The notes beneath the pieces were generated by a model, which worked only from the letters and a program-made list of their open reading frames with translations, was not told the DNA's origin and ran no database searches. Made by a program: the position numbers and the translations under genes. From Squalus acanthias (lineage: Eukaryota): a stretch of 64,000 nucleotides of DNA. Positions 1 through 64,000 of this stretch are shown here, one piece after another (positions within the stretch are counted from its first letter, which is position 1; each line of letters begins with the position of its first letter). Where the stretch lies: positions 68,512,001 to 68,576,000 of the forward strand of contig CM059432.1 in NCBI GenBank assembly GCA_030390025.1, written 5' to 3'.

Positions 1-963
1 ATCCCCAACACCAACATCACCAACCTCATCACCAACCTTCGCCACCATCACCTGATGCTGCACTGACACAGGGCATCAGCCCCTGACAAAATTGCTGGCC
101 GGGAGGCCAGTGATGTCATCACCATGGCCAGACTTTCTTCACATGATGTTGTAAACCCTGGCTGCCACATGATGCGCCAGGTTGCCACCATCCCATACCA
201 GCACAGTGAAGCATCCCTTTGATGTCCAAGCCATTCCATGCACACACATTACTATAGAGGGGTGGGAGGGTGGGGGGCGGAGTTATGACTGAACAATCAC
301 TGGAACTCAGTAAGACACTTCTCAATGTGCGCTCAGATCTGTCCAATAAGGGGCACTTTTTGAAAAAGAGATTTCATTGTATGACAACACATTACCAGAA
401 ACTTCACATGGACATTGGCTAAACCTCTCAAGTGCCCACCCTTGTGTGTTGTTAGTTGGTATGCTTGTAGTAGAATGAGGGTGAGTGTGAGGGGTGGCTA
501 GTGAGATGGAGAAGTGATAAAGTAGATAGAGCGGGTTGGGCGAAGATTCAAGGTAAGCTGGGGAGGTCTCTTCCGCCCTTGGAAGGGAAGAGAACTTCCC
601 TGCGTACTGTGACTCCCTCCATAAGCATATGGAGGGAGTCATTGGAGAGCCTGAGTGCAAGAGTTCACCTTTGTACAGTGATCGTCACTGTTTTCAGCAC
701 CTCAATACTGTCAAACACTGAAAAACCAACTGTCAAAATAAAATTGTGCATGGTCCCTTTAAGGAAACCAGCAGATGACGCATCATCAAATGACGTCATC
801 AGACCCGCTTCCTGTTAATTGGCCGGTAAGCCCGCAGGGTGGGCTTAACAAGGCCAATCAAGGGAAAATCACATCTGCAAAGTGGAGGCAGCTGGGGGCG
901 GGACTGGAACCCGGAAACCAGCTGACCCGCCCCCATCCCGACACCGTTGAGAAAATCGTGGCC
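1..963 (-). mobile_element. Non-autonomous PIF/Harbinger-derived element, cut by the window start (same family as 12059-13075 and 29023-30722)
   Basis: Ends in AAAATCGTGGCC (rc GGCCACGATTTT, the family terminal motif). The minus strand at ~540-670 encodes a decayed Myb/SANT-like segment (DSLHMLMEGVTVRREVLFP). Colinear with the reverse complement of 29023-30150. Confidence 0.8.
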
Positions 964-1843
964 GCCTTTCCTAGATGTTGACCACTCTGCCTCCATTCTG
1001 ACTCTGAGCTAGGTTGTGGGTTATAAAAAGGGAAAATAAATTCCTCTGTGCAATATATGTATCCCACAGACAAAAGGATGTAACCAGTTTTTCACTGAAG
1101 TATTAAATCAGAGAGTCCTTTTGGACTGTAGACACAAGTTTACTGAGTTCAATGACACAAACTTGCATATTATGTATTATAAGTGTCCCTTGCTATAACT
1201 GGCCACAGAGTGGCAGGTGCTGTCACTAGATGCACGTGGAAAATTCTTTTCGTTCCCAGGTACTTTCATCCCTCAGTTAAAACCTTTTAAAGCAAATGGA
1301 GAGACAACCTTCAGCTCCCATCTGTGTGGGTTGGATTTAAGCCCAGTACTAAGAGGCAGGAAAGGGCAGTGTTAGTAACAAAGATGTACCACCCATTGCT
1401 CCTTCTATCATTCTTATTTGGCACTGCTGTTAGATAGGAATCGTAAAGCAAAAGCGATTTATGCCAAAACATTAAATACTGTTTGAAAACACACTTATTT
1501 TAAATTAAAATTATGCCGTTTAGTTGCACAATGCAGGAGCCATGGTTTCAAATTTTGCAGTTGAAACTTAAATGGTGAAGAATTCCTCTTCCATCATTGT
1601 TAAGGTACTCAAAGGAATGGTGAATCTGTTTTAATGAGTGAAATCTTTGTAACTCACCTGTGACGTCTTTCTCGCACTCTGAGTAAGATCAGCATTCCAT
1701 GGATCCCTATTGTGCATCTTCTATATAGAATAATATAAATAAAAGGCAAAAAACAGAAAGTGCTGGAAATCTGAAACAAGACAGAAAATGCTGGAAATAC
1801 TCAGTAGGTGAGTATGCATCTGTGGAGAGAACAGAACAAGTTA

Positions 1844-2840
1844 TACCAGCCTCCACATTCAACGGATCATCCTCCGCCACCTCCAACGTGATCCCACCAC
1901 CAAACACATCTTCCCCTCACCTCCCCTTTCAGCATTCCAAAGGGACCACTCCCTCCGCGACACCCTGGTCCACTCCTCTATCACCCCCAACACCCCTTCC
2001 CCTTCGCCCGGCACCTTCCCTGTGCAAGCACAGGAGATGCAACACATGCCCTTATACCTCCCCACTTCCCACTGTCCAGGGCCCCAAACACCCCTTCCAG
2101 GTGAAACAGCGATTTACTTGTACTTCTTGCAATTTAGTACACTGTATTCGCTGCTCACGATGTGATCTCCTCTACATTGGGGAGACCAAACGCAGATTGG
2201 GTGATCGCTTTGCGGAACACCTCTGTTCAGTCCGTAAGGGGGACCCCGAGCTTCCGGTCGCCTGTCACTTTAATTCTCCGCTCCACACCCACTCTGACCT
2301 CTCTGTCCTTGGCCTCTTACATTGTTCCACTGAAGCTCAACGTAAGCTCAAGGAACAGCACCTCATCTTTCGATTAGGCACTTTACAACCTTCTGGACTC
2401 AACATAGAGTTCAACAATTTCAGATCATAACCTCGGCCCCTATCATATATATATTTTTTTTCCCCACACTTTTTTTTTGTTTGTGTTTTCTTTTCTTCTC
2501 TCCCACATGGCAGCTGTCTTTCATTCTGCCAGCGCAATTTACACTTCATCTGGAGCCATCCTTTGTATCTTAACCTGTCCCATTACCATCTCCTTTTGCC
2601 TTGAATATCTCTTAATGTCTCTTAACCTCTCCTGCCTTCTATCCTATCACAGACCTTCCCTTTTGTTCTTTCATCCCCTCCCCCCTTTCCCAGCTCCTAC
2701 ACTTGCTTAAAAATCTGTTCCATTTCCTGCTTTTATCCAGTTCTGACGAAACGTCATCAACCTGAAACGTTAACTCTGTTTCTCTCTTCACAGATGCTGC
2801 CTGACCTGCTGAGTATATCCAGCATTTTCTGTTTTTATTT
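1844..2840 (+). mobile_element. Penelope-like retroelement, 3' fragment with GIY-YIG endonuclease and 3' UTR
   Basis: ORF 1822-2430 contains CNTC...FTCTSCNLVHCIRCSRCDLLYIGETKRRLGDRFAEH...HFN...GLNIEF, the typical Penelope GIY-YIG C-terminus. Flanked by AAGTTA at 1838-1843 and 2841-2846. Confidence 0.9.
2739..2775 (+). ncRNA. Degenerate minimal type I hammerhead ribozyme motif in the Penelope 3' UTR
   Basis: AGTT-CTGACGA-a-acgtc atc aacct-GAAA-CG-TT-AACT. Core boxes are intact, stem I pairs AGTT/AACT, and palindromic ACGT replaces helix III. Stem II has mismatches. Confidence 0.55.
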
Positions 2841-3239
2841 AAGTTAATATTTTAGATGTAACCCCCTTCATCAGAATGGGAAAAAAATTACATATGATCA
2901 GTATTTAAAAGGAACAGAACAAAATGAAGGGGGGAGGAAAAACATGCACCTGTAAGAGAGGAAATAACTTGTAAAGTGCTTGAAAGGAAAACACGGGATG
3001 GTTAAATGACTGCAGTAATATTAGCATGGGATGATAGGAAGAAGCATAATAATAAAAAATATAGAGACACAGACAAATGTTGAAAGAGGAATTGGGGTTG
3101 AGGTCACTGGTACCGCAGGAGGATGATTCCATCCCGGATATCTTGACCAGAAAGGGGCTGTCTGGGTTGCATCCTTCCTTCTGCTTCCTCCTCTTCTGTT
3201 TCTTCCTCTTCTGTGTCTTCCTCTTCCCTCTGCGAACGG

Positions 3240-3382
3240 ATGCTGCAAATCTGAAATAAAGGCATAAAATGCTGGAAATACTCAGCAAGCCAGGCAGCAT
3301 CTCAACCTGAGATGTGAACTCTGTTTCTCTCTCGACAGATGCTGTCTGACCGGCTGAGTAGTTATAGCATTTTCTGTCTTCT
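3240..3382. repeat. Inverted pair of Penelope 3'-tail fragments
   Basis: AAAATGCTGGAAATACTCAGC...GGCAGCATCT is followed by AGATGCTGTCTGACCGGCTGAGT...AGCATTTTCTG, the same tail in the opposite orientation. Confidence 0.6.
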
Positions 3383-3879
3383 CAGAGGCCTTCCTTTACC
3401 ATCCGAGGACTTCAAGCCTCCAGCAGCACTCCCTGCACACTTAAAAAACTTTTAACATGTATTGCAGCAAGCCACTACTTCAATAAAATAAAAAAAAATC
3501 CAGTCCAAAAGCTTAAATGAAAACTTACCTGAAAGATGTGTATGTCCCTTTAAGAGGTTCTCTACAGCGCCTCTGTCAGTCTGCTGAACGCTGGGTTTGC
3601 ATGGTGAGCTTAGGACCCAGCGCTGAACTCAGCGCAAAGGTCCAAGTTCGCTGAGGTGACGTTAAGTCGGAGTTGCACTTTAACTGACGTCACCCTCTCA
3701 CTAATTTACATTTGCATGGCCATCGCTTTTACTGGCAGCGCTGCCAGCCTTCAGAAAATGGTGGATACCACAGGACCCGCCAGCAGCTGGCTGAAGAGTG
3801 GCAGCCGCCATTTTTTCACAAAATTATGCCGGTAATGGGTGGCGTAAAACACCCGAATATTTTGCCCTAAGATTCTAGA

Positions 3880-5235
3880 TTTAGGTAAGGCTGACTGCAA
3901 TGCAATGAGGCAGAGACTGTCCACAGTAAACTGGGCAAGTCTTTTAAATTTGTAAAATGACAGATGATCAGTGGGAGATGTTCAAAAAAGAATTTAATGT
4001 GATACAGAACCAGTTTTTCCCCCTAAGTGGCAAGAGCTCTACTTGCGAAAAAAAATCAGCCATGGATGACTGAAGAGGTAAGGGACAACATAAACCTAAA
4101 AGAAAAAGCGTATAAAATGCAAAAACTAGCACAGATTGTGGAAGCTGGGGGAGATACAAAGAACAACAAAAGGTGACAAAACAGATAGTAAGAGCTGTAA
4201 AGAGGGAGTATGAAAAGAAACTTGCAAGGAATATCAAAATCAACACAAACATTTTTTACAATTATATTAGGAAAAAGATAGTGGTCAGGTGCAATGTGGG
4301 CCCATTGAAAACTGATAACGGTGCTATTGCCAATGAAAATAAGGAAATGGTGAACATGTTGAATAATTACTATGCGTCACTATTTACAGTAGAGGAAGAG
4401 GATAGCATGCCAGACATCCCAAGGGAACTAATATTTAATCAGGGACGGGGACTCACCAAAAGTAACGTAAGCAAAATAACAGTAATGAAGAAAATACTGG
4501 CACTAAAGAGTGACAAATCCCCAGGACCAGATGGTTTCCATCCTAGGATTTTAAAGGAAGTAGGTGAGAACATTGCAGATGCCCTAACTATAATCTTCCA
4601 AGGTTCTCTCGATTCGAGAACCATTCCTTTAGATTGGAAAATTGCACAGGTCACTCCGCTATTTAAGAAAGGTGAGAGCAACTGTACATAGCCCTGGTTA
4701 GACCACCCCTGGAGTACTGTGAGCAGTTCTGGGCACCACACCTTAGAAGGGAGTGCAGGATAGATTTACCAGAAGGATACCTGGACTCCAAGGGTTAAAT
4801 TACGAGGAGAGATTATACAAACTAGGGTTGTATTCCATTAAAGTAAAAGGTTAAGGGGTGATTTGATCGGTTTTCAAGATATTAAGGGGATCTGATAGGG
4901 TGGATAGAGAGAAACTATTTCTGCTGGTTGGGGAGTCTAGGACTAGGGGACATAGTCTAAAAATTAGAGCCAGGCCTTTTAGGAGTGAAGTTAGGAAACA
5001 CTTCTACATGCAAAGGGTAGTAGAAGTTTGGAACTCTCTTCCGCAAACGGCAATTGATGCTAAGTCAATTGTTAATTTTAAATCTGAGATTGATAGATCT
5101 TTGTTAATGAAAGGCATTGAGGGATATGGGCCAAAGGCAGGTATATGGAGTTAGGTCACAGATCAGTCATGATCTTACTGAATGGCGGAACAGGCTCGAG
5201 GGGTTAAATGGCCTACTCCAGTTCCTATGTTCCTA
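3880..5235 (+). mobile_element. CR1 LINE remnant, 5'-truncated with a large internal deletion at ~4677
   Basis: ORF 4173-4691 (KSPGPDGFHPRILKE...DWKIAQVTPLFKKG) jumps directly to the C-terminal region (ESRTRGHSLK...RVVEVWNSLP). CR1 tail ATGGCCTACTCC..CCTATGTTCCT. Confidence 0.9.
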
Positions 5236-5973
5236 ACAGGAAAGGACCAAATAGAAGGAAGTTACTAATTACTTGTAATTACTTATTCAACGTTATTCCA
5301 TTTGTACCTCAGTACTGTTCAGAAAGTAAGCTTGTGGTATTTTGTTGGGTGTTTTATGAACCAAAATATTGGGCATTATTGGGTGGCATATGCCTATAAA
5401 GAGCAGAGCTGGCTTTAGGCACCAGTGGAGGCTGCAGCTGGGGCAAAGGACAGGTTTACCCATGTGTTGTGCCAGCCTGCCAGCCCAGATGGAAGAACCA
5501 GCACCATACAACCTGGCCTTTAGATGCAGTTCTCATACAGTCATTTGCTGATCATCACTTTCAGGTTCACCTGTGTTGTCTTCTGAAGAAAGATAATACA
5601 AATGTTTGCTCAGCTTAACAGGGTTGTCAACATTGAGGAAACATTAGGAAAAGATTTATGATTATAAAGTGTCAAATATTTTAAACTCATTTAAACAAAT
5701 AGAGATGTGTTTATACGAATGATTTGCATCAAGGTAGATTACAGTTTTAAATCTAAAATAGTGACACTCCTAAGATTAACAGCTAAAGAGATTACAAAAA
5801 GGAGAACATAGAGGTAAAGTAGATTATTTTTACATCACAAGCCTCAGTTTCCAGCTTTTTCTATTTTGTTGCAAGTCATTGGTTATTCAGGAATAGGTAT
5901 GTGTTATTAGTCTTCAGCTGTGCTGTTTCTTCTCTTTAAAGCCTTTTCTTTTCACATCTTGCTTTCTCCACAG

Positions 5974-6122
5974 CCCATGGGATCGGAGCGGATGGAGATG
6001 CGTAAGCGGCAGACATCGGTACAGCAGGAGATGCCGGGCTCTGCGCAGCCACAGCAGGGTGCTGGGAACCGTGGCTCAAACGCCTGCTGCTTCTGCTGGT
6101 GCTGCTGCTGCAGCTGCTCATG
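5974..6122 (+). CDS. rgs20: Regulator of G-protein signaling 20 (RGSZ1), internal coding exon with the cysteine string
   Basis: Acceptor TTTCTCCACAG|CCC, donor TG|GTATGT. Encodes PMGSERMEMRKRQTSVQQEMPGSAQPQQGAGNRGSNACCFCWCCCCSCS, matching the RGS20 N-terminus as I recall it (MGSERMEMRKRQ...GSNACCFCWCCCCSCS). 149 nt, phase 0 to phase 2. Confidence 0.93.
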
Positions 6123-6459
6123 GTATGTCTTTCTGTCTATTTTCTTCCAACTCTGGAGAGTGGCTGGAAGGTAAATACCAGCGCACTGATCTACACTCAC
6201 ACAACTGTAGGCATCAGCTGTCAGGCTCCCCCTGAAACCAGTGCTTAAACAAAATATGTATCATTCTTCTTTTAATTAAAAAAGCACTTTGTGTTTCATT
6301 AGTCTGAGAGGTAAATAGATTACAGCACAGTCCTGTGGGATCCCACTGTCGAACTGCACCAGAATCAGTCAGGAAACAAAGTGCAGATAGGTCTTATATT
6401 TATTTGTTTCTAACAATTGGCTACTGAAATACTCAAAGTACAGAAGACAGGACTATAAT

Positions 6460-8100
6460 TTGTTTTAAACTTTCCCATTGCACCAAAAGACCAGACAGGG
6501 ATGCCACTATCTCTTCTCCTCTATGCCCTGGTCATAGAATCCCTGGTGACATATGACCGGGTTAACCCAAGCATCCATGGAGTACATACAGGAGAGGCAG
6601 ATGTGAAATATCTTTGTATGCTGATGACACACTGTTATATGTAATGCAACCAACCCCCTCACCCCACAGCATCTTTCAAATTACCAAAGAATTTAGGTAA
6701 CTCTTCACTCCAGCTACAAACTCAAAAACTCGTATCCAAAAGGTGTGCCCCTCATGCAAAACATCTCCACACAAATAGAGGAGTCCTACTGCTTTGCAGG
6801 GCAGGGTCTGACTTTAAATATCTTGGTGTGCTTGTTACACTGAAACTTACCACCCTGTACAAAAGGAACTTTCTCACCCCTCCTAATCATCATATAGATC
6901 CATCTAACTGGATGAATAACCTGCTCATTTCACTCTCGGGTATGGTGAACACAACAAAGATTAATATCTTCCCAACCCCCTTTACCTATTAAAGATGCTG
7001 TTTATAAATATACCAGCCCAACAATTCCTGGAATGGACATATGCATCTCTAATATCCTATGGGCCAGAGACAGCAAATATGTCTCAATTGTTTTCAGTTC
7101 CAAAACAAGAGGGCGACCCAGCCTCGCAAGGATTAACACCTTTACTGAGCAGCCTAGATCCAAGTGATTGTGATCTGGTCCCCGGCCTCTCAGCAAAACC
7201 AATGGCTGGAAATGAGACCACGTCCATCCTACCAACCCTCACCCCCACAAAGCTTACCATTCAGACATTCTCAGAAAAGACTAACAGAGAGCCAGAAACA
7301 CCCCATAGTAATTGCGATCCTCTCAATCTGGAGCGAAATGCGTGCTCTCCTGAAGATTCAAATTGGTTTTGTCCTCTCTCCAATCTGGCACAGTGGGGAA
7401 TTCATAGGAAGATTCACGTCAGGTGAATTCCTTTATTCCTCAACAGTCTCTGAAAAGACAGCTCCACCCTGTACACCATACTTCACCACCATGACCAAAG
7501 TTAGGCCAGGTAGCCTGAGAGTAAGCTGGGAATGAGATCGACGATATCCATTAAGCAAGGAGGAATATGCACATTCTCCCCGTGTCTGCGTGGGTTTCCT
7601 CCGGGTGCTCCGGTTTCCTCCCACAGTCCAAAAATGTGCGGGTTAGGTTGATTTGGCTATGATAAATTGACCCTTAGTGTTAGGGGGGGGGATTAAATAT
7701 GTGGGGTTATGGGGATAGGATGGGATATGTTAGGGGGAATTAAATACGTGGGGTTACGGGGCTAGGGTGGAATATGTGTACTGTGGGGATTAAAGCAGGG
7801 ACAGGGTACTGGATTTGAATGATCAGCCATGATCGTATTGAATGGTGGAGCAGGCTCGACGGGCCGAATGGCCTACTCCTGCTCCTAGATTCTATGTTTC
7901 TATGTTTCTATGAATGGCAGTCAACACAGCCACCTGCAGCAAGATGCATGAAGATCAACTGAAAATCATACATTGCACATAATGCATTCCACACAAACTC
8001 TACAAATGTCATCCCTTATGCCAGACAACTCCTGGAGGGGCTGCAGGCATGCCCCTTCATTGATTCATTCTGGATAATGGTCTGAGAGACCACAAGGACC
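6460..8100 (+). mobile_element. Highly decayed L1-clade ORF2 (RT) remnant
   Basis: Reads TRQGCxLSLLLYALVIESL and ISLYADDTLLY across frameshifts; interrupted by a SINE. Confidence 0.7.
7568..7912 (+). mobile_element. V-SINE (HE1-like), 5'-truncated, with a CR1-derived 3' tail
   Basis: V-domain TTCTCCCCGTGTCTGCGTGGGTTTCCTCCGGGTGCTCCGGTTTCCTCCCA. The tail GGCCGAATGGCCTACTCCTGCTCC-(TTTCTATG)n is shared with the local CR1s. Confidence 0.85.
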
Positions 8101-8464
8101 ATGACCAGTCTTGCAATTCCAGAGGACCCAGCTTAGTGCTTACAAGACCTACCCACTGAGCAGGCTAGTATAACTCTCACTACTGGCTGCAGAAGGTGCA
8201 TCCTGATCTTTGTGGAGCAGTCCAGCCCTCCCCATAACAAACGAGCTAGAGCACATGTTGGACATGTTCCATTCAGAATGAGTGAGGCTTGGCCTGTGAA
8301 AAAACACCAAGGAGTTTGGACCCATTCAACACAAACCCCCCCTCCCCCCAGCACAGCAACCTATCCACTGACTATGAAGGACAACAACCCCAATAGACAT
8401 GATCACTTGTGTGAAGGACCTCTGTTCCCCCCACACCCAGACCAAAAAAACCACCAGAAACAAA

Positions 8465-11180
8465 AACATAAGAACATAAGAATTAGGAGCAGGAGTAGGC
8501 CATAAGGCCCTTCGAGCCTGCTCTGCCATTCAATAAGATCATGGCTGATCTTTTACCTCAACTCCACTTTCCCGCCCGATCTCCATATCCCTTGATTCCC
8601 AAGGAGTCCAAAAATCTATCTATCTCAGCCTTGAATATACTCAATAACTGAGCATCCACAGCCCTTTGGGGCAGAGAATTCTAAAGATTCACAACCCTCT
8701 GAGTGAATAAATTCCTCCTTATCTCAGTCTTAACCAAACCAAACAAGAAGATTCCACCCTTTAATCCCATTAAAAGTACAATCATGCCATGTTCCTGGTA
8801 GGAACATAGGAACAAAAGAACAGGAATACGCAAATAAGCTCTAATTTTAAGGTTCTGCTCTCTTGTTCTGGATTCTCCAAACAGAGGAAATACTTTCTCT
8901 GTATCTACTCTATCAAATCCCTTTATCATTTTAAAAACCTTGATTAGATCACCCCCTCAATCTTCTGCACTCAAGGCAAGTTTATGCAACCTGTCCTCAT
9001 AATTGAACCCTTTAAGGCTCGGGGTATCATTTTACTGAACCTGCACTGTACCCCCTCCAAAGCCAATATATCTTTCCTGAAGTTCGGTACCCAAAATTAA
9101 ACGTAGTACTGATGGTGTTTGACTTAGGCTCTGTATGTCTGAAGCATAACTTCCTCATTTTTGAATTCCAACCCCCTTGAGATAAAGGCCAACATTCCAT
9201 TAGCCTTTGTGATTATTTTTTGTACTTGAAAACTAGCTTTTAGTAATCTCTGTACAGTGGCACCTAAATCCATTTGCTCCTTCACAGCTCCTATTCTCTC
9301 AGCATTAAGAAAATATTCTGATTTGTCTTTCTCAGATCCAAAGGGGATGACCTCACACTTCCCCACGTTGAACTCCATATGACATGGTTTTGCCCACTCA
9401 CTTAGTCTGTATATGTCCTTCTGTAACTTCCTGCTCCCATCTACATAACATATTGGGGTAAAAATTCACTTGGTTGCGCCTCCCGTTAGCGCCTTAAGAG
9501 GGCGCTAATGGGGCGCAAAGCCGCTAACGCCCGGGCGCAGCGATGTTTGCGCCGCTCGAGAACTTAACTTGAGATTGTGCGGCGGCGCTAAAACTTACCG
9601 CTGCGACCACCTGCGCGCGCAGATTGTGACGTAATTCCATGGTGCAACGCCCTTGGGGTGCCCCGTAGCGGAAATTGAGTGGCGCCCCCTGCCTTACCGC
9701 CTGGCGCTTCCAACGACCAGAAGACTGGAACGCTATCAATCGCTGTGGGGCTGGGGGGGGGCGCTATTTAAAGGGGGCCTCTTCCTGTCTTTTATTGTTG
9801 GTGGCATTTTTGAACTACGCATTCTGAGAGAGAGAGGGAGAGACTTCTGGAGAGATTCAACGTTGTGTGAAGGAGTTTTGGGTACTGAGCAGCCTTTGCA
9901 GGTTCATTTTGATTTGCCATTCCTTGTATCGATTTAGCAGAGACTGTGGGAGCTGCACTCTGAGCTCTTTGCCTGGTACTTTCCATTGTTCTTTCCAGCA
10001 CATTTGATGTGCAAGTCTCTCCAGGCCGAGATTCAAGGCAGCAATGAACAGGATGTGGATGGAAAGCAAGATTAACCATCCCCTTTAAGAACTGCCCCAT
10101 GCCATTGTGTGTGTGTTCCATTGCTGACTGACATTACATGAGCTTCGCCAGCGCTCCGAGTTAGCGCCTCACTGCTCGGCCTTTGCGCCTTAAGAGAGGT
10201 GTGCAGCGCCTGCTTTAGCGCTCCACTCACCTCCCGGGGCGGTAAAAGTGAAGTTTCCTGTCAGTGCCGATAATTAGCGCCAGGCGCTAATATTTGCGTC
10301 CGGACGATATTTGCGCCCCAAATGGGGCGCGACCTAATTTTTACCCCATTGTGTCTCCTAATTTAGTGCCATCTGCAAACTTGGATATAAAACTCTCTAT
10401 TTCTTCATCCAAGTCATTAATATATATGATGAAAAGCTGAGGCCCCAGTACAGATCCCTGAGTCACATCCCGCCAGAGAACATTACCTTTATCCCTATTC
10501 TCTGTCTCCTACCACCCAACCAATTGCTGACCCATGTCACAAGGTTACTTCCAATTCCATGCACTCTCATTTTTTCTAATAATCTCTTGTGTGGAACCTT
10601 AGTAAATGCCTTCTGGAAGTCCATGTAGAAAACATTCACAGACACTCACCTACTCACCATGCTAGTGGCCTGCACAAAATTTCAACGAGATTAGTCAGAA
10701 CTCTTCACAAATCCATGCTGACTCTCTTTGATCAGTTAATGCTTGTGCTAAGTGCTCAGTAACTCCATATCTGATAATAGATTCCAGTAAGTTCCCCACA
10801 ATTGATGTTAAACCAACAGGTCTGCAGTTACCTGGTTCTCCTCTTTTTATTCGTTCCTGGGATGTGGGCGTCGCTGGCAAGGCCAGCAATTATTGCCCAT
10901 TCCTAATTGCCCTTGAGAAGGTGGTGGTGAGCCACCTTCTTGAACCACTGCAGTCCGTGTGGTGAAGGTACGTCCACATCCCTTCTTAAATAATGGAGTG
11001 ACATTTGCAATTTTCCAATCCAAAGGGACAATTCCTGAATCTAGACTGCTTTGGAAAATTAGGAAAATTAACGCATCTGCAATTTCCTCACCTATTTCTT
11101 TTAATATCTTGAGATGGAAACCATCAGGACCTAGAGACTTGTCTATCTTAAGTCTCATTATTTTCTCCATTACCTTTTTT
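8465..11180 (-). mobile_element. Stacked CR1 remnants (3' end at 8465-8730; a second copy at ~8800-11180), interrupted by a MITE and a short LINE tail at ~10845-10975
   Basis: Minus-strand ORF pieces MEFNVGKCEVIPFG, YMDFQKAFTKVPH, DKSLGPDGFHLKILKE; tail repeats (ACATAAGA)n. Confidence 0.85.
9455..10347. mobile_element. Harbinger-type MITE
   Basis: Perfect 12-bp TIR GGGGTAAAAATT/AATTTTTACCCC and 3-bp TSD ATT (9452-9454, 10348-10350). CR1 sequence resumes on both sides. Confidence 0.9.
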
Positions 11181-11914
11181 TACTTGTGCCAATGCATCCT
11201 CAAACAAGCACTGTGTAATTAAAATGTATAATAGCTCTGTAATATATATATATATATATATGTGAATGCACATTTTTGAAAATTCAATAAAAATAATCAG
11301 TGGTGGATAATAAAAATAAAGTCGCATTTTATATCCATGATTAAAATATGTTTCATATTGGCCAGTGGAAGTAATAGATAGGAATATTTTTGTATCACTG
11401 GATAGACACAATAACATATGAAACATAGAATGACTCATCTTTTTAGGAATGTAAGTTGAAATAGAGGCTGCGTATATAAATTTAAATGGAAAACCACAGT
11501 GGATCTACCTCAGAAAATTATCTTTCATTCCTCTTGTACTGTAAAATTGCTTAATTGAGGTAAGTTAAATATTGTGAAATGAATACTCATTTGATAAGAT
11601 ATGCAGGTCAACTTAGAAGATAACATAATCAGTAATTCCAAACCAACCGTCTCATAAATCATGAGACAAACTCTTAAAAAATCATGAGATTTGGTAAGAA
11701 ATCATGAGTTGCTATTTTTTTCAGACATAAACCAATATAGATTCACAGTTGGTTTATAAACCTCATTAGTGGCTTTATTTAATCTCTAACAGGGCACAGC
11801 TCTTTGCAAAAACTATATTGCTGCATCTGAAAATGCTTTACAAAAAACTTTTTAAAAATCCTACCTGTTATCACCACATTGCTATGTTTGGTTACTCCTC
11901 TTGAGTTTCATGCT

Positions 11915-12058
11915 GAGACTGAGGGATAAAGGCAGACAGACACTGATATTGACAGCAAGAGGCAGACAGACACTGAGAAACTGAGGGAGAGAGAGACAGG
12001 CAGACACTGAGAGGCTGAGGGAGAGAGGCAGTCAGACACAGAGGCAGACAGACACTCT
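11915..12058 (+). repeat. Degenerate GA-rich tandem repeat (GGCAGACAGACACTGAGA-like units)
   Basis: Several imperfect units; the pattern resumes briefly at ~14182-14205 after the Harbinger inserts. Confidence 0.6.
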
Positions 12059-13075
12059 GGCCGTGATTTCCCCTACCTCGGCTGGTCCGGAGCGTTCAAC
12101 GTCGGTGGCGGGTCCTGAACCTGCTGCTGGCTCCAGCCCGCTCTGTAGAATGATTTTACATTGATTGGGCTTGTTAAGCCCACCCAGCGCATTTCTCAGC
12201 CAATTGAAGGAAGCGTGTCTGATGACGTCATTTGATGACGCATCATCAGCTGGTTTTCTTAAAGGGACCATGCGCAAATTGATTTTTTGACAGTTGTGCT
12301 GTCAGTGTTCTACATTGAGGTGCTGTAAACACTGGCAAGCACTGCACAAAGGTACATGTCTGCACCCAGGCTCTCCCATTACTCCCATATGCTTATAGAG
12401 GGACTCACAGCACGCAGGGAGGTCCTCTTCCCTTCCCATAGGCAGAAGAGACCTCCCCAGGAGATCAACGCAGCCTGGTTGCACATTGCACAGGAGGGCA
12501 CAAGCAGGGATGTCGTCAGGAGGACCAGGCTGCAGTGGCACAAACCTTTCAATGATCTCAGCAGATCACGAAACGTTACTGCCAAGCCCCACTCAACCTC
12601 ATCCTGCTGTGCCACTCATCACATCCACATCACTCTGCCTTCCCTAACCTACTCCTGCACATCTTTACTCACACCAACTTACCTTGCACCTCTACCCATC
12701 CCTCTCTATCTACATTATCACTTCCCCATCTCACTAGCCACCCATCACACTCACCCTCAAGCTACTGCAAGCATAGAGATTAACAACACACAAAGGTAGG
12801 CACCTGGGTGGTTTAGCCAATGTTCATGTGAAGTTTCTGTTAATCTGTTGTCAAACATTGAAATCTATATTTTCAACATGTTACCTTATTGGACAGATCT
12901 GTGCTCACCTTTGGAAGTGTCTTAGTGAGTTCCAGTGAATGTTGAGATATAACTTGCCCCCCTGCCACCCCCAACCGCAATTGTGATTGTGAAAGGAATG
13001 CCTTGGACATTGTAGGGATGCTTTATGGTGTTGGTGTGGGGTGGTGCCAACCTGGAGCATTATGTGGCAGCCAGG
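12059..13075 (+). mobile_element. Non-autonomous Harbinger-derived element, left half with Myb/SANT exon 1
   Basis: Starts GGCCGTGATTT. ORF 12356-12799 begins MSAPRLSHYSHMLIEGLTARREVLFP...AWLHIAQE...RTRLQWHKPFNDL. Colinear with 29023-29980. Confidence 0.85.
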
Positions 13076-13076
13076 G

Positions 13077-14182
13077 GCCGCGATTTTGCTGGTGCTCAGA
13101 GTGCAGATTCAGAGGTGGGTCCGCTGTCAAAATCAAAATGATTGACAGCGGGTTGGGAGCCCGCTCCAAACCTGCCTCCATGTAAGTTTCCAAAGTGTCG
13201 GGTCTGCGATTTCAGAACAGACCCGACACCAAGTGGCGGGGGAGGCTTTTAAGATAGTTAAATGCTTGTTAAATGCTTGTTAACTACTATTTTGCCAGCC
13301 TATTTCTATTTTCCTACTTTTTTAACGGGCTTCATGTCGTTCGGAGATCACGTCAGGTAAGTAGATCAGGTTCTCTATGTCTCCCCATTGCTGTGAATAG
13401 GTGACAGCTACAGAAGTGGTCTGAAAGCTATCATTTCACAGCTGTTCACTTTCCAATGTCAGAAGCTTGAGTCTTCAGGACTTGGAAGACACTTTTGAGC
13501 TTAATGCAGTTTGGAAGTGTTTGGAGTAAACTCTCTATCCACTGTCACCTCCTTGGAGCAAGCTCTCTCACCATTGACAGATCACTTCTGTCATCTCAAC
13601 TTCAGCTGCCATCAATTCCAGCAACATCGGTGCCCTTGAAAAAATCTCACCTTGCTGAATCCCTCCACGATCAGCCCCAACACCAACATCACCAGGCACA
13701 CCAATACCACCAACAACAACACTAACCTTCTCCGCAATCACCTGATGCTGCACAGGACACAGGGCATCAGCACCCGACAACATTGCTTCCCGGGAGGCCA
13801 GGGACGGCCTCACCATGTCCAGATTTACTTCATTTGATACTGTACACCCTGGCTGCCACATAATGATCCAGGTTGGCACCAACTCACACCAACACCATAA
13901 AGCATCCCTACAATGTCCAAGCCATTCATTTCAGACTCACAATTGCAGGGTTGGGGGGAGGGCAAGTTATGTCGGTTTAATGGGCTGTTAACAATGTCAT
14001 AATGAGCTAAATGGACTCCCCCGCCATTGCGTGTCGGGTTTGTTCAGCCCTGACAGACCCGACATCTGGGAAAGTAGCGTGGCTGCGGGATGACAGCGGG
14101 TTCCCGACCCGCTGTCAGAAAAAAACGTTTTCTCACCCGACCAACCACTAAATGCGCCCACTGAGCCCCCCAAAAATACCCC
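13077..14182. mobile_element. Second Harbinger-derived non-autonomous element carrying only fused transposase termini
   Basis: Starts GGCCGCGATTTT and ends AAAAATACCCC. The internal 13560-13975 is the reverse complement of the family segment at 29860-30270. Confidence 0.7.
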
Positions 14183-14224
14183 TGAGAGACTGACAGAGAG
14201 AGAACGTGGTATGACTCTATGATT

Positions 14225-15856
14225 TATTGTAGGAGATCAACCTCCTGCTCTCTCGATCCTATTCGTACTAAATTACTGACAACCCAACTTTCCTTCCTGG
14301 CTCCCATGTTAGTGCATATTGTTAATGCTTCTCTCTCCTCCGGTACTGTCCCCCTTTCCTTCAAATCTTCCTTCATCACCCCTCTCCTCAAAAAATCAAC
14401 CCTTGATCCCTCCATCCTTGCAAACTTTTGCCCCATCTCCAACCTCCCTTTCCTCTCCAAAGACCTTGAATGTGCTGTCGCCTCCCAAATCCGTGCCCAT
14501 TTTTCCCAGAACTGCTTGTTTAAATCCCTTCAATCAAGCTTCTGCCCTGCCACAGTACTGAAACTGTTCTTACCAAGGTCACAAATGATATCCCAATTGA
14601 CTGTGACAAAGGTAAGCTATCCCTTCTTGTCCTTCTGGACCTGTCTGCAGCCTTTGACATGGTTGACCACAAAATTCTGCTCCAAAGCCTCTCCACCATC
14701 ATCCAGCTGGATGGGACTGACCTCGCCTGGTTTCATTCCTATCTTTCCAACCGTAACCATAGAATCACCTGCAATGGCTTCTCTTCCCGATCCCGCACTG
14801 TCACCTCTGGTGTCCCTCAAAGATCTATCCTTGGCCCCCTCCTATTTCCCATCTACATGCTGCTCCTCGGTGACATCTTCCAGCAACACAACTTGAGTTT
14901 TCACATATATGCTGATGATACCCAGCTCTACCTCTCCTCCACCTCTCTCGAACCCTCCACCGTCTCTATATTATCAGACTGCTTGTCCGACATCCAGCTC
15001 TGGATGAGTAGAAATTTCCTCCAATTAAATATCGGGAAGACCGAAGCTGTTGTCTTCGGTTCACGCCACAAACTCCGTTCCCTTTCCACTCGATCTCTCT
15101 CCCCGGCAACTGTCTAAGGCTGACCAAGTCTGTTCACAACCTTGGTGTCATATTTAATCATGAATTGAGCTTCCTACCTCATATCCGTTCTATCACTAAG
15201 ACTGCCCATTTCCACCTTCGTAATATCGCCCGTCTCTGCCCTTAGCTCAACTTATCTGCTGCTGAAACCCTCATCCATGCCTTTATCACCTCTAGACTTG
15301 ACTATTCCAATGCACCCCTGGCCGGCCTCCCTAGTTCTACCCTCCATAACCTGAGGTCATTCAAAACTCTGCTGCCCATGTGCTAACTCGTACCAAGTCC
15401 CGCTCACCCATCACCCCTGTACTCGCTGACCTACATTGGCTCCCAATTAAGCAACACCTCGATTTTAAAATTCTTATCCTTGTTTTCAAATCCCTCCATG
15501 GCCTCACCCCTCCTTATCTCTGTAATCTCCTCCAGCCCTATAATCCCCCTAGACCTCTGTGCTTTGCCTATTCTGGCCTTTTGAACATCCCTGATTTTAA
15601 ATGCTCCACCATTGGTGGTCATGTCTTCAGCTGCCTAGGTCCTAAGCTCTGGAATTCCCTCCCTAAATCTCTCCGCCTCTCCACTTCGCTTTCTTCCTTT
15701 AAGACTCCTTAATACCTACCTCTTCGACCAAACTTTTGGTCATCTGCCCTAACATCCCCTTATATGGCTTGGTGTAAAAAAAATTTATAACTCCTGTGGA
15801 GCGTCTTGGGGTGTTTTATTATGTTAAAGGTGCTGTATAAATATAAGTTGTTGTTG
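14225..15856 (+). mobile_element. L2 LINE remnant (RT domain to 3' end)
   Basis: TSCSLDPIRTKLL, LLDLSAAFDMVDH, GVPQRSILGPLLF, YADDTQLY, FLQLNIGKTE, LHWLPI; tail TATAAATATAAGTTGTTGTTG. Confidence 0.92.
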
Positions 15857-16539
15857 TATGCTTTTAGCAGCCAGACAAAAAAAAGGGCAAGCTTTTTCTC
15901 CCTGAAGGCAATTCTCCTTTAATTAGGCGTGGGCTGCAGCAGCACTCTGTTAATTACAAATCTGTGCTTGCAGGCTGTGGAGGTAAGATTGTTAAACACG
16001 GGACTGCTACAAACTGCGGGGGGAAGTGTGAATACAGCCGACTTCTAATCACTCGCCATGGAGGAGACTCGAATTTCTGAGACAATTGGACTGTGTTGAT
16101 AGAGAAACAGAAAGACGCCACTCTCCTGGTTCCTGGCCCAGGGCTTTCCTGCAATCTTACTGCAAAGTTTGTTCATTTCCACCCTCCGGGATTAACTCGT
16201 GTCAGTTACAGCAAAGTGGGAGGGCAGCTGGTCAGTTTCAGCTCACGAGCAGTGAGGAAGAGCCTAGAGCATGGGAGGGCAGGTACAGTCCTGCCAATCA
16301 ATCAGGCCAGGTAACGGGAGCCCGTCCCTTTTCAGAATTGGAACATTATATATCAAGGCACACAGGGCATGCAGGCAGAGTTCGCATTTTTTCTGTACAG
16401 AAGTTCTGGTTTGGAATTAATCAACCCTTCAACTCGCGAGTTTTCTGAGTTAAATCGCGAGATCACGAGTTGGGGAGGATTTTCATTAAAAATCGCATGT
16501 TCGCGATTAAATCGCAAGAGTTGGCATTGCGGCTTAATT

Positions 16540-19136
16540 GGGTTGGATTTTAATGTGTAGGAGCGCATGGGTTTGGTTGTGGGTGGGGGGTTAAATTGAC
16601 AGCGTGTCAGGAAGCCGGCTCCAACCCGCCAACTTCCAGGTTTCACTCCAGTGCGTTACGCTGCGTGCGAGCAACCCCTGCAGGTGGACCAAGGCACAGA
16701 TCTCAGAGCCTCCTCCTCAGAGGATTCCAAGGAGGAGGAGGAAGACGAAGAGGCAGAAGGTGATGAGAGTAATGCACTACCAGTGGCGCACTTTGCTGCG
16801 TGGGATGCACCAACTGACCTGATTATTGCGAGGTTCACTTAGGTTCCACCAGTGCACCAATCCCACAACCTCATGCAAAAGCCACTTACCCTCTCACGCC
16901 GGCCGCCACCCCACCAATGCCACTAACACGAAGCAGCCCTGCAAACAACCAAGCATCCCTTTCATATCTCCCCATTGGTCGCCACCAATTTAGGTCTTCC
17001 CATTCATCATCAAACAACTGAAAATGCCACTTGCCAAACAGCACCCAAGAATGGGCAACACGAGAAAGTGGTGCAAAACAGTAATATTTGTGTGCTTTAA
17101 ATGAAGAAAGGACACTTAACAGTACAACAATGTGTAAGACACCCACGTGCATACCCTGTGCAACTACAAATCTTTACTCTTACTTTTCCCAGTACTTCTA
17201 TATGGTGCAACCCCTGTGGCTTGAGCAGAAGTTGAGGCAGGCTGCTCCGATCCCTGCTCTGACTGCTGAGATGCTCTTGGACGATGTCCTCTGAGTGTTG
17301 GAGTCCGTGAGGGCCCCGCCAAAGACTGCGCCACCTGCACCTGTGCAGGGGCAGACTCGACCTTCAGGACATGAGGCAGCATGTGGGATACTGACTGAGG
17401 TGGGGGGCAATGGGTGAGAAGTGGAAGCGCTGTGAGCGGAGTCTCCGCTTCCATGTCCCCTTTTGGGATCATCCTTCTCATGGCCCAGCCGCACTTTGCT
17501 GCAGATCAGTGGGGCGCTGCAAGGCCAAGGCTAGGGTATTATTCATCCTATTTAAGATGGTAGCCAGAGTCTGCAAGCCCTTGTTCAAGGCTTGTTTGAT
17601 TGCCATGTTTGATGCTCCATGCAGTTGGCCACTCCATCCATGGAAGAAGACATCATCGCAATGGCCTGCGACAGCATTTGACTCATGCTTGAAGCTGACT
17701 CCTCCAATCTCTCTGCAGTTATCAACAGTGTACTTGGAATACCTGTCAGGACATCGCATAATCTCTGCTGCTGCTCAATGATTATCCTCTTCATCGACGG
17801 CCCCCAGGATACATCATCTGCATCCAGCTGAAGCAGAGCTTGTACAGGCCTGTGCCTTCCGATGCGAACTCTCCTCAGCTGTCCCTGACTTCACCTCTCG
17901 CTCTTGCTCACTTGTGAAGTGCAAGTCACCAGGTGAAAACCCAACTATCTCTGTAACTGGTCCCACCGAAGTGCGAGTATCTGAGCTGGTACATGGTAAG
18001 CATGAGTCCTGTGACAGCGAACCATCAGAGGGATTTAGCTCCTCTGAGGAATTGTCATTGCCGACCCCAACCAACTCCTGCTGGATGCGTGAAAGCCCTG
18101 TAGGAGATAAAAGACACGAGTACTGTCAAGGTAAGAATGTTAGAAGTTACCATTATGAACATGATCATATTTCACTCGCTGTTGACATCAAGTCAACATG
18201 AGAGAGTGTTGTATGCCATGTGGCTGTCTGATATTTTATTCTGTCACCAAGTAGCTGGAAGACCCCCATCTCCCCATCTCCGACAGCCAGGCACGCTGAG
18301 ACTCCGCTGATCTCCAGCGCCTCCTCCTCTGCAGCTGTTAAATGTGAGAAGGCTGGAGGGCCACCTCCAGTTCTCTGCCTCTCCCTGGTGTTTCTGCTCT
18401 CCTACTCCAAGGAGGGAAAGAAAAGACCTATGAGTGAGAGTGATGGCTTGTGTTCACCCGATGGATGGAGAACATTTGTTGAGGGTGACTATGAGGGAGA
18501 GTCATGACATTGCATAAGGATGAGGGTGAATGTCAGTGATGGATAGAAGATGTGGATGTGAGGAAGTGCATAGACAGAAAGGGATGGGTGCACCTGCAAG
18601 GTAAGTTGGTGTGAGGAGTGATATGCTGCAGTAGGCTTGAGAAGGCAGAATGCAGGGTTTAGGGAGATAAACACATCAGGATGTAGGTGAATGTGCCATT
18701 GCTCTCACCTTGCCTGCCTGGTTTGGTCATTAAACTACTTCCTGCATTGGATCCAGGAGCATGGCACAACGCTCCTGCTGCTGACCTCTTCTGCCATCTC
18801 CCTCCAGGTACTCACAGCCCCCAAAAGCACATCCAGAGAGGTATCTGTGAAGTGGGGCACAGCCTTTGAACATTTCACTTACATTTCTGACCTTCCTCCT
18901 CTTCTTCCCAACTCCAACCCCTTCAACTTGCCTGTTTGGATTGCCCCTTTAAATACTGGAGTTGCGATCACGTCATGTGGGACGTCATCATGCCCGCTGA
19001 CGCTGATTGGACTGGAAATACTAATGAAGTGGCCGTGTTAAAAAGCCACTGACAGACACGCTTAACATATTTCCGGGTTTCCCATGCGCTATCGGGTCCC
19101 CCGGTCCCAGCGTGTCTGCACATTAAAATTCAGCCC
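16540..19136 (-). mobile_element. Internally deleted PIF/Harbinger transposon with a 3-exon Myb/SANT pseudogene on - and a transposase C-terminal stub on +
   Basis: TIRs GGGTTGGATTTTAATGTGTAG and rc GGGCTGAATTTTAATGTGCAG (18/21). Minus-strand exons at ~18709-18880, ~18250-18410 and ~17164-18097 are homologous to the gene at 43384-45277. The + strand at 16670-16842 ends AHFAAWDAPTDLIIARFT*. Confidence 0.85.
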
Positions 19137-19524
19137 AAATATATTTGGCCCCAAAAACCCAAAGCGATGCGATGTCAGCAATTACGCTGGGATCACACCC
19201 GCCCATGACCTCCGCTGTTGGCCCTGCTGGAGTATGCAGGATCAATGAGGTCACCCTATTTAAATATTGCCCGCGCCATGTAGGGCACATCTCGGGCACC
19301 CGTCAGCCTGCGCAGGCTGGAAAGTCCAACACCTGCTGTTGTCTGCTGGGATGACTAGTTCCCTCCCTTCAGAAAAAATATTTTGTGGCCCCTTCGGCCC
19401 CATTTGTAAGGGGACTGATAATATCAGTTTAAGAAAACAATCCTGGATGACCTGCCTTCAGTGGTCCAAGCCATAACTCAAGATTGGACCCTCTTCTCAC
19501 TAGGCATACTGGCCACCACTGTTC

Positions 19525-19885
19525 TAGGCTGACACTCCAGTGCAGTGCTGCACTGTCGGAGGTGCTGTCTTTCAGATGAGACATTAAACTGAGGTCCCGT
19601 CTGCTCTCTCAGGTAGACGTAAAAGATCCCATGGCACTATTTTGAAGAAGAGCAGGAGAGTTATCCCCGGTGTCCTGCCCAATATTTATCCCTCAATCAA
19701 CATAACAAAAAACAATTATCTGGACATTATCACATTGCTGTTTATGGGAGCTTGCTGTGTGCAAATTGACTGCCGTGTTTCCTACATTACAACAGTGACT
19801 ACACTTCAGAAATATTGCATTGGCTGTAAAGCATTTTGAGACATCCGGTGGTTGTGAAAGGCGCTATATAAATGCAAGTCTTTCT
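19525..19885 (+). mobile_element. Deu-domain SINE (SacSINE1/AmnSINE1-like), 5'-truncated
   Basis: GGAGGTGCTGTCTTTCAGATGAGACATTAAAC...GTAAAAGATCCCATGGCACTAT core; L2-like tail GGCGCTATATAAATGCAAGT. Confidence 0.85.
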
Positions 19886-20291
19886 TTTCTTCCAGGCCTC
19901 TGAGGGGCCAAGGTTGCAGGAATTCCCAATGAAGGGAGCCGCAGCCCCCAGCCTCCCCCGCCATGTCATTTGCCTTGTAAGGGGTGGGCAAAACCTCTGC
20001 CCCATACAAGGCCATTCGGAAACTCAGTGTGAAGGTCCCAGCTTAGATTGCAGCACTTCTGCCGGAATTGTGGCAGTCGCTTACTGGAAGGACATTGGAA
20101 TTTCAGCCCCACTAAAGTTACATTTCATTACCAGTTTAATTTAGCAATGCTGTAGGGAATCCTTCTCCCTCCCCCACACCCACAAAAAGATACACATACA
20201 GCAAAGTTCATGCTATTTGCTGCTTTTGTATTTACAAGCTGACCTGTGTGACACTAAGTTTATATCCACTACAGTGACCCCATTTTTCTGA

Positions 20292-23165
20292 TACTACTAC
20301 TACTTTCATATGACGGGAAAAGCTTATAATGTCTAGTCACCGCTTATAAAGCTTATAGGGGGGAAAAATTCGGTCACGCCCCCTTTGGGGCGCTAACTTC
20401 ACTGGGGCGCTACTTTTAGCGCCCCGACTATGTTAGCACCCCCACGCCATAAATTGAGTGGTAGCGCCCCAAGCAGGAGGCGGGGCGCTACTGGAAGCGC
20501 TCCCCCTCCCTCCTGGGGCGCTACCATTCAATATCGCGGTGCTACGTGCAACAGCACCACACGTGTCGGCACGTAGCACCTCTGTATTACAGGCCTTTAA
20601 TCAGGGGAGAGGCCTAGCGCAGCACGCACCAGGGCCCTGCTGGACCACCGGGGAGCGGGGTGCCGGGAAAAAAGCCCGGCACGAAGATCGATCACGGCTG
20701 GCACCCCGCATGAGGAGACAAAAGGGGGCAGGTGCTGGCAGGCGGCCCAAAAAAAATGGCTGCCCGGCACCTGCCCTTTAATTATCGCCACTGCAGCTGC
20801 AAAAACACCACCCTGACCCTGTCTGACATATCGTCCAGCGGTAGGTCAAGGGGCGCGACCAAAGTTTGCGGCCGGGGTGCTAGTGGGGCACTGCACCGCC
20901 GCTAACCTCCCGCTGAATTTCGTGGGAGGTGTTAGTGGCGCCCCCCCTGGGGCGCTAACGGGAAGCGCAAAGCAACCCAATTTTTCCCCCATAATGTCTA
21001 GTTTGGCTATCTATTCAATGGTCTCCTGAGATGCTGAGTGGAGAAATGAGGTGCCTCCCACAAGAGATCTTAGTGGGTAGGTTGATGTGATGTGTTCCAT
21101 GGACTGGGACTCATGGCCATAGTCATACTTCAGGTCATCCCTCATCTTCCACTTGTGGAGCAGGTGGCCCCATCATTCATTCCCTGTGTGGATTCGGTTG
21201 AGTGCTGTCCACTGTCTTCGAGGGAGGTCGATGCCAGGGACCTCTGCTGTTGGGTCAGTGATGAGCTGTTGGTTCTTTAGGTTGCATGTGTCCCACGATT
21301 CCGTCCATCTAGATAATGTGTTGATACCAGCTACATGAATATTGGCTGCTGTTTCCCACAGTGGCCGGCACGAATTTAAGTGCATTCGTGGTGGCTTTTT
21401 CGAATCTTGGGAAGGTGGGTTTATCAAGTGAATGGGAAGGTCGATGTTGCTCATGAAATTTTCCCTCTCACGGAGCACGGTGGCATCGCCGTGACTGGCA
21501 GGCGGGGCAATGTGGGACAGCACCGGGAGCCACTCAGTTGGAGTGGACTTAAGTGTCCCTGACACCATCCTCATGGCGGCGTTTAGCTGCATGTCCATGA
21601 TCTTTGTGTGACAGCTGCAGGACCATGAGGCAGAGCAATATTCTGCAGCAGTGTAGACCAGGGCCACTATTGCAGTGCGAAGTGTTCTGGCTGCGCTCCC
21701 CCATGATGTTCCAGTGAGTTTTCAGACCAGGTTCTCCCTGGTTTTTACTTTTTGGCTGGTGTTGATGAGATAGGTGAGAGTCCTGTCCAGGGTGACGCCC
21801 ATGTATTTTGAGTGGGGTTCATGGGTAAGTTGCCTTCCACAGAAGGAAATGTTGAATTCTTTCCTGGTGGCTTTGTTGTTCAGATGGAACGCCAACACAA
21901 CTATCTTCTCTGGATTTGGGTGGAGGCGCCAGGTCCAGAAGTAGCATTCTAGTAGGTCCAGGTCACCTGTGACGTTCTGCTTGCTTCCTCTAGCGTTGAT
22001 GCCTGCATCAGCAGTGCTATGTCATCGGCATAGGCGAACTTCCGGGATTCGGTGCAGGGCATGTCCACCATATAGATGTTGAAAAAGGCCAGCGCGAGCA
22101 CCGACCCGTGTGGCAGACCGTTGTTGAGCGTCTGTGTTTGGCTGGTCTTGTCACCAAGATAGACGCGGAACTCACAGTTGCTCGTTGGGGAGTTGATAGC
22201 CCTGAGAGTCTTATGGCATTGAATGATTATTGAATGCTTCAGTAGCAGGCCTTCGTGCCAGACAGTGTTGTATGCCGATGACAAATCTATGAAGGCAGCT
22301 CCAATCTTCAGCTGCTTCTGGATCCTTGCCTCAATGTTGGTAGTGAATGCAAGGACCCGGTCAGAGCAGCTTCTTCCCTCTCTGAAGCCCGCCTGCTCAT
22401 TTGGGAGGGCGGTTTCTAAAGCCGGTTTTATCCGGTTAAGGATGAGCCGTTCAAGCACCTTGTAGAACGTAGACAGAAGGGCGATGGGGTGGTAGCTTTT
22501 GGGATCATTGGCTGGTTTTCCTGGCTTTAGGATGGCAACAACTCAGGAATAGCGCAAGACTTCTGGGATTATCCCAGTGTCAAGCACGTTGAAGGCGAGT
22601 TTGGCAAGCCACATCCATCCATTTGGCCCCTGGTTCTTGAGGAAATCTGGGTAGATGCCATCGATCCCGGTGGCCTCCCCATACTTGGTGGCTGTCAGCT
22701 TTGAGTCTATCTCTTCGACGGTGAAGGCCGCTGAATAGGTGGTGTGCAGAGCGGCTTTTTGCAGAGAGAGCTTAAGCAGCTTTTTCACTCTGCGCTTGTT
22801 TTCGGCGGTAGTCGTTGCCTTTGAGTTGGTTAGGAAGTGGTCAGCAATGGCATCTGCACTGACCTTTGGTGCCTCAAGTGGGGGCAGTGAGGCAGAGCAG
22901 GATCCAGGATTTCCTGCTGGAGTGTGAGAAATCCAGGTTTTCGGTGGTCCTTCGTCTCTGGAATCCTTGAGTGCTGTTGCTGTTTCCGGGTCTTGAGTGG
23001 CATTGAACTCTGCCTGATGTCTCTCTCTCTCCTTGGACCAGCATGGCACGTATTCTTTCCTGTAGTCGCGTGGGATGCTTCTGGCGGCCCCCACTTTCAG
23101 CAGTCGAGCAACACGGTCGTAGTTGTTTGGGGACGGCGGTATTCTCTGGATTGTACACTCTTCTA
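20292..23165 (-). mobile_element. Vingi/Ingi-like non-LTR retrotransposon remnant
   Basis: Minus-strand frames give KPGKPANDPKSYHPIALLS, LERLILNRI, QAGFREGRSC, YADDIAL, LVYTAAEYCSASW, WTALNRIHTG and MEHIT. Short 3' end with a (TAG)n tail at 20292-20304. Many frameshifts. Confidence 0.75.
20358..20990. mobile_element. Harbinger-type MITE inserted in the Vingi 3' end
   Basis: TIR GGGGGAAAAATT/AATTTTTCCCCC, TSD ATA. GGCGCTA-rich subterminal motifs resemble 9455-10347. Confidence 0.85.
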
Positions 23166-23446
23166 ATTCTGCCCTCTTGAGCATCCCTGATTACAATTGC
23201 TCAGCCATTGGTGGCCGTGCCTTCTGTTGCCTAGGCCCTAAGCTCTGGAATTCCCTGCCTAAACCTCTCCACCTCTCTACCTTACTTTCCTCCTTTAAGA
23301 CGCTCCTTAAAACCTACCTGTTTGGTCATCTGCCCTAATTTCTCCTTGTGACTGTGTCAAATTATTTCTCTTATAGTACTCCTGTGAAGTGCCGTGGGAC
23401 GTTTTACTACATTAAGATGCTATATAAATACAAGTTGTTGTTATTG
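23165..23446 (+). mobile_element. L2 3'-end fragment
   Basis: Homologous to 15570-15856 (GGRAFCCLGPKLWNSLP); tail TATAAATACAAGTTGTTGTTATTG. Confidence 0.85.
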
Positions 23447-24138
23447 TCGGGGAACATAGGGTCTAATGAGAGGGAGGAACTGAATGAAATCAGTATTTGT
23501 AGGGAAATGGTATTAGGGAAATTGACGGGATTGAAGGCTGATAAATCTCCAGGGCCTGATAATCTACATCCTAGGGTACTTAAGGAAGTGGCCCTAGAAA
23601 TAGTAGATGCATTGCTGGTCATCTTCCAAAATTCCATAGACTCTGGAACAGTTCCCATGGATTGGAGGGTAGCTAATGTAACCCCACTATTTAAAAAAGG
23701 TGGTAGAGAGAAAACCGGGAATTATAGACCGGTAAGCCTGACATCGGTAGTGGGGAAAATGCTAGAGTCCATTGTAAAAGATGTAATAGCAGAGCACTTG
23801 GAAAACAGTGACAGGATCGGACAAAGTCAACATGGATTTACAAAAGGTAAATCATGCTTGACTAATCTACTGGAATTTTTTGAGGATGTAACTGGTAGAA
23901 TAGATAAGGGAGAACCAGTGGATGTGGTGTATTTGGACTTTCAGAAGGCTTTCGATAAGGTCCCGCATAAGAGATTAGCGTGCAAAGTTAAAGCACATGG
24001 GATTGGGGGTAAGGTACTGAATTGGATAGAAAATTGGTTGGCAGACAGGAAGCAAAGAGTTGGAATAAACGGGTCTTTTTCCGAGTGGCAGGCAGTGACT
24101 AGTGGGGTACCGCAGGGATCGGTGCTAGGATCCCAGTT
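23447..24138 (+). mobile_element. Internal CR1 ORF2 fragment, same subfamily as 32534-35885
   Basis: Open frame EREELNEISICREMVLGKL...YLDFQKAFDKVPH...GVPQGSVLGSQLF, ending abruptly against the next CR1. Confidence 0.9.
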
Positions 24139-27100
24139 ATTCTCGAAATCCGCGTTTCGGAGCCAGAGCTGCGGCTGGAGTCACTGTGGAGCATCCGCGA
24201 GGCTGAGATCTTTGTGGATAGCACGTTTAATGAGGTGGTCACGCTGCAGGTAAAGAGTGCACAGACAGACAGGGAATGGGTGACCGCCAGACAGAGTAAA
24301 AGAACTAGGAAGGTAGTGCAGGAGTCCCCTGGGTCCATCTCCCTCTCCAACAGATTTTCCGTTTTGGATACTGCTGGGGAGATGGTTTCTCAGGAGAATG
24401 CAGCAAGAGCCAAGTCCGTGGCACTACGAGTGGCTCAGCTGCACAGGAGGGGAGAAAAATGAGTGGGAGAGCAATAGTGATAGGGATTTCTATCGTAAGG
24501 GGAACAGATAGACGTTTCTGTGGCCACAGATGTGACTCCAGGACGGTATGTTGCCTCCCTAGTGCCAGGGTCAAGGATGTCACTGAGCGACTGCAGGACA
24601 TTCTGAAGGGGGAGAGTGAACAGCCAGAGGTCGTGGTCCATATCGGTACCAATTACATAGGTAGAAAGAGGGACGAGGTCCTGCAAGCAGAATATAGGGA
24701 GCGAGGAAAGAAATTAAAAAGCAGGACCTCAAAGGTAGTAATCTCAGGATTACTCCCAGTGCCACGTGCTAGCGAGAGCAGAAATAGGAGAATAGACCAG
24801 ATGAATGCGTGGTTGGAGAGATGGTGTCGGAGGGAGGGATTTAAATTCCTGAGGCATTGGGACCGATTCTGGGGAAGGTGGGACCTGTACAAGCTGGACG
24901 GGTTACACCTCGGCAGAAGCGGGACCAACATCCTCGCAGGGGGGTTTGCGAGTGCTGTTGGGAAGGATTTAAACTAGTTTGTTAGGGGGCTGGGAACCTA
25001 AGTGTGGGCCCAGAACGGAGAGAAACAAAGTTGGAAGTGCAAGTTAAAAAAATAGTCAGCAAAACTAGTAGGGAGCAGAAACAAAGGCCAACAGTAAAGA
25101 GGGTCAAAGTGCAGAAAAATATTAAACAGGCAAAGTTGAAGGCACTTTATCTAAATGCACGTAGCATTCGCAACAAGGTGGATGAATTAATGGCACTAAT
25201 AGAAGTAAATGGGTATGATGTAATTGCCATTACAGAGACATGGTTGCAGGGTAACCAAAGCTGGGAACTGAATGTTCCAGGGTACTCAACATTTAGGAAG
25301 GACAGACAAAAAGGAAAAGGAGGTGGCGTAGCACTGTTAATAATGGATGAGATCGGTACGGTAGAGATAAAAGATCTTGGCTTGGCAGATCGTGATGTGG
25401 ATCTGGAATCAGTTTGGGTGGAGCTAAGAAACAGCAAAGGGCAGAAAACATTGGTGGGAGTTGTGTATAGGCCACCAAACAGTAATGGTAATGTAGGGCA
25501 CAGTATCAATCAAGAGATTAGAAGTGCATGTAACAAGGGCAATACGGTAATCATGGGGGACTTTAATCTACATATTGACTGGGCAAATCAAATTACCACT
25601 AATGGTGTGGAGGACGAATTCTTGGAATGCATGTGAGATGGTTTCCTGGATCAGTATGTGGAGGAACCAACCAGGGAACAGGCTATTCTGGATCTGGTAC
25701 TGTGTAATGAGAAAGGGCTAATCAATAATCTTGTGGTAAAGGGGCCTTTAGGGACAAGTGACCATAATATGATTGAATTTTATATTAAGTTTGAGAGTGA
25801 TGTAGTCCAATCTGAAACTAAGGTCTTCAATCTAAACAGAGGAAACTACAAGGGTATGAGGGACAAGTTGGCCATGGTAGATTGGGAGACTACACTAAAA
25901 GGTATGAAGGTGGACATACAATGGCTAACATTCAAGGAAATAATGCATAATTTGCAACAAACATATATTCCTCTAGGGCATAAAAACCCAAAAGGAAAAA
26001 CGATCCAACCATGGCTAACAAAAGAAATTAAAGCTAGTATTAAGTCAAAGGAGGAAGCTTATAAAGTTGCCAGAAAAAGCGGTCAGCCTGAGGATTGGGA
26101 TCTTGTTAGAAATCAGCAAATGGGGACCAAGAAATTGATAAAGAAAGGGAAAATGGAATATGAGCACAAACTAGCGAAAAATATAAAAACGGATTGTAAA
26201 AGCTTCTATAGGTATGTGAAAAGGAAAAGACTGGCGAAGGTAAATGTAGGTCCTTTACAGTCAGAGACGGGAGAATTTATAATGGGGAATGAGGAAATGG
26301 CAGAGAAATTAAATAAATACTTTGTTTCTGTCTTCACGGAGGAAGACACAAAAATCCTCCCAGAAATACGAGAAAACCAAGGGTGTGACGAGAATGAGGA
26401 ACTTAAAGAAATTATTATTAGTAAAAAAACAGTACTAGCAAAATTAATGGGACTAAAAGTCGATAAATCCCAAGGACCGGATGACCTACATCCTCGGGTT
26501 TTGAAAGAGATGGCCATTGGAATAGTGGACGCATTGGTTGTCATCTTCCAAAATTCTATAGATTCTGGAATGGTTCCTGCAGATTGGAGGATAGCAAATG
26601 TAACCCCGCTATTTAAGAAAGGAGGGAGAGAGAAAACGAGGAACTACAGACCTATTAGCCTCACATCAGTAGTTGGGAAAATGCTGGAATCTATTATAAA
26701 GGATGCAATAACTGGGCACTTAGAAACTAATAGTAAGATTTGGCAGAGTCAACATGGATTTATGAAAGGGAAATCCTGTTTCACAAACCAATTGGAGTTC
26801 TTTGAGGATGTAACTAGTGGAGTAGACAAAGAGGAACCGGTAGATGTGGTGTATCTGGATTTTCAGAAGGCCTTCGATAAGGTTCCACACAAGAGGTTGG
26901 TGAACAAAATTAGGGCACATGGAATTGGGGGTAATATACTAGCATGGATTGAGAATTGGTTAACAGACAGAAAACAAAGAGTAGGGATAAACGGGTCTTT
27001 TTTCAGGATGGCAGGCTGTGACTAGTGGGGTACCACAAGGATTGGTGCTTGGGGCCCAGCTATTCACAATCTATATCAATGATTTGGATGAGGGGACTAA

Positions 27101-28050
27101 ATGTAACATTTCCAAATTTGCTGATGATACAAAGCTAGGTGGCAGTGTCAGTTGTGAAGAGGATGTGAAGAGGCTTCAAGGGGATCTCGACAGGCTCAGT
27201 GAGTGGGCGAGAACATGGCAGATGGAATATAATGTGGAGAAATGTGAAGTTATCCACTTTGGTAGAAAAAACAGAAAGGCAGAGTATTTCCTAAATGGTG
27301 AAAGATTGGGGAATGCAGATGCGCAAAGGGACCTGGATGTCCTTGTACATGAGTCACTGAAAGTGAATGTGCAGGTGCAGCAAGCCATTGGGAAGGCAAA
27401 TAGTATGCTGGCCTTTATTGCAAGAGGATTTGAGTACAGGAGTAAAGAAGTCTTACTCCAATTATATAGGGCCTTGGTGAGACCACACCTGGAGTACTGT
27501 GTACAATTTTGGTCTCCTTACCTAAGGAAGGATATACTTGCCATAGAGGGAGTGCAACGAAGGTTCACGAGATTGATTCCTGGGATGGTGGGACTGTCGT
27601 ATGAGAAGAGATTGAGTAAACTAGGCCTGGATTCTCTTGAATTCAGAAGAATGAGAGGGGATCTCATTGAAGCATACAAAATTATTACAGGGCATGATAG
27701 GATGGATGCTGGGAGAATGTTTCTCTTGGCTGGGGAGTCTAGAACCAGGGGCCACAGCCTCAAAATAAAGGGTAGGCCATTCAGGACTGAGATGAGAAGA
27801 AATTTCTTCACACAGAGGGTGGTGAATCTTTGGAATTCTCTACCCCAGAGGGATGTGGAGGCTCAGTCATTGGGTATATTCAAAACAGAAGTCGATAGAT
27901 TTCTGACTAGTAAGGGCATCAAGGGATATGGCGATAGGGCCGGTGAATGGAGTTGAGGCAGAAGATCAGCCATGATCTCATTGAATGGCGGAGCAGGCTC
28001 GAAGGGCCGAATGGCCTACTCCTGCTCCTATTTCTTATGTTCTTATGTTC
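24139..28050 (+). mobile_element. Nearly full-length CR1 LINE: partial ORF1 with SGNH/esterase domain, and ORF2 APE endonuclease plus RT with two lesions
   Basis: ORF1 24459-24977 (IVIGISIVRGTD, VVVHIGTN, DGLHL). ORF2 ~25004-27956 (YLNARSIRNK, ITETW, GDFN, SDH, FADDTKL) is broken by one stop at 25634-25636 and one frameshift near 27000. Tail (TTCTTATG)n. Confidence 0.95.
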
Positions 28051-28639
28051 TAAAAGGGACCTTGGGTTGGCATGTTTGATGCTTTCATACTTTTCAGACT
28101 GGGAGGCAGCTTTCGGGCATTTGGTCGTCTTCTTGATGACATTAGCTGGCAAGTTCGCGGTGAACTAGCACACACAGGGAGACCACGTGTAAGTTGTCCT
28201 CAGCTCCCCCTGATGAAAATACTTTGTTGTACTATTTGTGCATCAAAAGCAATGTGACAGGGTTTCACCACTCAACGAAATGAGCAGGACATCTCCGCCC
28301 ATCAAAGATCACACACGGGATAATTAAAATACCCAAGCCATAAAAGTTTCCACTCCTAAGACCAAAGGTTAAAACCAACTCTGTAACGACCTAAATTTGC
28401 TTGGTGTATGGTTTGGAACGACATAAATATCAAAATGTATTTCTTGTATGTTTTTTAGTTTATCATTTAATAGATTTTAAATCAGAATTTTAGTTTCAAA
28501 AATGCCCATTTCTACAATTCACATGGAAATTAATGCCCACTATTTCCTTGGAACTGCTTCCGCTCTGCCACCAGAGTGTAACGGAAACAGCGGTTACAGC
28601 AGCAGAACAGGTGCAAGTCCGAGGAAATTCTGGGCTAAT

Positions 28640-30895
28640 ATGCTGGAAACATGTTGGGAGATAGAATTCAATATCAGTAAGTGTGCGGTGATATATTTTG
28701 TTAAAAAATGTAGTAATAATAATACTTTGAATGGGGAAAGGTTGGGAAATGTGCAAAATCAGAGAGATTTGGGGATTCAGGTTCACAAGATGTTAACAGC
28801 AGAGTAAATTATGGGGCAATATGATAGTGGTGTTTAAAGTTATGAAGAGTTGGGGTAGATAAAGAAATAGTTTCCAGTGATTGAGGTATCTAGACCAAGG
28901 GGACATAGCGATAAGGTTAAATGTAAAAGATTTAGGACAGAAAGCAAGAGAAACCTTTTTACATAGAGCATTTTGAGGTAGTTGAATGCATTATTGGAGT
29001 TAATGAATGAAGCAGAGACCATGGCCGGGATTTTGCTCACTTAGGTGGGTCCGGAGTGGGCGACGGCGGTGGCGGGACCCAACCCCACTGCTGGCTCCAT
29101 CCCGCTCTGTGAAATGACTTTCCATTTATGGGGCTTGTTAAGCCCGCCCAGCGCGTTTGCCAGCCAATTAGAGGAAGCGGATCGGGTGACGTCATTTCAT
29201 GACGCGTCATCAGCCGCTTTCCTTAAAGGGACCATGGCCAACTTTATTTTGACATTTGTGCTGTCAAGTGTTCTACAGCATTGAGCTGCTGCAAACACTG
29301 ACAATGACTGCACCGAGGTGCAGGGCTGCACCCAGGTTCGCCCATGACTCCCTCCATATGCTTATGGAGGGACTCGCAGCACACAGGGAGGTCCTCTTCC
29401 CTTCCCATGGGCGGAAGAGACCTCCCCAGGATACCAACACGGCCTGGTTGCACATTGCACAGGAGGTCACAAGCAGGGATGTCGTCAGGAGGACCTGGGT
29501 GCAGTGGCGCAAACCTTTCAATGATCTCATTAGATCACGAAATATTAGTACGAAGCCTCTCATCGCATCCCCATCACTCTGCCTTCCCTACCCTACTCCT
29601 GCACATCCTTACTCACACCAACTTACCTTGCACCTCCACCCATCCCTCTCTCTCTATCTACATTATCACATCCCCATCTCAATCCAATCATACCAACTAA
29701 CAACACACAAGGGTAGCCACTTGGATGTTTTATCCAATGTTCATGTAAAGTTTCTGTTAATGTGCTGTCAAACATTGAAAACTTTATTTTCAACACTTTG
29801 TGCTCTTGGACAGATTTGCATGCACCTTTGGAAGTGGCTTAGTGAGTTGCAGTGAATGGTGAGACATAACGGTACCCCCCACAATGGTGGTGAGTGTGAA
29901 AGGAATGGCTTGGACATTGTAAGGATGCTTTATGGTGTTGCTGTGGGGTGGTGCCAACCTGGCGCATCATGTGGCAGCCAGGGTGTACAGCGTCAAGTGA
30001 AATAAATCTGGCCATGGTGAAGCCATCCCTGGCCTCTTGGGCAGCAATGTGCTCAGGTGCTGATGCCCTCTGTCCTGTGCAGCATCAGGTGATTGCGGAG
30101 AAGGTTGGTGTTGTTGTTGGTGCTGCTGGTGTGCCTGATGTTGGGGCTGATCGTGGTCGGATTCTGAGGACCAAGGTGAGACAGTATAAAGGGTAACCAT
30201 GTTGATGAAATACATGGCAGATGAAGTAGAGATGACAGAAGCATTATGTCAATGGTGAGAGAGTTCTTCCAAAGAGGTGATACTGGATAGAGAGTGGAAA
30301 GTGGAAAGCCTGCAGAATCTGTGCTGGAAATGGACTGAGAAACAACTTGTGGCTGAGGAAAGTGATGATCTGTCAGGTGAGAGCTTTCATTGTACACTTG
30401 AAGCTGTCAAGGAATCAGCTGGAGCAATGGCTACTGAACTCCCGCCTCAGGTTGGCAGCCGTGGTCCCCGAGCAGCCTGGTTCCCGTGGCCATGGAGTTA
30501 AAGTGAAAAGGTAAGTTAAAAATCCTGTTAATGATCTGTCAACAAGGAAATAATGAGATTAATGGGGTCAGCCGCCGCTGCCTGTCGTTTCTGCTCAGCA
30601 CTGACAGACCTAACATTGGGAAAGGCACGTGGCAGCAGGTCCCAACCCGTTGTGGAAAAAAAGCAATTTCCCAACCGACCCACCACCGATTGCACCCGCT
30701 CACCCCCCGCAAAATTCCAGCTCATGTCAACATTTAGGAATAAGTTGGATCAGTGGCTGAAGTATGGAGAGATAAAGGAAAATGGGAACAGGGCAGACAA
30801 CTGGGATTCAGACTACTGCTCATGTGGAGGATAAATACCAACATGGACTAGTTGTGCCATTTCCATGTTGTAATTTCTATATAATTCTATGTAAT
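28640..30895 (+). mobile_element. Old CR1 3' remnant (28640-29022 and 30723-30895) split by a Harbinger element
   Basis: IEFNISKCAVIYF...LNGERLGNVQNQRDLG. The flanks join as GAAGCAGAGACCAT|GTCAACATTTAGG. Confidence 0.7.
29023..30722 (+). mobile_element. Complete 1.7-kb non-autonomous Harbinger element with an open Myb/SANT exon 1 and a deleted transposase
   Basis: TIRs GGCCGGGATTTT/AAAATTCCAGCT, TSD CAT (29020-29022, 30723-30725). ORF 29256-29855 contains APRFAHDSLHMLMEGLAAHREVLFP...AWLHIAQEV...RTWVQWRKPFNDL. Confidence 0.9.
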
Positions 30896-31871
30896 TAAAG
30901 GTTACTGAATTACGCCTCTCTGCTGTCCATTTCATTCAGCCTGATTAGCCTTTCTTGCAAACCAATGTTTCATAACACCACTGTGATCACCAGCTGGTTT
31001 CTACTCATCACTGAGGTTTTGATCCATTAAGCTTAGGGCAGGGTCTGCAATAGTCTTGTCACATCATATGGCTTGGGTTTGTGGACTTCCTATGTTAAAT
31101 TAATGCTAAATCCACGCAGATTCCATTTCTGGAGAGCTTACTGCTTTCTTAATCACAGTCTTCTGTCACCTTTCCATGACTTCTAATTCACCAGCCATGA
31201 AACAGGAAGTTAGGTACTGTGCCACTTGTTCACAAGCTCCATTTCATAGAGTGATCGAATAGTACAGCACAGAGGGAGATCATTCGGCCCATCGAGCCTG
31301 CGCCGGCTCTTTCGAAGGGCAATCCAGTTCGTCCCACTCCCCTGCTCTCTCCCCATATTCCTGCAATTTTTTCTCCTTCAAGTATTTATTCAATTCCCCT
31401 TTGAAGGCTGTTATTGAATCTGTATCCACCACCCTATCAGGCAGTGCATTCCAAATCCTAACCACTCATTGCATAAAAAAGTTTTTCCTCATGTCACCTC
31501 TGGTTCTTTTGCCAATCACCTTAAATCTGTGCCCTCTGGTTATCGACCCTTCAGCCATTGGAAACTGTTTCACTTTATTTACTCTATCTAAACCCTTCAT
31601 GATTTTAAACACCTCTATCAAATCTCCTCTTAGCCTTCTCTGTTCCAAGGAGAACAACCTCAGCTTTCTAGTCTATCCAAGTAACTGTAATCCCGCATCC
31701 CTGGAACCATTCTAGTAAATCTTTTCAGTACCCTCTCCAAAGCCTTCATGTCCTTCCTAAAGTGTGGTGCCCAAAATTGGACACAATACTCCGGCTGGGG
31801 CCGAACCAGTGTTTTATATAGGTTTAGCATAACTTCCTGGCTTTTGTACTCTCTGCCTCTATTTATAAAGC

Positions 31872-32001
31872 GGGTTCGTGATTTTTTTTTTTTATAGTCC
31901 AACAGTTTTATTTGAAATCACAAGCTTTCGGAGCTATCGCTCCTTCCTCAGGTGAAGTAAATTGGATACAGAATCGCCTATAACCTGGTGTTGTGCGACC
32001 T
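31872..32001. mobile_element. 130-bp Penelope-derived mini-insert
   Basis: Flanked by a 15-bp duplication CTCTATTTATAAAGC (31857-31871, 32002-32016); shares sequence with 37631-37844. Confidence 0.8.
31918..31955 (-). ncRNA. Minimal type I hammerhead ribozyme motif, core intact
   Basis: The reverse complement reads TCAC-CTGAGGA-A-GGAGC-GATA-GCTCC-GAAA-GC-TT-GTGA: stem I TCAC/GTGA, 5-bp stem II, and palindromic AGCT replacing helix III. Confidence 0.75.
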
Positions 32002-32533
32002 CTCTATTTATAAAGCCCAGGATCCCATATGTTTTATTAACTGCTTTGTTAACCTGTCCTGCCACCTTCAAAGATTTGTGCACAAGCACCTCCTCCACCG
32101 CCCCCCAACCCCCCCCCCCCCCCCCCCCCGCCACCCCACCCCCACGCCCAGGTCTCTCTGTTCTTGCATCCCTTTTAAAATTGTATCATTTAGTGTGTAT
32201 GGTCTCTCCTCATTCTTCCTACCAACATGTATCACCTCACACTTCTCCTGTGTTGAATTTCAACTGGCATGTGTCTGCCCATTCCACCAGCCTGTCTATG
32301 TCTTCTTGAAGTCTATTACTATCTTCCTCACTGTTTACTACACTTACAAGTTTTGTGTCATCTGCAAATTTCAAAATTGTGCCACTGTACCCCCAATTCC
32401 AAGTCATTAATGTTTATCAAAAACAGCAGTGGTACCTGGTACTGAACCTTGGGGAACGTCACTGTATACCTCCCCATCTGAAAAACAGCCATTCACCACA
32501 ACTCTGTTTTCTATCCTTTAGCCAAATCTGTAT

Positions 32534-35500
32534 CATAGAAACATAGACATAGAAGATAGGAGCAGGAGTAGGCCATTCGGCCCCTCGAGCCTGCTCCGCC
32601 ATTCGATGAGATCATGGCTGATCATCTAAACTCAGTACCCTGTACCTGCCTTCTCCCCATATCCCTTGATACCTTTAGCTTTAAGAAATATATCTAACTC
32701 AACCTTGAATATATTTAATGACTTCGCCTCAACTACCTTCTGTGGTAGAGAATTCCACAGGTTCACCACTCTCTGGGTGAAGAAATTCTTCCTCATTTCT
32801 GTCCTAAATGGTTTACCCGTTATCCGTAGATTATGACCCCTGGTTCTGGTCTCAACCAACAATCGTGAACATTCTTCCTGCATCTAGTTTGTCCAGACCT
32901 GTCAGAATTTTATATGTTTCGATGAGATCCCCTCTCATTCTTCTATACTCCAGTGAGTATAAGCCCAATCGACCCAATCTCTCCTCATATGTCATTCCTG
33001 CCATCCCAGGTATCAGCCTTGTGAATCTTTGCTGAACTCCTTCCATGGCAAGAACATCCTTCCTCAGATAAGGCGACCAAAACTGCACACAGTACTCAAG
33101 GTGTGATCTCCCCCAGGCCCTGTACAACTGCAGCAGGACATCCCTGCTCCTATACTCAAACCCTTTCGCTATGAAGGCCAACATACCATTTGCCTTCTTC
33201 ACCGCCTGCTGCACCTGCACGCTTACTTTCAGCGACTGGTGCACAAGGACACCCAGGTCTCGTTGCACTTCCCCTTCTCCCAATCGATTGCCATTCAGAT
33301 AATAGTCTGCCTTTCTGTTTTTGACACCAAAGTGGATAACCTCGCACTTATCCACATTATATTGCATCTGCCACGCTTCTGCCCACTCACCCAACCTGTC
33401 CAGATCATCCTGGAGTTTCTCGGTATCCTCCTCGCAGCACACACTCCCACCCAGCTTTGTGTCATCTGCAAACTTGGAGATATTACATTTAATTCCCTTA
33501 TCTAGATCATTAATGTATATTGTGAATAGCTGGGGTCCAAGGACCGATCCCTGCGGTACCCCACTAGTCACTGCTTGCCACTCGGAAAAAGACCCATTAA
33601 TTCCTACTCTCTGCTTTCTGTCCGCCAACCAGTTTTCTATCCAAGTCAATACCTTGCCCCCAATCCCATGTGCCTTAACTTTACACGCTAATCTCTTATG
33701 CGGGACCTTATCGAAAGCCTTTTGAAAGTCCAAATACACCACATCTACTGGTTCTCCCTTATCTATTTTCCCAGTTACATCCTCAAAAAATTCCAGTAGA
33801 TTAGTCAAGCATGATTTGCCTTTTGTAAATCAATGTTGACTTTGTCCGATCCTGTCACTGTTTTTCAAATGCTCAGCTATTACATCCTTTATAATGGACT
33901 CTAGCATTTTCCCCACTACCGCTTTCTCTCTACCACCCTTTTTGAATAGTGGGGTAACATTAGCTACTCTCCAATCCATGGGTACAGTTCCAGATTCCAT
34001 CGAATGTTGGAAGATGATCAGCAATGCATCTACTATTTCTAGGGCCACTTCCTTAAGTACCCTAGGATGTAGATTATCAGGCCCTGGGGATTTATCGGCC
34101 TTCAATACCATCAATTTCCCTAACACCATTTCCCTGCAAATACTGATTTCTTTCAGTTCCTCCCTTTCATCAGCCCGTATGTTCTCCAACATCTCTGGGA
34201 GCTTATTTGTGTCCTCCTTTGTGAAGACAGAACCAAAATATGCATTTAATTGGGCTGCCATTTCTTTGTTCCCCATTATAACTTCCCCCGCTTCTGACTG
34301 CAAGGGACCTACACTTGATTTCACTAATCTTTTTCTCTTCACATATCTATAAAAGCTCTTACAGTCAGTTTTTATGTTCCCAGCAAGCTTACTTTCATAT
34401 TCTATTTTCCCCTTCTTAATTAATCCCTTTGTCCTCCTTTGTTGAATCCTAAACTGCTCCCAATCCTCAGGGCTACCGCTTTTTCTGGCCAATTTATATG
34501 CCCTCTCCTTGGATCTTATGCTATCCCTAATTTCCCTTGTTAGCCACGGTTGAGTCACCCTTTTTGTTTTATTCTTATGCCACACTGGGATGTACAAATT
34601 CTGTAGTTCATCCATGCAGTCTTTGAATGTTTGCCATTGCCTATCCACAGTCAACCCCTTGAGTGACATTCCCCAATCAATCCTACCCAATTCGTGCCTC
34701 ATACCATCGTAGTTTCCTTTATTTAAATTCAGGACCCTAGTCTCTGATTCAACTACTTCACTCTCCATCCTAATGAAGAATTCTATCATATTATGATCAC
34801 TCTGACCCAAGGGGCCTCGTACAACAAGATTGCTAATTAATCCTTTCTCGTTACATAATACCCAGTCTAAGATGGCCTGATCTCTGGTTGGTTCCTCGAC
34901 ATATTGTTCCAGAAAACCATCTCGTAAACATTCTAGGAATTCCTCCTCCACAGTATTTTTACTAATTTGGTTAGCCCAATCTATATGTAAATTAAAGTCA
35001 CCCATGATGACTGCTGTGCCCTTACTGCATGCTTCTCTAATTTCCCTTTTAATGCCGTCCCCAACCTCCGTATTACTGTTTGGAGGTCTATATACCACTC
35101 CCACTAACGTTTTCTGCCCCTTGTTATTTCTCAGTTCTACCCATACAGATTCCGCATCATCAGAGCTAATATCCTTCCTTTCAATTGTGTTAATCCCCTC
35201 TTTAACCAGCAATGCTACCCCACCTCCCTTTCTTTTTTGCCTATCTTTCCTAAATATTGAATAACCCTGGATGTTGAGTTCCCAGCCTTGGCCACCCTGG
35301 AGCCATGTTTCTGTAATCCCAATCAAATCGTATTCATTTACCTCTATTTGCGCAGCTAATTCATCCACCTTGTTCCGAATGCTCCTTGCATTAAGACACA
35401 AAGCCTTCAGGCTTGTTTTTTTAACGCTTTCAGACCTATATGAATTATTATTTACTATGACCATGTTTGATTTAAACTGTTGAGTTCTTTGCCTTCTACT

Positions 35501-35885
35501 TTTGTTTTTCTCCTTGTCTTTAGCTTTTATCCTTATTTCCCTTTCCTCTGTCTCCCTGCTCAGGTTCCCATCCCCCTGCCACTTTAGTTTAAACCCTCCC
35601 CAACAGCACTAGCAAACACTCCGCCTAGGACATCGGTCCCGGCCCTGCCCAGGTGCAGACCATCCCGTTTGTACTGGTCCCACCTCCCCCAGAACCAGTT
35701 CCAATGTCCAATCCCTCCCCCTTGCACCATTCCTCTAGCCACGTATTCATTTGAAATATCCTCCTATTTCTACTCTGACTAGCACGTGGCACTGGTAGCA
35801 ATCCTGAGATTACTACGTTTGAGGTCCTCTTTTTTAATTTACCTCCTAACTCCCTATATTCTGCTTTTAGGACCGTATCCTTGCT
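32534..35885 (-). mobile_element. Young CR1 LINE: end of ORF1 plus ORF2 with few lesions
   Basis: ORFs 33830-35464, 32852-33808 and 32632-32883. Lesions are one stop at 33830, an in-frame deletion removing the NYRPVSLTS motif (KGGREK|AVVGK) and a frameshift near 32850. Tail CATAGAAACATAGA. Confidence 0.95.
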
Positions 35886-36219
35886 GCTACTGCCCCTTTT
35901 ATCCCATGGGCTTCAATTTTGCTAACAAGCCTAGTATGTGGTACCTTATCAAACGCCTTTTGAAAGTCCATCTACACAACATCCACTGCACTGCCCTCAT
36001 CCAGCCTCTCTGTTACTTCACCAAATTCTCTATCAAGTTAGTCAAACACGATTTGCTCTTAACACGATTTTGTACTTCTATCTTGGGGTTTGCCTTTCAT
36101 TTCTTTTGGTCTGCTTCTTCTTTCTCCCCAGACAGCCTTTGGAAAGGAGGATAAATATTTTTAAACTTTTTAAAAGTTGGAAGAATTTTTGGAGCTCCTT
36201 AAAAGTAATATTGTCTGCA

Positions 36220-36390
36220 GTCCAAAAATGTGTGGGTTAGGTTGATTTGGCTATGATAAATTGACCCTTAGTGTTAGGAGGGATTAAATATGTGGGGTTA
36301 TGGGGATAGGATGGGATATGTGTACTGTGGGGATTAAAGCAGGGACAGGGTACTGGATTTGGATGATCAGCCATGATCGTATTGAATGTA
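36220..36390 (+). mobile_element. V-SINE fragment
   Basis: Near-identical to parts of 7625-7845. Followed by a Penelope tail fragment (36450-36550) with a decayed hammerhead motif. Confidence 0.8.
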
Positions 36391-37630
36391 AGGACCACCG
36401 AGTTGCATTGAATAAATCCCCCTGCATGCATAAATTGTGCCCCCTGCACCTAACAAAGGGTCATCGACCTGAAATGGTAACTCTGTTTCTCTCTCTACAG
36501 ATGCTGCCTGATCTGCTGAGTATGTCCAGCATTTTCTGTTTTTATTTCTTATTGGTGCATTGTGATGTGCTCTTTTATGATTATGGAATGGGGACAAAGT
36601 TACACAGTAGGCAAATTTACAAGAAGTTGAGCATCGTGCCTAAACCATGTATAAATGCATCTGGTGTTGCTTGTGGATAATAGGTGAAAAAATACTTCTT
36701 TGTTTATTTTTACTTATTTTCCATGGCTGCAGTCAATAAAAAAAAAAAATTTAAATGGAGAGATAAACATACATATGCACCCTGTTCTCACCAGTTGTGC
36801 TATGCTAATGTCGAGGCTTACAGTTTTGCAATACATGCACAACTAAAAGATAAATATGGTATAGAAATGTAGTTCCATCACAGTAGTCATAGCTTCATAT
36901 TTCTATAGTATTTGGCTGTATTTCATTGGACATTCCTTTCAGTTAAATATATCAAATTATATTCTATTACTTACAATTGACAACTGGTTTCAAGAGGAAT
37001 TGCTGCAAGCAAAGCAAATAGCATGCATCTATTTAATCTGGAATAAACTGGATATGGTTTGATTAAAAAAAAATCAAAATTGAGAGTAAAAGGAATCATC
37101 AATAAAGGCACTGTACAAAATTATAACTGAAGACATGTTATAAAACTGCAGTCTTGTAATTGCTTTAAAAGAAATTGCTGTCTCAGTCCCATGTGGGTAT
37201 CAGATAGTGAAAAGAACCATCAATATTGGTGGCTTGTATGTTCTAACAGATATCTAATAACCTCTAAACAAACAATAGATACAAAAACAAATACCCATAA
37301 CTTCAATGCGTGGCACTGTACTCCAATGACTGGATGTCATTTACAATTTTACTTTCCTAATATCACAGCTTAGCAACATTTCAAGTAACAAACAGATATA
37401 TGTTTGTAAATTCAGAAAGAATTTTCTGCTTTTCTCTCCAGTTTTTCCTGTTCAGCCTGATCACTATATATCGGAATCAAACCACCATAGTATGTCTAAG
37501 GTTAGTATTACATAGGAGAAATGTATCGAAAAATAGTACCTGTAAATTTCAATACTGAATGGTACAAAAAAGAAAGGAATCATAATAAAAATTTAATATT
37601 TTTTTGTACACCTTGTTACCTTTAAAGTAG

Positions 37631-37844
37631 CCATGATGCGGAGATGCCGGTGTTGGGCTGGAGTGGACAAAAGTGAGAAGTCGCACAACACCAGGTTATA
37701 GTCCAACAGCTTTATTTGAAATCACAAGCTTTCAGAGCGCTGCTCCTTCGTCTGGTGAAGTGACCTGACGAAGGAGCAGCGCTCCGAAAGCTTGTGATTT
37801 CAAATAAAGCTGTTGGACTATAACCTGGTGTTGTGCGACTTCTC
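37631..37844. mobile_element. 214-bp Penelope-derived fold-back insert
   Basis: 13-bp TSD ACCTTTAAAGTAG (37618-37630, 37845-37857). Inverted arms 37673-37756 and 37763-37846 with two mismatches and a 6-nt loop. Confidence 0.9.
37761..37796 (+). ncRNA. Minimal type I hammerhead ribozyme motif
   Basis: TGAC-CTGACGA-A-GGAGC-AGC-GCTCC-GAAA-GC-TT-GTGA, with one mismatch in stem I. The mirror copy on the - strand has a CTGA to CAGA core mutation. Confidence 0.7.
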
Positions 37845-38165
37845 ACCTTTAAAGTAGTAACACATAAAAAAATACAGATTTAACAGATTACATTAGTGAC
37901 ATTTCTTCTATTCACAGGATTTATTTCTTCTAAATATGAATTGATGTATTAATAACAAATGCTGAAGCAACATCAATGTAAAGTAACTCATTAGTATATA
38001 TTGTGGTGGTGGGGGGCTTGTAGAGAATACAAAAATATCAACATATGATAAATAGTCCATGTAAACAGGAGAAAATGGCAGATAATCTGAAAAATATTTC
38101 CATTTTTCTTGACATCTAGAAATGTCATGTATATAATCTAATTAGCTGACACAGCTGAAGATAAT

Positions 38166-38921
38166 GGCCCGTATTTTCCGATGCCTACGGGTGTGTACGG
38201 GCTGTGTACCCACCCGTAGGGACAACGGAAATGCCGGTTTCAGGCACGCGAAGCGCATGCGCTGAAAACCGGCATTTCCGATCTGTCAAGAATGCTTTTG
38301 ACAGATCCTCCGCCTGCCCTGGAGAAGGGCCTCTGCGGGCAGAGAGTTCCGCTTTCTGGAGACCCTCCGCCCACTGAAAACCCTTAGAAATCTTACGCCT
38401 GGTAAAAGCGTAAGGCCTGCTTTTACCAGCATAAGAGTTGAAAAAAGTTTAAAAAAAAAAAATTTCACTCATTTATAATTTTAAAATACTTTTAAAAAAG
38501 GTAAGTTTATTTTTAGCCCCGTAAAAAACTTTAATTATTTTTTTCAAAAAATAAAATTTTTGTTTAAAATATTTAATTTAATGTAATTTTAACTCATTTT
38601 AAAAACGTGATGGTTTTTTAAAAATTTATTTAATGTTTTAGTGTCTTTTTGGGGTGCTCTCCATTCATATATTTGACAGGTCTATCTGTCAAAAATATGA
38701 AGGGAGATTCCCTTCTCCTATTGGCTGGCCTGGCCCACGCGATCCCAGGGACGCTTGCGGCTGCATGCGCCTCTGGGATACGTGGGCCCTGCACATTTCG
38801 ACTGTGGAGAGGCCCAGGAGCGGAAGTGTCCGGACCTCGGGGACCCTCAGGTAAGTTCGTAGATTTTTTTCCGATAGGAGGCATCCGCACGCAGGAAGCC
38901 TCCTATCGGAAATTACGGGCC
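38166..38921. mobile_element. Harbinger-type MITE with AT-rich centre
   Basis: TIR GGCCCGTATTTTCCGAT versus rc GGCCCGTAATTTCCGAT (16/17); TSD AAT on both sides. Confidence 0.9.
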
Positions 38922-38928
38922 AATACTG

Positions 38929-39363
38929 AGGCCGATTTTCTTCCCTACCCCACTTGCTCTAGTGTAAAACAAGTATTTTTACAATCACCCGACCTGACCT
39001 CCATTGAACCCTACTGTTTTTTCTGGGTTCAGCAAATCTAAATAGCCTGGACAAGCACTGGGTAAGACTACCACTTTGGATTTGGTGCTCACTGTAAATA
39101 GGGTACAGGAAGGCGTGCACTGCTGCAGGTTTTAATGACCTGAAGCAGAATAAAGTGGCAGCCTAATTTTGTGTCAGAAGCCCTGCAACACCAAAGATTT
39201 TGAAAGGTGGACCCCCTTTGAAGATCCCTCAAACTCAAAGTGCAGCCTAGCAATGTCGAGTATGCATTGACATTTTTCAATGATACAGGGCTCTACTCCT
39301 ATTTCTTGGCCTTCACCAACTTTGGGAACTGGTCCACATGGGGTGTGCAGAAGAATTGGCCCC
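38929..39363. mobile_element. Older MITE adjacent to the previous one
   Basis: Termini GGCCGATTTTCTT and AAGAATTGGCCCC; no clear TSD. Confidence 0.5.
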
Positions 39364-40506
39364 AAAGTGTTTGTTCCCTTCCCCCTCTCTTCGTCTGTTA
39401 TTTTAGCTAACTATAGGTCTCCACAGATAAAGCCACCACTTTACCCGTGACCTGTTGATACAATATTTATGCGATTAATCCACCTTTATCTAGTTGTACT
39501 TTTGTACAGTAGCCAAGCATTTGTGTTACTTATTTTTGAGCATTTGTCCTTATCAATGTGTTGGAAAATGGAACATTCTCCACAATTATAGCACCCAGCA
39601 CCAAGCATCCTCAGGTCAATAAGTCTCCTTTCCCCCTGCCACAATATGCCTTTGCCTCAACTTCAGAAGTGGATTCTTATTATAGCACTGTGACTCTTTC
39701 TATACTGGCCAAGCCATACATTCCTTGCAATGTCCCCTTTCCACTGAAGAAATTACTATTACCTCACCACCACCATGTATTTCTATCACGTAGAATAAAT
39801 GTTCCTATGATGACTCAATTGGCAAATGCACTGCCAAATGTGGAACTTAAAAAGAAGAATAAAACTGAATAAGAAGGTCATTTAAAATAAGAGCATTTAA
39901 AAATGAAAGTATATAGCAGTTTTACATAATTTTTAGAGGGATTTTACATATCTTACTGAGGCCCTGAAACATAGAAATGTATTTGAATCAATTATTTTTA
40001 CAATAGTTTACTTATATTGTGGCTTTCTGTACCACAAATAGCTATTGGAAAACAATAGTGTCTATTGCTGTACTAGAAATCTCAATACTCACTTGGAAGT
40101 AATCTGATTGAAACTGAGACATTGACATTGAGACAACATCAAAGTAATAACCACAACCACTGATGCGAACAATGGCCATTTAACTTCAGGTGTATTTAAA
40201 TACAGGAAGAACTTGTTGCAAATTGGGATACAAACACACTAAATTCATTTGATATACATAAGGTAATTCTAAGCAGTACACAAGGGCGGAAAGGACTGCA
40301 GAATACTCACTTTTGAATGATATTAAAACACCTGCTCATTTAAGAGTACTTTTGGCTTGATCCCATGACATGAGTGCCCTCACATTGCCATCTCCAACAA
40401 TAACTTGTTTTATATAACACTCCTCACATGCTGGTGGACGTCTCAGACTGCTTGACAATGAAGAGGAAAAGGATAAGATGAATACCAAGCATGAGGAAAA
40501 GACATA

Positions 40507-41191
40507 GGGAGATAAATTCGGTGGGTTAGCGCCTCCCGTTGGTGCCCCCGGGCGCGGTGAGATGAACGACTCCCGCGTACTTCGATGAGAGGTTTGTGGC
40601 AGCAGTAAGATTTTGCGCCACGATCTCCTTCACCCGGAGATCGTGACGTCATTGCTGTGCGCATTGCCCCAGTAGCGCCCCAGACCCGAACTTCGGTTCC
40701 GCCCCTTGCAGCATCACTGGGCGAAAACACCGACAGGTGTTGATCGGGAGGCCGGGCGCTTCGGGGGCGAAAGTTAAAGGGGAGGTTGACGAGGTAAGTA
40801 CCTAAATTTCTGTAATGTTTTTGTCCAATTTTTTTTTACTTCTCCTGGGCCGCAATCGATCAGCCCGGCACTCTGCTGGAGTGCATGGGGCTGATCGGGC
40901 CGGATCGCGGCTGCCGTCAGGGACCAGCTAACTGGAACAATACAGAACCTGTAGCGATGGCCCTTCCCTTTAAGGGAGGGAAGGAGCCTCGGATCACGGC
41001 AGCGCTACCGCTCCGCCTGCGTCCTTTAGCGCTCCAGGAAGGCAGTGGAGCGCTTGATTTAGTTCTCCACTTCCTTCCTGGAGCAGCAAAATCCAATTTT
41101 TTAAAGTTGGGAATCAGTAGTGCCTGGCGCTAAGTTTCCCAGCTTTCAAAAGTTACCGCCCCTAAACGGGGAGATACTGAATTTCTCCCCC
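40507..41191. mobile_element. GC-rich MITE related to 9455-10347 and 20358-20990
   Basis: Termini GGGAGATAAATTC and GAATTTCTCCCCC; TTAGCGCC/GGCGCTAA motifs; TSD unclear. Confidence 0.7.
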
Positions 41192-41740
41192 AAGGAATGG
41201 AGAGAGTAGGATGGTAAACTGAAGCCACAATCGAGAAGGAACATTTTGAGAAGGTTTCTGGGTGCAGGAAGAGTGGTGGAAAGATGGGGGGAACTGGGTA
41301 GAATTCCAGAGAGCAGAAATGTAGTGGCAAAATGAGCATCCTACAGTAATGGAGTGGAAAAAACGAAGGGTGAGGAGAAGTCCGGTGTTAAAAGAATGGA
41401 GTGAGTGTACAGTGACATAAGGCAGGAGGAATCTTGAGCAGGTGAGAGGAACAGCTAGGACGGCATTAGAGAAGTCAGGTTTTGAGATGTTGAAGACATA
41501 GGACACAGTTTTAACAGCAGAAAGAGAAAGATGGGTTGAAACCAGGCAATCCTGTGAAGGTATAAGAAACCATTTGATAATAGAGCAGATAAGGGGAAGA
41601 AGCTGAGACCGGGGTCAAGCAGAACCAGTGCACCTCTTTGAGGTTGATGGAATCTAGGCCATAGACATGGAGGAGCTGAGATGAGCTGAAGAGGAAAGCC
41701 TCAGTTTTGCCAACATTCAGTTGGAGAAAATCCAGTTATT
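41192..41740 (-). mobile_element. Old L2 remnant
   Basis: The reverse complement encodes FLQLNVGKTE and a later LWNS-like motif. Confidence 0.55.
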
Positions 41741-42099
41741 CAGTTATTTTTTGACACGAATAAGGAGAAATTGTTCAATATCAGTAGCACAAAATGGGCT
41801 GATGATAGCAATGGAAAAGAGAATTGGGCACCATGTAAAATGGGCTGCCAATTCGCTATCAACCCCTTTGCAGTACTGGCAATGACCAATTTCACCCCCA
41901 AAGAATTTAATCTAAATAAAAATAATTAAACTCCAAGGCCCCATTTGTCTATATGTTGGGTGTCTTCTTTATTTTTTGAGGTAGATATCTGTCAAAAAGA
42001 ATTTAGTAATCCATTATTACTGAAGATAAACACTGAAAACAAGTCAAACTGAAGTGGTACAATAAATAAGGCATATACACAAGCCTCACTGTGGACCTT

Positions 42100-42390
42100 T
42101 ACCATGTTCTCAGATGATTCTTTGAATCTGAAAATCTAAGTAAATTATAACCACTGAATTTTCATCATCCACTAAGTTAGTTGTCTCCTCATAGAATTCC
42201 AGTAGATTTATGAAGCATAATCTAGAGCAGCTGAAGCACCGCCGACTATCCTTTATGATCCCTATAGTCTTTCGATGAACGTTAACAGTATCCATAAAAT
42301 GCTCCTCGGGGGTTTCCCTTTAGTAGTGTTATATCATCTGGGCTGTAATTTCTGATTCATGTCTTAATATATTTATTCAATACTTTGATA
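42100..42390 (-). mobile_element. Old CR1 RT fragment
   Basis: CFINLLEFYEETTNLVDDENSVVIIYLDFQ. Confidence 0.65.
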
Positions 42391-43383
42391 ACATTCGCTC
42401 AGGTACAGCCCTTACAGAAATACAGAAGTGTAAAAATTGCAGCGGCCGAACTTCCATCTGCAACGCTATTCTTGCCATAACTCAGTCCCAGATCTAAAGA
42501 ACATGGTCATTTATTGGTGCCTATACATTGTGAAGACTGGAAACTCAGATGCACCCTGCACTCTAAGTGGGGGAGCTAAAGACTGGATCAACAATTCCAG
42601 ATCACTTGTTCCTTATTGTGAACAAGTCAATACAATATTATTTGATGAATATATAAGGTTACTCCAAGTGGGTGCCTTACAGATTCTGCCATTGATTGTA
42701 AACTCAGCTTTGCAGTAAATTCTGCTCCATTGCAGTAGTCAACAACACTTTGAGGGGGATTTCTATTCACCAACAAATACTAATGCAGGGCTCAATAATT
42801 GTCTCAGTGACCACTGATTTATGACAGTATTTAGTTCTATAATCACTTTAATGTACAGTTTTAGATATTCAGTATACTTTATAAATATGCTGAATCATTC
42901 TCAAAACAAATTATACTCATGCAGGATAGAGGTTCGTGTTGTCATCATATTTATAATACCACTGAAGTACATTTTCCATTAAAAAGAACAAAAGAAAGAC
43001 TTGCATTCATACAGCATTTTTCATGACCACCGGACGTCCCAAAGCACTTTACAGCCAATGAAGTATGGCCGAAAATTTTTGCCTGTGAAGTGAGTCGGGT
43101 GTGAAGGGGGCCGTGTAGCAAGCCGGCCTCACGAACCTCTCGGCAGTGCGCTGTCCACTTTGTCTTTAACTGAATTAGATCAATTGAGTTAGGCATGCGG
43201 GTTCCCCAGCCAATTAAGTGTAGCGGGTCTGATGACATAATTGATGACTTGCCTTCAGCACAAATATTTAAAGGGGCCTTCCACACATCACATTTGAAGG
43301 TTGTTGAAGGAGCATCACAGGTCTTTGGGAGAGGTGCGGTTGGTGAGACATTGAAGGCATTCACTCTGAGGCTTGAGGGTAGC

Positions 43384-45277
43384 ATGGAGTCCCAACGGCA
43401 GAAGGCAGCACCCAGATTCTCCGACTCCTCCCTGGAAGTTATGCTCCAGGGAGTTTGAGCACGCAGGGACATCCTGTTCCTTGGTAACAGGCGCAAGAGA
43501 CCATCCACTGAGACCAAGGGAGCATGGTTGGAGATTGCCCAGGAGGTCAGCAGCAGAGGTGTAGTCAGCAGCAGAGGTGTAGTCAGCCGTTCCAGGATAC
43601 AGTGCCCCAAAAGATTTAATGATCTCATGAGGTTAGGAAAGGTGAGTGCAATGCCACATTCAAAGACATCCTGATGTGCCTGTCACCCCAACCCCATCAC
43701 TCTGCCTTCCCAAGCCTACTCCTGCACGTCACTCCTTACACCGACCTGCCTTGCAAGGTGCACCCATCCCTCACTGACTAACCACCACTGACATGCACCT
43801 TCATCCTAATGCAATCATAGGAAGTACCGCCACAGAAGGAGGCCATTTGGCAATGTCATGCCACTCTCTCATAGTCACCCTCTACAGATGTAGCCCATCC
43901 ATATACTCATTCCATCACTCTCACTCAAAGTTCTCTTCTTTACCTCCTTGCAGGAGAAGAGAGCGCAGAACATCCGGGAGAGGCAAAGAACCAGAGGTGG
44001 CCCTCCAATTTACAGCACATTGACTCCAGCAGAGGAGGAGGTGTTACAAATAAGTCGAGTTGCAGAGCTGCTGGCAGTGGGAAATGGAGAGAGGGGGACT
44101 TCCCAACAACCTGGTGACTGAATTAAATTCATACAGCCACATGGCATACAACAGTCACTCATGGTGGCTTGATAGCAGCAGCCAGTGAAATGTCATCATG
44201 TGCATAATGGTAACGTTACACATTCTTATTATAAGACTTCTAATTCATTTCTTTACTCTCCCACAGGTCCATCAAGTGCCCCCCCCCCCCCACCCATTGT
44301 TCAGCCAGAGGAGGAAGACGACTCCTCAGAGGAAGCTCCATCCTCTGAGGGTGCATTGTCACACGAGCCAGGCGCACCCAGCACCAGCGCAGATATGCAC
44401 ATGTCGGTTGGTCCTGCGAGACATAGAGTAGTGTTGTCACCTGATGTCTCACACATCACAAGTGAGCAAGAGCAGATGGTGGCGATAGGGACAGCAGTGG
44501 AGAGTCCTCGCCGGAGGTCACGACGCTCCAAGCTCTGCTCAGCTAGATGCAGATGTTGAACCTCGGGGGCCGTCAACACAGAGGTTGATCTTGGAGGAGC
44601 AGCAACAAATGCCCGAGGCTCTGGCAGCTTTACCAGCTGCGCTGTGCACGATTGTACAGAGAATGGAGGAGTCCATTTAGGGCCTGCGAGGGGCCAGCTA
44701 AAGACTGCTCCTCCTTTGAGTAGCACCATATCGCAGGAGATGGCGACGATGTGCTGTTCCATGGAAAGGATGGCCACCTGCATGGAGCAGCTAATGCATC
44801 AGTCGAACGAGAACATGCTTGCTGTGAACAACAGCTTGCAGACTCTCATTGACCTCATCTCTAGGAGGGATTCCAACATAGACTTGGGCGTTCATCGCCC
44901 CACTGATGTGCTGCAAGATGCTCTCCAGCTCCTTGCTAGCAGGGAAGTGTGGGTGGCCCATGAGAGGGATGATGGTGAGAGGGGACATGGAAGTGGGGGC
45001 TTTGCTCAAAGCGTTCCCACTTCTCCCCTGTTGCCTCCACCTCAGTCAGAGCCCCACCTGCTGCCTCGGATCCCGATGGCCGAGTCTGTCCCTGCACAGT
45101 TGCAGGAGGAGAAGCCTTTGGCTGGGCCCTCACAGGCATTAAAACCCCAGAGGACGTCTGTCAAAATTGTCGAAGCAGTCGCAGCAGGGAAGTGAGCAGC
45201 CTGCCTCTACCTCTGCTGATGCCACAGGGGTTGCACCTTGTAGAAGCACTTGGAAAAGAAAAATGACACAATCATAG
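43384..45277 (+). pseudogene. Harbinger Myb/SANT-like DNA-binding protein gene, 3 exons (43384-43641, 43954-44113, 44267-45277)
   Basis: Exon 1 MESQRQKAAPRFSDSSLEVMLQGV*ARRDILF...AWLEIAQEV...IQCPKRFNDL with donor AAG|GTGAGT. Exon 2 EKRAQNIRERQRTRGGPP...LTPAEE. Splice phases are compatible. Stop at 43456-43458 and frameshifts in exon 3. Confidence 0.85.
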
Positions 45278-45576
45278 ATGCACAAGGATATGCACATGGG
45301 TGTATGAAAAAATGTTAGTGTTAAGTTTCAGTTCTATTTATGATGCACATAAATTTATTTATTTGCACTTTCCCGTCTTATCCATTTTTGCCTGCTACCT
45401 GGGAAGTAGCTTTCTCACTTGGAGGGAATGGTGAGACATTAGTTAACCTCGAGCAATGGGTGTTTGGTTGACAGGAATGGTTTGGTCATTTTAGGAATGC
45501 TTTGTGGTGTTGGTGGGTGGGGACGCGGGGGAAGTTGGTACAGCATCTGGGAGCCATATGGGTGCACTGGTGCAAC

Positions 45577-46138
45577 TTAAGAAAATCTAGCCATTATGAG
45601 GCCATCCCAGGCCTCCCGGGCAGCAATGTGCGCCGTTGCTGGTGCCATCTCCATCTCAGGTTCCTCCTCCTCCGAAGAGGCTGTGCGCTCCGCGTCTTGC
45701 TCCTCCTGCAGCTCCAATCCTCGTTGCTGCGCTATGTTGTGAAGCGCGCAGCATATGATGATCATTCTCGAGACCCCAGTTGGTGCGTACTGAAGGGCTC
45801 CTCCAGATCTGTCAAGGCATCTGAAGCGGATCTTCAGCATGCTGATTGCTTGCTTTATGACACATCTGGTGGACATGTGGCTTTCATTATAGCGCTCCTC
45901 GGCCTCATTGCTTGGCCTCCTCAAGGGTGTCATCAGCCACTTCTTCAGTGGATAGCCCTTGTCTCCAAACAGCCAGCCAGTACGTCTCTGGCACACACAT
46001 GCATGATCATCTTTTTATGGTTGCAGACGAGCTGTACATTGAGGGAGTGGAAGCCCTTCCGGTTCACAAACAGTCCTGGGTGATGTGGGGTGCCTTGATG
46101 GCCATATGTGTGCAGTCGATGATGCCCTGCACCTGAGG
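45577..46138 (-). pseudogene. Harbinger (HARBI1-like) DDE transposase remnant
   Basis: [43 protein letters not shown]...LMTP...[26 protein letters not shown]...CCALHN. The N-terminus and the PGSxHD segment are missing, and the expected catalytic Glu reads Lys. Confidence 0.9.
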
Positions 46139-46719
46139 TTGCCCGCCTCTCCCAAGCGGATCCGTGGCGGCTTCTAAACGCGTTCCAGTTAAATACGGAA
46201 GTCGGCGGGTTCCCGATGCGCTGTCAATTTCAGCGCTTTTAACCGCCGACACGCTCCCAAACCTGCACGCTCTGCAATGTGATAATTCCATAGTAACTGT
46301 TAGAATGTAGGAAACACGGCAGCCAATTTGCACACAGCAAGCTCCCACAAACAGCAATGTGATAATAACCAGATAATCTTTTTTTTAGTGATGTTGATTG
46401 AGGGATAAATGTTGGCTAGGACTTCCCTGATCTTCTTTAAAAATATGCCATAGGCTCTTTAACATCAACCTGAGAAAGCAGACGGGGCCTCGGTTTAATG
46501 TCTCATCCGAAAGACGGCACCTCCGACAGTGCAGCACTCCCTCAGCACTGCACTAGAGTTTCAGCCTAGATTTTTGTGCTCATAACCTTCTGATTCAGAG
46601 GTGAGGGTGCTACCAACTGAGCGACAACTGACACATTAGAGTTGATTGGTTACTTATTTTCTGGATAAACTTCATACTGTGTAAAGGAGAACATAACTGA
46701 ACAGCTATAGAGTGATATA

Positions 46720-47228
46720 AAGAAAGAAAGAACTTTAATTTAATTAGTACCTTTTCATGTATGGGGAGAGAGCGGGAATATGGTATTGAGATAGAGGATC
46801 AGTCATGATCATATTGAATGGTGGAGCAGGCTCAAAGGGCCGAATGGCCTACTCCTGCTCCTATTTTTCTATGTTTCTTTTTCTATGTTTCTATGTCCTC
46901 AGGAGGTTCCAAAGTGTGTTACAATCGGTGTGATACTTCTTTTACTGAATTGTAGTCAATATTGTGTAGGCAAATGCGACTGCTAATGTAGATACCACAA
47001 GGCTCCACAAATAGTAAATTAGATGAATGAGCAGATAATCTGGTTTTGGTGATGTCGGTTGAGGGAGGAATGTTGGCCAGGACAGTGGGTGAATTCCCCG
47101 CTCGTCTTCAAATAGTGCCATGGGATTTTCTACGCCCACCTAAATGGGCATCTGGAGCCTTAGTCTAATATCTCATCTGAAAGGCAGCATCTCCATCAAT
47201 GCTGCACTCCCTTAGCACTGCACTGAAG
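46720..47228 (-). mobile_element. Deu-domain SINE remnant interrupted by a plus-strand CR1-type 3' tail (46760-46895)
   Basis: Reverse-complement match to 19525-19885; the insert ends GGCCTACTCCTGCTCCTAT-(TTTCTATG)n. Confidence 0.75.
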
Positions 47229-47529
47229 AGATACGAAAAGAAATAAGGATCAAAATTCTGACTGCGCGTCAAACGCTACTTTGGCAGAACTGCCAAACAG
47301 GGAGCAAAAAATGGGGCAGAATCTAGTTCTACCGGAGTTCTACCCTGTTATCAGATCTGACAGATTTTCCAGTAGAGGATGAGAGCAAATCTCATGCACA
47401 TCCTGAGTATATAGACAACCCCATCCATCCCCACAATTTATTTTATGTCCATCTCTAATTGTCCTTGGGAAGGTGGTGGTGAGCCACCTTCTTGAACCGC
47501 TGCAGTCCGTGTGGTGATACTGCTAGGCA

Positions 47530-50500
47530 TCTAGTCAGGTCATTGATAAATCTGGAATAAAAAAGAAGCTAGTATCAGTAATGGTGACAATCAAAATCCA
47601 GGATTGTCGTAAAAACCCATCTGGTTCCTTTAGGGAAGGAAATCTGCCATCCTTACCTGGTCTGGTCTATATGTGACTCCAGACCCACAGCAATGTAGTT
47701 GACTCTTAACTGCCCTCTGAAATGGCCTAGCAAGCCGCTCAGTTGTACCAAACCGCTACAAACAAGTATACAAAGAATAAGACCAGACGGACCACTCGGC
47801 ATCAACCTTGACACTGGACACAACAAAGACACACCCAGCCCAGCCAACCCTGCAAAGTCCTCTTCACTAACATGTGGGGACAAGTGCCAAAATTGGGTCA
47901 GCTGTCCCACAGACTAGTCAAGCAACAGCCTGACATAGTCATACTCACAGAACCATAACTTTCAGCCAATGTCCCAAACTCCTCCATCACCATCCCTGGG
48001 TATGTCCTGTCCCACCGGCAGCACAGACCCACCAGAGGTGGAGGCACAGTGGTATACAGTCGACAGGGAGTGGCCCTGGGAGTCCTCAAGATTGATACCG
48101 GAACCCATGAAGTCTCATGGCTTCAGGTCAAGCATGGGCAAGGAAACCTGCAGCTAATTACCACCTACTGTCCTCCCTTAGCTGATGAATCAGTACTCCT
48201 CCATGTTGGACACCACTTGGAAGAAGCACTGAGGGTAGCAAGAGCACAAAATGTGCTCTGGGTGGGGGACTTCAATATCCATCACCAAGAGCGGCTCAGT
48301 AGCACCACTACTGACCAAGTTGGCCAAGACCTAAGGGACATAACTGCCAGTCTGGGCCTGCGACAGGTGGTGAGAGAACCAACACGAGTGCAAAACCTAC
48401 TAGACCGCGTTCTCACCAATCTACGTGTCGCAGATGCATCTGTCCATGACAGTATTGGTAGGAGTGACCACCGCACAGTCCTTATGCAGAAAAAGTCCCA
48501 TCTTCACACTGAGGACACTCTCCATCATGTTGTGTGGCACTAGCACCATGGTAAGTGGGATAGATTCAGAACAGATCTAGCTGCTCAAAACTGGACATCC
48601 ATGAGGCGCTGTGGACCATCAGCAGCAGCAGAATTATATTCCACCACAATCTGTAACCTCATGGCCCGGCATATCCCTCACTCTACAATTACCATCAAGC
48701 CAGGGAACCAACCCTGGTTCAATGAGGAATGCAGAAGAGCATGCCAGGAGCAGCACCAGGTGTACCTAAAAATGTGGTGCCAACCTGGTGAACCTACAAC
48801 TCGGGACTATATATATTCTAAACAACGGAAACAGCATGCTATAGACAGAGCTAAGCGATCCCACAACCAACGGATCAGATCAAAGCTCTGCAGTCCTGTC
48901 ACATCCAGTCGTGAATGGTGGTGGATAATTAAACAACTAAAGGGAGGAGGAGGCTCCATGAACATCCTCATCCTCAATGATGTGGAGTCCAGCAAGTGAA
49001 TACAAAAGACAAGGCTGAAGCATTCGCAACCTTCTTCAGCCAGAAGTGCCGAGTGGATGATCCATCTCGGCCTCCTCCTGAGGTCCCCACCATCACAGAA
49101 GCCAGTCTTCAGCCAATTCGATTCACTCCGCATGATATCAAGAAACGGCTGAGCGCACTGGATACAGCAAAGGCTATGAGCCTCGACAACATCCCGGCTG
49201 TCATGCTGAAGACTTGTGCTCCGGAACTAGCCGTGCCTCTAGCCAAGCTGTTCCAGTACAACTACAACACTGGCATCTACACGACAATATGGAAAACTGC
49301 CCAGGTATGTCCTGCCCACAAAAAGCAGGAAAAATCCAATCCAGCCAATTACCGCCCCGTCAGTCTACTCTCAATCATCAGCAAAGTGACGGAAGATGTC
49401 GTTAACAGTGCTATCAAGCAGTACTTACTCACCAATATCCTGCTCGCCAAAGCTCAGTTTGGGTTCCGCCAGGACCACTCGGCTCCAGACCTCATTACAG
49501 CCTTGATCCAAACATGGACAAAAGGGCTGAAGTCCAAAGGTGAGATTAAAGTGACTGCCCTTGACAAGAAGGCAGAATTTGGCCGAGTGTGACATCAAGA
49601 AGTTAATAGGAATCAGGGGGAAAACTCTCCAATGGCTGGAGTCATACCTAGCACGAAGGACGATAGTTGTGGTTGTTGGAGGCCAATCATCTCAGCCCCA
49701 GGACATCGCTGCAGGAGTTCCTCGGGGTAGTGTTCTAGGCTCAACCATCTTCATCTGCTTCATCAATGACCTTTCCTCCATCATAAGGTCAGAGGTGGTG
49801 ATGTTCGCTGATGATTGCACAGTATTCAGTTACATTCGCAACTCCTCAGATAGCAAAGCAGTCTGTGCCCCCATCAAACAAGACCTGGACGACATTCAGG
49901 CTTGGGCTGAGAAGTGGCAGGTAACATTCGCACCACACAAGTGCCAGGCAATGACTATCTCCAACATGCGAGAGTCTAACCACCACCCCTTGACATTCAA
50001 CGGCATTACCATCGCTGAATCCCCCACCATCAACATCCTAGGGGTCACCATTGACCAGAAACTTAACTGGTCCAGCCACATAAATACTGTGGCTACAAGA
50101 GTAGGACAGAGGCTGGGTATTCTGCACCGAGTGTCTCACCTCCTGACTCCCCAGAGCCTTTCCACCATCTACAAGGCACAAGTCAGGAGTGTGATGGAAT
50201 ACGCTCCACTTGCCTGGATGAGTGCAGCTCCAACAACATTCAAGAAGCTCAACACCATCCAGGACAAAGAAGCCCACTTGATTCGCACCCCATCCACCAC
50301 CTTAAACATTCACTCCCTCCACCACCGGCACACCATGGCTGCAGTGTGTACCATATACGAGATGCGCATCAGCAACTCGCCAAGGTTTCTTCAACAGCAC
50401 CTCCCAATCCTGCGACTTCTACCGCCTAGAAGGACAAGGGCAGCATACACATGGGAACACCACCTCCTCAAAGTTCCCCTCCAAGTCACTGGGTCAAAAT

Positions 50501-50657
50501 CCTGGAACTCCCTCCCTAACAGCACTATAGGAGTACCTTCACCACACGGACTGCAGTGGTTCAAGGCAGCTCACCACCTCCTTATCAAGGGCAATTAGGG
50601 ATGGGCAATAAATGCTTGCCTTACCAGCAACGCCCACGTCCCATGAATGAACAAAAG
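47530..50657 (+). mobile_element. CR1/L2-group LINE of a distinct family (APE endonuclease plus RT), multiply disrupted
   Basis: PDIVILTE, WVGDFN, SDH, NYRPVSLLS, QFGFR, GVPRGSVLG, FADDCT; tail CCATGAATGAACAAAA. Short tail copies at ~10845-10975, 47450-47520 and 53565-53617. Confidence 0.88.
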
Positions 50658-52249
50658 AACTAATATTGATTAATAACAGCCTCATAGCAGCAAGCGAATT
50701 TTGTTTTATTTGTGCACCAGAATACAATAAAAAGGAAAAGCTTTAATTCAGTAATATTTTCAAGTCATACATTTATAATATAGGAAACATGACATCCATC
50801 AATTTGATTCCATATTGTAAAATGTTGTTATGTTAAAAATTGAGATAGAAAAGCCTATGGTATACACAGTGTGGTAGGACACAGGTCTATGTTTGATTTG
50901 AAGGAGAGGATGAGAAATGAATTGATTTTAAGTTTCTTGCCCTCACCTTCATATGCCTCCATGGCCTTACCCCACCCCACCTCTGCTCCTTCGATACTGG
51001 TTTACTCCTTGTTCCCACTCCCTTTGCTCCATCAGCTGCCATTCTTGCAGCTTCTACACCTCCACCCTCTGGAATGCCTTCCCTTAACAACTCTGTCTTG
51101 TTCCTTCTCTGCCTGCTTTCCAAAACCTCTTAGAGTCTTCTCCTTGATCATGCTTTTGCCCTTTCTTCTTTTCTGCTTCCTATTCAGTTAATTTTTTGTT
51201 TATCAGCCCGTAAAGCACTCTGTCGTGTTTGAACGTGAGCAGCACTATGGACATGCTATATATCCCTACACAATGAATTAACTAGCTTAACTGGGTAAAC
51301 AGTGAAGCATTAAGCAAGAAGATAAAAATAGTCACAGGGTAACTCAACATGTAATCACTTGCTTATGCACCTCTTCAATCTCCAGTGACAATGGCATTGG
51401 CAAAGGGCTGAAAGCAGGTAGGCTGTACTCTTGGCATTTAGTTTGGAGGTTGGAAGCTTTAAAGAATGGAGAAAATAACAAAATAAATCATTTAACTTAG
51501 GAGCTAAAATTTTGTGGAATTTCAGAAAGTAGTCGGTTCACCGAAATTAAAGCAATCGAGCCAAAAGCTGTCCAGGAAACAAGTGTGAACTTGTTTTAAA
51601 CTGACACAAAAGTATACATGCACTATGTACGTGCATTGTGGACCTTTTGAGTGGTCCAGTTTGTTTCTATAAAATGAAGAATTGTAGTGTTGCGGAATAG
51701 AATCAGGAATTTCAATAAAGATTTTTTGAAGTTCTCAGAATGAAAAGTTCACAAAAAGTTAAAAATGAAAAAGTCAAAAAGTGAATTCTTTTCCAATATC
51801 ACATTCCCATCTAACCACATTAACTACTTTTCGTGTTATTGTTTTGCCAAAGCAAACCTTTACATGTGCATACTGGTTGAACTGGGCAATCAGCGAGGCG
51901 CGAACAAGAGTCAGGCTGCTGCCCCATGATAGTAAAAAATAATCACAGGGCAAGTCATCCAGTCACTTGCTTATGCACCTCATCAATCTCCCATGAAAAT
52001 TTGAAGGTTTATTACTTCAACATTGCCATTGCTCCATACTAAATGTGTGACTACATATTTACCACCTATACTAATCAATGGTTAGGCGATAGTTAGAATA
52101 TTATGTCCAGTTTTGGACATATTCATCCTCCTGGCTCCACAGGAACAATTCTTTTGTATTTGTTTTTAAAAATACTTACCTTTTGGTGGCAGTTGCCCAG
52201 CGACCGCTTAAGAATCCTGAGCAGAGCAGGCCCAGCTCCTGATCAGATA

Positions 52250-52560
52250 AATAAGGGATAACTATTTCCACCAGTTGGTGAGTCAGTAACTAGAGGGCAT
52301 GAATTTAAAATCATCACCAAAAGAACATAAGGGGAATTTCTATTCACAGAGGGTTGTTAGGATGTGGAATCCCCTATCAGAAACATCGGGGGAAGCAAAA
52401 TGTATCCTAGATTTTATAATGTAAGTGGAATAACAATTTGAAAAATAAAAATTTAAAAGGGTCGGGGAATGGGACTGAGTGGATAGCTCTGTCAGAGAGC
52501 AAGCACAGAAACTATGGACTGAATAGTCTAATGTGCTAACTTCTATGATTCTGTGATTTT
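52250..52560 (+). mobile_element. Old CR1 3' remnant
   Basis: LFPPVGESVTRGHEFK and FTQRVVRMWN; tail TTCTATGATTCTGTGA. Confidence 0.7.
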
Positions 52561-52859
52561 AAAGATAGAGACAGATAGCAAAAGAGAGACACACAAAGAA
52601 TGACAGGAATTCATAGAGTGGGACATATATAGAAGAGAGAGGAGAGTGAAGGGCAACTTTATACAAAGAGGGAGACAGAAAGAGGAATACAGATACAGAG
52701 ACAACAATAGAACGTGCACTGTGATTATTTCCACAGTGTTCTGGTCCCTCTGCGCATGCGCCCCCGTTTGGTATAGCGCATGCGCACTCGATCCAGTCGT
52801 ACATGCACTGTACCAACCTGCACCAGCCCGCTTTCCTCGGCTCCATGCGGGGAAGGTCA

Positions 52860-53350
52860 GGGGATTGGATGGGCTGGGGGAGGGGGATCGAAGGGGGGGA
52901 GGGAGGAGAGGAGATCGAAGGGGAGAGAGGGGATCAAAGTGGGGAAGAGGAGGGGGGATCGAAGCCAGGAGAGCGGATCGAAGGGGGGAGAGGAGAGTAG
53001 ATCGAAGAGGGGGAGCAGAGTGGATCGAAGCGGGGAGGGAGGAGAGGGGATGGAAGCTGGGGAGGGGGAAAGGGGATGGAAGCTGGGGAGGGAGGAGAGG
53101 GGATCGAAGGTGGGGGGGAGAGGATCTCGGAGAAAGAGGAGCTCGCAGGGGGAGAGAGGAGCTCGCTGGGGAAGAAATGAGTTCGCAATGGGAGAGAGGA
53201 GCTTGGAGAGCTGGGAGAAGGTCAGAAACTCGAGGATAGAAGGTCAGGAACTCGAGGCGGGTAGAAGGTGAGGAACTCGGGGTGGGGGGGTAGTAGGTCA
53301 GGAGCTCGGGGGGGGGGGTAACATCAGGAACTCGGGAAGAGAAGGTCAGG
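52860..53350 (+). repeat. G/A-rich degenerate minisatellite (GGATCGAAGGGGGAGAGGAGA units drifting to GGTCAGGAACTCG units)
   Basis: Repeated GATCGAAG cores separated by purine runs; many G-tracts. Confidence 0.8.
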
Positions 53351-53689
53351 AACTTGTTGGCGGGGGGATAGCATGGTGAGAACAGTGGGCAGGGGGGAAG
53401 AACGTGATCCAGGTCTAAAGGAGGGGGATGAGAGCTAGACGTGACCCAAATGGGAAGATGGATCACATTCTCCTGCCCTTTGTTAGGCCTGGATCACGTT
53501 CTTCCACTCCCACCCACCTTACACCTGCACCACGTTCTCCCTCTCCTACTCCCCGCCAGCAGTTTAAGAAGGCAGCTCACTACCACCCTCTCACAGGCAA
53601 CTAGGGATGGGCAATATGAGCAAAAATGGGAGGATATTCTGTGTTGGTCCTTCAACATGCATAACATTACATTTATGTGTTATTTGCTG

Positions 53690-54010
53690 GACTCGATAAC
53701 TCCAATATTTTCCTGGCCAGCCTCCCATCTTCCACCCTCAATGAACTTGAGCTCATCCAAAACTGTGCTGAACACATCCTAACATGTAGCAAGACCCATT
53801 CACCCATCACCCCTGTGCTCGTTGACCTACATTGACTCATGGTCCACCAACAACGTTCCCACTAAGCTACGCACCTGTGCAGTTGTCTGGAGGTCCCATG
53901 CAGGCCGCTTACCAGCCTCTGGATGGGAGATTTTGCACATGCAACACCTTGATTTTAAAATTCTCATCCTCATGTTAAAATCCATCCATGGCCTCACCCC
54001 TTCCTATTTG
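53690..54010 (+). mobile_element. Old L2 remnant
   Basis: Matches 15295-15520 (CACCCATCACCCCTGTGCTCGTTGACCTACATTG; GATTTTAAAATTCTCATCCT) with an internal insertion. Confidence 0.7.
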
Positions 54011-54575
54011 AACTTGGCAGTGTGAGCGCTCCTAACTCGGGAGGGTGAATCCCGTCTGTTCTCTGAAAGCAGCAGTGTTAGCACTGTGAGCTCTAGAGCA
54101 TAGCTGTCACAATGAATGGATCAAATTACACATGGCAAAGATCTTGATTACTCTCCAGCAGGCAGGATCAAATTACACATTCCAGACAAACTGTTGGGTG
54201 TGCCTTGTCCTCCAAGGGAACCAATCAGAAATCTGGTCTTGTCCTCCAAGGGGACCAATCAGAAATTTGGTGTTGCAAATAGACACAACTGATTGCCTAA
54301 CTTGCTATTATCACAACAGGTAATAAATGATTACAACTTGCAATTTAATTCTTTTTTATGCTAACATCAAGGCCAGATAATATTGCCAATGACTGTGATT
54401 GATTTTGCAAACTATTGCACTAGCCTGGAGAAAATACCTTGGAGATTCCTCCCTATCCTAATTTTTAGTAATCAAGAAGATTATTGTTGATCAGCCTGAA
54501 TTTCTTTTGTGAGTAACACACCATTGCCATCTACTCCTGTGCCTAGATAAAATGATTTTATTTACTACCTTGCAG

Positions 54576-54662
54576 TCTTACTGTTAGGAATGAAGATGAT
54601 GAACGAGCAAGAAGAATGTCTCAGGAAGCTAGAGGAGAAAGCACGCCAAACTGTGAAGAAAG
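54576..54662 (+). CDS. rgs20: RGS20 next coding exon (87 nt, phase 2 to phase 2)
   Basis: Acceptor TTTACTACCTTGCAG|T, donor AG|GTACTT. Joined to 6122 it gives CSCS-C-LTVRNEDDERARRMSQEARGESTPNCEE(S/R), matching RGS20 CSCSCLTVRNQEDQR...PTWEES. Confidence 0.92.
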
Positions 54663-54852
54663 GTACTTTATTCTTTAACCAATTTCTACTTGCACTGAAA
54701 CTATTGTCTTTGTTCTGTGCTCAGTACTATTGAAACAGTATGAAGTGAAAACAGGTGTATTTTTACACCAGACGACAAATATTTATGATTGTGACTATGT
54801 TAAAGAAAGTCTATAGTGTTTCCCTGAAGCTGTAGCTCTAACTAAACACAGT

Positions 54853-55908
54853 AGGTAGGGTTTAACTTCTGGTGCTGGCAGAAAGCAAGTGGTAGCGGAT
54901 TGTCCGGCCATTATATACTCAGCCCGATATTCCTTTCCAATGACTTCAAGAAAAGTAAAAAATCTAGCCCAGTGCTTCTGTAATGAGAATATAAAATGCT
55001 CGAACTATACAGCATCTGAAAGAGATAAATAGGTTGCTGTTTTGAGTAGGATCTTTCATCAGAACTTGATTTTCAGCCTTTGTGTTTCTTTGTATGTCTC
55101 GGGTGTTTCTCTGTTATCGGACAATCCTCCTCACTTAGCAGCACCAAAGTTGCTTGAATGCTTTACTGCCATTCCTTTGTCAAACAGGCAACAGCCCAGA
55201 GGAACAAACATGCCTTCCTCAATTTACTTTTCATTTGTTTTAATGCCAGTGGCATACTACTGACCATGCAATTTATTATTTTGTTAACTGCTCTCAACAA
55301 GCTGCAATTGGTAGCAGTCAAGTTATTGGGTTCGTCTTAAACTGGGTGATACAGAGAGTCAATCGTCAGAACAACATTATGGGTAGATTTGAACTTTCGG
55401 TGGTGGCAGAAAACGGGCTACCCCTGATACTCCCCTCCTGATTTTCCTTTACCGCCTGTTTTTTTGCCAACGCCAAAAGTGAAAATTGATCCCATTGACT
55501 TCAATGGAAAGGAAAGTGGGGGGGGGGGGTGTACTGGGCGGCCGATCCACAATCGTTCGTTTGCCATGCCCGCTGAAAGTTAAAATCTACCCCACAGCTC
55601 CCAAATGTGGCTGAAAAGTAATTGGCATAATGAGTGATCAGTTTGAAAAACCACATTAAATACTGAGCATTTTATGTTATATTTTACATGTATGTATTTC
55701 AGTAGTGGGGTAAAAATTAAAGGATTGATTTTAACTTCTGGCGGTGGTGAAAAATAGGCATTAGTGGATCACAGGGGTAGCGAAACAACCCCCATTATAT
55801 ACTTTGCCTTGTTTTCCTTTCCACTGCAGAAAATCGGCTGGGGTGCACAACGAGCAGCAGATCCACCTCCACCCATTTTCCACCACCACTGAAAGTTAAA
55901 ATCAGACT
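54853..55908. mobile_element. Cluster of three related short MITEs (~54853-54970, 55381-55592, ~55722-55908)
   Basis: The best copy has TIRs GGGTAGATTTGAACTTTC/GAAAGTTAAAATCTACCC; the other two show decayed versions. Confidence 0.65.
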
Positions 55909-57534
55909 GCAATTGTTTTAATTTGGTTTGAAAAATGGCTAATTTTAATGGGTGATATTTCCCAGTAACGCAGGATATAAAATCTTATCTTAAATTATTA
56001 GTAAAATATTACCTTGGCAAAATCTCATGTAAACATCTGTTGGTAGAAAGTTTAGCTCAGTCAAAACTACTGATTTATTTACTATGGACTAACTTATTTA
56101 CTCTGATAAAATCTATTTACTTTTTACCAACTTCCTCAATAAAACTTGTATTCAGATACACAAGTTTATTTTATTGATGTTCTGGGGAAAACTGCTGTTT
56201 CCAGGACATCACTGAACAACCAATACAAATAAGGCATTAGATAAATGGGTTACTGTATTCAGGATATTGAAATTTTGAAAAATGTTAGTGAGGTATCGTA
56301 ATCTACATTCTTTGTATGCTGTTGAAAGATCCAACAGAAATAATGAGAATGATTCAATTATCCTTTTACATTCGGTGTTGCAAGTACCTTCAAGCTACAT
56401 ACGCAACTTAACTAGGATTCCACACCTAATGGTCCAGTATCATTGGTTTTACTTTAACCCAAGTTAGTTAAATTATTCCTTAACCAAGGCTGATGAAGAG
56501 GCTTGTGGGAAAGTCAGCATAAAAGAAGGCTACAGTATAGAATGATAAATGTAGAGGTCATTTTCTTTTTCCTTCACACGCCACTCCCGAAAGTATTCTA
56601 TGGGACCAGCAAGAAATCTATATCCTGGCATGGATTGTTCCAGGCCAGGTGTCCTGAATGAGGAACATGGAACACAAGTATGCTTTGTTTGCCAATTCAT
56701 ACAATCACAGGTTGATTTTGTTTTGTTTGTATAAAATCATACAGTAGCATCTGGAAGTATGAAGAAATTGGGTATTGCTAATTACACATTAATAAATTAC
56801 AAAACAATTTTAGTGCTTTCACTGTATTCAGCATAAAACAGGCAAGTGTGTCTCTTCAATAATGTGGAATTTCAAAGTTATGCAGTGTATAATAGCAACT
56901 TTCAATAGCCCCGTTTCAAAATAGTCACTTTTCTTGTCTTCAGAAAATATTTAATTTCTGTCAGAGTGATGCATAATTGTCTTAAATTAAAGATTGTTAA
57001 TGGGGTATCATTTCAGTATCGATTTGCTAACTAGGAGTTAGAAGTATAAGATGCAAAAAAAAGAGAATATGCCACAAGTGATAAAAATTAAGTGGGATAG
57101 AAGGGTCACTTCTTTGGGTAGTTTATACTCAATACTCTATTGTTTACCACAGTGTATTAAAAAATATATAATTTTTATTCAATTTCAATTAGCCTATATT
57201 ATGCACAGAGTTCCATTTCATATTATGCAAGCCAGTTGTCACTTTATTCAGAATGTTTAGTTATCCTAAGGAAGGATTTAAGGAAAAGAGAAAAGTTGGG
57301 ACTATTGCAACTGAAAAAGCAATTAACTATTACACCTAAAAATGAATAATTGTGTTTTTTGGAAATAAAATTGTCCTGGACATACCAAAGCAGTTAATCA
57401 TCTGGGTAAGTCCTCTTTCTTTAGGATATTTTTCATCTGCACTACCTGTCTTAGGCAAAGGAGGCACATCAGTGATGAGACCATCCAGGTCCAATTTTAA
57501 CTATGACAGTAACAGAACATCTCACCAGCTAATC

Positions 57535-57564
57535 GTCAGCTGTGGCTCAGTTGGTAGCACTCTC
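57535..57564 (+). mobile_element. 5' tRNA-like head (A-box) of the Deu-domain SINE, cut by the Tx1-like element
   Basis: GTCAGCTGTGGCTCAGTTGGTAGCACTCTC matches the reverse complement of the SINE head at ~46603-46632. Confidence 0.75.
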
Positions 57565-60500
57565 TAGGTGGGAGGGGCTAGGAGTGAGCAGGTGTTACTG
57601 GTTGCCTGATTGCTGCAGGGAGTTGGAGTGAGCTTGTAAAAAGTTGGTGGTGGTTTTTTTTCAGGTTTTAGGTCCTTTTTGGCCCATAAACAGCAGCCAG
57701 ATGGCTGCTGAGGGGTCCGGAGTGCCGGGCCCCTCAGAGGACAGTGCTCCCAAGATGAATTTAATCAGGGGAGAAACTGTGGTTGGAAGGGAAAGAAAAA
57801 GGCCCAAAGATTTGGGCCGGGACCCCAGGAGGTTTGGAAAAGAAAACACGGTGGTGGTTCAGTGCGAGGATAAGGAGATATGAGCTTGGGATATTATCCA
57901 GGCAGTGCATGAGGACTGCGGCGAGGGAAGCTACTTTGCCTGCCGACCAAAGCCGAATGTTGGGTTCGAGGTGACGGTCAGTGGCCGAGAGGAGGTGGAA
58001 AGACTTTTACTCAGTTTGAAGGCTGGCGATAAGTTCTTGGAGGTATCTCTGCTATATTCGGAAGAGGTGGTGGTCTCATTCTTAAACTTGCCAGTTTATA
58101 TTGAGGACGATGTGCTAATCAAAAAGTTGGAGTCGTGGGACATTAAAATTTGCTCAGCAATAAAGAGGAGATGCTATCCAGGAACACGGGTAGCAGATGG
58201 AACCCATTACGTAAAGGTGCGGTTCCCAGAGGGGGTGAAGTCATTACCGTACAGCATGAAATTCGAGCCAATGGAAGGAGTGCAGAACTTCCGAGTACTG
58301 CATGATAACCAAGTGAAGGTTTGTTATTATTGTCTTGGACACGACCATCTTGTAAGAAGCTGTCAGACTTGTACTGTTATAATTGCGGCGAGTCTGGACA
58401 CATCGCTTGGAGCTGCAAGGCGGCGAGCTGTGAGGTGTGTCACAAAGGCCCCACCCGCTGTGAGTGTGAGGCAGAAGGAAGCTCGATGAGTGACGAGGAG
58501 ATGGGAGAAGGAGCAGGAGGTGTGAGTGGAACGGCCGGAGGAGCGGAGCAGTCGGAGGACACAGCTGGTAAATTGAAGGAGAAAAGAGCGCAGGAAGAGG
58601 CAGAAAATTGCGGAGCAGAGAACAGGATGGAGATGGTGGAAAACACACCAAGTACAGTGGAAAAGAACAAAGACAGCAGAGGGCAGCATAGGTCAAGGGC
58701 AGACTCGAGCCATAATATGGTTCAGCTCTCCCTAAAGAATCTGGTGTCCGCGGGGGGAGAGAAGGTGGGTGCGTGGTAAATGTAAGTACTCCAAAGAAAG
58801 ATGGAGAGTCGGACATCTCGGTGAGCAGGAGGGGGCAAGACAAGGTGCAAGAGGCAGGAGCCTTAAAGGGGCAGCAGGACTGGAGCGGTGAGACAAAGAC
58901 GCCAGAAGGAGCAATATAAGTGCACCATTGTCCCAGAGAGAGAAGGATCAGGGAGCAAGGGTCAGCGGTGGATATGAGGTCGAAGGGAGCAGCACTGTTG
59001 GAGAAACTGCGATAGCAGGAAGACTCTCTATGGGAGATGATATATCTGACGGGGAGCAGGTACAGAAGAGCTTGAGAGTGAGGAATTAGAGGGGGACAGA
59101 GACATGGAAGTGGGGGGTGGGGTGGCATCATGTGGAAAGGGAAAGGTTAGTGAGGGGCAGAAGGAGGGAGAAAGGGCAGCTCCTTGGCCCAAACTTAATA
59201 CAAGGAAGAGGCTGAAACAGCAGGGAAGGTTCAAACAGGAGGTGAAAAAGAGTCGGAGGCTGCAGGAGAAAGCATAGAAGATAGGAGCAGGAGTAGGCCA
59301 TTCGGCCCCTCGAGCCTGCTCCGCCATTCGATGAGATCATGGCTGATCATCCAAACTCAGTACCCTTTACCTGCCTTCTCCCCATATCCCTTGATACCTT
59401 TAGCTTTAAGAAATATATCTAACTCATTCTTGAATATATTTAATGACTTGGCCTCAACTACCTTCTGCGGTAGAGAATTCCACAGGTTCACCACTCTCTG
59501 GGTGAAGAAATTCTTCCTCATTTCTGTCCTAAATGGCTTACCCCTTATCCTTAGATTATGACCCCTGGTTCTGGACTCTCCGACCATCGTGAACATTCTT
59601 CCTGCATCTAGTTTGTCCAGACCTGTCAGAATTTTATATGTTTCGATGAGATCCCCTCTCATTCTTCTATACTCCAGCGAGTATAAGCCCAATCGACCCA
59701 ATCTCTCCTCATATGTCATTCCTGCCATCCCAGGTATCAGCCTTGTGAATCTTCGCTGAACTCCTTCCATGGCAAGAACATCCTTCCTCAGATAAGGCGA
59801 CCAAAACTGCACACAGTACTCAAGGTGTGGTCTCACCAAGGCCCTGTACAACTGCAGCAGGACATCCCTGTTCCTATACTCAAACCCTTTCGCTATGAAG
59901 GCCAACATACCATTTGCCTTCTTCACCGCCTGCTGCACCTGCATGCTTACTTTCAGCGACTGGTGCACAAGGACACCCAGGTCTCGTTGCACTTCCCCTT
60001 CTCCCAATCTATTGCCATTCAGATAATAATCTGCCTTTCTGTTTTTGACACCAAAGTGGATAACCTCGCACTTATCCATGTTATGTTGCATCTGCCACGC
60101 TTCTGCCCACTCACCCAACCTGTCCAAATCATCCTGGAGTTTCTCGGTATCCTCCTCGCAGCACACACTCCCACCCAGCTTTGTGTCATCTGCAAACTTG
60201 GAGATATTACATTTAGTTCCCTTATCTAGATCATTAATGTATATTGTGAGCAGCAGCTGGCCGAAAAGTTGGGAAGGAGCATGAGAGGAGGGAAGGGCCA
60301 GAGATTAAATGATGGGGAGATTATCAGGCATACTTCCCTTCTTCGGAACCATGATTACATTGGTCTCGATTAATGTGAACGGACTGAGGGGTGAGAAGAA
60401 ATTGCAGCAGTTGTTGCAGGGTTTTAAAGGCATAGACTTGTGTCTGCAAGAAACCTTTTGGGATGAGGATATCCTAGAAAGAGTTCGGAAGGTTTGGAAG

Positions 60501-63500
60501 GGAGAGGTGTTTGCAAGTTGTGCAAACAATAACCGTAGAGGGGTGGCTGTTTTGGTGAGTCCGTCCATAAAAGAGAACGTTGCCTTGGTGGACAAGGACA
60601 CTGAGGAGAGATTTTTACGGCTAAGGGTAAAAATTGAGGAATTTAATTGCGATCTCTTTAATATCTATGCACCGAACGACCATTGCCAGCGTCGCGAGTT
60701 TTTTCGGGGGTTATTTACTGAAGTGGCAGAGGTGGAAAATCCTTGTATAGTGGGGGATTTTAATGTATTTTTATCTCTGATAGACATTTTAGCCCAGATG
60801 ACCTTTAAGGATGATAACTCCAGAGGGATGATTGTAAAAATGATGGCAAATTTAAATTTGAGAGACTTATGGAGGGACCGGAACCCCATAAAAAGGGAGT
60901 TCTCCAGAACAGGTTGGGTGGGTGATATTTTAAAACCGAGCCGAATAGATTTTGTGTTAATGCGGGAAGGGTTAAGTTCTGAGGTGATGGAGATTTATTA
61001 TAAAAAAGTATTTTTTAGTGACCACTCGGCTTTGGTTCTTAGAATTAGGAACAGCAGAGTTAAGATCGGTTCAGGGGTGTGGATTTTAAACAATCAATAC
61101 CTGAAAGAAATTGCTTATAAAGAAGGGATTTTAAATATAATAAAGAATGCTCAGAAGAAACCTTTGTTCTTGAAAGAAAGAAGAGTTTGGTGGGACAATT
61201 TCAAATATGAGGTAAAAGTTTTTTCGGTACGTTATGGGAAAAAGAGAGCGGCAGCTAACCGGCGTCGAGAAGAGAATATAAACAAAAGGTTTACGGATGT
61301 CTGTAAAGCAGTTGACGGAGGGGATAAGGGAGCTGAGACTAAGTTCCGGGTGTTAAAGGAAGAGTGGGAATTATTGCAAGCTGAAAATGCAAGGGGGCCA
61401 TTCTCCGTGCAAAGGCTAGAGATGCATTGGAGGGCAAAAGATGCACTAGATATTTTCTAGAGCAAGAGAAGCTGCGACAGAGATTATCATTAATTGGAGA
61501 GTTGAAGGTTGGGGAGAAGATCATTCATGAAAGTGGGGAGATTTTAGAGGTGGCTAGCAGCTTTTATCAAGAGTTATATACAAAAGAAGACATTTCCAAT
61601 TTGGTGATGGAGAAGGTTAGTGCTTTTGTTGAAGAGGGTTTAAAGGAGGATGAGAGAAGCATGTGTGACAAAGAAGTAGGATTAGCGGAAATAAAAGTAG
61701 CAATAAGTGGAATGAAGGGGGGGGAAAGCCCAGGGTCCGATGGACTAAGTGCAGAATTTTATAAAGAATTTTTCGAGATTTTAAGTCCATTGCTCTTAGA
61801 AGTTTTTAAGGAAATTAAAATTGAGGGAAGCCTGGCCCCATCTATGAGGAGAAGTGTCATAAGCTTAGCTTATAAAAATAAAGGGGATAGAAGGGATCTG
61901 AAGAATTGGAGGCCCATCACATTATTAAATGTGGATTATAAGATCTTGGCGAGGGTTATGGCAAATCGTATGAAGGAGGTGTTGCTGCAGATAGTTTTGC
62001 CCTTTCAGTCCTATGGAGTCATAGGCCGGGACATCGCAGACTCTATGGTCTCAATCCGGGATGCGATAGAGCTCATGGAAGAGAGTGGGAGGGAGGCTTA
62101 TGTATTAAAGATAGGTCAAGAGAAAGCCTTTGATAGGGTCTCTCGTGAGTTTTTATTGAAGGTTTTGGAAGCATTTGGTTTCGGGGAAAATTTCATTGAG
62201 TGGATAAGGATTTTTTATTCAAATATATTTAGCTGTGTTAAATGTAATGGTTTTTATCCAAGTATTTTCCAATACAGAGGTCAGTGAGACAGGGTTGTCC
62301 CCTGTCCCCATTGTTGTACACATTGGTAGCAGAACCATTAGGTTACATGATGCGAAAGAAACGAGGTGTAGTTGGGATTGCGGTTCCCAGTTACGGGCTG
62401 GTGTCGGTGATACACCAATAGGCAGATGACACAACCTTAACATTGAGAAATGGGGAGTCAGTGAGGAAAGCTATGGACGTAGTGGAGGAGTATTGTAGAG
62501 CTTCAGGAGCCAGAGTGAATTATAGTAAGTCCCAATGCCTGGTTGCAGGAAGGGGTAGGGGGGAATGGTTGGAGGAAAGTCCCTTTAAGGTGGTGGAGGT
62601 TTTGGAAGTTTATGGAGTGCAAGAAAGACCGGGGTGAAGTGGATCAATTAAATTGGGAACCGAAGGTTATGAAAATTAAAAAGATTTTGGGAAGAAGGTG
62701 GTTGAAAGTGCAAGGAAGAGCGACAGTGGTGTCCGCTCTCCTGCTATCTAAGCTATGGTATTTATTGACGGTGGAGGATATTCCTGAGTGGCTGGAAAAG
62801 TCCATCTGAGAGGCTTGTGTGAGGTTTTTATGGGAAGGGAAACCAGCCTAGGTGGCTTACAATACCATAATTGGACGGAGAAATCAGGGAGGACTCAATT
62901 TCCCAGATATTGATTTGAAGAAAAAATCCTTTAGAATCAAATGGGTGAAGAGATTTCTTCAGAAGTCAAATACAAGTTTTTGGAAGAGTTGTTTTGAGCA
63001 TTTTTTAAAACTAAGTGGGATAGGAGGGCAGGGGATATTGTATATGGAATACAATAATATGTTTTTGAAATCGATTAAACTTCTCCCTAGGTTTTATAAC
63101 GGGGTTGTAGAGACTTGGGCCCAATTTTTAAAAAGTGAGCAGTTTATGCCCAAGGGTGCTGAGGAATTTTTAGAACAGCCCTTCTTTTTGAACAGGTGGG
63201 TCAACATCGAAGGAGAGGTATTATTTAATCAAGCTTTTATAAAAGCTGGTATTATATGTGTGAAAGATGTATTATACAAGGTAATTCCAGGTTGGTTGCC
63301 GGAAGCGATAGTGAGGGACATGGTGTGGAAGGAGGATCCGGAGGTAGAGGAAAAAGCAATAGGGATCATGTATGAGAAGATTGTGAGGGCAATGCCACAG
63401 GATTGGATGGAAGAAATAAATGCAGAAATCTCCAAAGGAAGTAAAATGCGTCCCGCTTTTCCAAGCTTTCTGCTGGAGAAAGGGGGAGAGTTGGTCCAAT

Positions 63501-63642
63501 TTGACAACTGTAATACTCGAGATTTCTATGAGGTATTTAGAGAATGGAGAGTCAAGACACCTGCTGGTCAGGAGTTTTGGCAGAGTATATACCCACAGCT
63601 GGACTTCAACAGGATTTGGAAGGGAGTGTGGGCAAATTTTAA
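57565..63642 (+). mobile_element. Tx1-like (L1 group) retrotransposon with 5' UTR, zinc-knuckle ORF1 and APE-RT ORF2; disrupted, 3' end not in window
   Basis: ORF1 from 57701 (LPVYIEDDVLIKKL, GTRVADGT, LPYSMKF, CYYCLGHDHLVRSC, CYNCGESGHIAWSC). ORF2 from 60351 (MITLVSINVNGLR, LQET, GDFN, SRIDF, FSDH, SPGSDGL, NWRPITLLNVDYKILA, QEKAFDRV, RQGCPLSP). Several stops and frameshifts. Confidence 0.9.
59273..60249 (-). mobile_element. Young 5'-truncated CR1 inserted between Tx1 ORF1 and ORF2
   Basis: Open ORF2 C-terminus 59357-60166; near-identical by eye to 32548-33525. Confidence 0.95.
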
Positions 63643-64000
63643 GGGCTGGATTTTGAATGACCCATGGAGTCGGGTTTGGAGGCGTGTGGGGGGTTAAATT
63701 TGCGGGGTCGGGGTTTCCGACCCTATCCCGACTCCATCCCACCTCCACGCAATTTTGACATCATCAGTCGCGGGGTTCCCGACTCCAAGAGGCGGGAGAG
63801 GCCATTAAAGCCCTTAACAAGCTCTAAATTGGCTCTGTAATGCCATTTTGAAACGCTGTAGCTAGTTTAACCCTCTTTTGACGTGAAGCACGCCTGGTGT
63901 GAAACACTCCAGTGAAACCTGGCGGGAGCACAAGTGGATAGCTGACTATCGGCTGCAAGTCCACTATTACAACGGAGATGTGATGGAGGTGGTAGTAGTA
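63643..64000. mobile_element. Left end of another Harbinger-type element inserted in Tx1 ORF2
   Basis: TAA|GGGCTGGATTTT, the same terminal motif as 16540/19136; Tx1 coding similarity stops here. Confidence 0.7.

Follow-up and report, generated by a model that had tools for sequence, protein, structure and literature searches.

A 130-bp insert with a minimal hammerhead motif in Squalus acanthias, most likely a shortened and partly inverted scrap of a Penelope-like element

Does a very short insertion that carries a complete hammerhead motif represent a mobile unit spreading by means of its own ribozyme, or is it a by-product of a larger element? This question is raised by a locus on contig CM059432.1 of Squalus acanthias (GCA_030390025.1), within a stretch of 64,000 nucleotides (positions 68,512,001 to 68,576,000; hereafter the window). 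A first-pass annotation, made from the sequence alone, had left both readings standing. Our analysis indicates that the insert is most likely a one-off, shortened and partly inverted scrap of a Penelope-like element (PLE), and not a new ribozyme-driven mobile unit.

The insertion site

The insert (31872-32001, 130 bp) lies between two exact 15-bp copies of CTCTATTTATAAAGC. The locus and a sister insert of the same repeat family comprise the following features (positions within the window).

31331-32533, minus strand: host, a decayed LINE reverse transcriptase (RT) region split by the insert (tblastn with the window's LINE ORFs; Pfam RVT_1 on those ORFs)
31857-31871, plus strand: left target site duplication (TSD), 15 bp, 11 of 15 bases A or T, with empty-site joints in paralogous LINE contigs
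31872-31891, no strand assigned: filler of 20 nt (10 mixed bases and 10 T), private to this insert
31892-31978, minus strand: left arm, 87 nt of the terminal region (pLTR) of the repeat, 5'-truncated at 31978 and without the normal 3' end
31907-31912, minus strand: AATAAA hexamer, 13 nt before the A-run, present also in both arms of the sister insert
31918-31955, minus strand: minimal hammerhead motif of type I, with the cut predicted between 31922 and 31921
31978-32001, plus strand: right arm, 24 nt of the 3' part of the pLTR, inverted relative to the left arm
32002-32016, plus strand: right TSD, exact copy of the left one, with empty-site joints
37618-37857, no strand assigned: sister insert, body 37631-37844 with head-to-head arms
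37618-37630 and 37845-37857, no strand assigned: TSD of the sister insert, 13 bp, 9 of 13 bases A or T

Exact repeats of at least 15 bp, spaced 50-500 bp apart, occur six times in the window, the 31857/32002 pair included, so a 15-bp repeat alone proves little. That these two copies are true TSDs follows from empty-site joints in sequencing runs and from LINE homology that continues across the site. Contig alignments were examined for four of the 24 listed runs, namely X1, X5 and X15 (organism A; X15 is only guessed to be an RNA run) and X9 (organism D). Among the listed runs, none recorded as RNA contains the stretch, which counts neither for nor against it. The best run contains 0.61 of the words of the window and no listed contig spans the locus, which makes organism A probably a relative; contigs of this kind drop rare variants and show presence better than absence.

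Paralogous LINE contigs connect 31856 to 32002, omitting 145 bases, and the 15 letters of the duplication fit on either side. Such joints were seen in three of the four runs (among the joints listed, one contig in X1, 14 in X9 and three in X15), the joint being absent for X5 among the matches listed. All counts of joints and loose ends are taken from the best matches, for example the best 15 of 518 joints and the best 24 of 2599 loose ends; a contig that bridges the join between the two arms of the insert could lie among the others. At 31871, at least 174, 197, 242 and 29 contigs in the four runs exit directly into the right flank. Protein homology to the LINE RT also spans the site: in tblastn searches with the window's own LINE ORFs it reaches 32003 and restarts at about 31890. 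The exact repeats and the joints in three of four runs thus bear out the earlier description of a 130-bp insert flanked by a 15-bp duplication.

The host LINE is, as we take it from the domain order of its family, CR1-like. It is broken by a C-rich run of about 50 bases (32095-32150), which lies 80 bases beyond the right end of the insert; at 32084, contigs of the relatives depart from the alignment.

Anatomy of the insert and its hammerhead motif

Two head-to-head pieces of one highly abundant repeat make up 110 of the 130 bases, and the other 20 are filler; from left to right, the order is TSD, 20-base filler, 87-nt minus-strand arm, 24-nt plus-strand arm and TSD. The T-run reported by the first-pass annotation consists of 12 T at 31882-31893, two of which are templated by the family. 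The mixed 10-mer of the filler occurs a single time within the window. At the inversion join the two arms overlap by one base, the right arm starting on the CTATAA with which the left arm ends and so repeating its last 6 nt; at its other end, the right arm shows microhomology that reaches 3 nt into the TSD.

The left arm is identical to the sister insert at 60 of 67 bases, and 26 of 27 bases agree between the inverted piece (31978-32004) and 37818-37844. The right arms of the two inserts have a common end, within 2-3 bases of microhomology to their targets, and the end point previously said to be shared with the 37631-37844 insert holds within this ambiguity. Both right arms (two of two, a small sample) stop at one fixed internal site, and all three hammerhead-bearing arms in the window end 3-27 nt upstream of the core.

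The sister insert, judged by its inverted arms, one-sided tail, 13-bp TSD and AT-rich target, would be a standard PLE product. Its 44-nt tail is carried by the left arm only. Its left hammerhead has two changes in core or stem, and its right one is without part of stem I. A core of the form TTTA..AAAG is common to its target and to that at 31857. The tail ends on an ATG, within a 30-codon open frame. A word-index protein search with this frame gave no match and another search gave one match only, to a repetitive 4818-aa protein of a horsehair worm, which was judged spurious. A comparable short stretch may be present in the early ORF of elements of this type.

The claim of a complete hammerhead core on the minus strand was confirmed in each of its parts. 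Stem I has 4 bp (31955-31952 paired with 31921-31918); the CUGAGGA box (31951-31945) is followed by an extra A at 31944, a 5-bp stem II with a 4-nt loop, GAA, the palindrome AGCU (31926-31923) and the CUU triplet. The core pattern has two matches in the window where 0.09 are expected, and the full descriptor (core, stems I and II, extra base, helix-III palindrome, NUH triplet) has one match, with none in 40 shuffles. Searching the window with Rfam gave no match at the gathering score and, at E<=10, three chance matches, none of them to a hammerhead. The title under which the insert had been announced, as little more than a ribozyme, was right about the completeness of the motif and overstated its share, since the motif occupies only 38 of the 130 bases.

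The predicted fold of the motif has a z score of -2.24 and was equalled in 7 of 200 shuffles. Stem II is stable; stem I pairs poorly in context, with a predicted pair probability of 0.17-0.19 in the insert alone and of 0.01 or less with its flanks. A catalytic dimer is predicted at -23.3 kcal/mol against a cofold minimum of -28.2, i.e. about 5 above it, and would therefore be possible, not favoured. The solo minimal motif is a putative ribozyme that probably does not cut. Among the hammerhead copies in the window, only three in number, the stems are either invariant or broken and no compensatory changes were seen. Stem II is identical in the two intact cores and is kept while N7 and the length of loop II (3, 4 or 8 nt) differ among copies or subfamilies, a pattern consistent with selection acting on the motif within the parental element.

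Minimal hammerheads of this kind, in which a palindrome replaces helix III and an additional base precedes stem II, are described in the accessible text of PMC4209133 (Cervera & De la Pena 2014). Most of them stand alone or lie on opposite strands there and are called "probably related to truncated PLEs", and single motifs were found to be inactive and dimers weakly active. The present motif agrees with those in being of type I, in a helix I of 4-5 bp, in the extra base between positions 9 and 10.1, in the G10.1-C11.1 pair and the palindromic 15.2-16.2, and in occurring mostly solo, with opposite-strand pairs. It differs in that stem II has 5 bp, as against 7-8 bp in Schistosoma, and in that the normal 3' end is missing from one arm, which has a T-run filler instead. 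The available part of that paper names no shark. Work by Lunse et al. on PLE hammerhead dimers is covered by the review PMC6765202.

The repeat is very deeply covered over 31890-31999 in X1, X5 and X15. In X9 the same interval has no cover at 85% likeness, yet the LINE flanks are covered; such a gap is no proof on its own, but the 14 listed contigs join across it. Organism A thus has extreme depth over the hammerhead repeat where organism D has no cover at 85% likeness, the host LINE family being common to both, and the expansion would be patchy or lineage-specific. Patterns drawn from the family were unmatched in viral, metagenome and genome contigs and in phages, as expected of an animal repeat.

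The cover also delimits what belongs to the family. At 31892, at least 101 contigs in X1 and at least 91 in X5 continue into the usual end of the repeat, as the sister insert has it. Position 31874 is nearly without cover (one gapped contig in X1, none in X5, X9 or X15), and no repeat copies of the filler were seen in the four runs examined. Position 31964 is still deeply covered, and at 31978 at least 16 contigs (agreement 0.96) extend further upstream. It follows from the pattern at these positions that the stretch preceding the hammerhead is family sequence, that the left arm is just 5'-truncated and that the filler is private. Adding up the cover in X1 gives 4.0 million for the 3' half of the motif and 0.5 million for the stretch just upstream of the motif, a drop to be expected from 5' truncation or from divergence of subfamilies.

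Origin of the insert

It is very probable that the insert is a single, dead-on-arrival insertion produced by the machinery of an abundant PLE. Its architecture points to this class. Four of five PLE features looked for were found, namely a hammerhead belonging to the terminal repeat, arms that are inverted and 5'-truncated inside one TSD, a one-sided tail with fixed ends, and an AT-rich target with a short TSD; no RT or GIY-YIG ORF adjoins either insert in the window. The link to PLEs drawn by the first-pass annotation is thereby supported.

Inverted truncated arms, one-sided tails and TSDs are recorded for PLEs in the consulted parts of PMC8557442 and PMC3846280. As far as the latter describes the Penelopes of Adineta vaga (Arkhipova et al. 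2013), these share with our inserts the head-to-head pLTRs within a TSD, the one-sided tail and the microhomology at joints, and include one insertion into a LINE. Their TSDs have 8-10 bp compared with 15 bp here, and they mostly enclose an ORF or captured DNA, whereas the 31872 insert encloses neither. For a Poseidon PLE, the available text of PMC11167929 (Frangieh et al. 2024) reports a protein that nicks AT-rich DNA and extends both of its strands in vitro, reverse transcription that starts at two internal RNA sites bounding a 30-40-bp tail and uses uncleaved RNA, and a hammerhead that cuts only with the protein present. The Poseidon element PAc of Anolis carolinensis, as portrayed there, resembles the present case in its AT-rich target, priming on both strands, fixed internal starts and optional tail; its hammerhead about 100 nt upstream and its copies of uncleaved RNA are counted as further likeness. 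The present case departs from PAc in the 44-nt tail of the sister and in a left arm that starts at neither of the two usual sites. The proposal of an extreme truncation product with a defined end is supported by these comparisons: since that end agrees with the internal start of reverse transcription published for PLEs, no new family is needed.

From the anatomy of the insert and this literature, we infer the following course of events. The endonuclease of the element would make a break in each strand of an AT-rich site, the two breaks lying 15 nt apart, and each of the resulting 3' ends would prime reverse transcription on uncleaved element RNA. One primer would start at the usual internal site just before the tail and copy 24 nt, giving the right arm. 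The other would gain 20 extra bases ending in the T-run, anneal at the adjacent CTATAA and copy 87 nt through the uncut hammerhead, giving the left arm, after which the two cDNAs would be joined head to head at their 1-base overlap. The presence of a hammerhead is accounted for by its position: every terminal repeat has it 60-100 nt upstream of the start site, a distance that most short copies cover. Priming in the 5' terminal repeat may run off near the start of the RNA, so that tiny hammerhead inserts would arise as a by-product.

Some features sit uneasily with the PLE model: the tail of the sister insert, at 44 nt against the published 30-40; the 10 mixed bases of the filler, for which it has no explanation; and the combination of a 15-bp TSD with a T-run, which would suit a LINE enzyme too. 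Within this model the left end may be read in three ways. Twin-priming-like initiation on one RNA stands at about an even balance, priming on a poly(A) tail is conceivable and falls short of that, and a later repair is unlikely. The start of the right arm on the 6 nt where the left arm ends fits the prediction for twin priming given in the accessible part of PMC2912911. The L1 twin- or dual-priming inversions treated in the consulted parts of that paper and of PMC2837659 likewise show two primers, adjacent template positions, microhomology at the joint, an intact TSD and poly(T) at one end; they differ in the class of enzyme, and the first primer here starts internally and not on poly(A). Our literature search found descriptions of twin priming for L1 and none for PLEs.

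The AATAAA hexamer lies 13 nt before the A-run, which is the spacing of a canonical poly(A) signal, and the family is GU-rich directly behind the site; poly(A)-tail priming is for this reason a rival. The left arm would then have been copied from a polyadenylated transcript, with the PLE RT priming on the poly(A) after a template jump, and we hold this variant of the PLE model to be possible at a tentative level. A weak band reported in the accessible part of PMC11167929, likely primed from the template's 3' terminus, points the same way. The variant gives no account of the start of the right arm on the 6 nt where the left arm ends, and the A-run is followed by 10 other bases instead of the TSD. 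The filler bin, moreover, is no better covered in the runs bearing the family than in X9, which is without it (ratio to the preceding bin 0.077 in X1, 0.073 in X5, 0.096 in X15 and 0.085 in X9), an argument that weighs little since contigs cannot show RNA ends. One insert cannot decide between twin priming and poly(A)-tail priming. The more general proposal, that transcripts of the PLE family are terminated by a canonical poly(A) site situated directly behind the hammerhead in the terminal repeat and that the RT can use two priming modes, one internal and the other, reached by a template jump, on the poly(A) of uncleaved RNA, seems to us rather doubtful; a literature search that did not extend to most subscription journals retrieved no report of a poly(A) site or second priming mode in PLEs.

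We think it improbable that the repeat, in the form of a polyadenylated RNA, was copied in trans by a LINE enzyme (of CR1, L2, L1 or Tx1 type) and inverted by twin priming. The T-run near one TSD, the 15-bp length of the duplication and the wealth of LINE ORFs in the window would suit such an event, and structures of this kind are known for L1 from the available part of PMC2837659. Yet the right ends of the insert and of its sister lie at one internal site, which is a PLE trait, the inverted piece lies downstream and not upstream of the position of the A-run in the repeat, and the T-run does not abut the TSD.

Filler and homopolymer runs are found at repair joints, and the insert could accordingly have begun as an ordinary head-to-head insertion like its sister, the left end of which was later deleted and patched with filler. 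The deletion would have had to stop exactly at an intact 15-bp TSD, and we rate this history as less probable still.

The last reading, put forward in the first-pass annotation, is that the insert belongs to a discrete family of non-autonomous, retrozyme-like units, about 130 bp long, which spread via hammerhead-cut or circular RNA. The insert shares with metazoan non-LTR retrozymes, as treated in the consulted parts of PMC7229834 (Cervera & De la Pena 2020) and 10.64898/2026.07.22.740005 (Li et al. 2026 preprint), its short, non-coding nature, type I hammerhead, low GC content, long TSD and relation to pLTRs. Those elements form direct tandem repeats, of 150-450 bp in the former and 51-972 in the latter, with a hammerhead per unit that is canonical in the 2020 cases, whereas the present insert is one inverted scrap whose motif is minimal; tandem units, a canonical hammerhead and a recurring unit with its own ends were all looked for and not found. 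Although the intact motif, the clean TSD, the right end in common with the sister, the stem II unchanged in the two intact cores beside a varying N7 and loop II, and the many monomers and pLTR origin that retrozyme families can have (bioRxiv 10.64898/2026.07.22.740005, in the part available) would agree with such a family, it is highly improbable and is not supported, as there is no tandem array at either insert (30000-39000 examined), the motif is minimal and not canonical with a helix III, the arms are inverted rather than permuted, the ends lie off the cut site and the copy passes through the predicted cut, the left end is missing from the family among the listed contigs of the three runs, from probable relatives, that hold the family deeply, and the family extends past both ends of the left arm (31892 and 31978).

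Implications and other elements of the window

Solo minimal hammerheads in truncated, inverted PLE copies have been known since 2014, and an explanation of the fixed end followed in 2024; the family itself could already be recorded in the literature, for instance in subscription papers or in lists of hammerhead families by species. The use of such inserts lies in their value as a footprint: short and two-armed, with an intact TSD, they record where each primer started and stopped, and would bear on the steps of PLE integration beyond nicking and first priming. If the poly(A) reading were true, the insert would be the fossil of a second priming mode that marks the 3' end of PLE mRNA, and cleavage by the hammerhead just upstream of the signal would be a possible off-switch. 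The junctions of further inserts of this type in the genome could inform on both twin priming and the poly(A) site of the terminal repeat.

A second, different PLE-like family is present at 1730-2840. It comprises a remnant of a GIY-YIG C-terminus (Pfam E 0.0052, below the cut-off), a terminal repeat with a hammerhead-like core at about 2744-2775 that fails the full descriptor, and an inverted piece at 1778-1830, with more pieces at 3251-3380 and 36460-36548.

The window also holds two long LINE copies, 24309-28040 (plus strand) and 32547-35874 (minus strand), which are 73% alike over 3.4 kb, the former with a GDSL-lipase-like ORF, an endonuclease and an RT. Segments 32548-33525 and 59273-60249 are 97% identical and represent a young subfamily. 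Two further sets of LINE-type endonuclease-RT ORFs, at 47959-50598 and 60309-63697, were unmatched to the CR1-like copies in self-BLAST. Related repeat copies lie at 12049-13076, 29013-29983, 43404-45650 and 16774-18785. The ORFs at 12329 and 29253 match the Myb/SANT-like DNA-binding domain PF13873, below or above the cut-off, and the copies bearing this domain are presumably remnants of Harbinger-type DNA transposons.

What the first reader, a model, noticed from the sequence alone, without database searches (positions are those of the whole stretch)
37618..37857. Fold-back mini-element: 84-bp-arm palindrome holding two back-to-back hammerhead motifs
Seen: a clean 13-bp TSD around 214 bp, of which ~174 bp is a near-perfect hairpin (2 mismatches, loop GAAGTG). 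Each arm has the hammerhead motif; the + copy (sense to rgs20 pre-mRNA) keeps CUGACGA and GAAA, while the - copy has a core mutation. No ORF. Known: inverted pseudo-LTRs are typical of Penelope integration. Inference: in the transcript the long hairpin would compete with ribozyme folding, masking cleavage and offering a Dicer/ADAR substrate. Together with 31872-32001 this is my best candidate for an undescribed small mobile RNA system here.
Basis: partly seen in the sequence, partly recalled or inferred. Interest (0 to 1): 0.75.

Follow-up and report, generated by a model that had tools for sequence, protein, structure and literature searches.

The report
Fold-back Penelope stub in shark intron
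This 214-base hairpin in an intron of a cartilaginous-fish gene is a real, lineage-specific insertion of two back-to-back end pieces of a very abundant repeat that is likely a Penelope-like jumping gene; the layout is already described for that class and the ribozyme motif is predicted to be locked inside the hairpin, so it is most likely an ordinary dead-end copy.

Summary
In detail: 13-bp TSD, 214-bp insert, 84-bp arms with 2 mismatches and a 6-nt loop, in an RGS20 intron with + as the sense strand. Two related organisms have the empty site with one TSD copy, so it is a true, young insertion.

It is two 5'-truncated ends of a very abundant repeat joined head to head, one with a 38-44-nt extra tail. 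That is the published insertion layout of Penelope-like elements (PLEs), including opposite-strand minimal hammerheads. The autonomous partner was not found.

But the two hammerheads lie on opposite strands, and minimal ones are reported to need same-strand dimers.

Inversion points differ among copies and from 31872-32001, so a distinct mobile RNA system is not supported. One oddity remains: inversion points cluster at the hammerhead's 5' edge, and some junction forms look multi-copy.

The scan reported this stub type before, in this genome and others.

The parts
37618..37630 (.). Left target-site duplication (13 bp), AT-rich site
   Evidence: Exact match to 37845-37857. Flanks 75-77% AT against 55% for the window. 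Single copy at the empty site in organisms B and C (records 17 and 24).
37631..37672 (-). One-sided 'tail': extra 3' sequence of the repeat, present only on the inverted copy (42 nt beyond the paired arm; 38-44 depending on how the junction microhomology is counted)
   Evidence: Alignment. Part of the high-copy family: summed depth 4e5-2.5e6 against 6.55 in the flank (X1). Six listed contigs with 73 or more unrelated letters begin matching at 37633-37641 (records 12, 19, 21, 25, 26, 27).
37673..37763 (-). Inverted 5'-truncated pLTR-like copy with a mutated minimal hammerhead (U4A at 37753; C11.1U at 37734). Its 5' end includes the so-called loop and stops at an initiator-like TCACTTC
   Evidence: At 37753, about 98% of family depth has the other letter, so the change is private to this copy. 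The loop letters match the family's normal upstream sequence (loose-end consensus ending CACTTC at 37763; also the 31872 copy).
37757..37762 (.). 6-nt loop: the extra 5' bases of the inverted copy, not a separate spacer
   Evidence: The two copies overlap by one base at 37763.
37763..37846 (+). Direct 5'-truncated pLTR-like copy without tail; the last 2 bases (up to 5 of 6) are shared with the TSD as microhomology
   Evidence: Another contig (X6 record 23) leaves the repeat at 37845.
37761..37797 (+). Minimal type I hammerhead motif: core CUGACGA 37765-37771, bulged A, helix II 5 bp, GAAA 37786-37789, palindromic AGCU, predicted cut after 37793, helix I damaged by the truncation
   Evidence: features as defined in PMC4209133. 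Position 17 (37793) is C in 24-29% of family depth in organism A. Activity not tested.
37845..37857 (.). Right target-site duplication (13 bp)

Best explanation
The insert is two short, 5'-truncated end pieces of a very abundant hammerhead-bearing repeat, joined head to head between 13-bp target duplications; it is likely a one-off, dead-end integration product of an endonuclease-bearing Penelope-like retroelement rather than a self-propagating unit. Inferred mechanism: the element's protein cut both strands of an AT-rich site 13 nt apart. Each 3' end primed a cDNA, one from the tail-bearing start site (left) and one from the tail-less start site about 40 nt upstream in the RNA (right). Both cDNAs stopped at the 5' edge of the hammerhead, 7 nt apart, and were joined with 1 nt of overlap. 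In RGS20 pre-mRNA the antisense arm is made first and is predicted to pair with the only sense hammerhead, so the intron is predicted not to be cut. Shown: anatomy, TSD, empty site in relatives, abundance, variable junctions, intronic sense position. Computed: masking. Inferred: PLE parentage, two-ended priming (about 0.55 against 0.3 for single-cDNA fold-back), inactivity.
For: Empty orthologous site with one TSD copy in organisms B and C. Arms at 0.9-4.3 million summed depth against 6.55 in flanks (X1). 146 joint rows, 15 of 15 shown being different inversion points. 24 of 32 listed pieces cross a nearby fold-back junction, with 0-5 gaps and none identical, including 7 in organism B, which lacks this locus. 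Published layout: inverted 5'-truncated copy and 30-40-bp one-sided tail (PMC8557442); head-to-head palindromic junctions, 31-bp tail, 8-10-bp TSDs (PMC3846280); dual minimal hammerheads on opposite strands tied to truncated PLEs (PMC4209133). A purified PLE protein cuts and extends both strands at AT-rich DNA and starts at two RNA sites that delimit the tail; hammerhead cleavage was not needed (PMC11167929). Very short PLE insertions (median 128 bp) arise de novo in Chlamydomonas (PMC9977147). In-window control: a second hammerhead family shows the same tail + inverted + direct layout at 1740-2840, around a Penelope-type endonuclease remnant, and at 3238-3380.
Against: No RT/GIY-YIG ORF was linked to this family's terminus, so PLE parentage rests on architecture. 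Some junction contigs are 10-20 times deeper than single-copy flanks (100.9 vs 6.55; 285.7 vs 13.8; 570.8 vs 32.2), and 5 of 24 keep this copy's spacing; copying of whole palindromes could give this. The near-identical arms fit fold-back copying equally well, and PMC3846280 itself favours self-priming.
Confidence: 0.85

Rival explanations
1. Same dead-end PLE stub, but made by one cDNA: primed at the left nick from the tail-bearing site, it ran to the hammerhead's 5' edge, folded back, copied itself for about 82 nt and was joined to the right target end through 2-6 nt of microhomology. This competes with two-ended priming inside the best explanation.
For: Arms 82 of 84 complementary. The change at 37753 is private and the one at 37734 is a CpG-type transition, so the arms were probably identical at birth. 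Both arms share the G/C letter at 37809/37710, where 57% of X1 depth at 37809 has A. Microhomology at the right end. Self-priming is proposed in PMC3846280.
Against: Only one base pair closes the 6-nt loop, a poor primer. The right end falls at a tail-less end point that other copies also use (X6 record 23; tail-less ends of the second family within about 6 nt of each other), which fold-back copying does not predict without an extra cut. In the second family the two arms of one insertion are only 80-85% alike.
Confidence: 0.3
2. A non-autonomous palindromic mini-element that is transcribed and re-inserted as a unit by the PLE protein.
For: Inversion points cluster within about 5 nt of this one in 24 of 32 listed pieces, and some junction forms are 10-20 times deeper than single-copy DNA. 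One RNA-guess run has a centre-crossing contig (X19 record 14, depth 4.35; may be DNA). Non-autonomous PLE families exist (PMC8557442).
Against: Spacing at the junction varies (0-5 gaps, up to 8) and none equals this one. Many other junction positions exist. 31872-32001 shares neither ends nor junction. A recurrent stop point in a family this abundant would give repeated junction forms without unit copying (inference).
Confidence: 0.1
3. A regulatory hairpin of RGS20 (miRNA or endo-siRNA precursor, or ADAR substrate) kept by selection.
For: Very stable hairpin in the sense pre-mRNA. Weak Rfam matches to miRNA-precursor models.
Against: Absent from two relatives whose flanks differ by only about 3%. 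Rfam scores 47.8 and 36.3 bits are far below the gathering scores of 93 and 80 and are expected for any long hairpin. It lies 17 kb from the nearest exon found. Incidental editing or dicing is possible but would not be a function.
Confidence: 0.04
4. Assembly artefact (fold-back chimera).
For: No listed contig spans the whole hairpin.
Against: Exact TSD. Left junction in two samples from two studies and right junction in one. Clean empty site in relatives. Two internal mismatches between the arms.
Confidence: 0.01

Closest known systems
Insertion units of endonuclease-bearing Penelope-like elements with inverted pLTR and tail (Pen2a_Av and kin, PMC3846280; general scheme in PMC8557442; passages read, plus the Discussion of PMC3846280)
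   Same: Head-to-head inverted 5'-truncated pLTR, palindromic junction, tail on one end only, TSD, AT-rich target.
   Different: Both halves are truncated to under 135 nt, so no ORF lies between them. TSD is 13 bp against 8-10 bp in the rotifer examples; tail is 38-44 nt against 30-40. The autonomous parent was not identified here.
Minimal type I hammerheads of metazoan PLEs (PMC4209133; parts 1-2 of 4 read)
   Same: Conserved core, extra base between positions 9 and 10.1, G10.1-C11.1, palindromic 15.2-16.2, 4-bp helix I in the family; pairs on opposite strands and solo copies ascribed to truncated PLEs.
   Different: The opposite-strand pairs reported there are about 100-700 bp apart; here the cores are about 10 bp apart. 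Helix II is 5 bp (7-8 bp in the Schistosoma families). One copy has a core mutation, the other a damaged helix I.
PAc, Poseidon-type PLE of Anolis carolinensis (PMC11167929; parts 1-2 of 4 read)
   Same: Two reverse-transcription start sites that delimit the tail, both target strands cut and extended, AT-rich target: this accounts for a tailed and a tail-less end facing outwards.
   Different: Joining of two cDNAs was not shown there. PAc initiation was at sites without homology to the target, whereas the right end here shows 2-6 nt of microhomology.
Non-LTR retrozymes (bioRxiv 10.64898/2026.07.22.740005, part 1 of 5 and 10 passages read; PMC7229834 seen only in a search listing)
   Same: Non-coding, type I hammerhead, PLE-derived.
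   Different: Retrozymes are head-to-tail tandem units with two or more same-strand hammerheads. This element is head to head, has one hammerhead per strand and carries a TSD.

Membership tests
EN+ Penelope-like element insertion | Terminal repeat (pLTR) carrying a minimal type I hammerhead | tested here: met
   against the features in PMC4209133.
EN+ Penelope-like element insertion | Inverted 5'-truncated copy directly adjacent, head to head | tested here: met
   layout.
EN+ Penelope-like element insertion | 30-40-bp tail at one end only | tested here: met
   38-44 nt on the inverted copy only; other copies end at 37633-37641 and at 37845.
EN+ Penelope-like element insertion | Target-site duplication at an AT-rich site, with an empty site | tested here: met
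EN+ Penelope-like element insertion | An autonomous copy with RT + GIY-YIG ORF bounded by this same terminus | tested here: inconclusive
   No genome held. Pattern scans gave 0, 2 unrelated 22-nt and 0 hits. Protein search with a frame of the arm gave none. The only PLE ORF remnant in the window belongs to another family.
Minimal type I hammerhead ribozyme | Intact core C3-A9 and G12-A15.1, helix II with G10.1-C11.1 | tested here: met
   Met by the + copy. Not met by the - copy (U4A, G-U).
Minimal type I hammerhead ribozyme | Helix I of 4-5 bp | tested here: inconclusive
   + copy: 2 bp, a G.G mismatch, then up to 6 substitute pairs from the loop; probability 0.23 in the isolated arm. - copy: 4 bp intact.
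Minimal type I hammerhead ribozyme | Self-cleavage (as a dimer) | not testable with these tools
   A single minimal motif showed no cleavage and dimers low cleavage in PMC4209133. No same-strand partner within the element.
Non-LTR retrozyme | Head-to-tail tandem units with two or more hammerheads on one strand | tested here: not met
   Copies are head to head on opposite strands; definition.
Self-amplifying non-autonomous palindromic element | Many independent loci share the same junction and both ends | tested here: inconclusive
   Junctions vary and none listed is identical, but some are multi-copy by depth. No genome for a census.
MITE (definition recalled, not from a call) | Inverted repeats at both termini, short fixed TSD | tested here: not met
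   The left end is a 42-nt unpaired tail, the arms abut in the centre, and TSDs are 13 and 15 bp in the two family copies.
Rfam miRNA precursor families (mir-1597, MIR396) | Score at or above the gathering threshold | tested here: not met
   47.8 of 93 and 36.3 of 80 bits.

The most novel reading that the evidence does not exclude
The fold-back junctions that cluster at the hammerhead's 5' edge mark a class of ~200-nt palindromic units that the Penelope protein re-mobilises whole. Sharks would then carry a self-spreading, ribozyme-masked hairpin parasite whose many intronic copies supply double-stranded RNA against the parent element.
Probability: 0.08. Interest if true: 0.6.

Novelty: new member of a known kind. 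Interest (0 to 1): 0.13.

Why it matters
As a single locus it matters little: it is a young, lineage-specific stub in a 48-kb intron. Its use is as a clean record of PLE integration, a step still unresolved in the papers read. It has both reverse-transcription end points, an exact TSD and an empty site in relatives. A genome-wide census of such stubs could separate two-ended priming from fold-back copying, and could show why copies stop at the hammerhead's 5' edge (RNA start, ribozyme cut or enzyme stall). If whole palindromes did spread as units, that would be a new kind of non-autonomous PLE.

Tried and rejected
Whole-genome census: no genome is held.

Search for the autonomous partner:
- Pattern scans: viral contigs 0, prokaryote genomes 0, metagenomes 2 loci that match only the 22-nt pattern.
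- Protein search with a 43-residue antisense frame of the arm: 1 candidate, none significant.
- tblastn of 4 of the 11 PLE proteins against the window hit only 1845-2463.

Rfam found no hammerhead family among 8 matches at E up to 1; the miRNA matches are far below threshold and were rejected.

Expression: no RNA holder listed. The one RNA-guess run laid (X19) cannot show strand or level. Small RNA and editing are untested.

Other dead ends:
- Pfam gave nothing for the 233-aa frame and a sub-threshold GIY-YIG match for its last 143 aa (E 0.002).
- The Atlas gave nothing for the RGS20 exon.
- One search was a self-comparison of no value.
- No convincing TSD for the three second-family insertions (best 6-7 bp).
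- The apparent pile-up of joints at 37763 was not used as evidence of a hot spot, because the reference arm starts there.
- A cap-derived G at 37762 cannot be told from templated sequence of the inverted copy.

Literature: searches for a shark description of this family or of unit-copied Penelope palindromes found no such paper (1 plant review; 0; 1 listed; general PLE and hammerhead papers). Repeat databases and most subscription journals are not covered. The Lunse et al. paper on dimer cleavage is not held and was seen only as cited in PMC6765202. No supplements were read; those of PMC4209133 and of the retrozyme preprint may list cartilaginous-fish hammerhead families.

Full report
1. The observation. 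The 13-mers at 37618-37630 and 37845-37857 are identical and enclose 214 bp; 4 of 20000 random intervals of that length had such a repeat at both ends. The arms are 37673-37756 and 37763-37846, with mismatches at 37753/37766 and 37734/37785 and a 6-nt loop. Two bases of the right arm lie in the TSD. The region folds at -179.7 kcal/mol, z -22.1, better than all 200 shuffles. All six frames of the insert hold stops. An exon at 5971-6123 matches cartilaginous-fish RGS20 at 96-100%, and a later exon lies at 54577-54660, both on +.

2. A real, young insertion. In organisms B and C one contig each runs 37200-37599, then 19 letters, then 37845-38199 (X6 record 17, X7 record 24). The window has 18 letters before the left TSD, so this is the empty site with one TSD copy. 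The flanks differ from the window by about 3% (13 of 400 and 11 of 355 letters in X6). In organism A the left junction is in two samples from two studies and the right junction in one; these contigs reach 17-20 letters into the insert, and X1 may be the window's own source. No listed contig spans the whole hairpin. Whether the insertion is fixed in A is unknown.

3. Anatomy. Read in hammerhead sense, the left arm (- strand) and right arm (+ strand) are the same repeat end, joined at their 5'-truncated ends with both 3' ends facing out. The loop is the extra 5' sequence of the left copy: family contigs continue upstream of 37763 with the same letters (loose ends), as does the 31872 copy. The left copy carries 38-44 more bases at its 3' end, the tail; the right copy stops without it and shares 2 bases (5 of 6 if extended) with the target. 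Six listed contigs with unrelated flanks start matching at 37633-37641, and one leaves at 37845, so both end points recur elsewhere. Summed depth over the arms is 0.9-4.3 million against 6.55 in the flanks (X1). The tool warns this is no copy number, but the family is plainly very abundant in all four runs.

4. The hammerheads. The + copy has the minimal type I features of PMC4209133: core, extra base before helix II, G10.1-C11.1 and palindromic AGCU. Truncation removed its native helix I strand, leaving 2 bp, a G.G mismatch and substitute pairs from the loop. The - copy has a 4-bp helix I but U4A and a G-U closing pair; the letter at 37753 is private, since about 98% of family depth has the other. 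Enforcing helix II costs 0.9 kcal/mol in the isolated arm and 23.5 in the whole insert, and 51-55 with helix I. Masking is thus well supported as a prediction. It probably masks little: a single minimal motif did not cleave in vitro and dimers cleaved weakly (also review passages), and the two motifs here are on opposite strands. Rfam found no hammerhead family, only sub-threshold miRNA-model matches.

5. One-off or family? One search gave 146 joint rows; the 15 shown are 15 different left-to-right junctions (sides of 21-29 letters, likeness 85, so they come from other copies of the repeat). laid 91 bases around the centre. Of 32 pieces shown (of 3591), 24 cross a fold-back junction near this one: 8 of 8 in X1, 8 of 8 in X5, 7 of 8 in X6, 1 of 8 in X19. 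They have 0-5 gaps and none equals this copy; 5 keep its spacing but differ at 3-6 letters. None has 31 letters on both sides, so they miss the tool's bridging rule; X5 record 13 meets it, with 8 gaps. Organism B has such junctions but lacks this locus. Against my reading, some junction contigs are 10-20 times deeper than the flanks (100.9, 285.7, 570.8 against 6.55, 13.8, 32.2). I read this as a recurrent stop point in a huge family, but limited copying of whole palindromes is not excluded. The element at 31872-32001 has a 15-bp TSD, other ends and another inversion point, so the two are not copies of one mini-element.

6. Known layout. PMC8557442 describes an inverted 5'-truncated copy next to the pLTR and a 30-40-bp tail at one end (12 passages). 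PMC3846280 describes head-to-head palindromic junctions, a 31-bp tail, 8-10-bp TSDs and solo pLTRs (passages and Discussion). PMC4209133 notes dual minimal hammerheads on opposite strands and ascribes most motifs to truncated PLEs. PMC9977147 reports de novo PLE insertions of median 128 bp (passages). In this window a second hammerhead family shows the same tail + inverted + direct layout at 1740-2840, around an ORF remnant whose relatives are shark and ray proteins and one 828-aa protein with an RT domain, and again at 3238-3380. I could not link the family in question to an ORF: no genome is held, and searches found nothing. Its PLE membership rests on four architectural features met and one inconclusive.

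7. Mechanism. PMC11167929 (parts 1-2 of 4) showed a PLE protein cutting and extending both strands at AT-rich DNA, starting at two RNA sites that delimit the tail, without needing hammerhead cleavage. The target here is 75-77% AT, and the two ends are a tailed and a tail-less end. I therefore favour two cDNAs, one from each nick 13 nt apart, both stopping at the hammerhead's 5' edge and joined with 1 nt of overlap (about 0.55). Fold-back copying of one cDNA, as proposed in PMC3846280, fits the near-identical arms but has one base pair to prime from and does not predict the right end point (about 0.3). Unit copying gets about 0.1. All of this is inference. Why copies stop at this point is open. 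The left copy ends at an initiator-like motif, which fits an RNA start site, a lead from e1-8153599 that I could test only that far. One deep joint starts at the predicted cut site.

8. Earlier notes of the scan. A word search returned 9 findings in at least 4 genomes, 8 shown, all read as PLE stubs; more in this genome are. My reading was set before these look-ups. They are unchecked AI notes and add no independent support. One (e1-8036563) states a link to a protein-coding PLE, which I could not test.

9. Verdict. Observation confirmed; interpretation partly supported. A new member of a known kind: a dead-end fold-back stub of a likely Penelope-like element. I found no paper on this shark family in the searches named under Tried and rejected, which do not cover repeat databases. 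Interest 0.13. The boldest reading left, a unit-copied palindromic parasite, has probability about 0.08.

Noticed in passing
window 31857-32016: Second copy of the same family (helix II loop variant, intact core on -) under a 15-bp TSD. The long minus-strand piece ends where the short plus-strand piece begins (6-nt overlap), with a 20-nt lead holding a T run. This resembles LINE twin priming (recalled) rather than a full fold-back.
   Followed up: partly
window 1740-2840: Second PLE family: tail + inverted pLTR piece, 5'-truncated ORF remnant with a GIY-YIG-like end (58-68% identical to shark and ray proteins), then a direct pLTR with a hammerhead motif at 2743. No clear TSD.
   Followed up: partly
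window 3238-3380 and 36445-36547: Two more pieces of the second family: a fold-back stub with tail, and a solo direct piece.
   Followed up: partly
joint 37759 to 37794 in run X5: A junction form at depth 938 (flank 13.8) in which the direct copy starts at the predicted hammerhead cut. It has 4 letters of helix I microhomology, so it could reflect in-vivo cleavage or self-priming through helix I; the shorter side is only 23 letters.
   Followed up: no
window 37757-37763 (- strand): The inverted copy's 5' end lies at an initiator-like TCACTTC; PMC3846280 notes a similar motif in a rotifer pLTR. Possible RNA start site.
   Followed up: partly
window 38161-38430: Start of another high-copy repeat with internal inverted repeats (38184-38220, 38226-38280, 38399-38429) and sharp ends at 38161-38165 in many contigs; possibly a non-autonomous DNA transposon.
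   Followed up: no
window 53386-53516: GC-rich hairpin-like stretch with weak Rfam miRNA-model matches, below threshold.
   Followed up: no
window 54577-54660: Short RGS20 exon present in some shark isoforms (P0014, P0021) and skipped in others (P0012, P0016).
   Followed up: no
window 45577-46014 and 57884-63697: ORF remnants that look like a Harbinger-type transposase and a Tx1-like LINE (labels recalled, not tested) among many CR1-like fragments.
   Followed up: no
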